Source: Botryllus schlosseri (lineage: Eukaryota). Taken from it: 64,000 nucleotides of DNA. The stretch is from contig CM119372.1 in NCBI GenBank assembly GCA_051294905.1, forward strand, positions 24,554,001-24,618,000, read 5' to 3'. The notes under the pieces were generated by a model, which was not told the origin of the DNA, searched no databases, and saw nothing but the letters and a program-made list of their open reading frames with translations. The position numbers and the translations under genes were made by a program. The first letter of the stretch is position 1, and the number at the start of each line of letters is the position of its first letter. This document shows positions 1 through 64,000 of this stretch, in pieces.

Positions 1-3000
1 CCGCTACTTCTCAGCGAAATATTTGTACTGTTCAGGTAGCCGGTTTGTTTCGAATGAACCGCGCGAAGCGCGAAAATATTCTATATTTCATGATTGAATC
101 GGTCAACATGATCGGGAATTGCACATATATTGCTGTAAACTTTTTATCGTGTCTCTGCTCGTGTAATCAGATTTACCGGTAGAGCTGAGTGAGGCGTTTC
201 GGAAAATGATATTACTCATGAGTATTTTTTCTCAGGGGAAGGGTACCCAATAATCAAGAAAGTCGACACCGATAAATCGCGAATTTTTTTTTAAAAATTT
301 GCCTAAATTTCCAAAAAAATACTCTACAATTTATGGTAATTCACGAAATAGTTTTGGATCCCCTTCTAGCTCGCCCCCCCCCCCCAATTATGGGGGTTTG
401 GGGCGCGGCAGTTACGGTCCTGCAGACGTGTGTATGAAGAGCTGTCCTGGGGATTTATACCTGGCATATTCGATATGTGAATTGTGAATAGTGAATACTC
501 AGCATTAAATTCCGAGTTCATTCGTACTAAAATTCAAGCCAATCCGACCAAAATTGTAGAGTTTATGACCATGATAGAATTGCTTATGACAATTTTAACA
601 ATAGGCTACCTCGGACATAAATGTAGGGCATTTAAAAAAATTCCAGTTGGCGATATTAGGGGTTTATACCTGGCATGTTTGGTATCAAACTAGGAAGATG
701 CTACAGATGTGCAAAGCATACCCGTTTTGCCTGTCATACTTGCAACCAACTGGTTTGCCCAAGACACAGAAAATCTCAGAAGAACGAATATTGCTTGCAA
801 TGCTGATCAATATGTTGCAGTGCTATTTCGTTGTTCTTGCGTTTGAAATATACGTGGCGAAACATCGCTTATTGAGGTATCTCTAATATTGGTTTCAAAA
901 CTATAGTCACTGCAGTATAATTTATTAACTTGAAGGCATTTGGTATGCCCCTTATCAACAGGAGTTAACGGCACAATAAGAAGCATATAGAAAAAGATTC
1001 AAACGAAATCCAAATTGGCAAAATTTGACGTAACAATGCAATAATAAAAAGGAACGGTATCTGGCCCAAGTCAGCTGTACCGGTACTCTGGTAGTCATAA
1101 TAAAGTCAGTCAGTATGCTTTTATTCATCTCACCAACAAACACAACATGTAAATTGGTATGGATTGGGAGACGACGGGGGACCGGAAGGTCTTAGATTCA
1201 GTCGCCACCCAGCGGAGTTATAAATGAGTAAATATGGCAAGATGTAAGTCTATCAATACTAACGATTATGGCGGATAACCAATGGTCATAAAAATAACAA
1301 AAGGTAGGGGTAAGAGAGAATCAAATTATACAATACACAGGAGACGTTACACAGACAATTAGCGGTATATATTATTGGAATATTTAAAGATTGTATACAA
1401 ACTCCTTCTCCTTCTTATGGTGCCGTTAATTCTTGACAAGGGAAACCCGAAAAGCCACCAAGGTAATAAATTCTACTGCAATGAATGTAGTTCTGAAAGC
1501 ACTATTCAAGTTGAGTACTGCCAGTCACATATTTGAGATATCTATGCATTTTTATGACAGCTATTAAGGTTACTAACATTTCAAAATAGGTATTTTGCGA
1601 ATCACGCAGCCCAATTCAAAAATCGGAATTTGACGAAACCGGACCAGGACGGGGCTCATTCACTTTCGGACCAAAAAGCTATTTTCTCCGTAAGGCTGCA
1701 ATGACTTTGGTCCGAAAGTGAAATAATAAATTCACCATGAGACTGGCGTCTTTCCATTGAAAAACACGCGAAAATACCAGGTTGACAATCTGTCAACGTG
1801 TGTGCCGATTAAGTTACCTAAAATTCCTGTGCTCGCGGACATGTTTTCAGCCCCCTCCCGCCCAAATAAACAATAATGATTTTTAGCCCACACTATAGGG
1901 TAATCGATGCAACTTCTGAAGGGGGGGGGTGCTTGCTATATGAATCTGGTTTCTATATGCATCTGGTCGTTAAATTATTTGAATGAGTTCTGTCAATAAT
2001 ATTGGTCGTTCCATATATTACTATATAGATACTACTCTCCGCCCACATGATCAGAGTTAGCGGTAGTGCTGGTGGAGGATGATGAGTTCGAAAATACTGG
2101 GAGCGTAATTGCACATCGTTAAGTCATGTTCATGTCCTACCGATAAGATTGTTAATCAGCCTTATGCCGGTGCGCACCACGGAGCTTTATAAACACCCCA
2201 CATCCAGTGGTTTCCAACCTTTTATGGTCGCGACTCCATCTCCAATTTGAAAATGTTCCGTGGCCCAGATCAAAATTTTACGAGCTGATTACTAAAAGAA
2301 GTCAGCACCTTTGCCCAAACTTACCTACAGGCTATTTTGGAAGCCTACGTCAAAATTCCGGACATTTGGCATTTTTTAGAAATTCCTCCCGGACGCTAGT
2401 TTTAACAGTGAAATTCCGGACATGTCCGGGAAATTGCGGACGTATGACAACCCTAATTTAAAGTCACCGATAACACCTTAACTTAACGGAGGCCATTAAG
2501 CTATGAAGGTTGATAAAAATGCGTTGTAGGCATAAATAAGATGCTGATCGACGTTACAATCAATGCATATAAATCCGACACGAGACTGCGGTACTATCAA
2601 AGGTTCTATCGTGTGGATATTGAAATGATCGCCAAGAGGCCCGCCTTAGATCTGGTCCGTTCAATCTGCAGGTTTGCTCGGACCAGGAAGCGTTAAGCTC
2701 CTAACCCCATCTCGCATCCACACACCCGGGCCGAACGAATGACAGCTCCCGATTTCTCGCATCTCAATTCCATATGCAATGAGAGGTGTCGTGTAATCGC
2801 ACAAATTGGTGATATTTTCTCAGTAAATGTGGGACATAATTCCATTATTAGCGTATGGTAATCCCATAAGATATAGTGCTTAACATATTCAACGATTGTG
2901 GGATAAGTTAATTTTATTTGTGCACAAGATAAATCCCCACATTAACGAATTCAAGAAAAAGATACCCAAGACCTGATTCACATTCGAACATATCTTAGCG

Positions 3001-3094
3001 TAATGTTTTGGTTACGAAATCACAGATTAGAGATACGGGAACGCGTATCAAATGTAATGCGCTTCAGTTTGTTCACGACCAAAGTCAATTGCCT

Positions 3095-3469
3095 TCATGC
3101 GTCAATCATATATTGTCTCAGAGAAGCTGAGCTATCATTTACTGACGGCGCGACACAATTTTGAACGCAAAGGCGATTTGATTCTTGCGGGTCGACAGTA
3201 GTCGGATCGTCCGCAGTGTGCGCTGATCGCCCTGGCTGACCGGAGAAAATGGCGGCTTTATTTTGATCAATTTTAGCAATTCGATTAACTCGAGCTTCGC
3301 CTAAATACGTAGGCTCGTTTTTAACAACGCTGATAGGAAACGCGTGCCCAATTTCATCGGCAATACCGGGAAAAGCAGCTTCGTGCTTAACATCTTTAGC
3401 GTGACCGATTTCAGAGTCTAGTTCGGTTTCCTTATCAGCAACTGATTTCTCATTATCATTACTCGCCAT
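3095..3469 (-). CDS. Unassigned 124-aa ORF; possible first coding segment or pseudogene of a host (zinc-finger-like?) gene
   Basis: ATG-initiated, acidic low-complexity ORF outside recognisable repeats, with VKHE/VKNEP motifs. Downstream minus-strand sequence (~2760-2940) reads CGDLSC...YVKHY and LCPTF...ITRHLSLH but is separated by stops. No confident homology. Confidence 0.25.
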   Translation of the reverse strand: MASNDNEKSVADKETELDSEIGHAKDVKHEAAFPGIADEIGHAFPISVVKNEPTYLGEARVNRIAKIDQNKAAIFSGQPGRSAHTADDPTTVDPQESNRLCVQNCVAPSVNDSSASLRQYMIDA

Positions 3470-3904
3470 TTAGACACTTATAAGTGAACACTTGTCTATG
3501 GCAATATTGAATATGTAACGACATTATAACAATAACACTTCCAAAATCACGAACACATACACAATTCAATAGCGTCAGCTGTCATGATAGTTTTCAACAG
3601 AAATTGAGAATTAAATCGTGTTACCGTTTCGTCCGTATATAGAATGTCCTTGTCGTCGATAGCAAAACGTCCGTCTTAGTGTTGAAAATGAATACCCTTT
3701 CGACTGTAACTCGGCGGCGCCATGCAGGAATTAGAGCTTATTGTCTCTGGTGATCTGTATAAAAGTATAGCTAACCAAGCGTCTTGGTGCTCGGCTCTAC
3801 AATACTTATCTCGATATGCTGTTCCTTGGGTGAAGTTCTTCGTAACAGATATCTTCTCAATACAATGGTTTATTCAGAACATTATACAGTAGTAGCGTAT
3901 AGAG

Positions 3905-5584
3905 CAGTGGTCGGGAACCTATGGCTCGCAAGCCATATGTGGCTCTTTTGGGTAAAATGTATGGCTCTTTGCCGAATTTTTATTTTTGTACCTAATTTAT
4001 CAATATTGCAGAAACTGCTTAGTAAATTTTTATCGGGGCAAGAATAATTGTTGTCGTAGCTGTAAAAGCATGACAATAAGACAATAGCGTATTCAGGGAT
4101 AGAGGCTCGGGGCCCCTTTTCGAAATCCTCGAATTCAAGTTGCTTTCGCGCTGGCTACCAATACCACTCGCGAGTTCGATGCACCCGACATCGCGCGCCT
4201 CGAAATTTCGGATCGCGCGATACGTTGATTGATCAGCTGATCAAAGATAATAGCAGACATCGCGACGCCTGTATGACAATGCAGGTAGCAAATACATATT
4301 GTCTTCGTTATCTACGGCGAGAAATGTGCTGCCGTGAAAGTGTCATTCACTGTTCATGTTCTTGATTAGTAGGTAGCTTGGTAGTATTGGCGTTAATATG
4401 TAGGCGTGTTGCGCAACGTTATGTTACCGTCGAATAATTAGAGAATTAAGAAGTCGATCAATATTTAGATTTTCGGAATCAGTGCGACAGTTACATTCGA
4501 TTATTATAAATTATTATAAATTTTAGGCTATTTATGATGAATTATGCTATCATGGGTGAGGCTTGATATGTGGCCCCACTTATGCCTTACATCTCCTTTC
4601 GCGCTTTATTTTCGAACAATAACTATGCAAATTGCGTAATTTTTGGAGCAAAAATATTCCAAATCTAGTCATTCTTAAACATCGGTGAAAAATACCAATA
4701 TTCAGTAAAAGTTTCACAATTTTCGTTCACTCATCCTGATGGCAGGTGATGCACTTCCTCATTTGCGTTCTCTGACCCCGCGTCACTGACGTATCACACC
4801 TTACAGTGGGTATGTAATTCTGTAGTGGCCATGTTTCGCTCCACCTACGCATGTGATCATTGGTCCTCAAATTAAAAGTAGCATCAAGACGAGCCTACGA
4901 TCTCGTATAACTGACGAAAGTGTATTCACAATTTTACTGTTGTCTACATCTGTTGTAGATGGTAATTATCTTAAGTTTAGAGCCACGTCATATGGCTTTC
5001 ACTGTAATACAATTAAAAAGATGTAGGCTAATTTGCAAAAGATCCATGCAACTCAAGTTTCGCATGTTGAAATAAGGCAACCAACATGAGTAGGCTAGTC
5101 AAAGTTTTTACAGAGAAAATCTGACGCCCACTACGAATACCATGTAGTGAGTTCGATGCTGTGGTGACGTCACAAATTTTTCTATTGTGACGTAGCAGTG
5201 GATTGACATGTATGGCTCTTTGGGGGTTAAAATGGAAAATATAGGGTCAATTGATGAAAAACTCAGAATCTAATCCGATCTACCTGCGGCTTGAGATTCT
5301 TATTCAAACACCAGTCCAACACACAGCAGAGTATTTTACAGCGTGCCTGTTCAATACAGCGAGCGACGTTTCGAAACTTTCTTCAAACCTTATGCCACGA
5401 GGTAAGCACACTGGCCAGATATTATACGCGGCATTATGACGACACAAGAACACAACTACCTAACACTTCAAACACTAGTATAGCAGACATTATTTACGAC
5501 AGTCTGACAATGTCTCAAGCATTATAAAATTATCATTTTCAACACCAACATGGCTCTTCGGGCGAAAAAGGTTCCCGACCGCTG
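3905..5584. mobile_element. Non-autonomous hAT-type (Charlie-like) DNA transposon
   Basis: TIRs CAGTGGTCGGGAACC...GGTTCCCGACCGCTG; perfect 8-bp TSD GTATAGAG (3897-3904, 5585-5592). Homologous in reverse orientation to the split copy at 43407-57306. Confidence 0.85.
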
Positions 5585-5767
5585 GTATAGAGTCTCATAA
5601 TCAAAGTATCCTCTATCACGTGTTACATACACTTTTATACGAGTCCATAGCTCAGTGGTCTCGAGTTATCACAAGAAGTAGTTTCTTATGGGAGACATAG
5701 CAGAATATCATGGACGAGTGAACACAGCGGAATAGCTGCAATATATATACAATGATTGGAGACTTCA

Positions 5768-6027
5768 GCGAGATAGTGTAATGGTTATGCGTCCGGCTTC
5801 TCGAGCGGTAGGTCGTGGGTTCGATCCCCGGCCGGGTCATACCAAAGACTCGAAAAATGGTATCCGCAGCTATCCTGCTAGGCGCTCAGCAATCACGGAT
5901 AGCATGGAGGAGAAAAAAAACGGGGGCGCAGACTAGATGACCTCATGGGGCCGTATCGCAACTCCGTCGCCAAAGCATCTCGATGGTGCAGGCGAGAAAG
6001 AATATCATCTCTCTCTCTCTCTCTCTC
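5768..6027 (+). mobile_element. tRNA-derived SINE, family A
   Basis: Pol III box A (TAGTGTAATGG) and box B (GGTTCGATCCC), body GGTCATACCAAAGACTCGAAAAATGGTA...GGCGCTCAGCA, (CT)n tail. Near-identical copy at 9286-9540; 3' fragments at ~11370-11478 and ~62245-62333 (-). Confidence 0.85.
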
Positions 6028-6887
6028 AGTGAGCCATGGAAAACTGAATGGGATAGAACGGTAACTGCGTGGCCTGTCAATCATTTACGGTTGAATAACA
6101 ATCAGTGGAGCCAGAATGTTTCGATTGTTTGCTGTTATTTTCCGGCTTACGTAACAGCGTACAACGGGTCAAGTAAGTGCTATTATCATTATCGTAAGTA
6201 ACTTGTCTTGTCTAAATTACTTTGAATGTAATTATTGACAGTATCTGGCACGTGCGTGTGTTATGTAGTGAATGACTTGTAAACTCCTTGACACAGTAAT
6301 GTCCCAACACTGCAAACTCAGGCCTCTCGCGCTTTCCCTTCACTCAGTTTTTCTTTCACATTATTAGGTGATTGCCAAAACAAAAGGTCAACTTTCCGGC
6401 CCAGCTCTCGAAATAGCCGCTGGAGCGTTACTGCAATGCTGACTGATTAGGCTATGTCTCAGTCAAATTTGGCCCTATATTTAACCTAAATTCTCAAAAA
6501 AGAGGACATTTGGGCGTCCTCCAAGGACACTTTCAAAAAAGTCAAAAAAGAGGGCAAATCCTCTTAAAAGAGGACGTATGGTAACCCTACAATACAGGAT
6601 GTTTGGTGGTGATGCTGGCATGAAGACGATATCTTTTCGAATGGACAGCATCTGTTGCAACCTGTGCTAATGTTGACCATCATTACTATAAACGTTGAAG
6701 GCTACTTTGGGTAAGTTTGATCTTTGTAGATGTCTGAGATTATGGGATGGTATTTATCCAAGTTTGGATCAGTCTGTGCTGATTTGTTATGAGGGTTTCT
6801 TGTGACCTGTATACAGGCCAAACGGCAGACTAGTTGTTTACCTAGATTTATTAGACCGAAAAGCAGGTCATCTAATTCTGTCTAATC

Positions 6888-7242
6888 CAGTGGTTCCCAA
6901 CGTGGGCGATATCGCTCCCCAGGGGGCGATTTGGCGGTCTAGGGGGGCGAAAATGACGAAGGGGGCGAAAATGGACAAAGGGGGCGACGGGGGGCGATAA
7001 TATCGAAGGGGGCGATGGCGCGTCAAAACAGCTGACCTTCTTTTATTGTTTTTTTTTAGTCAACCCCCGGAAACAAAAGTGTTAAATTAGGCTTCGAGCC
7101 GTTAAGTTGACCTTTTTTTTTAGTCAACCCGCCGGTGATTATAGTTTGTATGCCCAATTTTCGGTACACAAAATTTGGGGGGCGATGATCGGTGTTGAGC
7201 TTGAAAAGGGGGCGATGGGTCGAAAAAGGTTGGGAACCACTG
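6888..7242. mobile_element. hAT-type MITE with GGGGGCGA repeats
   Basis: TIR CAGTGGTTCCCAAC/GTTGGGAACCACTG; perfect 8-bp TSD GTCTAATC. Confidence 0.9.
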
Positions 7243-7459
7243 GTCTAATCTAACTGATTTTGAAATACTGTATACTGTGTAGCTATAATTCTGATGCGGT
7301 TTGAAAAAAAACTGTGTACTCCTAATTCAAATTCTAGTCTAATTTGAAAAAAGTGTATCGCTCTAATTCTGATATTATTTTGAAAAGCTGAAAATTTTCC
7401 TAGTTGTTCTAATCTGATACAGTGGTGGTGTTAACATTTGTGTTACTCATGCCAAGAAA

Positions 7460-7952
7460 CAGGGTTGTAACCCAGTTACGAGGTTCCGAGTCACAAGTCA
7501 ATCTCACTTTTATAGTTTTGACTTGATTCATTTTAAATTCACCACCGAGTCAAATCCAGGTCACGGAGTGGAGTGTCGAGTGCGGGTCATAGTGCTTTGA
7601 CTCGATTCCGAGTCATTGTGTTGACTGTTCGGGTCCCAGTTAATGTCACGCGAAACCCAACTCCGCCCGGTGATATTGAATGCTTCGCATTCATAATATA
7701 CTAATTTTCCTCACTTTCGACAGTTTCTGGTAGCATTTTCAAGTACCAGTACTGATAGACGAAATAATAATAGCATGATAACTTAGGCATTTCACATCTT
7801 AGCAGACCCAACTTCGAGTCATATGACTTGGTCCGAGTCATGTGCAATGACTCGAGTACAATAAGTCGAGTCATTTTTCGTTTTTAGGAAAATTACTCGA
7901 GTCAAGTCGAGTCTTCAAAAAGTGGCGACTCGAGTCTGACATTATAACCCCG
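7460..7952. mobile_element. hAT-type MITE, GACTCGAGTC subterminal-repeat family
   Basis: Starts CAGGGTTGTAA, ends TTATAACCCCG; 7/8 TSD CCAAGAAA/CCAAGAAC; same ends and motifs as 46961-48815. Confidence 0.75.
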
Positions 7953-9285
7953 CCAAGAACTAATGGAGGTTCACCTAAACAGACTGAAACCATTCCACCC
8001 AGGCCGACATTATCTCATCACTTACTCTTGTCCCTACCTTGTTTGTGATCATCAGGATTTTATTTTTCGGATGTAGATGAAAATGTTCAATATCGACAAG
8101 TCATAACAGAACGCCACAGACCGTGCACTGATTTACGAGGATATTACTATGTCTGATGTTGAAAAACCTGAAACTGTCACTGACACCCAACCTATTTGCT
8201 GGATATGAATGGTCATGGCTATCTTTCATGTTTACTGTGTTTAGACTTTGGTATCTGCGTCTTCATCTCTCCAGCTGTGCCCCGGATAGCTTTGCAGAAC
8301 TGGCAGGCATCTAGCAAGTTGTTGATTAATTGACAAGATTCCTTTTAATTCGTCAATATGCAATCCTGCACAATGCACATGAATATTGAGAGTAGTGTGT
8401 TTATTGAATAGATGAGAAATGAGAGGCTTACAAACATGTAAATAGCGGTCAATAATAGCTCGGATTTTAGTGTTCATATGACCACGGTATTCTATCCTCC
8501 TTTTGTGGTAGTGTTTGATGATATAAGCATCGTCATTGATCCATCGTAGCCTTCTATGTAATAACGTTCCTTAATGACCGTGCGATAACTGATAACAATC
8601 ATTAGATGCGCAGGAAGACAGTCAATAGGGCAGATAGAATGTGTTAATCTGAAAAAATTATAAGAGAATATTAGAGACTATAAAGTGTCGAGAGTATAAT
8701 AAAAATCAATATGACGTTCAATGAGAACTAAGTGCCGGTAGTGCTATGCAGATGCGCTAACAGTATAATACACACATGCAGGCTCGGCGCAGTCGAATAA
8801 TAACTTATACATCGTTATCTGTATTTCTATCTATTTAACTTAGGCTACTTCGATTGGATATAGATGGAAATCGCTTAAAAAGACTTGATTGATTTTTGAC
8901 GAGCACATACACTGCGCACATATATAGTCGCCAGCTTCACTGGCCTTTTTTAGTAACCGGAACGCCAAATTGAGAGGTGGGGTCGCGACCATAAAAAGTT
9001 TGGGAACCCCTGATCTAGATGCTAGCGACATAATTAAACACTATCCTGTATTGATGGATCAAAAGTGATCGGAGTTGGCATAAGCTGGTCGGATATTCTA
9101 TATACATACCAATTACTATCCAATTTATGATGCAATTCAAACATGTAGCATTGCAGCCTATAAATACTACACATCGTACAGCACTATAGCATATTAGAAA
9201 CTACAAAGGACACTGACGTCGATGTTCAACTTGATAGCGATGTACAGTACAGTCATTATAACTACATGTAAATTAATTTAGACTA

Positions 9286-9540
9286 GCGAGATAGTGTAAT
9301 GGTTATGCGCCCGGCTTCTCGAGCGGTAGGTCGTGGGTTCGATTCCCGGCCGGGTCATACCAAAGACTCGGAAAATGGTATCCGCAGCTATCCTGCTAGG
9401 CGCTCAGCAATCACGGAGGAGAAAAAAACGGGGGCGCGGACTAGATGACCTCATGGGGCCGTATCGCAACTCCGTCGTCAAAGCATCTCGAAGGTGCAGG
9501 CGAAAAAGAATATCATATCTCTCTCTCTCTCTCTCTCTCT
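9286..9540 (+). mobile_element. tRNA-derived SINE, family A
   Basis: Near-identical to 5768-6027, with box A, box B and (CT)n tail. Confidence 0.85.
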
Positions 9541-10104
9541 AGTCACGATAACGATAATAATGACACTTACTTAACCTGATGTGACGTAAGCCTTAGCCGA
9601 GCACGTCCGCATTCAAGTTGAAATACAAGCAATTTCTTCTAAATGAATACTAGCCATCCTTCAGGATTACCGGACCACGACCTAACATCGACCCTCGCCC
9701 TCTGCCTCATTTTGTCGCTTGCGTCTAATACTCGCTGCATTACTTTTCATTCAGTGTGCATGCCTCTTCTTTACTTCACCCAGGCTAAGGTGGGTGTCTG
9801 ATCTTAAAGGCTACTCCAAGTTGTTTCGACACCTTCCTATCTTTGCATTGTATCGCAGTCTTGTGATGTTTTGAAATGATGAAAATATTAATAAAACTGA
9901 CTGATTGATTGATTTACACTGCTGTAAACGTCTCTGATGTAAGTATATAATATTATAAATAACTGACCTACCGTAGGTTAGTTATCCATGATAATATGTA
10001 GCGGCCCAGATGAAGCGTTCACAACAATACAACAATGCGATAACCAGAGCGTTACAAATATATGTTAAAAGATATAATCCAATCTTAATCAAAGATCCAA
10101 TGGT

Positions 10105-10842
10105 CATTATATATATATATATAGGTCCAGCTCTGTCTGCGTTCAGACTTAGAGCACCATCACCGAGGTGATGGAAGTATCCATCAAAAAAGAGAGCATC
10201 AAAGATTTAAGTTATAAATTAAATTTCCCTTGAAAGTGCTGCTTTTGAGAATGTCCTGATGTCGGTGTCGTTCCGATTGAGGACATTGCTCATCAGCGTT
10301 GCGGAGGGTCTTCCTTTTTTCGTTCTCCTTTCATCTTCAAACGTTATTGACTTCACGACACTGTCATTAGGTTTTCGAATTATGTGTGCAAGAAATTTAG
10401 CTTGTTGGTGATCAATGAATACTGAAAGGTCTTCAGTGCGACAGATTCTATGAAGATTCTGATTGCTAATTTTGAATGCGTGATCGGTTCCCCTTCGAGT
10501 GTAGCCTCCGTGTACCATTTTTCGCAAAAATTGTCTGTAGCAAACTTCCAGGACGCTTCTTTGATTTTCCGAAAGAGACCAGCATACACTGCAGCCATAT
10601 GTGAGTCGACTTCGCACAAAGGCATTCAAAAATTTTATTCTTGTACCAATCCAAATTCTGAAGTTTCGAAGCAGGTATTTATAGGTTTGGAAAGCTGCAT
10701 GAGCCGAGCTGACCCTATTATTGATTTCGGATATCCCCACATTCGTTTCGTTATAGTGAATCATGCAACCAAGGTATTTGAAAGTTTTCACGTTTTCAAT
10801 ATCATGATTATGTAGAGAGCAGATTGAAGTCGGGTAAGTCAT
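10105..10842 (-). mobile_element. 5'-truncated non-LTR retrotransposon (RTE-like), C-terminal RT region plus 3' end
   Basis: ORF 10219-10842 has IENVKTFKYLG, EINNRVSSAHAAF, FVRSRLTYGC.W and KKGRPS motifs typical of the post-RT region of RTE-clade LINEs. Followed by a short 3' UTR and a (TA)n tail. Confidence 0.75.
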
Positions 10843-10956
10843 TACGATCGTTTAACGTCGCGATTATATTACTTTGAATACCTTTCACATCCGTGGTCCC
10901 GTTGCTGATTTCAATGATTCTATTTATTGAAGGTCTGCTCTCTGCTGGCTGTCTAG

Positions 10957-11571
10957 CAGAGATCAAAGTCACTCAACCATTGGCAGAGATGAGCATGGAT
11001 TAGGATTAGGATTTGAAAAAACAGGATTTGTGTCATTTTGTCGGATTTGGATTGGATTAGAATTAGAGATTTTTTTCTGAACGGATTAGGATTTGGATTG
11101 GATTGACCGATTTTCTGTGAGATTGATATGTCGTGTGGCGAATGGCGACAAATTTATTCAGATCAGTTATTGATGTACTTATAGTACACTACACTATGGT
11201 TCACTCGGTGCAAATGAAGATGAGAGGTGCAGCCCTATGCTAAGTTATCTTAAATCAAGAGAATCGTTGGTTGTGAAAGAAAAATTTCCAATTTCCCCCT
11301 TACATGAATTAGCATTTTTTTACTGAATTTCAAGTAAGAATAGGATTAGGATTGGATATGGATTTGAATAAAAAACGGGGGCGCAGACTAGATGACTTCA
11401 TGGGGCCGTATCGCAACTCCGTCGCCAAAGCATCTCGATGGTGCAGGCGAAAAAGAATATCATATCTCTCTCTCTCTATACGAAAGTTCTGGATTAGGAT
11501 TTGGATTAGGATCAGAGGTTTCGGATTTGGATTGGATTAGGATATAGAAATTCCAAATCCGCTCATCTCTG
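10957..11571. mobile_element. hAT-type MITE with GGATTA/GGATTT subterminal repeats, containing a SINE-A 3' fragment
   Basis: CAGAGAT...ATCTCTG ends; 8-bp flanking duplication CTGTCTAG (10949-10956, 11572-11579). Confidence 0.7.
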
Positions 11572-11706
11572 CTGTCTAGTGATGTTTTATTGCTTCACTT
11601 TTCGTAGCGTGTGTAGCGTTGATTTCCTAGCTTGATATCGTTGTTGAGTTATTGGTGGGGTACGGCGGATATACCAAAGAATACCGCCACCGTCTAGAGT
11701 TGTTAT

Positions 11707-12624
11707 ATGGCAACGTCAAAGAATGCAAGGCAGTTGCTGGCTGGAGGCATACCTGGATGTGTGGCAAAGACCGCCATCGCGCCCTTAGATCGGGTAAAGA
11801 TTCTACTCCAGGCACAGCACCCATACTACAAACAATACGGTGTGTTTTCAGCGTTGGTGCAAATTGTGAAACGAGAAGGAATACGTTCGTTATGGAAGGG
11901 AAATAGTATGATGATGCTGAGAATCTTCCCCTATTCTTCGACTCAGTTTTTTGCTCACGAGTTTTTCAAAAAATTCTACAACGATAAGTTTGGACGACGT
12001 CTTTTCAATAATTTGTTGTCAGGATCAAGTGCGGGCGTGACTGCTGTATTATTCACTTACCCATTGGACATGGTGAGATCAAGATTAGCTTTCCAGATCA
12101 CGGGAGAGCATCGATATACTGGTATAAGCCATGCTTTCAAGAGTATTTATTCCACTGAAGGAGTAAGAGGATTTTACCGTGGCATTGCACCTACTCTGAT
12201 GGGAATGGTGCCGTATGCAGGACTTTCTTTCTATTCGTTTGAAAGTTTGAAGCAAACAGGTCTGGAGCTTTTTCCTGCGTATTTAGGAAAACAAGATCCG
12301 TACAACGACAACGTCCTTGTTCTACAGCACTGGGCTGCCATGGTAATAGGAGGCTTTGCGGGTGCTATTAGTCAGACGGTATCTTTTCCCTGTGATGTTG
12401 CAAGACGGAGAATGCAATTAGCTGCTGTTTTGCCTAATCCTGAACAATACAGAGGTATATGGTCGACTTGGAAAGCAGTCTATCAAGCCGACGGCATAAG
12501 GAGAGGACTGTATCGTGGGTTGAGTATTAATTATATTCGAGTAATACCTCAACAAGCAATTGCCTTCACTGTTTACGAATATATGAAAACAATATTGAGG
12601 TTAAATGACAGAAGGAAAGAATAA
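11707..12624 (+). CDS. SLC25A16: Mitochondrial solute carrier, Graves disease carrier protein / putative CoA transporter (305 aa, single coding exon)
   Basis: Three carrier signatures (APLDRVK, YPLDMVR, FPCDVAR). Subfamily-typical segments recalled from human SLC25A16: RLAFQITGEHRYTGISHAFK, GMVPYAGLSF, NVLVL, RRRMQL, GLYRGLSINYIRVIPQQA. Likely acceptor TTTCCTAG at ~11630; ATTAAA/AATAAA at ~13016/13033. Confidence 0.95.
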   Translation: MATSKNARQLLAGGIPGCVAKTAIAPLDRVKILLQAQHPYYKQYGVFSALVQIVKREGIRSLWKGNSMMMLRIFPYSSTQFFAHEFFKKFYNDKFGRRLFNNLLSGSSAGVTAVLFTYPLDMVRSRLAFQITGEHRYTGISHAFKSIYSTEGVRGFYRGIAPTLMGMVPYAGLSFYSFESLKQTGLELFPAYLGKQDPYNDNVLVLQHWAAMVIGGFAGAISQTVSFPCDVARRRMQLAAVLPNPEQYRGIWSTWKAVYQADGIRRGLYRGLSINYIRVIPQQAIAFTVYEYMKTILRLNDRRKE

Positions 12625-14959
12625 TGTTAGAGCTAGAGTTCACCTGCCCTCATGCTCTGCTGTGAGCGATATCAGTAATACATTTAGTCGAATAATTGAT
12701 TTCAATCAACTGCTATATGTGATGTGGGTTAAATTTACCTCATCTAGATACTAGCTATTATGACATGACATTTCTTACACGGTGCCCTGTATCAAGGATG
12801 ACAGTGTGACAGAAATTAAGTTGTGCACTTTAACGTTGCATTCGTCTATGCATTAGTTTTGGCAACTGCCAGCACTTATCACCAGTAGTTGCTTGATTGC
12901 TTCGGTGCGTGTTTGACGAGACGTTATGCAGACTGTGGAATTGTAATTGTTCACCTTTCGTTTGTACGAAGTTTTTCATGTACGAAGTTTTTCATATTCC
13001 TCCTGTTTAGGCAAGATTAAAAGTGTGTGAGAAATAAAAGAATATATTTTAAATATGAAGTGCTGTCTCTTTTTGGATATGGAATGGATATATAAATTAA
13101 ATTCAAATCATTCTGTGCTGAAATGAATTTCAAGATCAATGATGACTCTTTTTTCAAGTGTAGGCTACACATGCTTAGGCTGATGGCCTTTTGTCGTGGA
13201 TTATCGGTTCCTCCTGTAGATGAACTATGTCACTGATCCATTTCATTTTGTATATGGATTTGTCAAGGTCACTGTTAAATTGGTGCAAAGTCCACCTGAT
13301 TTTTAGCAGCTGATGTTACATGCTCCTGAATATCTTCATTTTCTAATTACAGTAGTGCAATCTGTCTCTTCTTGACCTGATTCAATTTCTATTGTTATGA
13401 AGGGATCTGGTAATGCATAAATTGAGCTCCTAACATTTATAACAATTGAAGTTCTGTCGGTAAGAATCGAATAAATAGGCTATGCTTGCTACCTTGTTTA
13501 TGCTGTTGTGGGTTGTTTCGACATCGGTGTATAACTACAGAGGTTGGTTCAAATGCTAAGATTGAAGTAGGCTACCCTTTCCCACTTATTATGTACAGTG
13601 AGCAATGACTGGTGTTATTGAGTAAAAGTTTCTCAAATATATTTATGATGCATCGTTAACTCGCAACACTGACATTGCTCTATAATAATTTGTATTGATG
13701 TGTGCTCAGTTCGATTAGTCTCTTCAAACTCAATTATTGTATTTTAACATTTTAATTGTCTTCACTTTTTATATGAAGCTGCGTATTTTTAACATGTTAG
13801 CATTAAGAGCATTTCGTGGGCTTGGCAATATCATTGGATGTAGAAGTTTACCTTCAAGACAACTTCACTGTTCATCATGTCAGGTATGATTCGGAACTAA
13901 TATTGTTTCAAGTGTTCGTTTGATGTCGTGTGAATGTTGCATGGTAAAAAAGGTTTGACAATCATATTAATTTTTTAGAGAGTCGAAAATTGTTTCTGTA
14001 TTTTGTACAAGTTGCAAGTCATCATACACATAACTGCTTTCTTCCAAGATCTCACATAACATAACATTAAAACACATTTAATAAGGTAATGTGGGTATAT
14101 CAACTCAGTGACAGTTCATTTCAGTGACACAATAAAAAGTGCATTTCAATCGAATGAGGGAAAATCATTTCAATGACATTCAGAACAGTGTATTTTTGAG
14201 TGATATACCGGTATTCAAAAATGCTGTTTTAAATTAATCAATGTGTACTTTATTTTCTTCAAATTCATGAATGAATTTTGTCCGTAATATTGTTAGTTGC
14301 ACGTAAATTACTATCAATTCTCAGCCCATGTGATCGAGTTTAGTGGTGCTGGTGCTGACCTGAGGCTGGGTTTTGATGCGGCAGCCGATGATGGGAATTT
14401 GACTTGCAGATTGTGAGACAAGTGGACCTGCTGTCACTACTGAGTTAGGATGACCGACCATAGTAGATGAATAATAAGATGCGCGAGATCACATGGTGAA
14501 TCAATCTGCGCTATTTTGTATTTAGAAAACGCTCATCTTTGAAAGAGATTACGAATTACCAGATGGTCCTCTTTACGCAGCCAAATTGGAGAAGAAGAAT
14601 CATATCTATAGGGTGGTATCAATTGAAACGGGACCAACGGAGCTGGAAATAATTCTCACAAAAGATTCTTTGGGTTTGTTCTTGCACTTCTTGTATTAAT
14701 CATTCTATATGTAGCTGCGCTGTACACAGCTCTGTTATTTGTTCCTAGAATATTAATATATAGGCTATAATGATGTTCCGTGGCCCAAAAACTCGCATTA
14801 AAAGTTGTGTTTTCACTTACAGTGAAATAAGGCTTATCGTGTTTTTAGTTATTTCTAAACACTACTACCGTAATGGCTTGCAAGTCATTTACAACCTATT
14901 AACAACGAAGAAAATACATTAGCAATTCCTTCGTTTCACTGGAAGGAAATAGTCTACTG

Positions 14960-15943
14960 CAGTGGTTCCCAACCGGGGGGAATTCCCCCCTTGGGGGGAA
15001 TTTTGAACTTTTTAGGGGGGAATCTGGCTTTGGCGTTGTATCGGAATATACTCTGGATTCACATTGTGTGGTGAGATAGCGTAGTGCTATAATCCACAGC
15101 TGCAACACCAATAGGTTGTGGGTTCGAGTCCGACCGAGGTCGACTCCAGAATTCCTGCATAAGTGTTTGGGGTTTATCTAGGCTCCTCCTTGCCATCTCA
15201 TCTGTGTAAGCGGTGTCTCATGAAAGCCTAGAATAGGGCCGTGCTACAAGTCGGCAGGTACGGTAAAAAAATTAATGAAATTGGAATGGTGTAAATGCCC
15301 ATAGTAGTCAACGCACACCATGAACACCTCAAAACAAACATACTGGGTTCACAAGGTTTTTAGATTTTTATGGCAGAACTCTCAAATAGAAATTAGTTCT
15401 TTACAATTGTATGTTTCTTTAGTGGATTTTAAGCTGGGTGTATACTTAAATGCCTTCCGTGGATATTACACCCCCTGGTAAAGTGAGGCACGCGAGACGA
15501 TTTCGTTGGGCCCGCGACAGCCTCTCTACCAAATTTCTACTATAAGCAGGAAAAAGTCCAGCCGAATTCAGCACAAGGCCACTACCTTTTCAAGCCAACA
15601 TATGAGCTAACGTGAAAAACATCAAATTCATCGACACGACTCAAGGCCATAGCAAGCGGACTTGGTGATTTGTTTTTCGTCCGCGGCCACCCGATCGGTA
15701 AAAATGCACAAGTCAAATTTGGCTGTACTTTACCAAAGTGTAGTGCGGTCCGCATTCGACATAGTTCGGACATATCTGAATATGTTTGGCCAGTAATTGC
15801 TCAGTCAACAAATGGTTGAGCGCTAAAAAGCGCCTTTCTTTAGTCCCAGGCAACTTTTTCATAGGGGACGGGGGGGGGGGGGGGAATATTAGCTCAAATA
15901 TAGGCCAAGTGGGCCACAAGACGAAAAAGGTTGGGAACCACTG
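14960..15943. mobile_element. hAT-type non-autonomous element containing a SINE-B insertion
   Basis: TIR CAGTGGTTCCCAACC/GGTTGGGAACCACTG; perfect TSD GTCTACTG. Confidence 0.85.
15069..15340 (+). mobile_element. tRNA-derived SINE, family B
   Basis: Box B GGTTCGAGTCC and A-rich tail; colinear with 49040-49313. A reverse copy at ~23340-23568 continues at ~24247-24285. Confidence 0.8.
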
Positions 15944-18189
15944 GTCTACTGGCTAAGTCCTATCAGAAATGCAGGAAAGGCTGTGACAACATCTGCAGAT
16001 GTGAATTAACCGAAAGGTTATGGAGTCAGAGCAAGTATTTTTCCTCTCCATGCAATCCGGGGGTGCCAAGTGACTGGCAGTGAAGCCGTGAACACCGATT
16101 TTACAAGCAAGTCTTTGATCTGACCCATTCGGTGTTTACAATTGTTGAATTCTAAAACATGGGTTGTTTTGGAAGATTAGGGATATCCTTCAGAAAATAA
16201 AAAAGCAAATCAGATAAATCGAAAATGGTGAATCTGACAAAGAAAATAGTCAAAGTTGATGAATTCTTGTTCGCATTGTATACAACATAATTTAGATTCC
16301 CATTCAGGTAATGCTCACAAATGCCGATGCTAGAATGTGTCACAAGGCGCATTTTTGCCCAAGAAAGGCCATTTTTGGTCGAGGAATGATAAAGTGTTGT
16401 GCAATTTGCAAATGTCCCACGTAAGGTAGGGTGGGGTGGTATAATTAGTCAATTTAGACATGGACACTGTCCATTTAGTTAGTGATCCTTTTGTATTTGT
16501 CACTAGGCATCAACAGTGCCATAGAGTTGTCGAAATGTGGCAGTGAATAGCAAAAAGGTTACGCACACGTGATCTAGTAGGCCTAGATCACCATTTAAAC
16601 GATTTTACATCCAATTAATGTACCTAATTATTGGCTTGAGGTGCTCGTCCTGGCATCTACTGATGTATGTTTCTCGCAGAACATGGCGTTGCTGGCGAAG
16701 TGCTATCCGTCGAAACTGAAGTTGGACGACAACTTATTAAGAATTTTGAGGCCGCCTATGCGTCACCAGAGAATTTGGCTGAAATCGCGAGCAGCTTTGT
16801 ACGGAAGATATGGTATATCGATGATTGCTTATTTCAAAATGCAGTCTTTTTTCAGACTAAGAAATCCGGGCAGACCATCAGCGGCAGAAGAATGTTGCTG
16901 TGGCTGCGTACCCGAGAGTATCTGACTTGCGCTATGCGTGAAGATGTTGAATGGACCCTCACGCCGGGAATGGCAGCTCGTGCTTTCTTGAGGGCAAGTC
17001 TTTTGCTGTATTCCTGATAAATTTAATGCTTTTCATGCTTTTGGTACCTCATTTCACCATCATATGATTCATATCACAAGTATCGGACAAGTTTATTTGT
17101 TGAGATGTTGTAAACTGACTGGTTCATTCGTTTACAATTAGAAATTTTGCTACATTTGTGTCTGGATATCACACTACTGATGGTGGTGTGATCAAAATAT
17201 TCAGTTATAGACGTCCCAGAATATTCATTGACTGCAATTATGCGTTTGTCGGTAGATGCATTCGTCCCTATGTTGAAAAAGATCATCGGCATGGAATGGA
17301 CCTGTTGCACTGCATATGTATTCGATTTCGAAATAATAATATTGATTGGAACAAGTACACATGAAAGAGTTTAGAATGCAAAAATCAAACAGTTTTTATC
17401 CAAGGACTGTATGAGTGCCCATACCTTTAGAGCAGCTGTTCATATTTTGGGTTCCGCCTAATCCCCAGGGGTTTTTCGATTTGGTTCAACCAACTTTTAT
17501 GATTAGTGCCTTCATGCTATACTTGGCATAATTAACTGCAGCTTATCAGACCACATTGCTCCTCGAGGTTGGCCTGAGCTCGGTCATCTCTGACTGAATT
17601 AGTGACTGCCTCGGCCGTTTGTCATTTATACTGTGCTTTCAACAGTTGAAATCTGTGTTCATGACCACTCGAGATGCTCATAATTACATAAATCAAAATC
17701 TGGACGTATGTCTTTTGTAACCACTTCAATGTTCTCTTTCATAGTATCACAAGCTGGTGGTTCCGGAATCGGCGCTGAAATTGCCAGACTATCCAATTAC
17801 ATCTTCCGACCCGGAATCATGGAAAGAACATGACATAGGAATTACGGTAAATATATCTGGGCCAATTGGTCATGTTGCCAATATTATTGTAGCCAAGTCA
17901 CCCGGCTGGCACGAATAAGCGGCAGCTCTAAACAGCTTCCAGCTAACTACAAGCAATAACCAAGTTATTCATAGGTTTGTTAAGGCCCAGTTTGGCATCC
18001 ACATCGGTCAGATCCAGTCTACAATCAACTGTGCGCTTTCGAATGGAATCCTACCAGCAATGCAGTAGAAACACAATTTTTTGCATTGTCTCCCATGTCT
18101 TTTTGCGATAACTTAATTATATGGAAGCACTGCAAACCACTGGTATTGACTCGAATAGGTTTTCAAATCATATTTTCGAAATCATCTTT

Positions 18190-18400
18190 TGTAGTAGTAT
18201 ATTCATGTTGAAATAAACCCAAATATTTTCGGCTGACACTCATCATAGGTAATCATCAGCAACTAGTAGAGAATTGGAAAGAACATTGTATATCGACAAT
18301 CACATCACAAAATATAACCTCACCGGCACAAAATTTTGAATAATCGGGGCTGAGAAAGGGTTTAAGCGAGCAACATATTTAGTGCGCAAGCTGTTGAATC
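18190..18400 (-). mobile_element. Degenerate Penelope-like terminal repeat fragment
   Basis: Colinear with 61835-61990; contains a decayed hammerhead core at 18218-18249. Confidence 0.65.
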
Positions 18401-21400
18401 CTCTCCCCATGACCGGCGAATATTGTGCCTGTGTTGTATAGTGGGTACAGCTATATTTTGAAGTTTTGAAAATGTTGATTTCTGTTACTCCTACCAGAAC
18501 TGCATGTTGGGATGAACACAGTTTGTGCCTGCATAGGTATGAATATCAGAATCAGGAAATGGTGTCTTAGCACTGAGCAGGCATCATAATAGCAAGCATG
18601 TGTAACACTGGAGGGGCAACATAGAGACACCTATCTGCATATGAACTACTTGCATAACAGCGTTGTCCAAACAAAAGAAATCAGTTCTTGTTGCAACAAC
18701 ATTACTTGGCCCTCCCACCTTAGGCTCTTAACTGCACACCTGTCCCTATCGTGTCTTTGATATGGGTATTTGTTTTCAGGTAAATAGCGTGGACACAGTG
18801 GCGATGAAAATGGTTGTTGTTCCCTGGACAAAAAAATGAAGCAAAATCTCCTGAACCTGGTGTTGCTGGGGGACCGGATGACTTACAAATGAACGAGGTA
18901 GTCCTTGATGTGCTGCCCGAGGATACCTGTTGTAGATGGCTTAGGAATGCTACGGTCCAAGCCATAGGTGCAACGTCAAACCAAGTACATGAAAACAATT
19001 GCTCAGCTACGATTATGTTTCATTGGTACACACAATGTAGATTGAAAAAGAAAATTAAAAAAAAAAAGATTCTCCTGTCCTGTACATTTGTCATGGTCTG
19101 GTAATTTGAGCATTGATGACTTAGGTTTTGGTATGCAAGACTATACGTGCCCTTCAATTTTGACATTGTAGATCTGTGCCCCCGTCGATGTTGAGAAATA
19201 ACCCTCAATGTATGTCATCTGGAAATAAAAGGTTTTCGGGGCTCGAATATTGTGTAATGTTATCTGTCGAATGGAATCCCCTCGAAGTATCATGAGATGC
19301 TAGTGTGGAAATATGATTTTAGCAGGAACGTACGATCAGGACTCAGGAGTCAGGAGAGCCAATTGAAGCATTGCTCAGTGGTGTAAGTCAAATGCTATTG
19401 TCGCACTGATTTCAGAGGAACCGCATCAGAACCCCTCCAGCTCGCCCCGTTTTCTTTAACACTATTCTACCAGTCTTGTGTAAAATTCATTTATTGGTGT
19501 CAATGTATGAAATTACTGATTTCGGTACAGTTCACCTTCATGTGAGTTCAAAAAACGATGTTTCGACTCTGATCTGAAGCTACCGCTAAATTGTAATTAT
19601 AATGGCCTTATTTTTTTCATCTAATTTTACCACAGTGCTGTGTGTTTTTATTCGTGTTTTTTCATTTATTCATAAAAGATTTTCTTCGTGGCAATATCTC
19701 TTTCGGTAGTTTTTTGGTTGTCGAGAACCTTGGCCGAAGATCGCGCGGAATGGCCATTTCCTTGCAACCGGAGTCCCGCGTTATGAATGCGACGAGAAGA
19801 GGCAATAAATACTGCGTCCCGTGAATAAATAAAATTGAGAATCGTGCGCTTTTATTTGGGTGTGGTACGTGTGAGCGATCTTTTAGGTGACCACAACGTT
19901 TTCCGGAGGTTACGAAATAACATCATTCTTCAACGAAGTCAGTGATTACAAGTGTAGGCCTACCGCCCGACGCTCACCCTCCAAAAACTCATGAATAATC
20001 TTACCGTTCGGTATGAACGTATAGCTCAAGATGAATAACTGTGTGCTTCTAAATCTTTGAAGACAACGCTTTTATTAGCTCTACCGATAAATCTTATAAT
20101 GATAACTAGGGTCATTTTAAAGTCATATTTTTTCTACGCATCTGTAAGTCGTGAAATCAATTTTAACGCAGCAAAAACCGCATCCCTATTAGGTATCTTA
20201 GGAAATTTATAAAGTCATATTTTCCTGGTTAGGTCATAAATCAGTTTTTTAAGGTATATAGTCGTATTTTTGAGTCATATCGTTGTATACTTCAGGGGTA
20301 TCTAGAAATCCCTGGTATAGCCTACTTTAAATACAAGCTACCAAGTTAAGCGGTCAAGCAATTAAGCGCTAAGAAAGTAATGCAATTTCAGATTGAACGA
20401 AGGCAAACTGTAGGATTGGCCATTATTAAAAATAAAACGTCCATCAATTAGAAAGCTGTTTGTAGATTTGGGAAAACTGTGACCTCTGAATCAGCCTGTC
20501 GCCAAAAAGTATTTGAATTGAGTGAAGCAGACAATCGAAAACTGCTGGATAAATTGAGTGGCTAATACTTTTTTGTGATTAATGAAACATTTGAGAGGCA
20601 AAAAAATTCTGCACACGCTTTGTGGTACACCGGAAAAGCCTGAATCTTGTTTTCGTGTTTAAAGCTCTGTGCTAGACATATCGCCAAATAGCCAGAAGAT
20701 AATAAATGAACTTTACGATGTGGTGGAAGAACATGAAATTAACAGATATATAGCAAGTAAATTTATTGATATCTGACGCAGCAGCTTACATGTGTTGCGC
20801 TGGAAAAATCTAAATGCAGTATCTGATACAACTCCGCATTGCTTTTCGCCTCAACTATACATACGGGCATTATAATAACGGCAGAAGGCAACATTCCATG
20901 ACATTATCTGAAATAGAGCTCTGTGGTAAACAAAAGTTAAGAGCCGTTGTTCCAAAGCAAAATTATCATTTGCATTCAATGATAGACTACGGTCGAATTT
21001 TTATGTGAAGAAACTTTGTACTTCTTAGTATGTAGCAGCACGAACCCACCTCTCTGTACCGTCCGAAGGGCTCATTTTTCGGCCTTTGGCAGCCCATCAG
21101 AGCGTATTTACGACCGCTTCTCACAACTACTTACTTTCTTAATTGAGTAGATTGGAGCGTCGCTATTTCTACTTCTACTTGAAGTAGTTTCAGGTTGCTT
21201 TTAAAAGGACTACTGCTTCTCGTACTTGAGTAGACTTTAGCTCCGCTACTTCTACTTGAGTAGCTCTCTCGACTAATTTGACCACCTCTGTCTAGAACAG
21301 GATCTCCAACTCTAATATATGCTCAGGGGCCAATTTCCTAGTCATTGATGACACCGCGGGCCACAGCCAATCCGTCAGACACCGCCGGCCAATCGTCGTA

Positions 21401-22530
21401 TTTTTGCTAATTCCGATGTTTGTGAATAAAGGTGATTCTAGAATAGAGCCCCTATGATCCGCTAACCAATGCAATATGTAATATGCTTGATAAAACAGAA
21501 GTATTCAAACACAAATCTAGGGTATGGATTTTGAGGAAACATTTTGGAATCATTTGACTGGTCCGGCCAGCGAGCTAATCAAAATTTTTGAATCCAGCGC
21601 GCAACCCAAGTTGGTATTGACACCCTGGCAAAACAGAGCGATCACGAGCAACTGTAGAAAACTGAATGCAGGTGTTGTCCGATCTCAGAAACGCAAGATG
21701 TTATCTGATCCTAGTCCTAGTCTCGCATGGTATCAGTAGAATGTGAATTGAAGATAGAGTTGTCAGTTGTCACGTGTCGTCATCCTGCAATCTTCGCATT
21801 CGACTTGAAACATTTTGTCGAATGACTTGTGGAGAAACTTAGCAAATTTCCAAAAATTACAAATAATTGCACCATCTATTTTGCTTTAAAACTGCTTCGA
21901 TGGTTATGAATTTAGGCCTATATGAATTTGTAGCCTACGGCTAATTATGCAGTCATTGCCCTGGGCCTACATCGACTCACTAAACAGGTCAGCAACTTAG
22001 ATTTCGCTTACAATCAATGTCGGGCAGTATATGATGAACGCTAGACGTCTTGGTATTCTTATTCCCAACTGCCAAAAGGTGCATAGCGCATCATCAAAAG
22101 TGATAGATATTGATCCTGCCGTGCTGTCTAGTCGAAAAATATTACAACATTAAGATCATTAGAAAAATAGAACAGGCAGGCATAGTCGTGGCAACGGCAC
22201 TGAAAAGGATAGATATAGTCTGCTAGCAGAGCAGCTGACCGTTTCCTGGCCCAACGCAAAACTTATGCGATATAAACCGAAAAAATTGCATTACTGAATA
22301 AGCTATCTTGACTACCTATAGTATAAAGCAGGGGTCGAGAACTATTAAAGTCAAAGAGCCATATTGGACCAAATTTCAATTGTAATCTCCGGATAGCCTT
22401 TCGAGTTCAATCGATCTGCTACGTCAAAATTGAATATTCGTGACATCATGGTGACACGAAATCGAAATTCACTCATAGGATTCGTCGAGTGCGCCATATT
22501 TTCTGCAGTCGAAACTGCTGCGATGTTTAA

Positions 22531-23294
22531 AGGGGCACTGCACTCAAAAAATGATGTGGTCTCAAATTGAAGAGCAGAACGAAAAAAAAAATTTGGCCGC
22601 AGCCGTTTTCTTCAGAACGCCACCGTAATGGAGCTGCAATTTATGGAAATTTCCAGAGTTGCAGCAGTCGCGGCTCCGGATAATCTCTTAACCCGTTACA
22701 TGGCACGATGACTTCATCGTCGCACTTGCTCGACGCGATTACGCAGAGGACGAACTTTAGATAGTTGTCAGTCGATGTTATGAATGACTCATGTCTTGCA
22801 CACCAAGGCGGCGCTCAACGTACGGTGTTAGGTCAGGAGGATTTGTGTCTGGAGCTTGTCACGACTCTATAGTATTTGCCAGTTGAATGATACTGAGATG
22901 CCGTTACAGTTGTATATTGATGCAGATACAGCTGTCATTTTCAAGATGTATTATTGACTGCACAGTGCACAACCTTTGGAGTAGTGGTCTTGCGGAAGAT
23001 ACAGACACATGATATTTGTTAGACATATTTGCTTCAGAACATCGGCTGACAACTATCTGAAGCTCGTCCTCTGCGTGACTGCGTAATCGCGTCGAGCAAG
23101 TGCGACGATGAAGTCATCGTGCCATGTAACGGGTTAAGAGACTATCCGGAGCCGCGACTGCTGCAACTCTGGAAATTTCAATAAATTGCAGCTCCATTAC
23201 GGTGGCGTTCTGAAGAAAACGGCTGCGGCCAAAATTTTTTTTTCGTTCTGCTCTTCAATTTGAGACCACATCATTTTTTGAGTGCAGTGCCCCT
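22531..23294. mobile_element. TTAA-targeting MITE with ~225-bp near-perfect TIRs (Kolobok-like AGG ends)
   Basis: TTAA|AGGGGCACTGCACTC...GAGTGCAGTGCCCCT|TTAA. A related left end starts at 32762. Superfamily assignment rests on TSD and termini only. Confidence 0.8.
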
Positions 23295-23625
23295 TTAAGC
23301 ACTATAAATCATGCCGATGGCCCGGCATTTGAGCATTGTTGTTTGTGATATTTGTGGTATTTGTCGACTATACTATGCTCATTTACACCTGGCCAATTTT
23401 ATTCCGTAGCTGTCGACTTGTAGAGCGACCCTCTTCTAGGATTTTTATAAGACACCGCTTACACGCATGATATGGCGAGGAGGAGCCCATTAATATAACA
23501 CTTAGGTAGTGACTTTGGAGTCCACATCGGTTCGAACTCGAACCCGCAACCCATTGGCGTTGCAGCTAGCGTTGCATTTAAAACAAAAATCAATTTGAAC
23601 AAGTGATTTGTGGTACAGAACTTCA

Positions 23626-23846
23626 GAATAACGCGAAACAATAACTTCATATTGTTAATTTATTCGCTAAAAGCTTTTCGACTAACTCTCATCAGTAGCG
23701 AACGTTAGTGATGGGGTGAATCAAATTCGAAATGTTACATTTCGAATTTGATTCACCCCATCACTAACGTTCGCTACTGATGAGAGTTAGTCGAAAAGCT
23801 TTTAGCGAATAAATTAACAATATGAAGTTATTGTTTCGCGTTATTC
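23626..23846. repeat. Perfect 221-bp palindrome derived from a Penelope-like terminal repeat
   Basis: 110-bp arms around a single T at 23736. Preceded by GTACAGAACTTCA, shared with Penelope ends at 29155 and 61809. Flanked by the 16-bp duplication CAAAAATCAATTTGAA. Confidence 0.9.
23770..23809 (+). ncRNA. Minimal type I hammerhead ribozyme (mirror copy on - strand at 23663-23702)
   Basis: TTCGCTA-CTGATGA-GAGTTAGTC-GAAA-AGCT-TT-TAGCGAA: 7-bp stem I, canonical core, palindromic helix III loop. Confidence 0.75.
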
Positions 23847-24581
23847 AAAAATCAATTTGAAACAAAAATGTTTAAAACAAGGCCCTTGTTTAAAACATGT
23901 TTTTTATAGTTTTTTGTTGTTTTGTTTTTTAGGCCATGCCGTCATGAATAGTCAATTATGACGTCATAGTGAATTGACATTGACAATAGAAAATATAGGG
24001 TCAATATAGCTCCTTTGACGAAATATCTGTACTATTGCTGTTGAACAGACTATTTTGTGTCGGGTGTCAACCAATCCATATCGATATACGTCGGCTATAT
24101 CGGGAGGTAATTGTCCGTAGGCTCATAAAACAAGAAATTCGTAAAGTACTGACACAATTATGGCATAATTTTACAACTTAAAAAAACACTATTTTGTTTT
24201 TTTAAGGCCTTTGTTTAAAACACCGTTTGTTTTAAATTCAACCCTAGTTGCAGCTGTGGATTATTCCACTACGCTATCTCGCCACAGGCATTTCAGTGTG
24301 CGACACAGTGGAAAGTATAAAGTTGAGCATGGAATACCGTGATAGCTCCATGGTAGCTCCCGGGGTCGGGACCTTTTGCAAGCTTTCTTTTAGACCACCC
24401 GACCTTCATGTCGACAGCAAGCATATTTTTACAATCTAACAACTCATCGTTTATAGGCCGTGTCTCAATTCTCAAAAAGAATTAACCTTGAATAATCCCG
24501 TCACGTTTCCTCCTAACAGCATTGCCGTTGATCGGCCCAATAGCTAGCGACGACGTTATCAAGCAGTAAATAATTTCAGCG

Positions 24582-24765
24582 ATGCCGCTTTCGGTAGAGA
24601 AGTGCATTTTGCTATGCATCATTTGCTTTGTGCCTAAATGTGTGTTGGGCTTTTGCTCCACTGATTTTGAGAACGATCCAGGTTATCCGTATAGGAAATA
24701 CCAAGACATAACAGCCTACGATGATTCGGGCAGAGGGGATATCAGACTTTACAATGTTCCAAATG
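24582..24765 (+). CDS. MINPP1: MINPP1-like histidine acid phosphatase, exon 1 (signal peptide)
   Basis: MPLSVEKCILLCIICFVPKCVLG hydrophobic leader followed by YPYRKYQDITAYDD. Donor G|GTAAGA, phase 1, joins exon 2 in frame (G+GG=Gly). Confidence 0.75.
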
Positions 24766-25945
24766 GTAAGATCCTTTTCATTAATGCAGTTCATTTGAAG
24801 TGCAGCAGCGTCCCATCGCATACGCGGTATTCGGAGCTGTTGTTCGCATTCAACCTCATAACACATTGATTTAAGCCAGAACCGTGGCGTCTGAATTTCG
24901 TGAAATTTTCTCTTCATGGAATTTTTTACATTCCTTGGAGTCGGAATCGGGGAAACAAATACTACTGGGGGAGAGTTTGTTTAAATCCTCTAATTCCGAC
25001 CATTTTATAGATCGAAGCAACATTCTCAAATGTTACTTAATAGGGTTACCATATTTTGGGATCCGGCAAAGAGTACACTTTATACAAATCACAAAACTTT
25101 TCGGACGTGTAAACGGGTAACTATGCAATAGACCCGCTCTAGTACTTAATTTTGACAAAATTTTGACCTCCTGTATGCAAATTAGGTCTTTTCGCACGTA
25201 ATGTTTGAATTGTACTACTTCTCTTCATTTATGGTCGGAACTGTCTGTCGGCTGTCCTAACGAAGTATAGTCTGGCCTGAAAAAACTTCTTGACTTAAAA
25301 ACTGACAAATTTTTACATGAAATCTGGAGGTAAGAAGAATTCCGGTAGTTACACCACGCATTATGGTAGAATAAATTAAAATTTGTAATAGTACAACGAA
25401 AGATGCTTTTCTACATTCTCGGATAGAAAGTGCCTGTCAATCCTTACTAAGTAGCTTGCCAAGAATACAGAAAGGCCGTTCAACAGCAGGAGTTGATGGC
25501 TGGCAACACTGAAGTAGTGCGTACACTGCTGGTGACACACCAAGTTGATTCATTCTAACAATGTCGTCTACACTACATCACTATTTTTTATCATGCTCTT
25601 CCTGATATAAGAACCAATGCCCAAGCAGCCTTGCTTCAGTTAGGATATTGGGGTACGTTGAGCATAACACTATAGAGACTGTAGGCCTAGGTCTCTACTA
25701 TAAATCCATGTCAACCTATTTGTTTCATTTGACCGTTTATGATTCCCAATGAGCAGATAATGGGCCGTATACGACAGTAAGCCTCTAAAGTAGGCTACAA
25801 GCTGTAAAATGTCAAATGATAGGATCACCGACAGTTCAAACATTTACAACAGGGGTGGCCAACCTTTTCGGTTAAAGGACCACATGCAATTGACGCGCCA
25901 AGCCGCGCCAAGCGCGAAAATTTTTCAAATATCATAGGTCATTAA

Positions 25946-26399
25946 CACTTTGACTGCCAACAATCCTAAATATAGGATTTTACTCAATCCCATAAACTGC
26001 CAGCGATCCTATATTTAGGATATTTTTGAAATGAGTACAGTAAAGTCCGGAATTGGTTTTATCCCCGGATTACGGCCGTATCCGAGGCTACTGAATAGGC
26101 TTGTTGTCATAAACCCCCATTTTCGCTGCCGGAAGTATTTTTTTTAAATCACATTTGCATACAATAGGTCAACCTTTTTTTGGTTTGACCACTAGGTGGC
26201 TTTTCATAAAATGAGCAGCAAAAAATTTGAATTATTTTTATAATTCCTTGATGTTGAAAAAAAAATTTTTTTTCATAAGTTGCGCAAGGTTTGCACTTAT
26301 CAGCACGCCCGATTCCATCCAAATATCCAACTAGTCGAAAATTCATTGTTCGCTGGCGTTTACTGGCAATTTCCATAATAGGCCTTGGCAGCTAAAGTG
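25946..26399. mobile_element. TTAA-targeting MITE (piggyBac-like)
   Basis: TTAA|CACTTTGACTGCCAA...TTGGCAGCTAAAGTG|TTAA. Confidence 0.7.
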
Positions 26400-26531
26400 T
26401 TAATATTGTTACTTACTTACTGCTGTGTATGGCTGAGCTCAGTTTGCAAGGACGGGACTATTCGGCGCCTATGGACATATCGATATCGAAATCATTTTGT
26501 GCCTAGGTTTCATCGTCGACAGTCTTTCTGC

Positions 26532-27503
26532 CAGTGTTGGGATGACTCGAGTCATGACTTGACTCGAGTCAGACTCGAGTCACCTTTTTCGTATGACTTG
26601 ACTTGACTCGAGTCACTTTGCAAAAATGACTTGACTTGACTTGACTCGGCGCTTCAGAAATGTGGATTGACTCGTGACTCGGAGCAAAATTAACGAGTCA
26701 ATTTCAAGTCATTAAGTAAACGGTGTCGATTGAATCACCCTTACCTTATGTATGTTCGAGTTGTCCGCGATGCGTCGGTGTGACCTATGAGAGCAATCAG
26801 TCATTCACTGATTGTACGTTTCACTGATCCTCGATTGTTACATCACAAATAAATTGACCGCTAACGACGCGATCACTGCTTACGATGTAGTAGCAGTAGT
26901 ATCGATGTTTCTTAGACGACTCAGTGCTTACATTGCGCAGTGCTCACCGTTACCAACACTCTTATATGAGTTAAATCGAACGAATATAGTTTATGCCCGT
27001 ATATTCTCACGGATGTGTAGAGGGGTAGTGCCTATTGTAGCACATCAATTTGTTCAACTTATCGAGGCATCATATTCGATACTCTATATTGGCTGATAAA
27101 ATCAGACTGTAGCATGTAGAATGTAGATATATAGTTACTCGCGTATTTTATTAGCAGTTCTATGTGTGTGTGAGCGACGCAACACCTTTTTGCATGTATA
27201 TTTAACTTTATATTCGTTATTTGATTCAAGATAAATGGCCAATTAATTTGTCAATCACCCAGTTAGCAAAATGTAATGACTTTGCGTCATCACTCATACT
27301 TCGAAAGCTCAATTTGACTTGAATCGTGACTTGACTCGTGACTTGACTTGACTCGACTTGACTCGAGTCACCTCCAAAAATCGAGTGACTTGACTTGACT
27401 CGAGTCACCTCCAAAAATCGATTGACTTGACTTGACTCGAGTCAAAATGTGCAATGACTCGAGATGACTCGTGACTCGAAGGTAGTGACTTGATCCCAAC
27501 ACT
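26532..27503. mobile_element. hAT-like element with dense GACTCGAGTC/GACTT subterminal arrays
   Basis: CAGTGTTGGGAT...ATCCCAACACT ends with motif arrays at both ends; TSD not clear. Confidence 0.7.
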
Positions 27504-28690
27504 CTGCGAGCGTTAACGCAAGGTTCAATGTTGGACGAGACTTTCTCTCGTAATTGCGAATATAGTTAGACTCAATCTAGTACATTAGGCGTTTTGTCAT
27601 TTTCAGGAGGGGGTAACAATATTAAAAGTGAGAAATCGAGTGACAACATATTGCGGAAAGCGTGAAGAAAATTTAGACTTTAGCTAAATCTGCAGAATAT
27701 TCCGCTCTATTGTAGGCTAATGTACGAAGATCGACCAAAAATGTGACTGGCCCATGGATCTGCCAGTGCGTCGGCATTGATATTTTAGTCGTCACATCCC
27801 AAGTGTTGCGGCCAGACTAATCAAATTTTTGGTTGGACTTGCAAGTTCACAATCTGGGCAATCCACTTTTGATAATATTACTGATTTCGAAAATTACCTC
27901 GCGGCTCACTCAAAACCTTCTCGCGGGCCACGGGTTGGCCGCCCCTGATCTACAATAAAACGAAATCTAGGTTGCAAAAAAGTTGACTTTGTAAACAATT
28001 TTGAGGATTTTTTGACATGACGCTAAAATGTTGACAAAATTTTGACTTTTTGTGACATAACACAAAAATCGGCCCACATCAGACCAATGTGCTCTCTAAT
28101 TTTTCACAGTCTGTGCGCACTCATCAACCCACTACGCGGTCCCTTCGACAACAGTGCGTAACGACTAAAAAAAAAAAGAAAAATTGATGACACTTCGGAT
28201 TTTGTGTGCGCAGTGTAAATTTTCTGTGCACAGAGCAAATGTGCAAATGCGCGCGTGCACAGCTTTACAGCTTAGAGGATACCTTATATCAGAGCATTTC
28301 CGTTGGATGTGGATTGGAATTAGATTTACTATGTTTTTTCAGTCGGATATTGGTTTGGAATTGAAAGAGGATGCTGCAACTGCGGTGGTCTGTTGTTGCG
28401 ATTTCGTTAGTGCTCAGAATTCCCCATCGGTATCTGATAACATCATATATTGCCATATCGGCAATATCAACAGAACAGCAGTAGATAACACATATTAGGT
28501 GTAATGTGTCCAATTCGTGGATTTCTACATACGATTTGTACCACGCCACTTATTTAAGGATCGCCAGAAGCTTTGTGTCAATAAAATTAGTCGCAGGATA
28601 TGATGAACGTGTTCTGCAAATGTAGTCGGCAATCTGTTGTTGAGGTTTTATTAGTCTTCTTTGCATTGACTTCTGTACCCCTAAACGCAG

Positions 28691-28842
28691 GGTGCGAACC
28701 GCTTGGGATGATCTTTGCCGCTCGCCACGGGTCACGGTACAGAACACAACCAAACGAGGCCGAAAATTTTGCAAAGCTCGAAGATCTGCAAGAGAAGTTG
28801 AACATGACAGGAAAGGCAAAAATGTGCCCGGAAGACCTAAAA
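28691..28842 (+). CDS. MINPP1: MINPP1-like exon 2 (contains RHGxR nucleophile motif)
   Basis: Acceptor AACGCAG|, reads CEPLGMIFAARHGSRYRTQ...MCPEDLK, donor |GTGAGT (phase 0). Confidence 0.9.
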
Positions 28843-29154
28843 GTGAGTTGCCTACTGTACAAGGGTAGCCTACTGAAGCGAATGCGTGATTAAATGATAT
28901 AGAGAGCATAATGTCGTCGGTGATCGAAATTTACTGGATGGAACCCAAAAAAACAATATGGTCACCAGCAGACTTGGATCAATTGTAATTTGGAATTGAG
29001 CTGAATGTAATTAGTTACATTTTTTCATGTAATTAAATCATTTCTAATTTCTTTAATTGTAATTGGATATAAATTTTGCTCAATTACAATTTCAATTACA
29101 TTGTTATGGAAACCTGACAATCACAACATAAAATAATCAAAGAGACGCTTAGGA

Positions 29155-30899
29155 GTACAGAACTTCATGACACATTTGAATAAAATATTCATTTTATTCC
29201 CGAAGCTTTTCGGCTGACCCTCGTCAGGGGAGTATCGTCAGCAATAATGCGAGAATTCGAATAACTATGTTCAGCAACAATATATATCGCTAATTATGAC
29301 GTAACACATAAAATATACAAAGTTAGGAAAACGAGAGAACTGAAGCGTTGGCATGGAGAAAGCGAAGCAAAACAAGTTAATGCGCGATTTTCAAATGATA
29401 TACAAATTCTTTCTGTTGGCATAGACTAGGTTTGCTCATAGTGATGATGGTGGACTCAAGAACAGACAAATGAAATAAATTGCGACCCTTAGCCAATATA
29501 GAGAACATGTCCTCGTGATAGTTAGCAGCACACGTATGATTTTCTAGTAAATGTTTGCCTATAGAAGATTTTTGACCCATGGCCTGGTTATGTTCAAGAA
29601 CAAGCGGATTGTTAAGCTGCGAATTTGAGATATAAGATTTGACAGACGGTGGAATGTGGTCTTTGATACGGTCCTGCAACCGTTTGGAAGTTCTCCCTAC
29701 GTACCGACAATCGCAGTGGCACTTGAATTCATAAATTACGTTGCTTTGTTTTATAGCCGGGAGAACGTCCTTTCGGGTTGCAGGAAACATTGGTATCGTG
29801 GTAAAAACAACATTGGTTTTCACCGCTGGATAACAGCGGTAGACTGCTGAAGTTATCTGTTTCTCAAATCGATAAGAAACCGGGCCAATCCAAGGAAGAT
29901 GAATGTACACATCCCTATTTTCACGCGGAATTACTTCGGGGGTTTCTTCTGGTTTGGTATCATTCCAATGACTTAACTTTTTACTTATTGCCCGCTTAAT
30001 AACATACTCTGGGTATCCGTTGTCAATGAAAATTTTACGGATGTAGTCAAGTTCATTATTCAATTTGACCTCGGAAAAATCATCAACGCCCGGTGAACCA
30101 AGGTGCCGATTAAATTGATTTTACGACTTTTTGGGCTGAAAGAGCTCCATCGAAGGTAATGACCCGAAAATGTGGGCTTCCTATAAACGGAGGTAAGGAA
30201 TTTGCCATCCCGTTTCTCCACAAGAACGTCAAGGAATGCCAGGCGATTGTTAATTTCTTTTTCCGACGTGAATTGCAATGCTGGATGTAGTTTGTTTAAA
30301 TTTTCCAGGAAACTATCACAGTCAGATTCATCATCGAATATCACGAACGTGTCATTGACATAGCGATGGTATGATAAGGGCGGTTTAACACAAGAAGAGA
30401 AGAGCTTATCTTCATGAAATCCTACAAATATATTGGCTAGAATAGGACCCAATGGTGATCCCATTGCTACACCGTCAGATTGTCGGAACATGATATTATT
30501 GAAACTAAATTCAACAGAACACACAGCGCTTCTCATCAATTCAATGAAGGGAGCTCTCGAGAAAGGAGGGGGTATTAGCTTACCGTTATATAGAGCATCA
30601 GCGCAAATATTCAACGTCTCATTTAGTGGTACGTTGGTGAAAAGGCTCTTTATGTCGAATGAGCCTAGGAAATTATCGCGCGCGGATAGCTGTGAGCGAC
30701 GCATCTCATCAGCGAAGGTAAAAGAATCGCGTACGCAAAGCGACCCGTAAAGTTCGCGAACAGGTTACAGTATGTTGATCAACCACTTCGCCAACTTCTG
30801 TTGCATTGACCAAGTCATGCTGAGTATCGGTCTGAGTGGCACATCGTCTTTATGCGTCTTCGGTAATCCATACATACGCGGTCTTTGGGAGCCAACAAT
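29155..30899 (-). mobile_element. 5'-truncated, inactivated Penelope-like retroelement (RT + GIY-YIG endonuclease + terminal repeat)
   Basis: RT motifs MYGLPKTHK, LRPILS, SFDIKSLFTNVP, GVAMGSPLGPILANIF and RYVNDTF (YVDD mutated). Frameshift at ~30060. GIY-YIG region NVIYEFKCHCDCRYVGRT. Confidence 0.95.
29199..29230 (-). ncRNA. Minimal type I hammerhead ribozyme
   Basis: Minus strand: CCC-CTGACGA-GGGTCAGCC-GAAA-AGCT-TC-GGG, in the Penelope 3' terminal region. Confidence 0.75.
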
Positions 30900-33828
30900 A
30901 ATCAATCAATCATTTATCCGTCACACCAGTGACAATCCGGTACGGACCACGATGACGACGAGGAGCCGCAAGGCCTCAAGGCCTTAGTACACCGCAGTCG
31001 CCACCTATAATAATTAGCCTGTTTACATCGTTGTTCTATGCGTGCCGCGTTATAACTAGATAATTCAGCCATGCTAAACTGTTTCCCATACTTCAGTAGC
31101 AACAGAAATCTTTTGTTAATTACAATATAGGATAAACCAGTGGTTCTCAAACGGGGGGCGTGAAAGCATCTGAAGGGGGCGCGTAGCTCCAGTAAACTGA
31201 AAGTTTTTCTGCACCTAGCACGATTCACCTCCATTTCATAGTTATTACTCTGTGTATAGTCCAAATTTCATATATTGGAGAATTCTCTCATCAACAGTCA
31301 CGACCATCCATACCGCCAAGCTATCCGTAAGGATTGCTAACATTTTGGTTTCATTGTGTGATAAGGGGGGCACGAAATATCTTACTGTCATAAAGGGGGG
31401 GGGGGCGTGTCTAAAAAAGTTAGAGCACCAGTGGGCTAAACTAAATCTTAATATTTCAAAAATGGATGAACAGCAAATAAACTCTCCTGAAACCTGTGCT
31501 AACCATTTCCTACACCACAGACAGAGTTTTTTTTAATCTCTGACAAGTAGGCCTACCGTTGCTTGCTGCAACAATTGCAAAAAGAAATTCAAGTTTCCAA
31601 CCAAGGCTTCATCAAACTTGATCACGCATTTGCATAGATGTTATCACAATCTTACCTCCAATCTTGGCCAAATTTACTGGGGTCAGAAACTTTTCGCACC
31701 CCAATGTTCATAAAATGCAATCTAAGAGTTTCCGAGAAAGTGAAAATGTAAATGCAAACCAAAATATTGTAATTCGTAGTTATCAGGAGGTTCTGTCCTT
31801 TTGCATTTATGTTAATTTTACACACCTTATCGGTATCATCATTATTGCTGACGCCTTACCAATTACATTTCATTATCCTCACTCAGCTCTGACTAACCTA
31901 AGCGTTTGATTACATTTCATTGATTGTCCCGTAGCCTATTCGCTGTTAGTCGCTCAGACTTATAGTTGTTAACAGTCGCTTGAAACTTTCTTCTGTGTTT
32001 GTAGTTTCCAGTATCATTATTAGGAATAGTTCGAATACGTTCGAGTTTTTTTTTCAAATTAAGGGTATTCTATGTATCATGAATGAAGCATGAATAGCTT
32101 GAGATAGTTGCTGATTACGTCGCTGCGGTTGTCAAAGGACACCTCTCTACCGAATCAATTACATGTTTAGCAGTAAGTGTAAGTGTAATTGTAATTGTAA
32201 TTGGAAATATTTACTTGTTTAACAGTAATTTTAATTGTAATTATAATTTGATATTTTTAGCATTGAGTAATTGTAATTGTAATGTAATTGAAACATGCAA
32301 GGGAGTAATTGTAATTATAATTGTAATTGAACTGAATCATTGTAATTAATCGAACTCTGGTCCCCAGTTGCTAAAACTGGTAGTCCTAAAGTAATTTGTT
32401 GTAGAATTTTAGGTTCCACATTGTCCCGTTGATATCGCGGTGTGGAATATTCGAAAGCTGATTCTCAATTGAATTGTGTTTCTAATTCGTAGTAGCCTGC
32501 ATTGGCAGTCGGCACTACTACTAGTCATCTACCAGTCTGGCAGCCTACCAGTTATTCATATGACCTCAAAACTATATGATATATTGTGCGAGAAGCAAAC
32601 TGGATATGGATATTTCGCAACCTGAAAAGGGCTTTTGACACCCGTTGATCATACTATCTCAATAAAGAAACTTGATTTTACGGTGTACGCGGAATCGCAA
32701 ACCAACTTTCCAACTCTTACCTAAGCAATCAATCTTGATTTGTTGAAATCAATCCAATTAAAGGGGCACTGCGCTCTAAAAAATGATGTGGTCTCAAATT
32801 GAAGCGCAAATCGAAAATTTTTTTTGGCTGCAGCCATTTTCTTCAGAAAGCCATCGTAATGGAGCTGCAATTAAATGAATTTTGCATAAGCCCTGTTCCG
32901 CTCCAGCTACCGCGTTGCTACCCGTTGCGAAATTTCTGGCGCGATGTTTTCACCGTCGCACTTGCTCGACGCGACCTCCATATTGTAGCTTCATTTCTTT
33001 ATGTAGTACGAGGAAAACATATGCCCCTCACTTTGTTTCCACAATCCATATGGTACAACAGCACGGACTCTCGACACCTTCCTGTCTTTCATTTTATCAC
33101 AGTCTTGTGGTGTATTGAAATGATCAAAATTTTAGAAATAAATTGAATTGAAAAAATGGATGAATTTGTCTGGAATAACACGGCGCATAGTTGAGGAGCA
33201 AGCGCGCACGAGAGTGAGAAGGGGAATGCTCAATCGGTTGTGCAAAACTGGCTATACGCTTGCGGTTTCCGCTGCTCCTCGCCTGCTCCTAGGCGGCATC
33301 GTTGCGTCACAATACCAACTCCGTTACAATGCAACATTCGAGGCTGATTTTGGGGGGGTTCCAGGATCACGAGCAGAATAAAATTTATATTTTCGCAATC
33401 AGTACTGCGGTAGCGTTCGGGTGATACCAATTTTATAAATTTTCGCGCTCGGCAAGTCGTTATTAAATTACATTAAATTTGCCTTCGGCCAAATGGAAAG
33501 TGTGACGTAGACCAATCGCAGTGAGCCATAAGATTTCCTTGTGCCCACACCATACAGGACACTATCCTTTCATAAATAACCACGGTCGTTGAAGCAAAGT
33601 AATATAGCCGTAAAAATCGACATGGTTGAAAAATTATCCAGGTGGTTCAGAGTATGTCTGCACGGCCAACCTTTAAAAATCTTTTATCCCAGACGCTAAC
33701 CAAAATGGTTATTGGTTGCGTGCCCCTGGCTAAAAAATGTTTGAAAATCAATTACCGACAGGATTGTTGAATTCAATTTTGGAGATCAGGAGAATTCTGA
33801 TTTTTTTTCAATGTAACGTTATTTCCAG

Positions 33829-33968
33829 GACATCAAACTCTGGCGTAACTGGTTCCATCCTGATCTGAAATCGGATCTTACGAAATTGGGTTACGAAGAA
33901 ATGACTGAGCTCGGGAAAAGATTTTCCAGCGCCTTCCCGCAACTTTTCTCGGAAGGGAATAATATACA
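33829..33968 (+). CDS. MINPP1: MINPP1-like exon 3
   Basis: TTTCCAG| DIKLWRNWFHPDLKSDLTKLGYEEMTELGKRFSSAFPQLFSEGNNI |GTATGT (phase 2). Matches the MINPP1 W..W...L...G..M..L..R....FP.LFS pattern. Not in the ORF track. Confidence 0.9.
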
Positions 33969-34644
33969 GTATGTAATTCTTTTATTTCGCAACTTTGTGT
34001 CATTAGTGCATTAAATCGCCACCACAGTGACCGTCAGCAAAGCATATGTTGAAAACCTCTGCATATGTATGCATCACAATGTGCCTGCACCGTGCATGCT
34101 CCATGGATTTCATGAACATTTCATACCGGAATAAAATTTGCGATGGTTAGGGCTCAGGATAAAGTTCTAACTTTTTCTATTGAATACTTGATTTGACAAA
34201 TGAAGGTTTATAAACAAAAGTTAATACATCAATTTAAAACAAACACGGGTCCTGTTTAAAACATGTTTTTTAAGCTATGACTCCAGGGATATTCAATCGT
34301 GACGTCATAGTGGATTGACATTGACAATTGAAAATATAGGGTAAATACAGCTATTGAACCGACTATTTTGTGGTTTCCAACTATCCCATGTCGTATATAC
34401 GTCGGCTATGTCGGGTGTAATCGTCCGTCTAGGCTCATACAACATGTTTTTGGAAAGTATTTACACAATTATGGCATGATTATACAAATTTAAAAAACAC
34501 AATTTTTTTAAAAGGTCGTTGTTTAAAACACTGTTTGAAACATGTTTTAAACAAAATGTTTTGTACAACAATTTGTTTTATATGCAACCTCAAGTATGAA
34601 ACTACAGACGATTTGCACCATATATAGTCGTATATAGGCCTATA

Positions 34645-36788
34645 CATAGGCGCCGACTTACGAGGTTACGAGGTGGCGCAGCCACCTCGTCACCATATTT
34701 ACGAGGTGGCGGCCACCTCGTACGAAATGCTCAAACGCCCAAGTTGTTTGTGACCAGTAATTAGTAATCAGGCGAATCGATGCGACCTCCTCAGAGACGT
34801 CTTCGTTATTTATACGCGCGTGTACCATGCGCGTAGGCAGGGGGTTCGAATCCCCCTGTTTGAAACGCGAAACCCCGTCATTTTGAAATGACCATTTTAA
34901 CTCCAATATTCAGTCAGTAATTGTGTAATCATTGTTCCGTGCGGCGAATTTGCGAGAGGCAAGTTTTCAACCAGCGCCAAGCGCTGCGTGATGATATCCC
35001 GCTGAGATGGTCGCGAAATTAGGTCAGTCTTGCCGTGTGCGTGGCAATCGTCGTCAGCCTGATTTATCGCATCTCGAACAAGCCTGATTCCGCTGGCTTG
35101 AACAATCGCATCTGCAATAGGCCCAGTTCAAACTATATCATCGCTTGTCTGCGCAATCGCATCTGCATTGGCGGCTTCTGCCTGGTGTGCACGATATCAT
35201 GGTGTTGATGATTATACGGCATACTCGTATGATAAGCTTGTCGACGAGTCCGGAAGTGATGTTAATTAGCGACTCCCTGATCTGTCGTGAACAATTAAAT
35301 ACACGCGCTTATCAATGCGTCGTACGTCTTATGTAGCGTTGGCGATGATTTGCGCAAGTCAATATGTACGAGTTCATTTGGAATATGTGCTACAATGACG
35401 CCGATTTCAGGTGGTTCAAACCTTTCCTCTTTTATAACTCAAGCCTTATCACAGCTTCTGATGGTTATGTTCAAGTATTAGCGGAAATCAATTACGCATG
35501 TACGCACGCGTCGCACCTGTTTGCGGACATTCGATGTCATTCAGTTTCGCGGAGTCACTCTTTAACCACAATCGCTAATCAGCATACACTTAACGGCATT
35601 TTATCCAAGCTATCGCCATCGGAAAGTAGAAGCCAAAGCATGGTAGGCCCGAGACGCGGTAGTTAGGCTAGCGATATCTATCGTACTAGGCCTATTGCAG
35701 ATGCGATTGTGTAGGCCAGCGATGATCTCGTGTGCACCAAGCCAATGCAGATGCGATTTTGTAAGCCAATGATGATATCGTGCGCACCGGGCCTAGTGCA
35801 GATGCGACTATTCAAGCCAGCGGAATTAGGCTTGTAGGTGACGCGATAAATCAGGCTACAAACAATTGCCGAGCGCGGGGCAATGAATGACCTAATTTCG
35901 CAATTATCTCAGCGATGGATCGCGTCGCGTTACATTGTGCAGTGCAATGCGTACGGACGAATCTCGCTTATTGTCGACACGCCTTTCGTTAATTGGCCGC
36001 GCGTAACAGTGATAATACGACTGAATTGCAACCGAGTATTGCCTTCAGAGCGCTCGTTTGAAAAGGGCGGGGTTTCGCGTTTAAGGAGGGGATTTCGCGC
36101 TTCCAAAGGAGGGGCTTTCGACCCCCGAAACCCCCTGGCTTCGCGCCTGGATGTACTCCAAAAGTGCTTAGCGAACGTAAATCGGGAAATGCACCAATGC
36201 CGCCAAAATCCCTGTTTTAATCTGCAAACAATTGCCGCGATGCGACCTTCTCAATGCGAAGCCAGAAACCGCACGAGACAATTGCTGATTAGCTGCGCGA
36301 TTTCACGTTTGTAATCATCATTATTGTCGGTTTGAAACATTATATTCGAGAGTTGTCGTGTGTTACCTGCGAACTTGCCAGCCCAGTGCGTGGTGTATTT
36401 CGTTACTCACACGACGCATTGCGCGTTGATAACATTGATGCAACTTCAAATTCTTAGTGACGTAAATTCTGATTTTTGTGCGATGCATTCCGCCTGATGG
36501 AATGCATCGTATACATCGTCGGACGAATGATCGTACCGTTTTAAGATTCCACTTAATAACTTGACTGCATGGTTTGATAATAATGCGTGCAGAGTCGTAA
36601 AACGTAACGTAAAACGTTAACGCTGATCAATCAATCAATCAATCAGTGATTGGTACTCTGCACATGCACATACACCAGCGGCATTAGGAAAGTGCGTTTT
36701 AGTGCGACGATGACGTCATCGACACGGAACAATTATGACGTCTCAAGACTTCGCCACCTCGTAAAAAAAATAAAAGTCGGCGCCTATG
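34645..36788. mobile_element. hAT-type element with internal inverted-repeat structure
   Basis: TIR CATAGGCGCCGACTT/AAGTCGGCGCCTATG; perfect TSD GGCCTATA. Internal imperfect inverted repeats at ~34840-35200 and ~35680-36150. Confidence 0.85.
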
Positions 36789-37261
36789 GGCCTATACGTA
36801 TTTTTATTTTTCATTTTAAGACAGGAGTCCGCAGCCTTCCTCGTCAAAGGAGTCATCTTTGCCCTATATTTTCACTTGTTAATGTCATTCAACTGTGACG
36901 TTACTATCTAGGAGTCGTGACTTCGTGACTACATAAAAAGCCAAAAACCAAAATAAATAACATGTTTTGACACGGGCCATGTTTAAACATGTTTGTTTCA
37001 AATTGATTTTTGTTTTAAATGCAACCGGGGTCTACGATGCATAAACCAGGCTTAGGCATAAGGATATCGCCCACGTTGGGAACCAATGCTCTGAACATTT
37101 CTGGCATTATTCTGTAGGCAGTACGTCAAATCTTCAAGATGCTTGTTAACCGTTGATTACATCCAATAATAGGATGATATTTTTGTGTCACGGCGTATTT
37201 CGAATTTTGACCAATTTGCTAAAAAATATTATTATTATCAACACTATGCTATTTTTCGTAG

Positions 37262-37452
37262 ACACTATTCGTCAAACTTTCAAAGGACACGTGAATCTGC
37301 CAGAGTGTTTATGGAAAATACATACAACTCGTCGAGGCCAATCATCGTCAACAACACGATTGTTACTGGTTTGATGACTAGTTGCAAACGATACATGAAA
37401 GAAATTTGGACTAATCCAAACATCACGACTGAAGCAAACAAATTTGCAAAAG
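37262..37452 (+). CDS. MINPP1: MINPP1-like exon 4
   Basis: TTTTCGTAG| HYSSNFQRTRESARVFMEN...SCKRYMKEI...EANKFAK G|GTATTT. Carries the conserved Arg of the SS...R...SA..F motif; phases 2/1 fit the neighbouring exons. Confidence 0.88.
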
Positions 37453-39487
37453 GTATTTGTTGAATGCGGGGGCTTTTCGTGCACAAGCTTTGTAGTTTCG
37501 AGGAACCTGATTAGCGCAGTGGTTATATCGCGTTGCACGTGTGATCTCGTGGTCGTGGGGTAACATTTCGAGCTAGACTTTGCCCCCAACTCTCCTGCAG
37601 TCAATTTTGTGGATTTCAACGGTCGAAATTCACTATTGAACCGTCCAGTGTATAAACACGCTCTCGCCACGACTAACAATTCCCACTTCACCGGATAATG
37701 CATCCGTATAGATGGGCCGCCACGTCATGAACTGCAAAAATATAATTACCAGATTGTGATAACAAAGGTTATTTCATAGTTTGCGTTACGCGCGTTCGAC
37801 ATCAAATCGAAGTGCATAACGCGAGGGTGAACTGTATTCTTTCGCAGCGGCATTCAAGGTGCTGGCAATTAGAAATATAGCGTTGGTGCGGCTAGCGTTG
37901 GGATCCTGGAAAATCCCGATCCTGGGATTTTAGGCGATTATTCTGATCCTCATACCTGGTTACGACTTATTCGAAAATGCCACTCACCCGCGACTCAAGG
38001 CTAGCAAGGGACAAACAAATATTCAATTATTCCAATTCTGGAGAATTATATGCGAATCATAGCCTAAATCTCCTATAGTTGATGTGGCGTGCCGGTGAGT
38101 TGCCTTTACCACAGGGATTTTATGAAATGGAAAGGTTGGCCACACTGAACACCATTTTCTCTCACGCCATTTATTTCCAAAACACACCATGATTCCAACC
38201 CGGGTTCCTGGCAATTCTGCCTTAGCTTTTTGCAAAGTGAAGATGAATGTTTCGAGGTAGCATGACGCAGGCATGTCGGCCTACTCCATTTACATATAAA
38301 TTGGTCTGTAGCATCTGTACATCGCACTGCATCACTACACATTCTGCAGCTACAAGATAACAGATTTGCCATGTTGTATTTTGGACTCTCTATGGCAACA
38401 TTGACAATGGTGAATTTACATATCTGCAGTGCAACCAACATATAATTTTTGGCAAAGGGCTATCCACTATCCTACAAAGCACATATCGACTACATTTCAA
38501 AGTTTCAATTTATCAAGGGTTCTGACTGGCATAAGTTGGGGAGCTGGTAAGAAGAGTATTCTGTGTGTCTACCGATCACTCGTTTGATCAATCATCGAGT
38601 GTGGAAGGCCAGTGTACTTTTTTGCCCCTTCTAATCTCAGCTAAAGAAGATCCAGGCTATCCAAAGCAAGGCTCTACGCATCTGTACCAGACATGGGTTA
38701 ATCGGCATTAGTAACCGTAATCGATTACGACGATTACAGGATTTTTAAGTAGTCGTAATCGTAATCGATTATTTCAAAGATCTAATCGATATCTTTGTAT
38801 AAGAACGATTACTTATTATTATTATTATTGATAGCAGAAACGTTGGGTTTCAAACTCCATTGCTCACTATTGCCTCACAAGTATTAGCTTTCCTCGTCGA
38901 TGCAAAAGAAATTATCCCACCCACCGGTTTTAAAAATTGGCTCATAGAAAGCATTATCTTTCTCTTGCAACCGGGTCACTTGCGATTTAATGCTCGTTTG
39001 TTTATTCGAATGGTAGACTCTCATTTTTGTTGTTATTGCCGCTACCTCGACACGGTGGATATAATTTTTACTCAGTTGCCGAAAATATGATTTTCATTGT
39101 AGATTTCTTATTGATGAATGTGCTCAATTAAAAGTGAATTTTTATTGCCTATTTGCTCATTGATTCTCGCATAACTCGGTATGTCGTTGAATTTACAGTA
39201 TCGTGTATCCGCAATTTGTTCTCTGAGTGTATCATTCTATTCTTATATTTGATCGTAAGTTCGTATATGGTTCAATTATTAGTGTTATTCTGTAATTCTG
39301 TAATTGTGTAGTTCTGACGCGCTTGTTCCTAGTCCACTCTGATATTTGATCATTATATGCGACCTCCTTTCTTCTTGAACAATGTAAATTTGATTGACTG
39401 TGGTGCAAAAAGCCGTCAGCCGATAAGCGCCAAATCTTTTTGTTTAAACAACAAACACAACTAACTTAACAGCGTATGCTTTTCCAG

Positions 39488-39661
39488 GAGATGTCTTCGT
39501 TAAAATGGCATCGGACATTGCTGAACGGCTTGGCGTGCCGGAGACCGAAATCGATTACAATACTATAACTACATTGTATGTAGATGGCTGTGCGGAACAA
39601 GTGGCAGTGGATGGAAAGGATAGTCCGTGGTGTCTGGTTTTCACAGCTGACGATATAAAGG
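39488..39661 (+). CDS. MINPP1: MINPP1-like exon 5
   Basis: TTTCCAG| DVFVKMASDIAERLGVP...CAEQVAVDGKDSPWCLVFTADDIK G|GTAAGG. SPWC.VF motif characteristic of MINPP1. Confidence 0.92.
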
Positions 39662-40340
39662 GTAAGGGAGTTGGCGTTCTTGGAATTAGGAAATCAAATA
39701 TTAACAGCCATCGGGGTTTCGCAATGCATCGCATTATAGGCTATTGAACATGAAGGTGATGGATTGCGTCACAGTGAAAATATTAACGTTCGCCCATTAT
39801 TATGCCTGCTGAGTTTTGATTCAACGATTCAGCATGTCCGGTGAATGTTCGTAAATGTAATTGAACTTGGCTTTCAACAGTTTCATTCTGGATCGTGCAT
39901 TACTGTCGGATTATGTTTAGTATGTCATTACTATATGAGTCAAGCACAATGATTAGTCCAAGTACTCCTATCCGAACGGAGTTAATTACAATGATTCGGG
40001 TCGAATTGTTAGCGGACATGGTGCAATCGTGATAAGTAATCGGAATCGATTACGACGATTACAGCATTTTCAAGTAGCCTAATCTCAATCGTGATCGATT
40101 ATTTACCGTATCTAATCGATTTGTTTGTGAAAGAATGATTTCTTTTTTCTTGAAAAAGGACCATAGAAACTGAACATTCGCGGACAAGAAAGAATGCAAT
40201 TTTATACCACGTTATTGATAACAGATAGCAGGTTTTATTCCAAACGCCACTGCTCAGTGTTACGTCACAAATATTAACTTTGCTAATCGTTGAGTAACGC
40301 GTTATCCATTGATAGTAAATAGATGTTCGATAGTACTGTG

Positions 40341-41597
40341 CAGAGGTGGTCCGTAACGAAGTACTCAAGTAGTTTTCATCTACTTCTGGTACTTAGTCAA
40401 GTAGATCTTTTTTTTCGATACTTCTATTTCGTATTATTTTGTGAACTACTTACTTACTTTTCGCTATTTTCAATTTGTCAAGTAGAAGTAGTTTAATCCC
40501 CCAATCAGAACGATAGCCTAAGGAATTTCGAGGCTGTTTTCACGTAGTACCAACAGTTAATTTTCATAAAAGTCATGTAATACCCAGAATTTTCGTTGCG
40601 CTTAGCGCACAGTAGATCTGGAATGACAAATTTGTTTTAACGAAAGCATCGTTGAATATAATTTAGGTAGCGGGTTGCGTGGTTCCGTTCACACAGCACT
40701 GTCGCCTATATCAAATATTTCATCACGGTAAGTATGGCCCCCCATAACGTTTGAAACTACCGTTTCGCAATTCAGCAATTACCAATTATAGCTAGCAGCC
40801 CATGACGAGTCATAATCTGGAAAAATGGACTTTCACTTTTTAATGTTAGACCTGTTTTAGCAGACCACCGTTGAAACTTTATGGACTAAAGACATGAAAA
40901 ATATTCTCTGCTTTTTAAAAGTAGTTTTTGTATTTTTCTTTCAATTACGTGTATTATACGTTTAGTTATAATTATAGCTTCGGTTCTTTTGTCTGCTGAG
41001 CATACATGTTGAAGCTTAAAAGCAAGTGTAGTAAGGCCTTATATTTTCCGAAAATAAAGCTATACACTATATGGCATTTCTACAATCTGCCATATTTTTA
41101 ATTAACATATTATAATCGTGCAAAGTGTTAAAGCCGCATCCTATACAACTCCTTCGTATTACTCTTCGACTGAGGTAGGGGCCTTATAATATGGTGGAGG
41201 GCGCCATATGCCATGATATTCTCTAAAACGAGGTGCTCGATTAAGCAAAGGATTAGTGTCGCATTTCCATATCAACACTATCATTTACATCCCATGATGT
41301 GGACGACTGCTTATTCAGTCAAAACATCCTGGGATGCATCAATATGAATCAAGCTCTCTATACTCCCTCCGCATATCTCAATTTGCAGCATTTGACAGTC
41401 CATGCGAACGAATTACGATCGTTTTCACAACTACTTATTTACTTGAGTAGATATAAAGTCAGTCAATTCTATTTCTACTTCAAGTAGTTTTAGGTTGCTT
41501 ATGAAAGAAGTGCTGCTACTCGTACCTGAGTAGATTTTTTTCGTCGCTACTTCTACTTCTACTGGAGTAGCTTTCTTGACTACTTTGACCACCTCTG
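40341..41597. mobile_element. hAT-type element, CTACTT/AAGTAG subterminal family
   Basis: CAGAGGTGGTC...GACCACCTCTG; colinear with 58103-59358. A partial third copy ends at ~21289. Confidence 0.8.
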
Positions 41598-44500
41598 AAC
41601 TAGTGAGATGGTAAGCAGGACTGAAACAGCACTTCGTAAACCCCCATTAAATAAACGTTGGTCTTCGGCCTCCCATAGCGTGATAAACGCCCCCAGACCC
41701 CCCCCCCCCCCGCCAGGATATACGTTTTTTACCAATACTTATCAAAGCCATTTGTTGTAGTGTTTCGTTAGCCAGCTTCTATCGCCCAGACGCGCGAAGC
41801 ACAAATTGTTTTTATAATTCATAATTTAATCGGTCAATATGATCGGAAATTGCATTTATATTGCTATCCATTTTTATATCCTCTTTCTGCTCACGTAATC
41901 AGATTTATCGGTAGAGCTGAGTGAGGTTTCTTGGAAAATGTAGGGCGCGTAAAAAATAAATAAACATATTCGGTGGACCGGTTGGTATAGTGATTTCGTA
42001 ACAAAATGTTATTTCGTGACGTCCTGTCTGTTTTGTCAAACGATATTGAAATCGCCCAAACGTATTCAACTAAGAGACGCACACTATTTCAAATTGGTAT
42101 TTCTTCACTGGAAAATAAATTTTCTCTGCGGGATGGTATTTGCCTTATAGGGTTCAGCTTCAAACTACTAAGAATGGAACATTCGTCGCCATGCAGCCCT
42201 TCATTCGCCAATGGACAATTGAACATATATTTATAAATATCGAAGTTTTCGGTCAGCATAAAGGCAGTCTTTTTCGGTCACGTTTTTCACGCTGCCGATC
42301 CTTCTGGCACATTTCTCGGAGTCACATGTTACATGGCCTAAAACTTCATATGTCTTGGTACGTCGTTCCGTGGTAATGGCCGACGCCGGAATGCCCATTT
42401 CTATAAGTCATGCGTAGTTTTTCTTGCGGTATAATACCAATAATCAAGATATTTGGCAATATCAAATCGCACGTAGAGCAAAAAAATTTTGCAAAAGCTG
42501 CATAAATTTTCAAAAAATACTCTGTCATTTATGTTAATTCACGAAATTATTTTGGGACCTCTTCGCACATTATCGGAAATGACATTTCCGACAAGTCGTT
42601 ATCGACCCACAGCATTGTCACAAGTCCAATGAAGTAGGTGTTGTCGAAAAATATCAAATAATCTTTATATGGCGTGCAGAACTGACATTAATTTATTTGT
42701 GGTCGCATAAAAGGAAAATATTAGATTATTATAACTTTCCAAATCACCCATACTCTTATGATGTCATCAAGAGTGATACTCGAATATCCGAAGCCTAATA
42801 CTAAATTCCGAATTCGATTTAACCAATAGCGATGGTCATCGCGGTCGAAAAGCTAGATCAGGGATCGGGAAGCCATGTATGGCTCTTTTGGTGATATGGT
42901 ATGACTCCCAGATAAGTTTTCAATTTCGCACTTAACTCTAGCCTTATTCATAAATATTGCTGCAACTTTTCGCATGTTTCAATAGCGGCCAGAATCCTTG
43001 TTTTGTGCTGGCGGAGAGAAGTCTATATATGGGAGGTAAACAGAGTGGTGTATCCAGATGGTTTTAGGAGCTCGGAACCAGTTTTAAACAGTTTTTTATT
43101 GCCTTTAAAAATTGTGCTTTAATTATGCCGTAATGGCCGTAAATACTTTCGAAAAAAACATGTAGTATGAGCCTACCGAAGATTTGCACCCAATATAGTC
43201 GACGTATACAGTGGCTGGAACCGTCGAATTGGTCGTCGGTTCAACAGTTATAGCGTGTTGAAATCGATCACTGGCACGGAATGAGTCGGTTCAACAGTTA
43301 AAGCATGTTGAAATTGATCACTGGCACAGAATGAGTTCTCTGATGATTATGAAGATGATGACTGCCGCATGCTGCATAATGATGTAGTCGTCGTTAAAGA
43401 TATATTCAGAGGTCGGGAACCTTTTTTGTCCGAAGAGTCATTTTAGTCCTATTTTTCCCATTTTAACTCCCGAAGAGCAATACATGTCAATCAAGTGTTA
43501 CGTCACAATCGAAAATTCGGTGACGTCAGGGTAGCTCGAATTCGAACTCACTATACACGAGTAGTATAGTAGATTGGTCGTGACGCGCCATTGTGGCTTA
43601 TGGGCGGGGTGGTGACTCGCCTGAAAACCGGGGGTGGTGACTCGCCTTTTTAGACCCCCCTCTAGGCGGTGAGTCGCCATGTGTTCTTATGGGTGCGGTC
43701 GTGATTCGCCCTTTCAGGTATAGCTCGTGGCGGTGATTCGTCGTGAAAACTCGTGGTCGTGACTCGCCTTTTTTGCTATAGGCGGTGGCATTGATTCGCC
43801 TGTCATGTATTCTTAAGGGATCTCTGATGAAGTGCCATTGTTTCTTACGGGATCTTTGGTGACTCGCCGTGTGTTCTTATGGGTGCGGTCGTGAATCGCC
43901 CTTTCGGTTATAGGCATCTCTCGCACGGTGTGGAATATGTATCAGGTATGGTAAATAGTCACGTGATTGGTCCTTAGTTAATATGTCTATCCCAAATTAT
44001 TATATATGACCGATTCGAGTTGATCCCAACGTTTACGGTGAGAGCAACAATGATATATCGTTATTCTTATGGACGCGGCGGTGATTCGTACTTTCGGGTA
44101 TAGGCTGCGGGTGGAATGTCGTACTTTCAGCAAAAAGGTGTGAAATAGTTTGGTGAATCTAGGAATCATGAGCAAGGTAATATTTGGTAGTTAGTTTACC
44201 AGAGAGCCGGCGTAGACGGCGATTCCAATACCAACAATAACCGCGTTCACAAACTTACACTTCAAATAGGTGTGAAATAGTTTGCAAAACCCCAGCGAGC
44301 GCTGACAAGATAATGTCTCGGACAAAACAATCTTTCGCGGCTTCGTGTTACAGGCATATCGATCGCTCACGCGGTGAAATTTTCGTAAGCAGTTTGTCAC
44401 AGAACTTGATTTCACTCGTAAAGATTTAATAAGTAACGAATAACAGACCGCCAGTGTCGGTAACTTGAATAGCGACAAATTGTCACTTATTTCTACTCTA

Positions 44501-46960
44501 ACCCTAATCCTTTGTGAAGTGTACGCTTATTCAAAAAGGTGCGAAATAATTCTAAAATCCTACGATCGCTCACAAGATAACACCCATAAGACATAACCAT
44601 CTCTCGTGACTTGTGGTTACATACATCGCAATCGCTACAACGTAATATGTTGGTAGTTGGGTGCAGAACTGGATTTCACGAGTCTGATATAATAAGAATA
44701 TTACCTATTAAGTAATAAGCACCGAATAACAGAACCGTCGCAGACGGTGACTTGAATATCCAAGATTTGATACTTTTCGCGATCGCTATATGTTTCACGT
44801 TGACTTTGGTTGCGCGATGCGAATCATGAGAATATTCAATCAATGTGTCAATTTGTCAACTTGAAATGAAACTCACTACACAAACCAAGCTGATTCGTAT
44901 TTGAATGAGTTGATCCGGTACAACTCTAATCCTTTGAGAAATCCATTTACCGCGATCAGTTGATTCGAACGTAACTTGAATATTGCTGACTCCAACTTCA
45001 GTCGCATCGAATTATTCACACATTCCACGCTGCTGTTTCACACCTATAGAATCAATACCATCTAACTAAACAAGAATCAAGAATCACAAGTATGCACATA
45101 CAATAATTGTATTTATTACTGAGAAATCAAACGCTTAACAAAAACACGCAACTTATCATTTACCAACTCAAGCATTACCAAAAAAAAAAAAAAAATTCAG
45201 GTATTGTTGATTGAAAATCCTTGAGTCCTTATTATCAAAAATGTTATAGTGCGGCGTCGGAATCCATTCGTGGGATGTACTAAAGTTAAATTCAGACAAT
45301 CCAAAATGAAATGTCTCGACTTTAACATAGTCTGAATTGAAATAGATTGACAAACATGACTACCATCTTTTCAAGTACCATTTCGATATTATACGCAAAT
45401 TGATTTGAAACAAGTAATGAAACATTACAACTCTATTCACGATCTGGCTTTCCGTTTGTCAAAGAGAAATTTTAACATCTTACCATACTCAAAAGAATTA
45501 TTCATAACATTAACCGGTGTTAAAAATATAGTTTTCACTTACTTGATTATAACACTACAACTCGCAAACTTGAATTAATTCGTCCTGGTTGTATTCATAT
45601 GACCGATCATTTTTATTCAACGGTAAAGGTCGTTACTATTCTGTAAGACAAAGTATTTACTAATCGGTGCATATACGCGATTTGACATAAACCAATTATA
45701 TTTTGAGTATACGAGATTTGAATTTCTGAACAATAACTGAGAATTAAATTATCACAATTGAATCCATATATGACGGCGTGAAAGATATTGGAATGTCAGC
45801 AACTCTTTACGGTCATAGTTACAACCACATTAACTAATTTACCCAGCCAACACGTCATGATCATTCCTGAAATCAACACAAACGCGACCACTGACTTGAG
45901 TTAACCACAAAACGGCATCAAGTTTTTAATCAGCTTGCAGCTGACAGATTATTCGAATGCATCGATGGGGAATATTATTGAACTCGTCGATATTGTTACT
46001 TCAACAAATTATCGCTTACGTCGACTGCGAATGTTAATATCGAATGGTAAGACTTGATCGCATATTTGTTGAACACAGACATGACAAAGAACATTACCGA
46101 TATTTTATAATCTAGTCATATTACTTTTCACATCTATCAATATCAGAATACAAGTCATCAAACTTATTGTTAAATGTAACATAGCACCTTTGGAATCGGA
46201 TTCGTTATAGTCATACAAATTGTATTAAACCCAACACCAAAACAAAAGGACTTTCAAGCTCATTGAAATCAAATCTTTCGTCTTCGACTTGCGCTTTATT
46301 AGATTGCACGCAACAATTCGTTACGAATGAGCTGTAACCAAAGTTAAGAAATCTTTGTGCCCACAGATATGGAAGATGAATATAGCTAACACAATCACGA
46401 ATCGACGTTTCAGAGTATTTCACGGATGTAATAAACTTGTTGGTATCGCCTATCTAAAATTATGCATGCGTTCGATTTCCATACCGACTGTTGCGATGTT
46501 TAGGATTCGCTTACAATGACCAAGAGTGAGGATTTAACATCAATGTCGTTACTGTCGGTATTCACAACAGAGAATCGAAACATTACACAGTGTGAAAATA
46601 TATCTTTGATATCAAAGCACCATCCCAAGTACACGATTAATACTCAACTCCGTTCGCACTTTCCATAGAACGTGCTAAATGTAAAATATCGCGAGGAGAC
46701 TTCGATCATTACAAAAGTAAATTGGGGTATGTTTGCTAGACGCATCCAATTCAGTTAGAAATTTCTGGTGCACAACAATCGTAATATCAAGGAAGTACTT
46801 GCTACACTGTAATTCACTAAACGCGTTTTGCGTTGTTGGTCGTTTGTAGTATTGATTGAAATTGTTTTTCAACCCTCAAATAATAATTCCCGACATGAGA
46901 CCAAGCCGCTGAAAGTCATTACCATCATAAAGAAACAATTTGTACGATGTTTGCCAAATG

Positions 46961-48815
46961 CAGGGTTGTAACCAAGTCACATGGTTCCGAGTCACGAGTC
47001 AATCATACTTTTGTGGTTTTGACTCGAGTCGAGTCGAGTCATTTTCAATTCATCACAGACTCGAGTCCGAGTCCAAGTCACCGTTTAAAGGGTCAAGTCC
47101 GAGTCATGGTGTTATGACTCGAGTCGAGTTCAAGTCACAGTATTGAAGTCATGTTCAACTCATGTTTTCAATCCTGCTTTGGTGATATCGAATTCCCAGT
47201 TTGCGAAACATGCTCATTTTGTCCCTATCAAGAGTCTTGACACGTGTTTATTTAGGCAGATAACGGACAGGTCCTGGCCTCATTTACCGATGCTAAAGAT
47301 AACTTTACTAATCTTAGAACTTAAAATCAAATATCTCTCTTGTCAGTCTGATACATCACCAATACAAGCATTCAGTTTTTATATGAACACATCGACGATA
47401 GCTCACGAATAGCTGATAGAGAACCAACGAATTCACGTCTACATACTATCTGATAGAGAACCAACAAATTCACGTCAAGATACTAGTTGATAGAGAATCA
47501 ATAGATGCATGTTAATGTAGAGGTATTTACAACAGGCCAGCATGCTGTAAAAGCGTGCATACAACTATGTGCAGTGTGCAGTGACAACAGAACAGATACC
47601 TTTTGATTATACTAAAGGTTTTCCCAATTGCATTACCGACTATATCGCAGTTACAGCATTGGAGAAATAATTGTACAATGGGGCTGTTCAAAAACATTTT
47701 TTCAAATTTTCTGGCTACTTCTTAAAATTGCTAGATTGCCTAAAAATCAAATTTGGCTCAATTCCAACCAGTAGAAAGCAATGCTATGAAAGAAAATTTT
47801 AGACTAATTACAAATAGAGATTTTCGAATTTTACCGGCTATCTCATGATATTGTTACATTGTGTAAAAATATGATTCATAGCAAATTTGACTCAATTCCA
47901 ACTAGAAAAAGTGAACCAACCAACCAGTAAAATAAAAAAGAAGTTATTTTAGAACAGCCATATTGTACAAACATCACACAACATTAGCCAATCATTATTA
48001 CTCACGTGCACAATGCACATACCTAACAAAACGTCAAATGGACGAAGGGCATAGTTTGTTTTCACAGACAGCAGATCAAATCAATGAGTTACACCTCAAA
48101 AATACTAATGTGGAAAGGAGATCCTTAAATATGTTAAAGCGGCATGGCCGTAGAATGAATCCACATCTACTGAATACACGTTCCACTAGTGCACTAGATG
48201 CAGGAATTGACAAGCATTTTTGAACCACACTGAAGAGCATTGAATACTCATTCTTTCTAGTCGCACAAAAATGCAAAGAATCATCGCCTTCAAATCTACA
48301 CATGAGCTTATTAGTGTCTTCACCATCTGAGTCATTTCATTGGCTCTAATTGAACTTTGATTCAATTGTTTGCTTGTATAATTGAAAAGTCTTGAGTACT
48401 TTATTTGCGGAGGATTTATTACCTCTTCATCGCTGGACGATTTTGTACAATGCATTGCCACTATGTATCATTTTCTGTTGTTTTTACGGCGGCATATCTG
48501 ATGTATCAGACAAGTGCAACGAAAGCAGTGGTGACAAATAGCGATGTCGGCAGAATTCGTCGGATGCGTTGATCTAGCCATTACGATTCGCAAATTTCTT
48601 CATCTTCAAGTCATATAAAATAAGTCGAGTCAATGACTTGGGTCCAGTCACGCGTAATGACTCGAGTACAAGTCGAGTCAATCCAAATATTGACTCGAGT
48701 CGAGTCGAGTCATTTTCTCATTTCAATAAAATGACTCGAGTCAAGTCGAGTCATAAAAAAATCGTGACTCGAGTCTGACTCGAGTCGAGTCATGACTCGA
48801 GTCATTACAACCCTG
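46961..48815 (-). mobile_element. hAT deletion derivative with C-terminal dimerisation-domain remnant, inserted in the left arm only
   Basis: TIR CAGGGTTGTAA/TTACAACCCTG; perfect TSD GCCAAATG; empty site in the right arm (~52811). ORF 48076-48303 reads LSIPASSALVERVFS...LVFLRCN. Confidence 0.93.
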
Positions 48816-49039
48816 GCCAAATGTGTCCTATAGTTAGGTGTACTAGAATTATTTGTGTAACCCACCGACAATGCAATCAAAAATTTTTCCGTTGTCATTC
48901 ACTAAAGTAAATGTCATCACAATACTCTGTCAAAAAGACGTTACTTGTATGTGATTGAACCCCTAGCGATTAACTCACTAAACCGAACTCCAAAGAAATT
49001 TTACTCACTCGACGGATATGAAACAACGTCGCTTAATCG

Positions 49040-49313
49040 TGGCGAGATAGCGCAGTGGTGTAATCCGCGGCTACGACACCAATGGGTGCGGGTTCGAGTC
49101 CGACCGAGGTCGACTTCTGAATCCCGATACCTAAGTGTTGGAGGTTTACCTAGGCTCCTCCTCGCCACCTCATCCGCGTCAGCGGTGTCTTACAAAAAGC
49201 CTAGAGGTGGGCCGTGCTATAAGTCGGCAGTTACGGAAAATAAGAAGAATATCGGCCTGGTGTAAATGACAATAGTAGTCGACAAACACCATGAATACCA
49301 AAAACAAACAAAA
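49040..49313 (+). mobile_element. tRNA-derived SINE, family B, inserted in the left arm only
   Basis: Perfect 15-bp TSD AACGTCGCTTAATCG; empty site in the right arm (~52593-52607); box A/B and A-rich tail. Confidence 0.93.
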
Positions 49314-50404
49314 AACGTCGCTTAATCGGTCTATATCGTTTTGCAAATCATATCCACCCAATAGAAAACAATTTTCACTAGCTTGGTAATGAAACCGAAG
49401 AGTGGGTCTTCATTCAATATTTTGTTTGTGTCAAATACTTTGCAATGAACACATTTGAGTGATTGAGCTTTACATCATCAGGCTGTCATGTAAATCACGG
49501 TTACATCATTCTTGTAACTGTATCGTTTAACTACCGGGTTGCATCAGTTTGATATTTTTGTCATTTAGTGATTGTTGAACATACCACTTCGAAATACTCC
49601 ATTGATCTTAATTCTCTTTGTCGTGATAACCGAAGTACATTTTTTTCGAATTCGTAACAAACGACTATCACATGACGAATTTTTGAAAAGTTTTACTTAG
49701 AAGGTTGGTTGAATATCGCGAAAAATAATATACCACTCATATTGATACTGATTCTCGCCGAACTCGATTGTGATCAATGTATGCTTTATGCGTTCGGATT
49801 CATTTCGGTATGGTTGAACATTCAACCTCGATAGATACGAATTGACACCCACCCAGCTAATGTCATACCAAGTAGTTATTTACAACAACCAAGACACAGA
49901 AATTTGTTTTGTCCGTTTCGATTTTTTTACTAGAGGTACTCAACACTTCGGTTAATACGATCTAAATTTAAACTCCGTCTATAGTTTTGCTGGATAAGAA
50001 TTATGTTAGTGTAAATAACTTTCACTCTCTTGGATTATGGACTCAATGTGTTAGCGCACATTCAATATTTTGTTGTATCAACTAGTTACTTTGTAGAATA
50101 CGAATGATCATCCCTACAACTCTTACAAAAGTACGAAGTATATTTGGATCACACAAAGTAATCAACTTTACTCGATATCCTCACACTACGAAACTAAATG
50201 TTTGGTTACACTCTACAAACTGTTTCTGATGTCACAGGAACTTTTTTTACATGAATGGTCACGCATCTAAATATTCAAATAATCCAACACACCTTACAGA
50301 AATATCATAGTTCTTGTAACAAAGTTGTATAAGTATAATGTTTATCGTGAGTCCTACACGTTCATGATATATGTCGAGTTTGACTTTGACTTGACGCCAG
50401 ATCT

Positions 50405-50695
50405 CCAAAGGAAAATGTTATTTTTACTCAGGTAAACGACGGACCACCAAGTAAAAATGGTTTGTTGCTCAGGGTAAAAATATATATTTTCAAGTGAAAA
50501 AGGTTTGTTACTCTGGGAAAAAATATATTTCCAAGTGAAAATGATTTGTTGCTCGGGGGAAAAATATATTTCCAAGTAAAAATGTATTGTCATTCTGGGT
50601 AAACGACAGATCTCCAAAGGAAAATGATATGTTTACTCAGGTAAACGACGGACTGCCAAGTGAAAGTGGTAATTTTACATAGGTAAACGTCGTGG
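50405..50695. repeat. Degenerate ~40-43-bp tandem repeat, about 7 units
   Basis: Units begin CCAA(G/A)(T/G)(G/A)AAAATG and contain GGTAAACGAC or GGGAAAAATATATTT. Confidence 0.85.
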
Positions 50696-53600
50696 GTTCA
50701 GTGTCGTTGGTCTTGTTAAACGTAGCTATCGAGTTGTACAATATACTTGTCGTGAGTATGCAATTACGAAGGGGGAGAATGAAATTGTTATTATGAGTGC
50801 CAGAAGGTTGTTGTATGTAGATTTGACAGTAACCCTATCATTCGTATATGACAAACACAATCATGATCGTGAATACATTAACTAACTTGTTCGGTCCCGA
50901 TCCATGCGATAGACTTCTATCTCCTTACGTTCAGTCGTGTCGTGTCCATTTCAATACGGGCCCCCACATGTATGACATGCACACACTAACGCCGTAAACA
51001 GAAGTCGATGATTTTGAATCATAAAAATATTTCTTGATTACATCGGAATGTCTATGTTGCAGAAAGTAAATACTTTTATGGTTTTTGTGTGTTTAATGAA
51101 AGCAATTGGTTACAAGTATGTTTTGGGAAAATAAAATTCATTTTTCTGTATGTTGCAGTTTGTGAGGAAATGAAAATAGATTCGTGGTTTTAATTGAATT
51201 GCGCTGTTTTAATGTACGCTTCAACATGGAGACTTGACGCTGAACAACAACTCGATTCACTAAACAATTTGTCACTGGCGTGCAAAGGGTTAGGAAAATT
51301 TTAATACAGCTCCATCCACTGGTTGTTTTGTTGTGAGGATAATCATGTGATGACTCAGCACTTTTCGGTAGCAAAGTAGATTGTTTTGTGCGTTAGATTT
51401 GTGGAACATGAGTCGGATACACACTCTTTTGCGGAAGTAACAAGATTACTGCGATGACATTGGTAGGTCTCTCAAGCAGTGACCATGGATTTGTTTTTGA
51501 AAGATGTCGCGATATCGATATAATATTTTCTAAAAGTCAAACTCGACATATATCATGAAGGTGTAGGACTCACGATAAACATTATATTTATACAACTTTG
51601 TTACAAGAACTATGATATTTCTGTAAGGTGTGTTGGATTATTTGAATATTTAGATGCGTGACCATTCATGTAAAAAAAGTTCCTGTGACATCAGAAACAG
51701 TTTGTAGAGTGTAACCAAACATTTAGTTTCGTAGTGTGAGGATATCGAGTAAAGTTGATTACTTTGTGTGATCCAAATATACTTCGTACTTTTGTAAGAG
51801 TTGTAGGGATGATCATTCGTATTCTACAAAGTAACTAGTTGATACAACAAAATATTGAATGTGCGCTAACACATTGAGTCCATAATCCAAGAGAGTGAAA
51901 GTTATTTACACTAACATAATTCTTATCCAGCAAAACTATAGACGGAGTTTAAATTTAGATCGTATTAACCGAAGTGTTGAGTACCTCTAGTAAAAAAATC
52001 GAAACGGACAAAACAAATTTCTGTGTCTTGGTTGTTGTAAATAACTACTTGGTATGACATTAGCTGGGTGGGTGTCAATTCGTATCTATCGAGGTTGAAT
52101 GTTTAACCATACCGAAATGAATCCGAACGCATAAAGCATACATTGATCACAATCGAGTTCGGCGAGAATCAGTATCAATATGAGTGGTATATTATTTTTC
52201 GCGATATGCAACCAACCTTCTAAGTAAAACTTTTCAAAAATTCGTCATGTGATAGTCGGTTGTTACGAATTCGAAAAAAAATGTACTTCGGTTATCTCGA
52301 CAAAGAGAATTAAGATCAATGGAGCATTTCGAAGTGGTATGTTCAACAATCACTAAATGACAAAAATATCAAACTGATGCAACCCGGTAGTTAAACGATA
52401 CAGTTACAAGAATGATGTAACCGTGATTTACATGACAGCCTGATGATGTAAAGCTCAATCACTCAAATGTGTTCATTGCAAAGTATTTGACACAAACAAA
52501 ATATTGAATGAAGACCCACTCTTCGGTTTCATTACCAAGCTAGTGAAAATTGTTTTCTATTGGGTGGATATGATTTGCAAAACGATATAGACCGATTAAG
52601 CGACGTTGTTTCACATCCGTCGAGTGAGTAAAATTTGTTTGCAGTTCGGTGTAGTGAGTTAATCGCTAGGGGTTCAATCACATACAAGTAACGTCTTTTA
52701 GTGACAGAGTATTGTGATGACATTTACTTAAGTGAATGACAACGGAAAAATTTTTGATTGCATTGTCGGTGGGTTACACAAATAATTCTAGTACACCTAA
52801 CTATAGGACACATTTGGCAAACATCGTACAAATTGTTTCTTTGTGATGGTAATGACTTTCAGCGGCTTGGTCTCATGTCGGGAATTATTATTTGAGGGTT
52901 GAAAAACAATTTCAATCAATACTACAAACGACCAACAACGCAAAACGCGTTTAGTGAATTACAGTGTAGCAAGTACTTCCTTGATATTACGATTGTTGTG
53001 CACCAGAAATTTCTAACTGAATTGGATGCGTCTAGCAAACATACCCCAATTTACTTTTGTAATGATCGAAGTCTCCTCGCGATATTTTACATTTAGCACG
53101 TTCTATGGAAAGTGCGAACGGAGTTGAGTATTAATCGTGTACTTGGGATGGTGCTTTGATATCAAAGATATATTTTCACACTGTGTAATGTTTCGATTCT
53201 CTGTTGTGAATACCGACAGTAACGACATTGATGTTAAATCCTCACTCTTGGTCATTGTAAGCGAATCCTAAACATCGCAACAGTCGGTATGGAAATCGAA
53301 CGCATGCATAATTTTAGATAGGCGATACCAACAAGTTTATTACATCCGTGAAATACTCTGAAACGTCGATTCGTGATTGTGTTAGCTATATTCATCTTCC
53401 ATATCTGTGGGCACAAAGATTTCTTAACTTTGGTTACAGCTCATTCGTAACGAATTGTTGCGTGCAATCTAATACAGCGCAAGTCGAAGACGAAAGATTT
53501 GATTTCAATGAGCTTGAAAGTCCTTTTGTTTTGGTGTTGGGTTTAATACAATTTGTATGACTATAACGAATCCGATTCCAAAGGTGCTATGTTACATTTA

Positions 53601-56600
53601 ACAATAAGTTTGATGACTTGTATTCTGATATTGATAGATGTGAAAAGTAATATGACTAGATTATAAAATATCGGTAATGTTCTTTGTCATGTCTGTGTTC
53701 AACAAATATGCGATCAAGTCTTACCATTCGATATTAACATTCGCAGTCGACGTAAGCGATAATTTGTTGAAGTAACAATATCGACGAGTTCAATAATATT
53801 CCCCATCGATGCATTCGAATAATCTGTCAGCTGCAAGCTGATTAAAAACTTGATGCCGTTTTGTGGTTAACTCAAGTCAGTGGTCGCGTTTGTGTTGATT
53901 TCAGGAATGATCATGACGTGTTGGCTGGGTAAATTAGTTAATGTGGTTGTAACTATGACCGTAAAGAGTTGCTGACATTCCAATATCTTTCACGCCGTCA
54001 TATATGGATTCAATTGTGATAATTTAATTCTCAGTTATTGTTCAGAAATTCAAATCTCGTATACTCAAAATATAATTGGTTTATGTCAAATCGCGTATAT
54101 GCACCGATTAGTAAATACTTTGTCTTACAGAATAGTAACGACCTTTACCGTTGAATAAAAATGATCGGTCATATGAATACAACCAGGACGAATTAATTCA
54201 AGTTTGCGAGTTGTAGTGTTATAATCAAGTAAGTGAAAACTATATTTTTAACACCGGTTAATGTTATGAATAATTCTTTTGAGTATGGTAAGATGTTAAA
54301 ATTTCTCTTTGACAAACGGAAAGCCAGATCGTGAATAGAGTTGTAATGTTTCATTACTTGTTTCAAATCAATTTGCGTATAATATCGAAATGGTACTTGA
54401 AAAGATGGTAGTCATGTTTGTCAATCTATTTCAATTCAGACTATGTTAAAGTCGAGACATTTCATTTTGGATTGTCTGAATTTAACTTTAGTACATCCCA
54501 CGAATGGATTCCGACGCCGCACTATAACATTTTTGATAATAAGGACTCAAGGATTTTCAATCAACAATACCTGAATTTTTTTTTTTTTTGGTAATGCTTG
54601 AGTTGGTAAATGATAAGTTGCGTGTTTTTGTTAAGCGTTTGATTTCTCAGTAATAAATACAATTATTGTATGTGCATACTTGTGATTCTTGATTCTTGTT
54701 TAGTTAGATGGTATTGATTCTATAGGTGTGAAACAGCAGCGTGGAATGTGTGAATAATTCGATGCGACTGAAGTTGGAGTCAGCAATATTCAAGTTACGT
54801 TCGAATCAACTGATCGCGGTAAATGGATTTCTCAAAGGATTAGAGTTGTACCGGATCAACTCATTCAAATACGAATCAGCTTGGTTTGTGTAGTGAGTTT
54901 CATTTCAAGTTGACAAATTGACACATTGATTGAATATTCTCATGATTCGCATCGCGCAACCAAAGTCAACGTGAAACATATAGCGATCGCGAAAAGTATC
55001 AAATCTTGGATATTCAAGTCACCGTCTGCGACGGTTCTGTTATTCGGTGCTTATTACTTAATAGGTAATATTCTTATTATATCAGACTCGTGAAATCCAG
55101 TTCTGCACCCAACTACCAACATATTACGTTGTAGCGATTGCGATGTATGTAACCACAAGTCACGAGAGATGGTTATGTCTTATGGGTGTTATCTTGTGAG
55201 CGATCGTAGGATTTTAGAATTATTTCGCACCTTTTTGAATAAGCGTACACTTCACAAAGGATTAGGGTTAGAGTAGAAATAAGTGACAATTTGTCGCTAT
55301 TCAAGTTACCGACACTGGCGGTCTGTTATTCGTTACTTATTAAATCTTTACGAGTGAAATCAAGTTCTGTGACAAACTGCTTACGAAAATTTCACCGCGT
55401 GAGCGATCGATATGCCTGTAACACGAAGCCGCGAAAGATGGTTGTGTCCGAGACATTATCTTGTCAGCGCTCGCTGGGGTTTTGCAAACTATTTCACACC
55501 TATTTGAAGTGTAAGTTTGTGAACGCGGTTATTGTTGGTATTGGAATCGCCGTCTACGCCGGCTCTCTGGTAAACTAATTACCAAATAATACCTTGCTAG
55601 TGATTCCTAGATTCACCAAACAATTTCACACCTTTTTGCTGAAAGTACGACATTCCGCCCGCAGCCTATACCCGAAAGTCCAAACACCGCCGCGTCCATA
55701 AGAATAACGATATATCATTGTTGCACTCACCGTAAACGTTGGGATCAACTCGAATCGGTCATATATAATAATTTGGGATATACATATTAACTAAGGACCA
55801 ATCACGTGACTATTTACCATACCTGATACATATTCCACACCGTGCGAGAGATGCCTATAACCGAAATGGCGATTCACGACCGCACCCATAAGAACACATG
55901 GCGAGTCACCAAAGATCCCGTAAGAAACAATGGCACTTCACCAGAGATCCCTTAAGAATACATGACAGGTGAATCACCGCCACCGCCTATAGCAAAAAAG
56001 GCGAGTCACTACCACGAGTTTTCACGGCGAATCACCGCCACGAGCTATACCTGAAAGGGCGAATCACGACCGCACCCATAAGAACACATGGCGACTCACC
56101 GCCAAGAGGGGGGTCTAAAAAGGCGAGTCACCACCCCCGGTTTTCAGGCGAGTCACCACCCCGCCCATAAGCCACAATGGCGCGTCACGACCGATCTACT
56201 ATACTACTTACATGTGATTCGTCGTGTGAGTCACATTTTCTCTCTAAAAACTCGTACTAATCATAATGGTTGCCTTATCGAAGCATGCGAAATTTTAGGT
56301 ACGAGAACGTAGGTTTGTCGAGATCCTCCTTCTAAATGCGAGAAAAACATGGTCACTACAGCAGTGTGTATGCCTAATTGCCTACCCACTCTAAGCTGTG
56401 ATACATCAGTGACGTCGGGTCAGCGGAGGCAGTATCTCACCTATCGTCAGGATGAGTGAACGAAAATTGTGAAACCTTCAATTATTATAGCTATTTTCAA
56501 TCGATGTTCATCGATGTTCCTCAATGACAAAATTTTGAACATTTTTTCTTGAAATCACACAATTTGCATAATAATTGTTCAGAAATATAGCGCGAAACGA

Positions 56601-57380
56601 GAGGTAAGGCACCATTGATAATGCACTTCATCGTAAATAGCTTAGAATTTGTTAGAACTGATATTAATTGGATCTAATTATCGCACTGATTCTGAAAATC
56701 TAAATACTGATCGAATTCTCAATTCACAAAGTATTTGGCGGTAACACGTAACGTTGCGCTACACGCCTACATTTGATCGCCGGTACTATCAGAGCTACTT
56801 ACCAATCAAGAACGAGAATAGCTATGACATTGTTTTAAATTTGAGTTTGTAAATTCGAGTTTGCAATTTTGAATGTAACGTCCACTGCAGTTCATTTCGC
56901 GCCGTAGATCAGGAAGATATGTGTATTTGAAAACTGCGTCGTCACATGGGCGCCGACATATCTGCTATTCTTTTTCGTAGATCAACGTATCGTGCAATCC
57001 AGGATTTCGAGTCGGTTACATCGAATTCACGAGTGATATTGGTCGCGAACGCGACAGTAACTTAAATTTGAGGATTTTAAAAAGAGGGATCCTGGTCCCT
57101 AAACCTGAAGATAGTATTGTCTTTACTTCTCAACGACATCTTTATACTGCCACGAGAATAATTATTCTGGCCGTGATGAAAATTTACTAGCAAGTTGCTG
57201 CTATATTGATCAATTCAGTACAAATATTTATATATTTGTCAAAGAGCCATATCTTATACCCAAAAGAGCCATATGCGGCTCGCGAGCCATAGGTTCCCGA
57301 CCACTGATATATTTGGTCTGTCTATGTCAATCCATTTTAAAGTTACAATTAAGAGCATGTCCAAATCTTGCTCCATACAG

Positions 57381-57580
57381 CGCTCGAATACAGAGGTGAC
57401 ATGGCTGACTACATGAAGCACGGATACGGTACCGAGATAAGCTACAAATCTGGTTGCGTCACTAAAAGGTTTGTCCTGGACGGGTTGAAAAGTATCAGCG
57501 ATGGCAACGTGGTCAGTCATTTTATCAATGGCCATGGATGGATGCTGCTGCGACTACTTACGGATATGAAATTAATCGAG
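57381..57580 (+). CDS. MINPP1: MINPP1-like exon 6 (region of the HAE proton-donor motif, here HGW)
   Basis: CCATACAG| LEYRGDMADYMKHGYGTEISYKSGC...FINGHGWMLLRLL...IE |GTATGT. Matches the MINPP1 LEY..D...Y.K.GYG..I...S.C pattern; cumulative CDS 1041 nt, in frame. Confidence 0.9.
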
Positions 57581-58102
57581 GTATGTTAAAATGGTCAATA
57601 AGTTGCGTTTACACGCCAAAGAGAGCATTTAGAGGAATCGCGCAACTTTCTAGTCAATTAACCATACGACAAAATTACGATGTTTTGAAAATTGACGAAC
57701 ATTGACGAAATAAAGCAATGATCAGACTTGCATGTAGTAAGATCTCCTTGAACTGACGACCATTTCCAGGATTACAACCATTCCATATCGTATAATTCGA
57801 TTATATCCTGCGCAAATCGTCCGTAGGCTCATGCTACATGTTTTTTCCGAAAGTATATGACATAGGCCTAACTTCACAACGTTTGGGAAAAAAAACACTA
57901 TTTTGTTTTTCTGAAAAGGCATTTTTTAAAACACCATTTGTTTTAAATGCAACCTTATAGCCACAATGCTTAAAGGCTTACTTTTTAGGCATCAAGAAAT
58001 GTATTAAATGGAACAATCAAATTTTATAATAATTTCTGAAACTCAATATTTTCCGTCGCTTTGCCAGCAACTCGACGAGGACTTGCAAGGGAATGTAAGC
58101 GT

Positions 58103-59358
58103 CAGAGGTGGTCAGTAACGAAGTACTTCTACTTTTTGAAAGTACTCAAGTAGTTTTCCTCTACTTCTGGTACTTACGCAAGTAGATCTGATTTTCTCTA
58201 CTTCCACTTCTACTTCGTAATATTTCGTGATCTACTGACTTACTTTTCGCTATTTTCAGTTTGTCAAGTAGAAGTAGTGTAACCCTCCAATTGGAAAGAG
58301 AAACTGGGGAATTCTCGGGCTGTTTTCACGGAGTTCTAACTTTCAATTTTAAGAAAATTAAATCAAACCCAGAATTTCCGTCGCGATTCACATCAAGTAG
58401 ATATAGAGTTACAAATATGTTTTCACGAAAGTGAATAATATTTAGGTGCAGGTTGCATTGCCCCGCATGGTCGCTCATATGACATATTTCATCACAGCAA
58501 ATATGGCCCATCATAACGTTTGAAACTACCGTTTCGCAATATAGCAATTACCTATCATATTGTAATGTAGCAGCCCATGATGTGTTCTGATAATCTGGAA
58601 AATCTTTTTGAACGTCACACCTGTTTTAGCAGATCACCTTTGAAGCTTATGGACAAAAGATATGAAATATATTTTCCGCTTTTCAGGTGTGGTATCTGTA
58701 TTTCACTTTCAAGAACGAATATCATACTTAGAGTTCTAATTACTCTCAGTTCATTTTTCTGCAGAACATACATGTTGAAGCATAAAATCAAGTGTAGTAG
58801 TGCCTCTATTTTCCGAAAATAAAACTTCACTAGATATAAATTTTACGACCCCCTTATTTGTTATTAACCTATACTAATCGCGCAAAGTGTTGAAACCGTA
58901 TCCGATACAACTTCTCCGTATTGCTCTTCGCCTAAACTTAGGGCCTTATAATATGGGGTAGGGTGCCACGCAATGATGTTATCTAAAACGAGGTCTTTTA
59001 GTAAAAAAAAGTGTTAGTATCTTATTTTCATAGCAATACTATAATTTGCATCCAATGATGCGAAAGAATGCTTATTCTGTCGAAAATTGATACCTCCTGG
59101 GATGTATCAATACGAGTCAAGCTCTCTGCACCTTCCACATAGCTCAATTTGCAGCTTTTGACAGTACATGCGAACGAATTAAGACTGTTTCCAAAACTAC
59201 TTACCTACTTGAGTAGATTCAAAGTCAGTCAATTCTACTTCTATTTCAAGTAGTTTTAGGTGCCTTATGGAAGGTGCCTACTCTTATTTGAGTCGATTTT
59301 TTCGTCGCTACTTCTACTTCTACTTGAGTAGCTTTCTTGACTACTTTGACCACCTCTG
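58103..59358. mobile_element. hAT-type element, CTACTT/AAGTAG subterminal family
   Basis: TIR CAGAGGTGGTCA/TGACCACCTCTG; perfect TSD GTAAGCGT. Confidence 0.9.
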
Positions 59359-61808
59359 GTAAGCGTGCGCCTTAACGGTCTAGGCTGGACCGAGCAATGT
59401 ATTCTTAAGGTGTCAGACTATTTCTATACATTGATAATGATCAGGGTGAAATACTGGTACTTGCTACCAGGGCTGTGGGGTCGGAGTCGGAGTTTCGTTA
59501 AATTTTCTCTTGTTGGAGGCGGAGTCGCAGTCACAGAAAATCTGTAGTACTCTTCGGGGAAGCACATACTAGCCGGAGTCGGAGTTTGTTAACATGCCTG
59601 ACTCCGACTCCAGGTCGCCTACTATAAAATCGAACCAAATGTTACCAAAAAGCGCGGTTGCAGTTGCAGGTACAGACGTCATCAAATTTTTGCGTTTCAG
59701 GCCATTGCAAAGTTAATTTCTTGGGTGACTACAGTTTTCATAATTTCTGTGAACCATACATGCCTAAAGCGTAATAGAGGTATAATTTTCCAAATAGAGT
59801 TACGGGAATGTCAGAGTTGGAGTCGGTGAATTTGAAATTCCCGGAGTCGGACCAGGAGTCGGCATCGGTGAATTTGAAATGCATCAACATTAATTCCCCG
59901 TCCGATCAGAAGGCACAACACACAGTACCGGTAGCGTACATCCCAAGCTCGACTCTACCAGTGATTACTAGGGCAAGTTTTTGTTGCAGTCAATTCGGTG
60001 GAAAGTTCTCATTTTTCACAAAAGTTGCAGCAAAAAGTTGCATTCATTTTTCACAAAAGTTGCATTTATGGACAAGTTCCTGGAAATTATAAGGGTACAA
60101 GATATTCGAATCGATCCGTATGAAAGGCGGTGAAGGCACTGTAGCAAAACTCAATGTTGGCGACTTCAACAAAATCAATCGCCTGAAAATATTGACCCAG
60201 TGAAAATATAATTTCTGGTAGTCTAGCCTGATTTTACGTCAAATCAGGAAGCACCTCAAATTCACTGACAGTGAAATAATCAAGCGATCTATTTACACAT
60301 AGTGCCAAATATTTCCAGTAAAAAGTTAGTTGCACGAATAATCGAAAGAAATTGCAAAAAATTGCATGAAAAGATGGAGAAAAGATGCAAAAAGTTACAT
60401 TATAAGAGTGAGTGAGTGAGTGAGTGAGTGAGCCCATCAGACCAAACCGCATAGCAGATTACTGGTAGCGTACAACACAGCATCGAACAGTATAGTAATT
60501 ATACAATAAGCTATTGCAAGTTGCAATGAAAGTTCGTGGTGCTGCATCATCAGCAAAGTTAGCGGCATATTATATGTTTTCCATGTACTATACCTAAAGA
60601 AATGATGAGGCTAGAATATAGAGTTCGCTTCGAGAAACCAAGTCGAGCAAGTGCAAGTGAAAGTGAAGATATCGCTCCAGCATTTGGCAGCAGGCAGCGG
60701 AGAGAGAGAAATCACAGAAATTTATTTATTCAACTGGCGTGTAAGGGGGGAGCAGACATGGGGTGATTACTTCGTGAATGTAATCGATTGCGATTACGAT
60801 TACTTCTGAATGACGCGATTGCGATTACAATTACGATTACAGCAAAATCTGGAAGTAGTCGATTACGATTACATTGGAAAAGTAATCGCGATTACTCACG
60901 ATTACATTTATTTTGCATCTTAAAAGTTATATTGGAAGACAATATATGGATTGCGCTGAAAGGCCTAATGAGATAACAACTTTCTTAAAAAAGATGCGGC
61001 ATTTGTTTGTTACGTCATAAAGTACCCATTGCCTATTTTATAGAGGACGATTTATCGCACCCAACGATTTGCATTCTTTCTACGTCCACAACTGCCGCAC
61101 CCAAAATTTCCTAATAGGGTGGAGAGCGAGCTCGAAAGGGAATCAAAAGTAGGCTTATTTTGTAAACCAACACAAATTATAGACTATTTTCGAGAGATTT
61201 CATGAACTTGAGAATGTTCTACGTGCATCGCGATTTAAATGTCTCTATATAGCTTGATTTCGAAATACATACGTCTCCTCCTCAAGAAAAAAAGCATGCA
61301 TAATTCATAGTAACAGGCATTAAGGTGCCAGTCAATACCGCGCCACGACGCACCAAAAGACATATGCAGTTTCGGCCAACATGCGAATCCACGAAGTGTG
61401 CTAGTAGTGCTACTAATGAAAGACATTGGCCGAAACTTTGGTTATGTGTCCATTGTCAATAGCCGCGCTGGGTGGGCGTGACTAATAGTCTGGTCCCCAC
61501 CCGGGCACCACAGAGCATTAAAGACATGGCAATTTGTGTGTGCGTCTCACGCAAGTATTTCTTTTAGTCTGCTACGTCTGGGCCACTACAATATCTCTTT
61601 GATTATATAACAGACCGGAGGTCACGAATTAACAACATCCCGTAAATTAATTATTACAAGATACCAGATGTTATAATTATGAATTACGTGCCCCCAGCTC
61701 ATCAGGTAAATCTGACCATTGGGGGCTGACAGAGGATTAAAAATGAATAGTAATATAATGCATTTACCAATATTATTGACGAAATTAAATCTGAACAGCT
61801 TCTTTGAG

Positions 61809-62222
61809 GTACAGAACTTCAATATACAATTGAATAGTATATTCACATTGAAATGAACCCGAATATTTTCGGCTGACACTCGTCAGGGGTAATCGTCAGC
61901 AACTAGTAGAGAATTCGAAAGAACAGCGTATATCAACAATCGTAACACAAAATATGACGTCACCAGCACGAAATGTCGAATACGAGAGCGTTCAATGTAC
62001 TATTTTTAGATGATACACGTACTCTTTTTGTTGACACAGCCTTGGCTGGTGTATTTTGATAAAAGTCGACTCCAAGGCACACAAATGAAAGTGTGAGCGA
62101 CGCTTTCCCAGTATGCGAAATCTGTCGTCTCGATAATTTTTCGCGCAGGCGGGATTATCCAACAAGTGTTTGCCAATTGCAGAATTTATGGCCTTTGATT
62201 GTTCCGCATCAATCTTGAGATA
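61809..62222 (-). mobile_element. Penelope-like 3' fragment (end of GIY-YIG domain plus terminal repeat)
   Basis: SAIGKHLLDNPACAKNY...LESTFIKIHQPRLCQQKEYVYHLKIVH parallels the C-terminus of ORF 29377-30063. Confidence 0.9.
61858..61889 (-). ncRNA. Minimal type I hammerhead ribozyme
   Basis: Minus strand: CCC-CTGACGA-GTGTCAGCC-GAAA-ATAT-TC-GGG. Confidence 0.75.
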
Positions 62223-62333
62223 ATGTAATTCAATCATCCATTACGAGAGAGAGAGATGATATTCTTTTTCGCTTGCACCATCGAGATGCTTTCACGACGC
62301 AGTAGCGATACGGCCCCATGAGCTCATCTAGTC

Positions 62334-63966
62334 TAGGGTTGCCATACGTCCGGAATTTCCCGGACATGTCCGGAATTTCACCATTAAAACTGCGTCCGGG
62401 AGGAATTTCTAAAATATGCCTAAATGTCCGGAATTTTGAAGGCTTGACGTAAGCTCATAATTTTTTCGTAAATCAACCTAAACAATATTAATTTTGGGCC
62501 AATTTATGCTACATGAAATTTTTCTTCGCGCTGCGTGCGATTTAGGAACACAAATTTTGAGTTTGATATGGGGACTACCACCCCTCGCAAAAACTACAAT
62601 CCGAAATAAATAAAAATACCATTCATTTCAAAAAATAAGTCTAATTGTAATCGCAATTACAAAGCATCGGGATATTCATAGAATCTGTTTAGGACGTTTG
62701 AATGCTCATTCAAAGATGGTGGCTCTAAACCTGGCGGTAGTATGCCTTTATAAAATTATATAGTAATATATGCAAGAACCAATATTATTGACATAATTCG
62801 TTTAAATCAGGGGTGTCAAACGTACGGCCCGCCAGACGATTTCATCCGGCCCGCGAAGCAATTCTGAGTAGACTCAAAAATGATCATATTTTCCAGCACA
62901 TTTGTAACAAATGTTGAGGAAATACTTCCACGTTCAACTTTGTTCATAGGCCCCATTATAACCACTCGACTACGGCGATGTAGTTTCACTCTAGTGGCCA
63001 CTAGTAAGAAGCCGGTGAAATTGACATCCAATTTCAAGACGGCAATAAGTCCACACTAAGTTCAGAACCAAAAAGTAGTTATTCCCAGAACTGACAACGC
63101 CAATGCGACACCGTTAGACGTATAGTTTGCATGGAAAATATATTAGTTGAACAAGTATATAATTGAAATATCTATGGTCGCACTGCTGTGTCATTTTCGA
63201 CCCAATCGATCCTAAACATGAGAGTAACCGGACTCGCGGTTTAATAATTGTATACCAAATTCCAACGTCCGCGTTTCCAATGAAATATCTTGTAGCCTAT
63301 TCCCTACAACGCATATGCTGGGCTAACGCCAGATTACAACTAACTGTAAGGGAGCTTAGAATATGCCAACTTATATCGTCGTTAACACCACTGTTTCAGA
63401 GGTTCTTTTGCTCAACTGTATTCAACCGGACAATCTTCGTATTCTTGATAAATCCATTGTTCGCGAATAAAAGTGTTACGACTTGGTATTTTAATAACCC
63501 TATGATTCGTGTATTATCTATATATGCTTTTACGTTATTCAAGTGAAAAGCAAGAGCACGAGGTATCATTTTGGAATCAGTTGATTGGTCCGGCTCGCGA
63601 GCGATTTGAAGGCTTGAATCTGACCCGCGACGTAATTTGAGTTTGACACCCCTGGTTTAAATCATTTAACGACCAGATGCATATAGTAAGTCCCCAGAAG
63701 TTGCATCGATTACCCTACGGTGGGCCCAAGATCAGTGTTTATTGGGACGGGAGGGGGCTGAAATAATGTGGCTTCGGCCCTCGTTAAAACTTACATCACA
63801 CAACCAGATACTCCTAAACCTGATCGTGACCACCTCTAGTCGATAGACAAGGCTTTGCTGGTGTGACGTCATATTGATCGACAATGTGCTCATACATCTT
63901 TCTAAAATCCGCTAGCGGGCGCTGAAGAGCGTCCGGAATTTGTGTCACAAAAATATGGTAACCCTA
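62334..63966. mobile_element. hAT (Tip100-like) non-autonomous element inserted at the edge of a SINE-A fragment
   Basis: TIR TAGGGTTGCCATA/TATGGTAACCCTA; perfect TSD ATCTAGTC. Related reverse-orientation pieces at ~1845-1975 and ~2350-2456. Confidence 0.88.
62808..63654. mobile_element. hAT-type MITE nested in 62334-63966
   Basis: TIR CAGGGGTGTCAAAC/GTTTGACACCCCTG; perfect TSD GTTTAAAT. Confidence 0.9.
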
Positions 63967-64000
63967 ATCTAGTCTGGCAAGGAGGCTATGCAAGTATGCA

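Follow-up and report, generated by a model that had tools for sequence, protein, structure and literature searches.

Copy-back or snap-back defective interfering genomes are self-complementary and helper-dependent, with an origin derived from the helper, and consist wholly of helper sequence. Foldback transposons and MITEs are non-autonomous elements with long inverted arms and internal tandem arrays; they are moved by cut-and-paste transposases and are heterogeneous in length or short. For Polintons (Mavericks), excerpts of two sources give terminal inverted repeats (TIRs) of 46-1,447 bp or 100-1,500 bp (PMC8097293; 10.1101/2023.08.22.554363). One of these excerpts already takes the narrow spread of sizes among intact Mavericks as a possible capsid constraint (PMC8097293), and according to the other Polinton virions have not been observed to date (10.1101/2023.08.22.554363). 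Both the replication and the virions of Polintons are long-standing inferences.

The window, a stretch of 64,000 nucleotides of Botryllus schlosseri DNA, contains a 12.6-kb mirror-image insertion at 43560..56208 with Polinton-type ends, a 6-bp target-site duplication (TSD) and a split host repeat. With considerable confidence we regard this element as a centre-deleted copy of an abundant palindromic family of 13.3-14.3 kb, with Polinton ends and 6-bp TSDs, which is likely copied by the polymerase and inserted by the integrase of helper Polintons.

The insertion in the window

The first-pass annotation had described a 12.6-kb fold-back with Polinton-type ends, and self-BLAST confirmed its coordinates, arm lengths and termini. 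The features are as follows.

43448..43553, minus strand: left half of the host repeat, matching 5146-5245
43554..43559, plus strand: left 6-bp TSD (TACACG), differing from the right copy at one position
43560..50387, plus strand: left arm, truncated at its inner end, with 4,676 bp of element sequence and two inserts acquired later
43560..44110, plus strand: helper-like terminal repeat of about 550 bp, beginning AGTAGT and matching L028/L029 at 83% over 450 bp
46961..48815, minus strand: hAT-type transposon remnant, left arm only, with an 8-bp duplication and a Pfam match (PF05699) at 48076-48336, E 5e-7
49040..49313, plus strand: SINE-like insert, left arm only, with a 15-bp duplication and an A-rich tail
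50381..50394, no strand: junction of the central deletion (50387/50388), where a few bases repeat adjoining left-arm sequence; unique in the assembly
50388..51532, minus strand: apparent spacer, which is unpaired inner right arm (arm positions 4677-5821)
51533..56208, minus strand: paired part of the right arm, 4,676 bp
56209..56214, plus strand: right 6-bp TSD (TACATG)
56215..56298, minus strand: right half of the host repeat, matching 5052-5146

The inverted self-matches (43560-46960/56208-52811 at 99.2%, 48816-49039/52818-52593 and 49310-50387/52611-51533) give an arm pairing of 4,673 columns with 99.2% identity and 37 substitutions; the 1,145 bases between the arms are left unpaired. The flanks TACACG and TACATG are a single transition apart, and the host repeat represented at 5052-5245 continues on either side of the insertion across one TACATG-like hexamer, which upholds the earlier view of one insertion event with a 6-bp TSD. 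The earlier figures of 4,676 bp per arm and 1,145 bp of spacer were also right, but the "spacer" is arm sequence, and 50388-51532 occurs in both arms of other copies; a 41-bp tandem array lies inside it at 50394-50689. The arms gave no match to the host repeats of the window. The insert at 49040..49313, which we judge to be a SINE, has relatives within the window at 15068-15340 and 23339-23566.

As the annotation had stated, the arms hold no ATG-started ORF of at least 100 aa, and none of the ORFs inspected in the window element encodes pPolB, an integrase, an ATPase, a protease or a major or minor capsid protein. Divergence between the arms is uneven, with 2-3% in the first kb and about 0.1% at 1-3 kb (p=4e-8), and judged by this pattern part of the arm-to-arm conversion may occur after insertion as well. 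Since the differences between left and right are mostly private alleles, we rejected a hybrid origin of the copy from two subfamilies.

Long inverted repeats are prone to mis-assembly, and the spanning data here are contigs and not long reads through arm, centre and arm, so that an assembly artefact, or a one-off inverted duplication after insertion, has to be weighed. An artefact is very unlikely because the arms differ by two transposable-element inserts and 37 substitutions, and because one contig of run X1, possibly the source sample and therefore not independent support, reaches across the left junction, with 64 letters on one side and 46 on the other. A 64-letter contig of the same run spans the central junction, but one of its sides has only 28 letters, below the required 31. 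The same architecture recurs in hundreds of copies, each with its own TSDs, and the loop sequence of the family is present in runs carrying three organism labels, and we regard both forms of this explanation as extremely improbable. No empty site was found among the contig matches listed, two runs being without coverage of the flank.

The palindromic family and its helpers

Other copies and their TSD lengths had been proposed as a check, and a search with the element's ends gave 922 forward and 916 reverse matches genome-wide (1,838 in all; reversed control 1 + 0). Twenty-seven end-pairs of C1, sampled by position, comprised 19 large fold-backs, 5 short centre-deleted elements, 2 gene-carrying Polintons and 1 unresolved pair; fold-backs or centre-deleted remnants thus make up 24/27. 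An exact 6-bp TSD, read by eye, was present in 41/44 paired elements, including 2/3 helpers, with a central CG in 23 of the 41, and the terminal motif 5'-(AGT)2 of the window copy is carried by the family. The annotation had named three outcomes as counting against it (an assembly artefact; other copies with non-6-bp TSDs or linked to a different transposase superfamily; short TIRs in every other copy), and none of them came about.

Intact copies have arms of 6.2-6.8 kb, about 93% of the element. Within a copy the arms are typically 99.7% alike (median divergence 0.27%, 34 copies), while between copies identity is 79-96% over 35-92% of the arm. The arms are mosaics, evidently recombining, and captured segments stand in both arms of their carrier, as with a C2H2 zinc-finger module in L035/L036 and, in L047/L048, a helper-derived segment of 1.2 kb. 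No fold-back gave a tblastn match to pPolB or integrase and no Polinton core gene was found in the family, which has nevertheless made many independent insertions (hundreds of copies) without enzymes of its own. By extrapolation it accounts for some 2% of the assembly, as unstable palindromes. A literature search, with Repbase outside its scope, found no description of wholly palindromic non-autonomous Polintons; entries for non-autonomous Polintons exist in Repbase.

The window element is a centre-deleted member of this family, with about 3.5 kb lost from its centre. The six short copies of C1 are likewise all central deletions (6/6), and two short forms tested gave no second copy of either (40 candidates scored in one test); the junction of the window copy has a single match genome-wide (1/1). 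The loop gene went with the centre, and the left arm gained the hAT insert and the SINE; the copy is probably dead. What survives of the proposed mobile class is a non-autonomous, Polinton-ended palindromic family with 6-bp TSDs; its mobile unit is about 13.7 kb and not the form with 4.7-kb arms. The window copy is a degenerate member that illustrates the decay route of the palindromes and adds little else.

Gene-carrying Polintons with the family's ends, sought as partners, were found in the same genome in groups A and B, the ends of group D being different. They encode integrase with a chromodomain, ATPase, pPolB relatives with PF03175 and double-jelly-roll capsid look-alikes (0.98); a Pfam search named neither the capsid nor the protease-like ORF, which we take to be a protease on the basis of a motif, and a PDB sequence search with the helper polymerase as query gave no match. 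The 131 pPolB matches fall into four groups. In group-A Polintons the polymerase is under purifying selection although its canonical catalytic motifs are missing. Two group-B helpers start with the same 20 bases as the right end of the window copy, and the terminal repeat at 43560..44110 is the main portion held in common with gene-carrying Polintons. These are likely the helpers of the family, and from the shared ends, the TSD length and the central-CG target bias we infer mobilisation in trans.

The loop is 0.3-1 kb long in the family. Most intact copies have a 0.9-kb loop with one conserved ORF of 91-93 aa, present in at least 150 copies, so that the description as a gene-less derivative holds for the window copy, which lost the ORF, and not for the family. 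Its pN/pS is 0.39 with zero internal stops in 21 full-length copies, against 0.49-1.47 and 26-103 stops in the five other frames. Short-loop copies (4/17) are without the ORF and still spread, which makes it dispensable in cis. A search for its homologues gave a single near-identical entry, and Atlas matches were under 0.9; no Pfam family, no relative in viral_contigs and no counterpart in any of the 13 helper elements compared was found. The AlphaFold model has a pLDDT of 40. RNA over the loop region amounts to 41 reads among 22.2 million records, on both strands, which is thin support for the ORF, and none of the runs containing the loop is recorded as RNA.

In the reading of the annotation, the element was a gene-less snap-back derivative in which one end of a helper had been copied onto the opposite end, mobile as a unit of 4.7-kb arms and 1.1-kb spacer. 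The complementary arms, the helper-type ends and the absence of core genes agree with this, and the arm/loop borders, which differ between short- and long-loop forms, would fit repeated fold-back events. However, helper-matching sequence amounts to 481-1,023 bp per arm (13 gene-carrying Polintons compared, 26 loci), and the loop has nothing matching the helpers beyond a 38-bp flank piece. Because only 0.5-1 kb per arm comes from helpers, the arms, as far as sequence comparison goes, are more than a helper end copied back. With a central junction unique in the assembly, a spacer made of arm sequence and a selected ORF in the family, we find this origin very improbable.

Length of the family and a possible satellite virus

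The total length of 17 intact copies is 13.3-14.3 kb, with an SD of 279 bp against about 980 bp expected by permutation (p≈5e-5); these copies were selected for symmetric arms, and centre-deleted ones (e.g. 3.6 and 12.2 kb) were excluded. Reducing the set to 10-11 cluster representatives leaves the result standing (p≤0.001). When two copies are paired, each has about 2.2 kb per arm that the other lacks, yet the RMS difference in arm length is 286 vs 797 bp. Gains and losses of several hundred bp sit in different intervals and offset each other, and since gains cancel losses at near-constant total length, this points to size selection, plausibly through packaging. Equal-length module swaps by recombination among related copies could account for some of the compensation. 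The copies, at about 13.7 kb, have some 85% of the length of the 15-17-kb helper and are 2-3 kb shorter than group-B helpers.

In the mechanism that we propose, helper pPolB would initiate at the AGT-repeat ends and displace a strand, which would fold onto itself as a snap-back hairpin along about 93% of its length. Repair synthesis on the stem would recopy one arm from the other, keeping the arms identical within a lineage and placing captured modules in both, and the duplex would be inserted by the helper integrase. Length would be under stabilising selection, most likely via packaging into the helper capsid, and after insertion the palindrome would be unstable and often lose its centre. Initiation, hairpin repair, insertion and packaging are steps that we infer; no trans-mobilisation, free DNA form or particle has been observed.

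The same helper-dependent palindromic family might never be packaged and spread only within the nucleus, its constant length coming from common ancestry together with exchange of similar-sized modules, or from a limit on replication or integration. We give this close to an even chance. Polinton particles are not known, according to an excerpt of one source (10.1101/2023.08.22.554363), the arms are recombining mosaics, and satellite and helper lengths are unequal (13.7 vs 14.8-17.3 kb). The cancelling of gains and losses in different intervals is harder to explain in this way, and ordinary non-autonomous elements shrink, but neither of the two short forms tested had a second copy.

It is tempting to speculate, as a possibility that we put somewhat short of even, that the family represents a Polinton's satellite virus, occurring naturally and integrated in the germline, that is, a capsid-sized DNA hairpin which keeps only the helper's origin, is brought up to the size for packaging by mirrored foreign DNA and has a single selected gene without a known family, with the group-A Polintons as a second tier of parasite on the same helper. 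If so, the length compensation of the satellite would be population-genetic evidence for the existence of Polinton virions. This coding-poor passenger outnumbers its helper several-fold, and it keeps both its length and the identity of its two 6.5-kb arms while kilobases of content are exchanged; it offers a read-out, in a natural system, of the requirements of the helper machinery: origin, hairpin repair and size.

Comparison with known systems

Foldback transposons and MITEs have other ends and TSD lengths, whereas the ends of the family match Polintons and its length is kept at 13.3-14.3 kb. With copy-back defective interfering genomes the family shares self-complementary arms and a helper-type origin, but those genomes are wholly helper sequence and most of the family's arm is foreign.

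The adenovirus 12 element SYREC reportedly consists of a long foreign-DNA palindrome flanked by viral termini, is near genome length and is encapsidated. Like the family, it needs a full helper and contains non-viral DNA, and by a title cited in an excerpt of the source it is symmetric (PMC2396429). SYREC is a product of cell culture without an integrase route, whereas the family forms a lineage that occurs in nature and is integrated in the germline, where it has hundreds of copies and a selected gene of its own. A length constrained near that of the helper, as in an encapsidated satellite, is also seen in the family.

With Polintons, as excerpts of two sources describe them, the family has in common the AGT-repeat termini, the 6-bp TSD and a size within the range of 12.7-24.6 kb (PMC8097293; 10.1101/2023.08.22.554363). 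Polintons have short TIRs around a unique coding body with pPolB, integrase, ATPase, protease and capsid genes; the family has arms of 6.2-6.8 kb (4.7 kb paired in the window copy), none of these genes and one unrelated small ORF. Extended TIRs (about 2 kb) are also found in butterfly polintons, and polB-less, helper-dependent polintons likewise stay mobile, according to an excerpt of the source (10.1101/2025.02.07.637071). These polintons are there described as retaining core genes, with hexon and adenain inside the TIRs (10.1101/2025.02.07.637071), whereas the family is without any of them and almost wholly palindromic.

Structure and decay of the window copy

Self-BLAST of the window recovered the annotated inverted repeat as three blocks spanning 43560-56208, and reading of the flanks bore out the AGT-repeat termini, the nearly matching 6-bp flanks (TACACG/TACATG) and the split host repeat, in which the counterpart of the repeat at 5052-5245 is divided across one TACATG-like hexamer. 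The arms form 4,673 paired columns with 37 substitutions (0.79%), 1,145 bases remain unpaired in the centre, and the left arm alone carries a hAT-type insert of 1.86 kb (8-bp duplication, PF05699) and a SINE-like insert of 274 bp (15-bp duplication). No ATG-started ORF of 100 aa was found within the arms, in line with the first-pass annotation; its description of a gene-less element holds for these arms and fails for the intact relatives, most of which carry a conserved loop ORF.

The unpaired centre had been read as a spacer, but it aligns with both arms of other family copies and represents right-arm positions 4677-5821, including a 41-bp tandem array that lies about 700 bp ahead of the loop in intact copies. 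Because the supposed spacer is inner right-arm sequence, the parent would have been about 14 kb long, and about 3.5 kb (inner left arm, loop and innermost right arm) appears to have been deleted asymmetrically since. The central junction occurs once in the assembly with two mismatches allowed, and it includes a few bases that repeat the adjoining arm. The left junction is bridged by a contig of sequencing run X1, and the central junction is crossed by another X1 contig whose short side has only 28 letters. Short copies on assembly sequence C1 show six more central deletions, and no second copy of one such short form was present among 40 scored candidates. In animal cells, long palindromes tend to lose their centre. 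The window copy is a real, decayed member of a new non-autonomous Polinton form.

Other features in the window:
23626-23846: 221-bp palindrome (99.5%), zero spacer
22524-23301: MITE-like element, 269-bp arms at 94%
11698-12624 (+): intronless 308-aa frame, which from its motifs we take to resemble a mitochondrial carrier protein
29377-30764 (-) and 10219-10851 (-): reverse-transcriptase-like remnants, presumably Penelope-like and LINE-like

Family size, target sites and helpers

The terminal-sequence search proposed in the annotation was productive, since the terminal 401 bp retrieved many paired ends spaced 13-23 kb, and exact matches to the terminal pattern in the 495-Mb assembly numbered 922 forward and 916 reverse against 1 for a control. 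Among the first 100 ends listed on C1 there were 35 adjacent pairs within 60 kb, 15 of them at 13.0-14.3 kb. Of these 35 pairs, 27 were sampled by position, another 4 were already in the set of fetched elements, and the remaining 4 span 27-34 kb and lie outside the sample. The 27 comprised 19 large fold-backs, 5 short centre-deleted fold-backs, 2 gene-carrying Polintons and 1 unassignable pair. Extrapolated roughly, the genome would contain 600-800 fold-back copies, about 2% of the assembly. The loop was present in runs carrying three organism labels.

The 6-bp target site duplication (TSD) was exact in 41 of 44 paired elements, had one mismatch in one and failed in two. Counted by eye, 23 of the 41 exact duplications have a central CG, two of three helpers among them, and the centre is CG or another pyrimidine-purine step in 35 of 41; this bias is a clear integrase target preference. 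Polinton ends often lie inside other members or tens of bases away (fetched loci L045:232-407 and 14324-14338, L049, L059, L109), which suggests insertion beside existing ends. One 22.8-kb copy (L023-L025; G000:C11:14931869-14954714) contains its loop twice, in identical form, together with four arm segments that agree at 99.9%; either its central 9.3 kb was duplicated in tandem or it is a partial concatemer.

The gene-carrying helper at C15:3416563-3431379 has 549-bp TIRs, an integrase with chromodomain and an ATPase. Its polymerase matches pPolB relatives, of which P0004 bears PF03175, and its 432-aa ORF is like double-jelly-roll capsid clusters at 0.98 (PF21738 on 14-30% of cluster members). 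Polymerase matches number 131, in four identity groups. The group B polymerase is canonical (motif A in 6/6 loci fetched; L099 has A, B and C), and the group B elements, 15.0-17.3 kb long where both ends were located (6/7), share the satellite's ends, while the ends of group D differ from them. Only 481-1,023 bp per satellite arm matches any helper locus, which tells against the earlier proposal that one end region was copied back onto the other.

Group A is a whole Polinton subfamily of about 30 copies (L121-L145, L028/L029, L103/L104), with elements of 14.8 and 15.4 kb. Its polymerase lacks canonical catalytic motifs in every copy displayed, motifs A and C being non-canonical, and retains a long frame that evolves under purifying selection, with pN/pS 0.30 (19 copies); its capsid and integrase share about 96-98% identity with those of group B. 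Group A is likely a second helper-dependent tier, in which the polymerase may be kept for a non-catalytic role.

Arm identity, length compensation and the loop gene

Arm divergence within copies has a median of 0.27% (34 copies), whereas arms from different copies align at 79-96% identity across 35-92% of their length. Two captured modules, one with a zinc-finger ORF and the other a helper segment of 1.2 kb, are mirrored in both arms of their carriers. Since arms are alike within copies and dissimilar between them, with modules in both, recopying of one arm from the other must accompany the spread of lineages. The multi-C2H2 zinc-finger ORF (L035:7375-7884 and L036:1119-1922), in both arms of one fold-back subfamily, was probably captured; the helper segment (L047:860-2084, mirrored in L048) contains a 211-aa ORF with a weak OB-fold hint (E 0.1). 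Divergence along the arms is uneven in many copies (p=4e-8 in the window copy), which speaks against purely pre-insertion recopying. In the window copy the differences concentrate in the terminal 770 bp (43560-44330) and the next 2 kb (44330-46296) has zero substitutions, a contrast possibly due to gene conversion after insertion.

Length was analysed in 17 symmetric-arm copies (16 single full-size units and the first unit of a nested copy), a set that leaves out centre-deleted copies and most with large inserts and in which kinship is only partly controlled. Total length is 13.3-14.3 kb, and segments between shared anchors show length differences of as much as 1.1 kb per arm. The SD of total length is 279 bp, against about 980 bp with segments permuted (p≈5e-5), and the compensation persists when only the arms are counted, when the inner arm is merged with the loop, and when the set is reduced to 10-11 cluster representatives (p≤0.001). 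Over 136 pairs, which are not independent, arm lengths differ by an RMS of 286 bp, where 797 bp would be expected. Reordering of modules was ruled out as the source of constant length, since about 2.2 kb of each arm (median) is without homologue anywhere in the partner copy.

Loops are homologous among intact copies, and a constant start position and length set the loop ORF apart from other recurring ORF clusters (one in each of 23 elements, mostly 91-93 aa; at least 150 near-full-length copies). It is under selection, with pN/pS 0.39, variable sites 44/34/63 by codon position and zero stops in 21 full-length copies, against pN/pS 0.49-1.47 and 26-103 stops in the other five frames. It matched no known family, its predicted structure was unusable, and no match occurred in the helpers compared. 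Four of the 17 copies have short loops (about 340-390 bp) without the ORF, so the gene is dispensable in cis; its product would be a putative trans-acting small protein, perhaps favouring the satellite over its helper. In one RNA run the loop region gave a weak signal, 41 reads among 22.2 million records, on both strands and with peak depth within the ORF.

Proposed mechanism and comparison with known systems

The palindromic architecture, the copy number, the TSDs, the ends in common with helpers, the likeness of the arms, the selection on the loop ORF and the compensation in length are results of the sequence analysis. From established protein-primed replication we infer that helper pPolB would start synthesis at the AGT repeats, that the displaced strand would fold back on itself (snap-back), that repair synthesis on the stem would copy one arm as the mirror of the other, and that the duplex product would be inserted by the helper integrase; size selection would then be imposed, most plausibly by the capsid. 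The family is very probably a helper-dependent palindromic satellite. That packaging sets the length limit is a tentative proposal, which we place at or slightly under an even chance.

Published Maverick/Polinton TIRs are given as 46-1,447 bp and sizes of 16.9±1.7 kb are taken as a constraint (PMC8097293), or TIRs as 100-1,500 bp with virions unobserved (10.1101/2023.08.22.554363); 10.1101/2025.02.07.637071 describes 2-kb TIRs bearing genes and mobile polB-less forms. SYREC requires a helper, according to PMC2396429, and PMC3014272 and PMC6431247 served as further comparison. No report of palindromic Polinton satellites was found in the openly accessible literature searched. The fold-back element falls outside the autonomous Polintons and outside copy-back genomes in the strict sense; by analogy, it appears to behave like a helper-dependent symmetric satellite.
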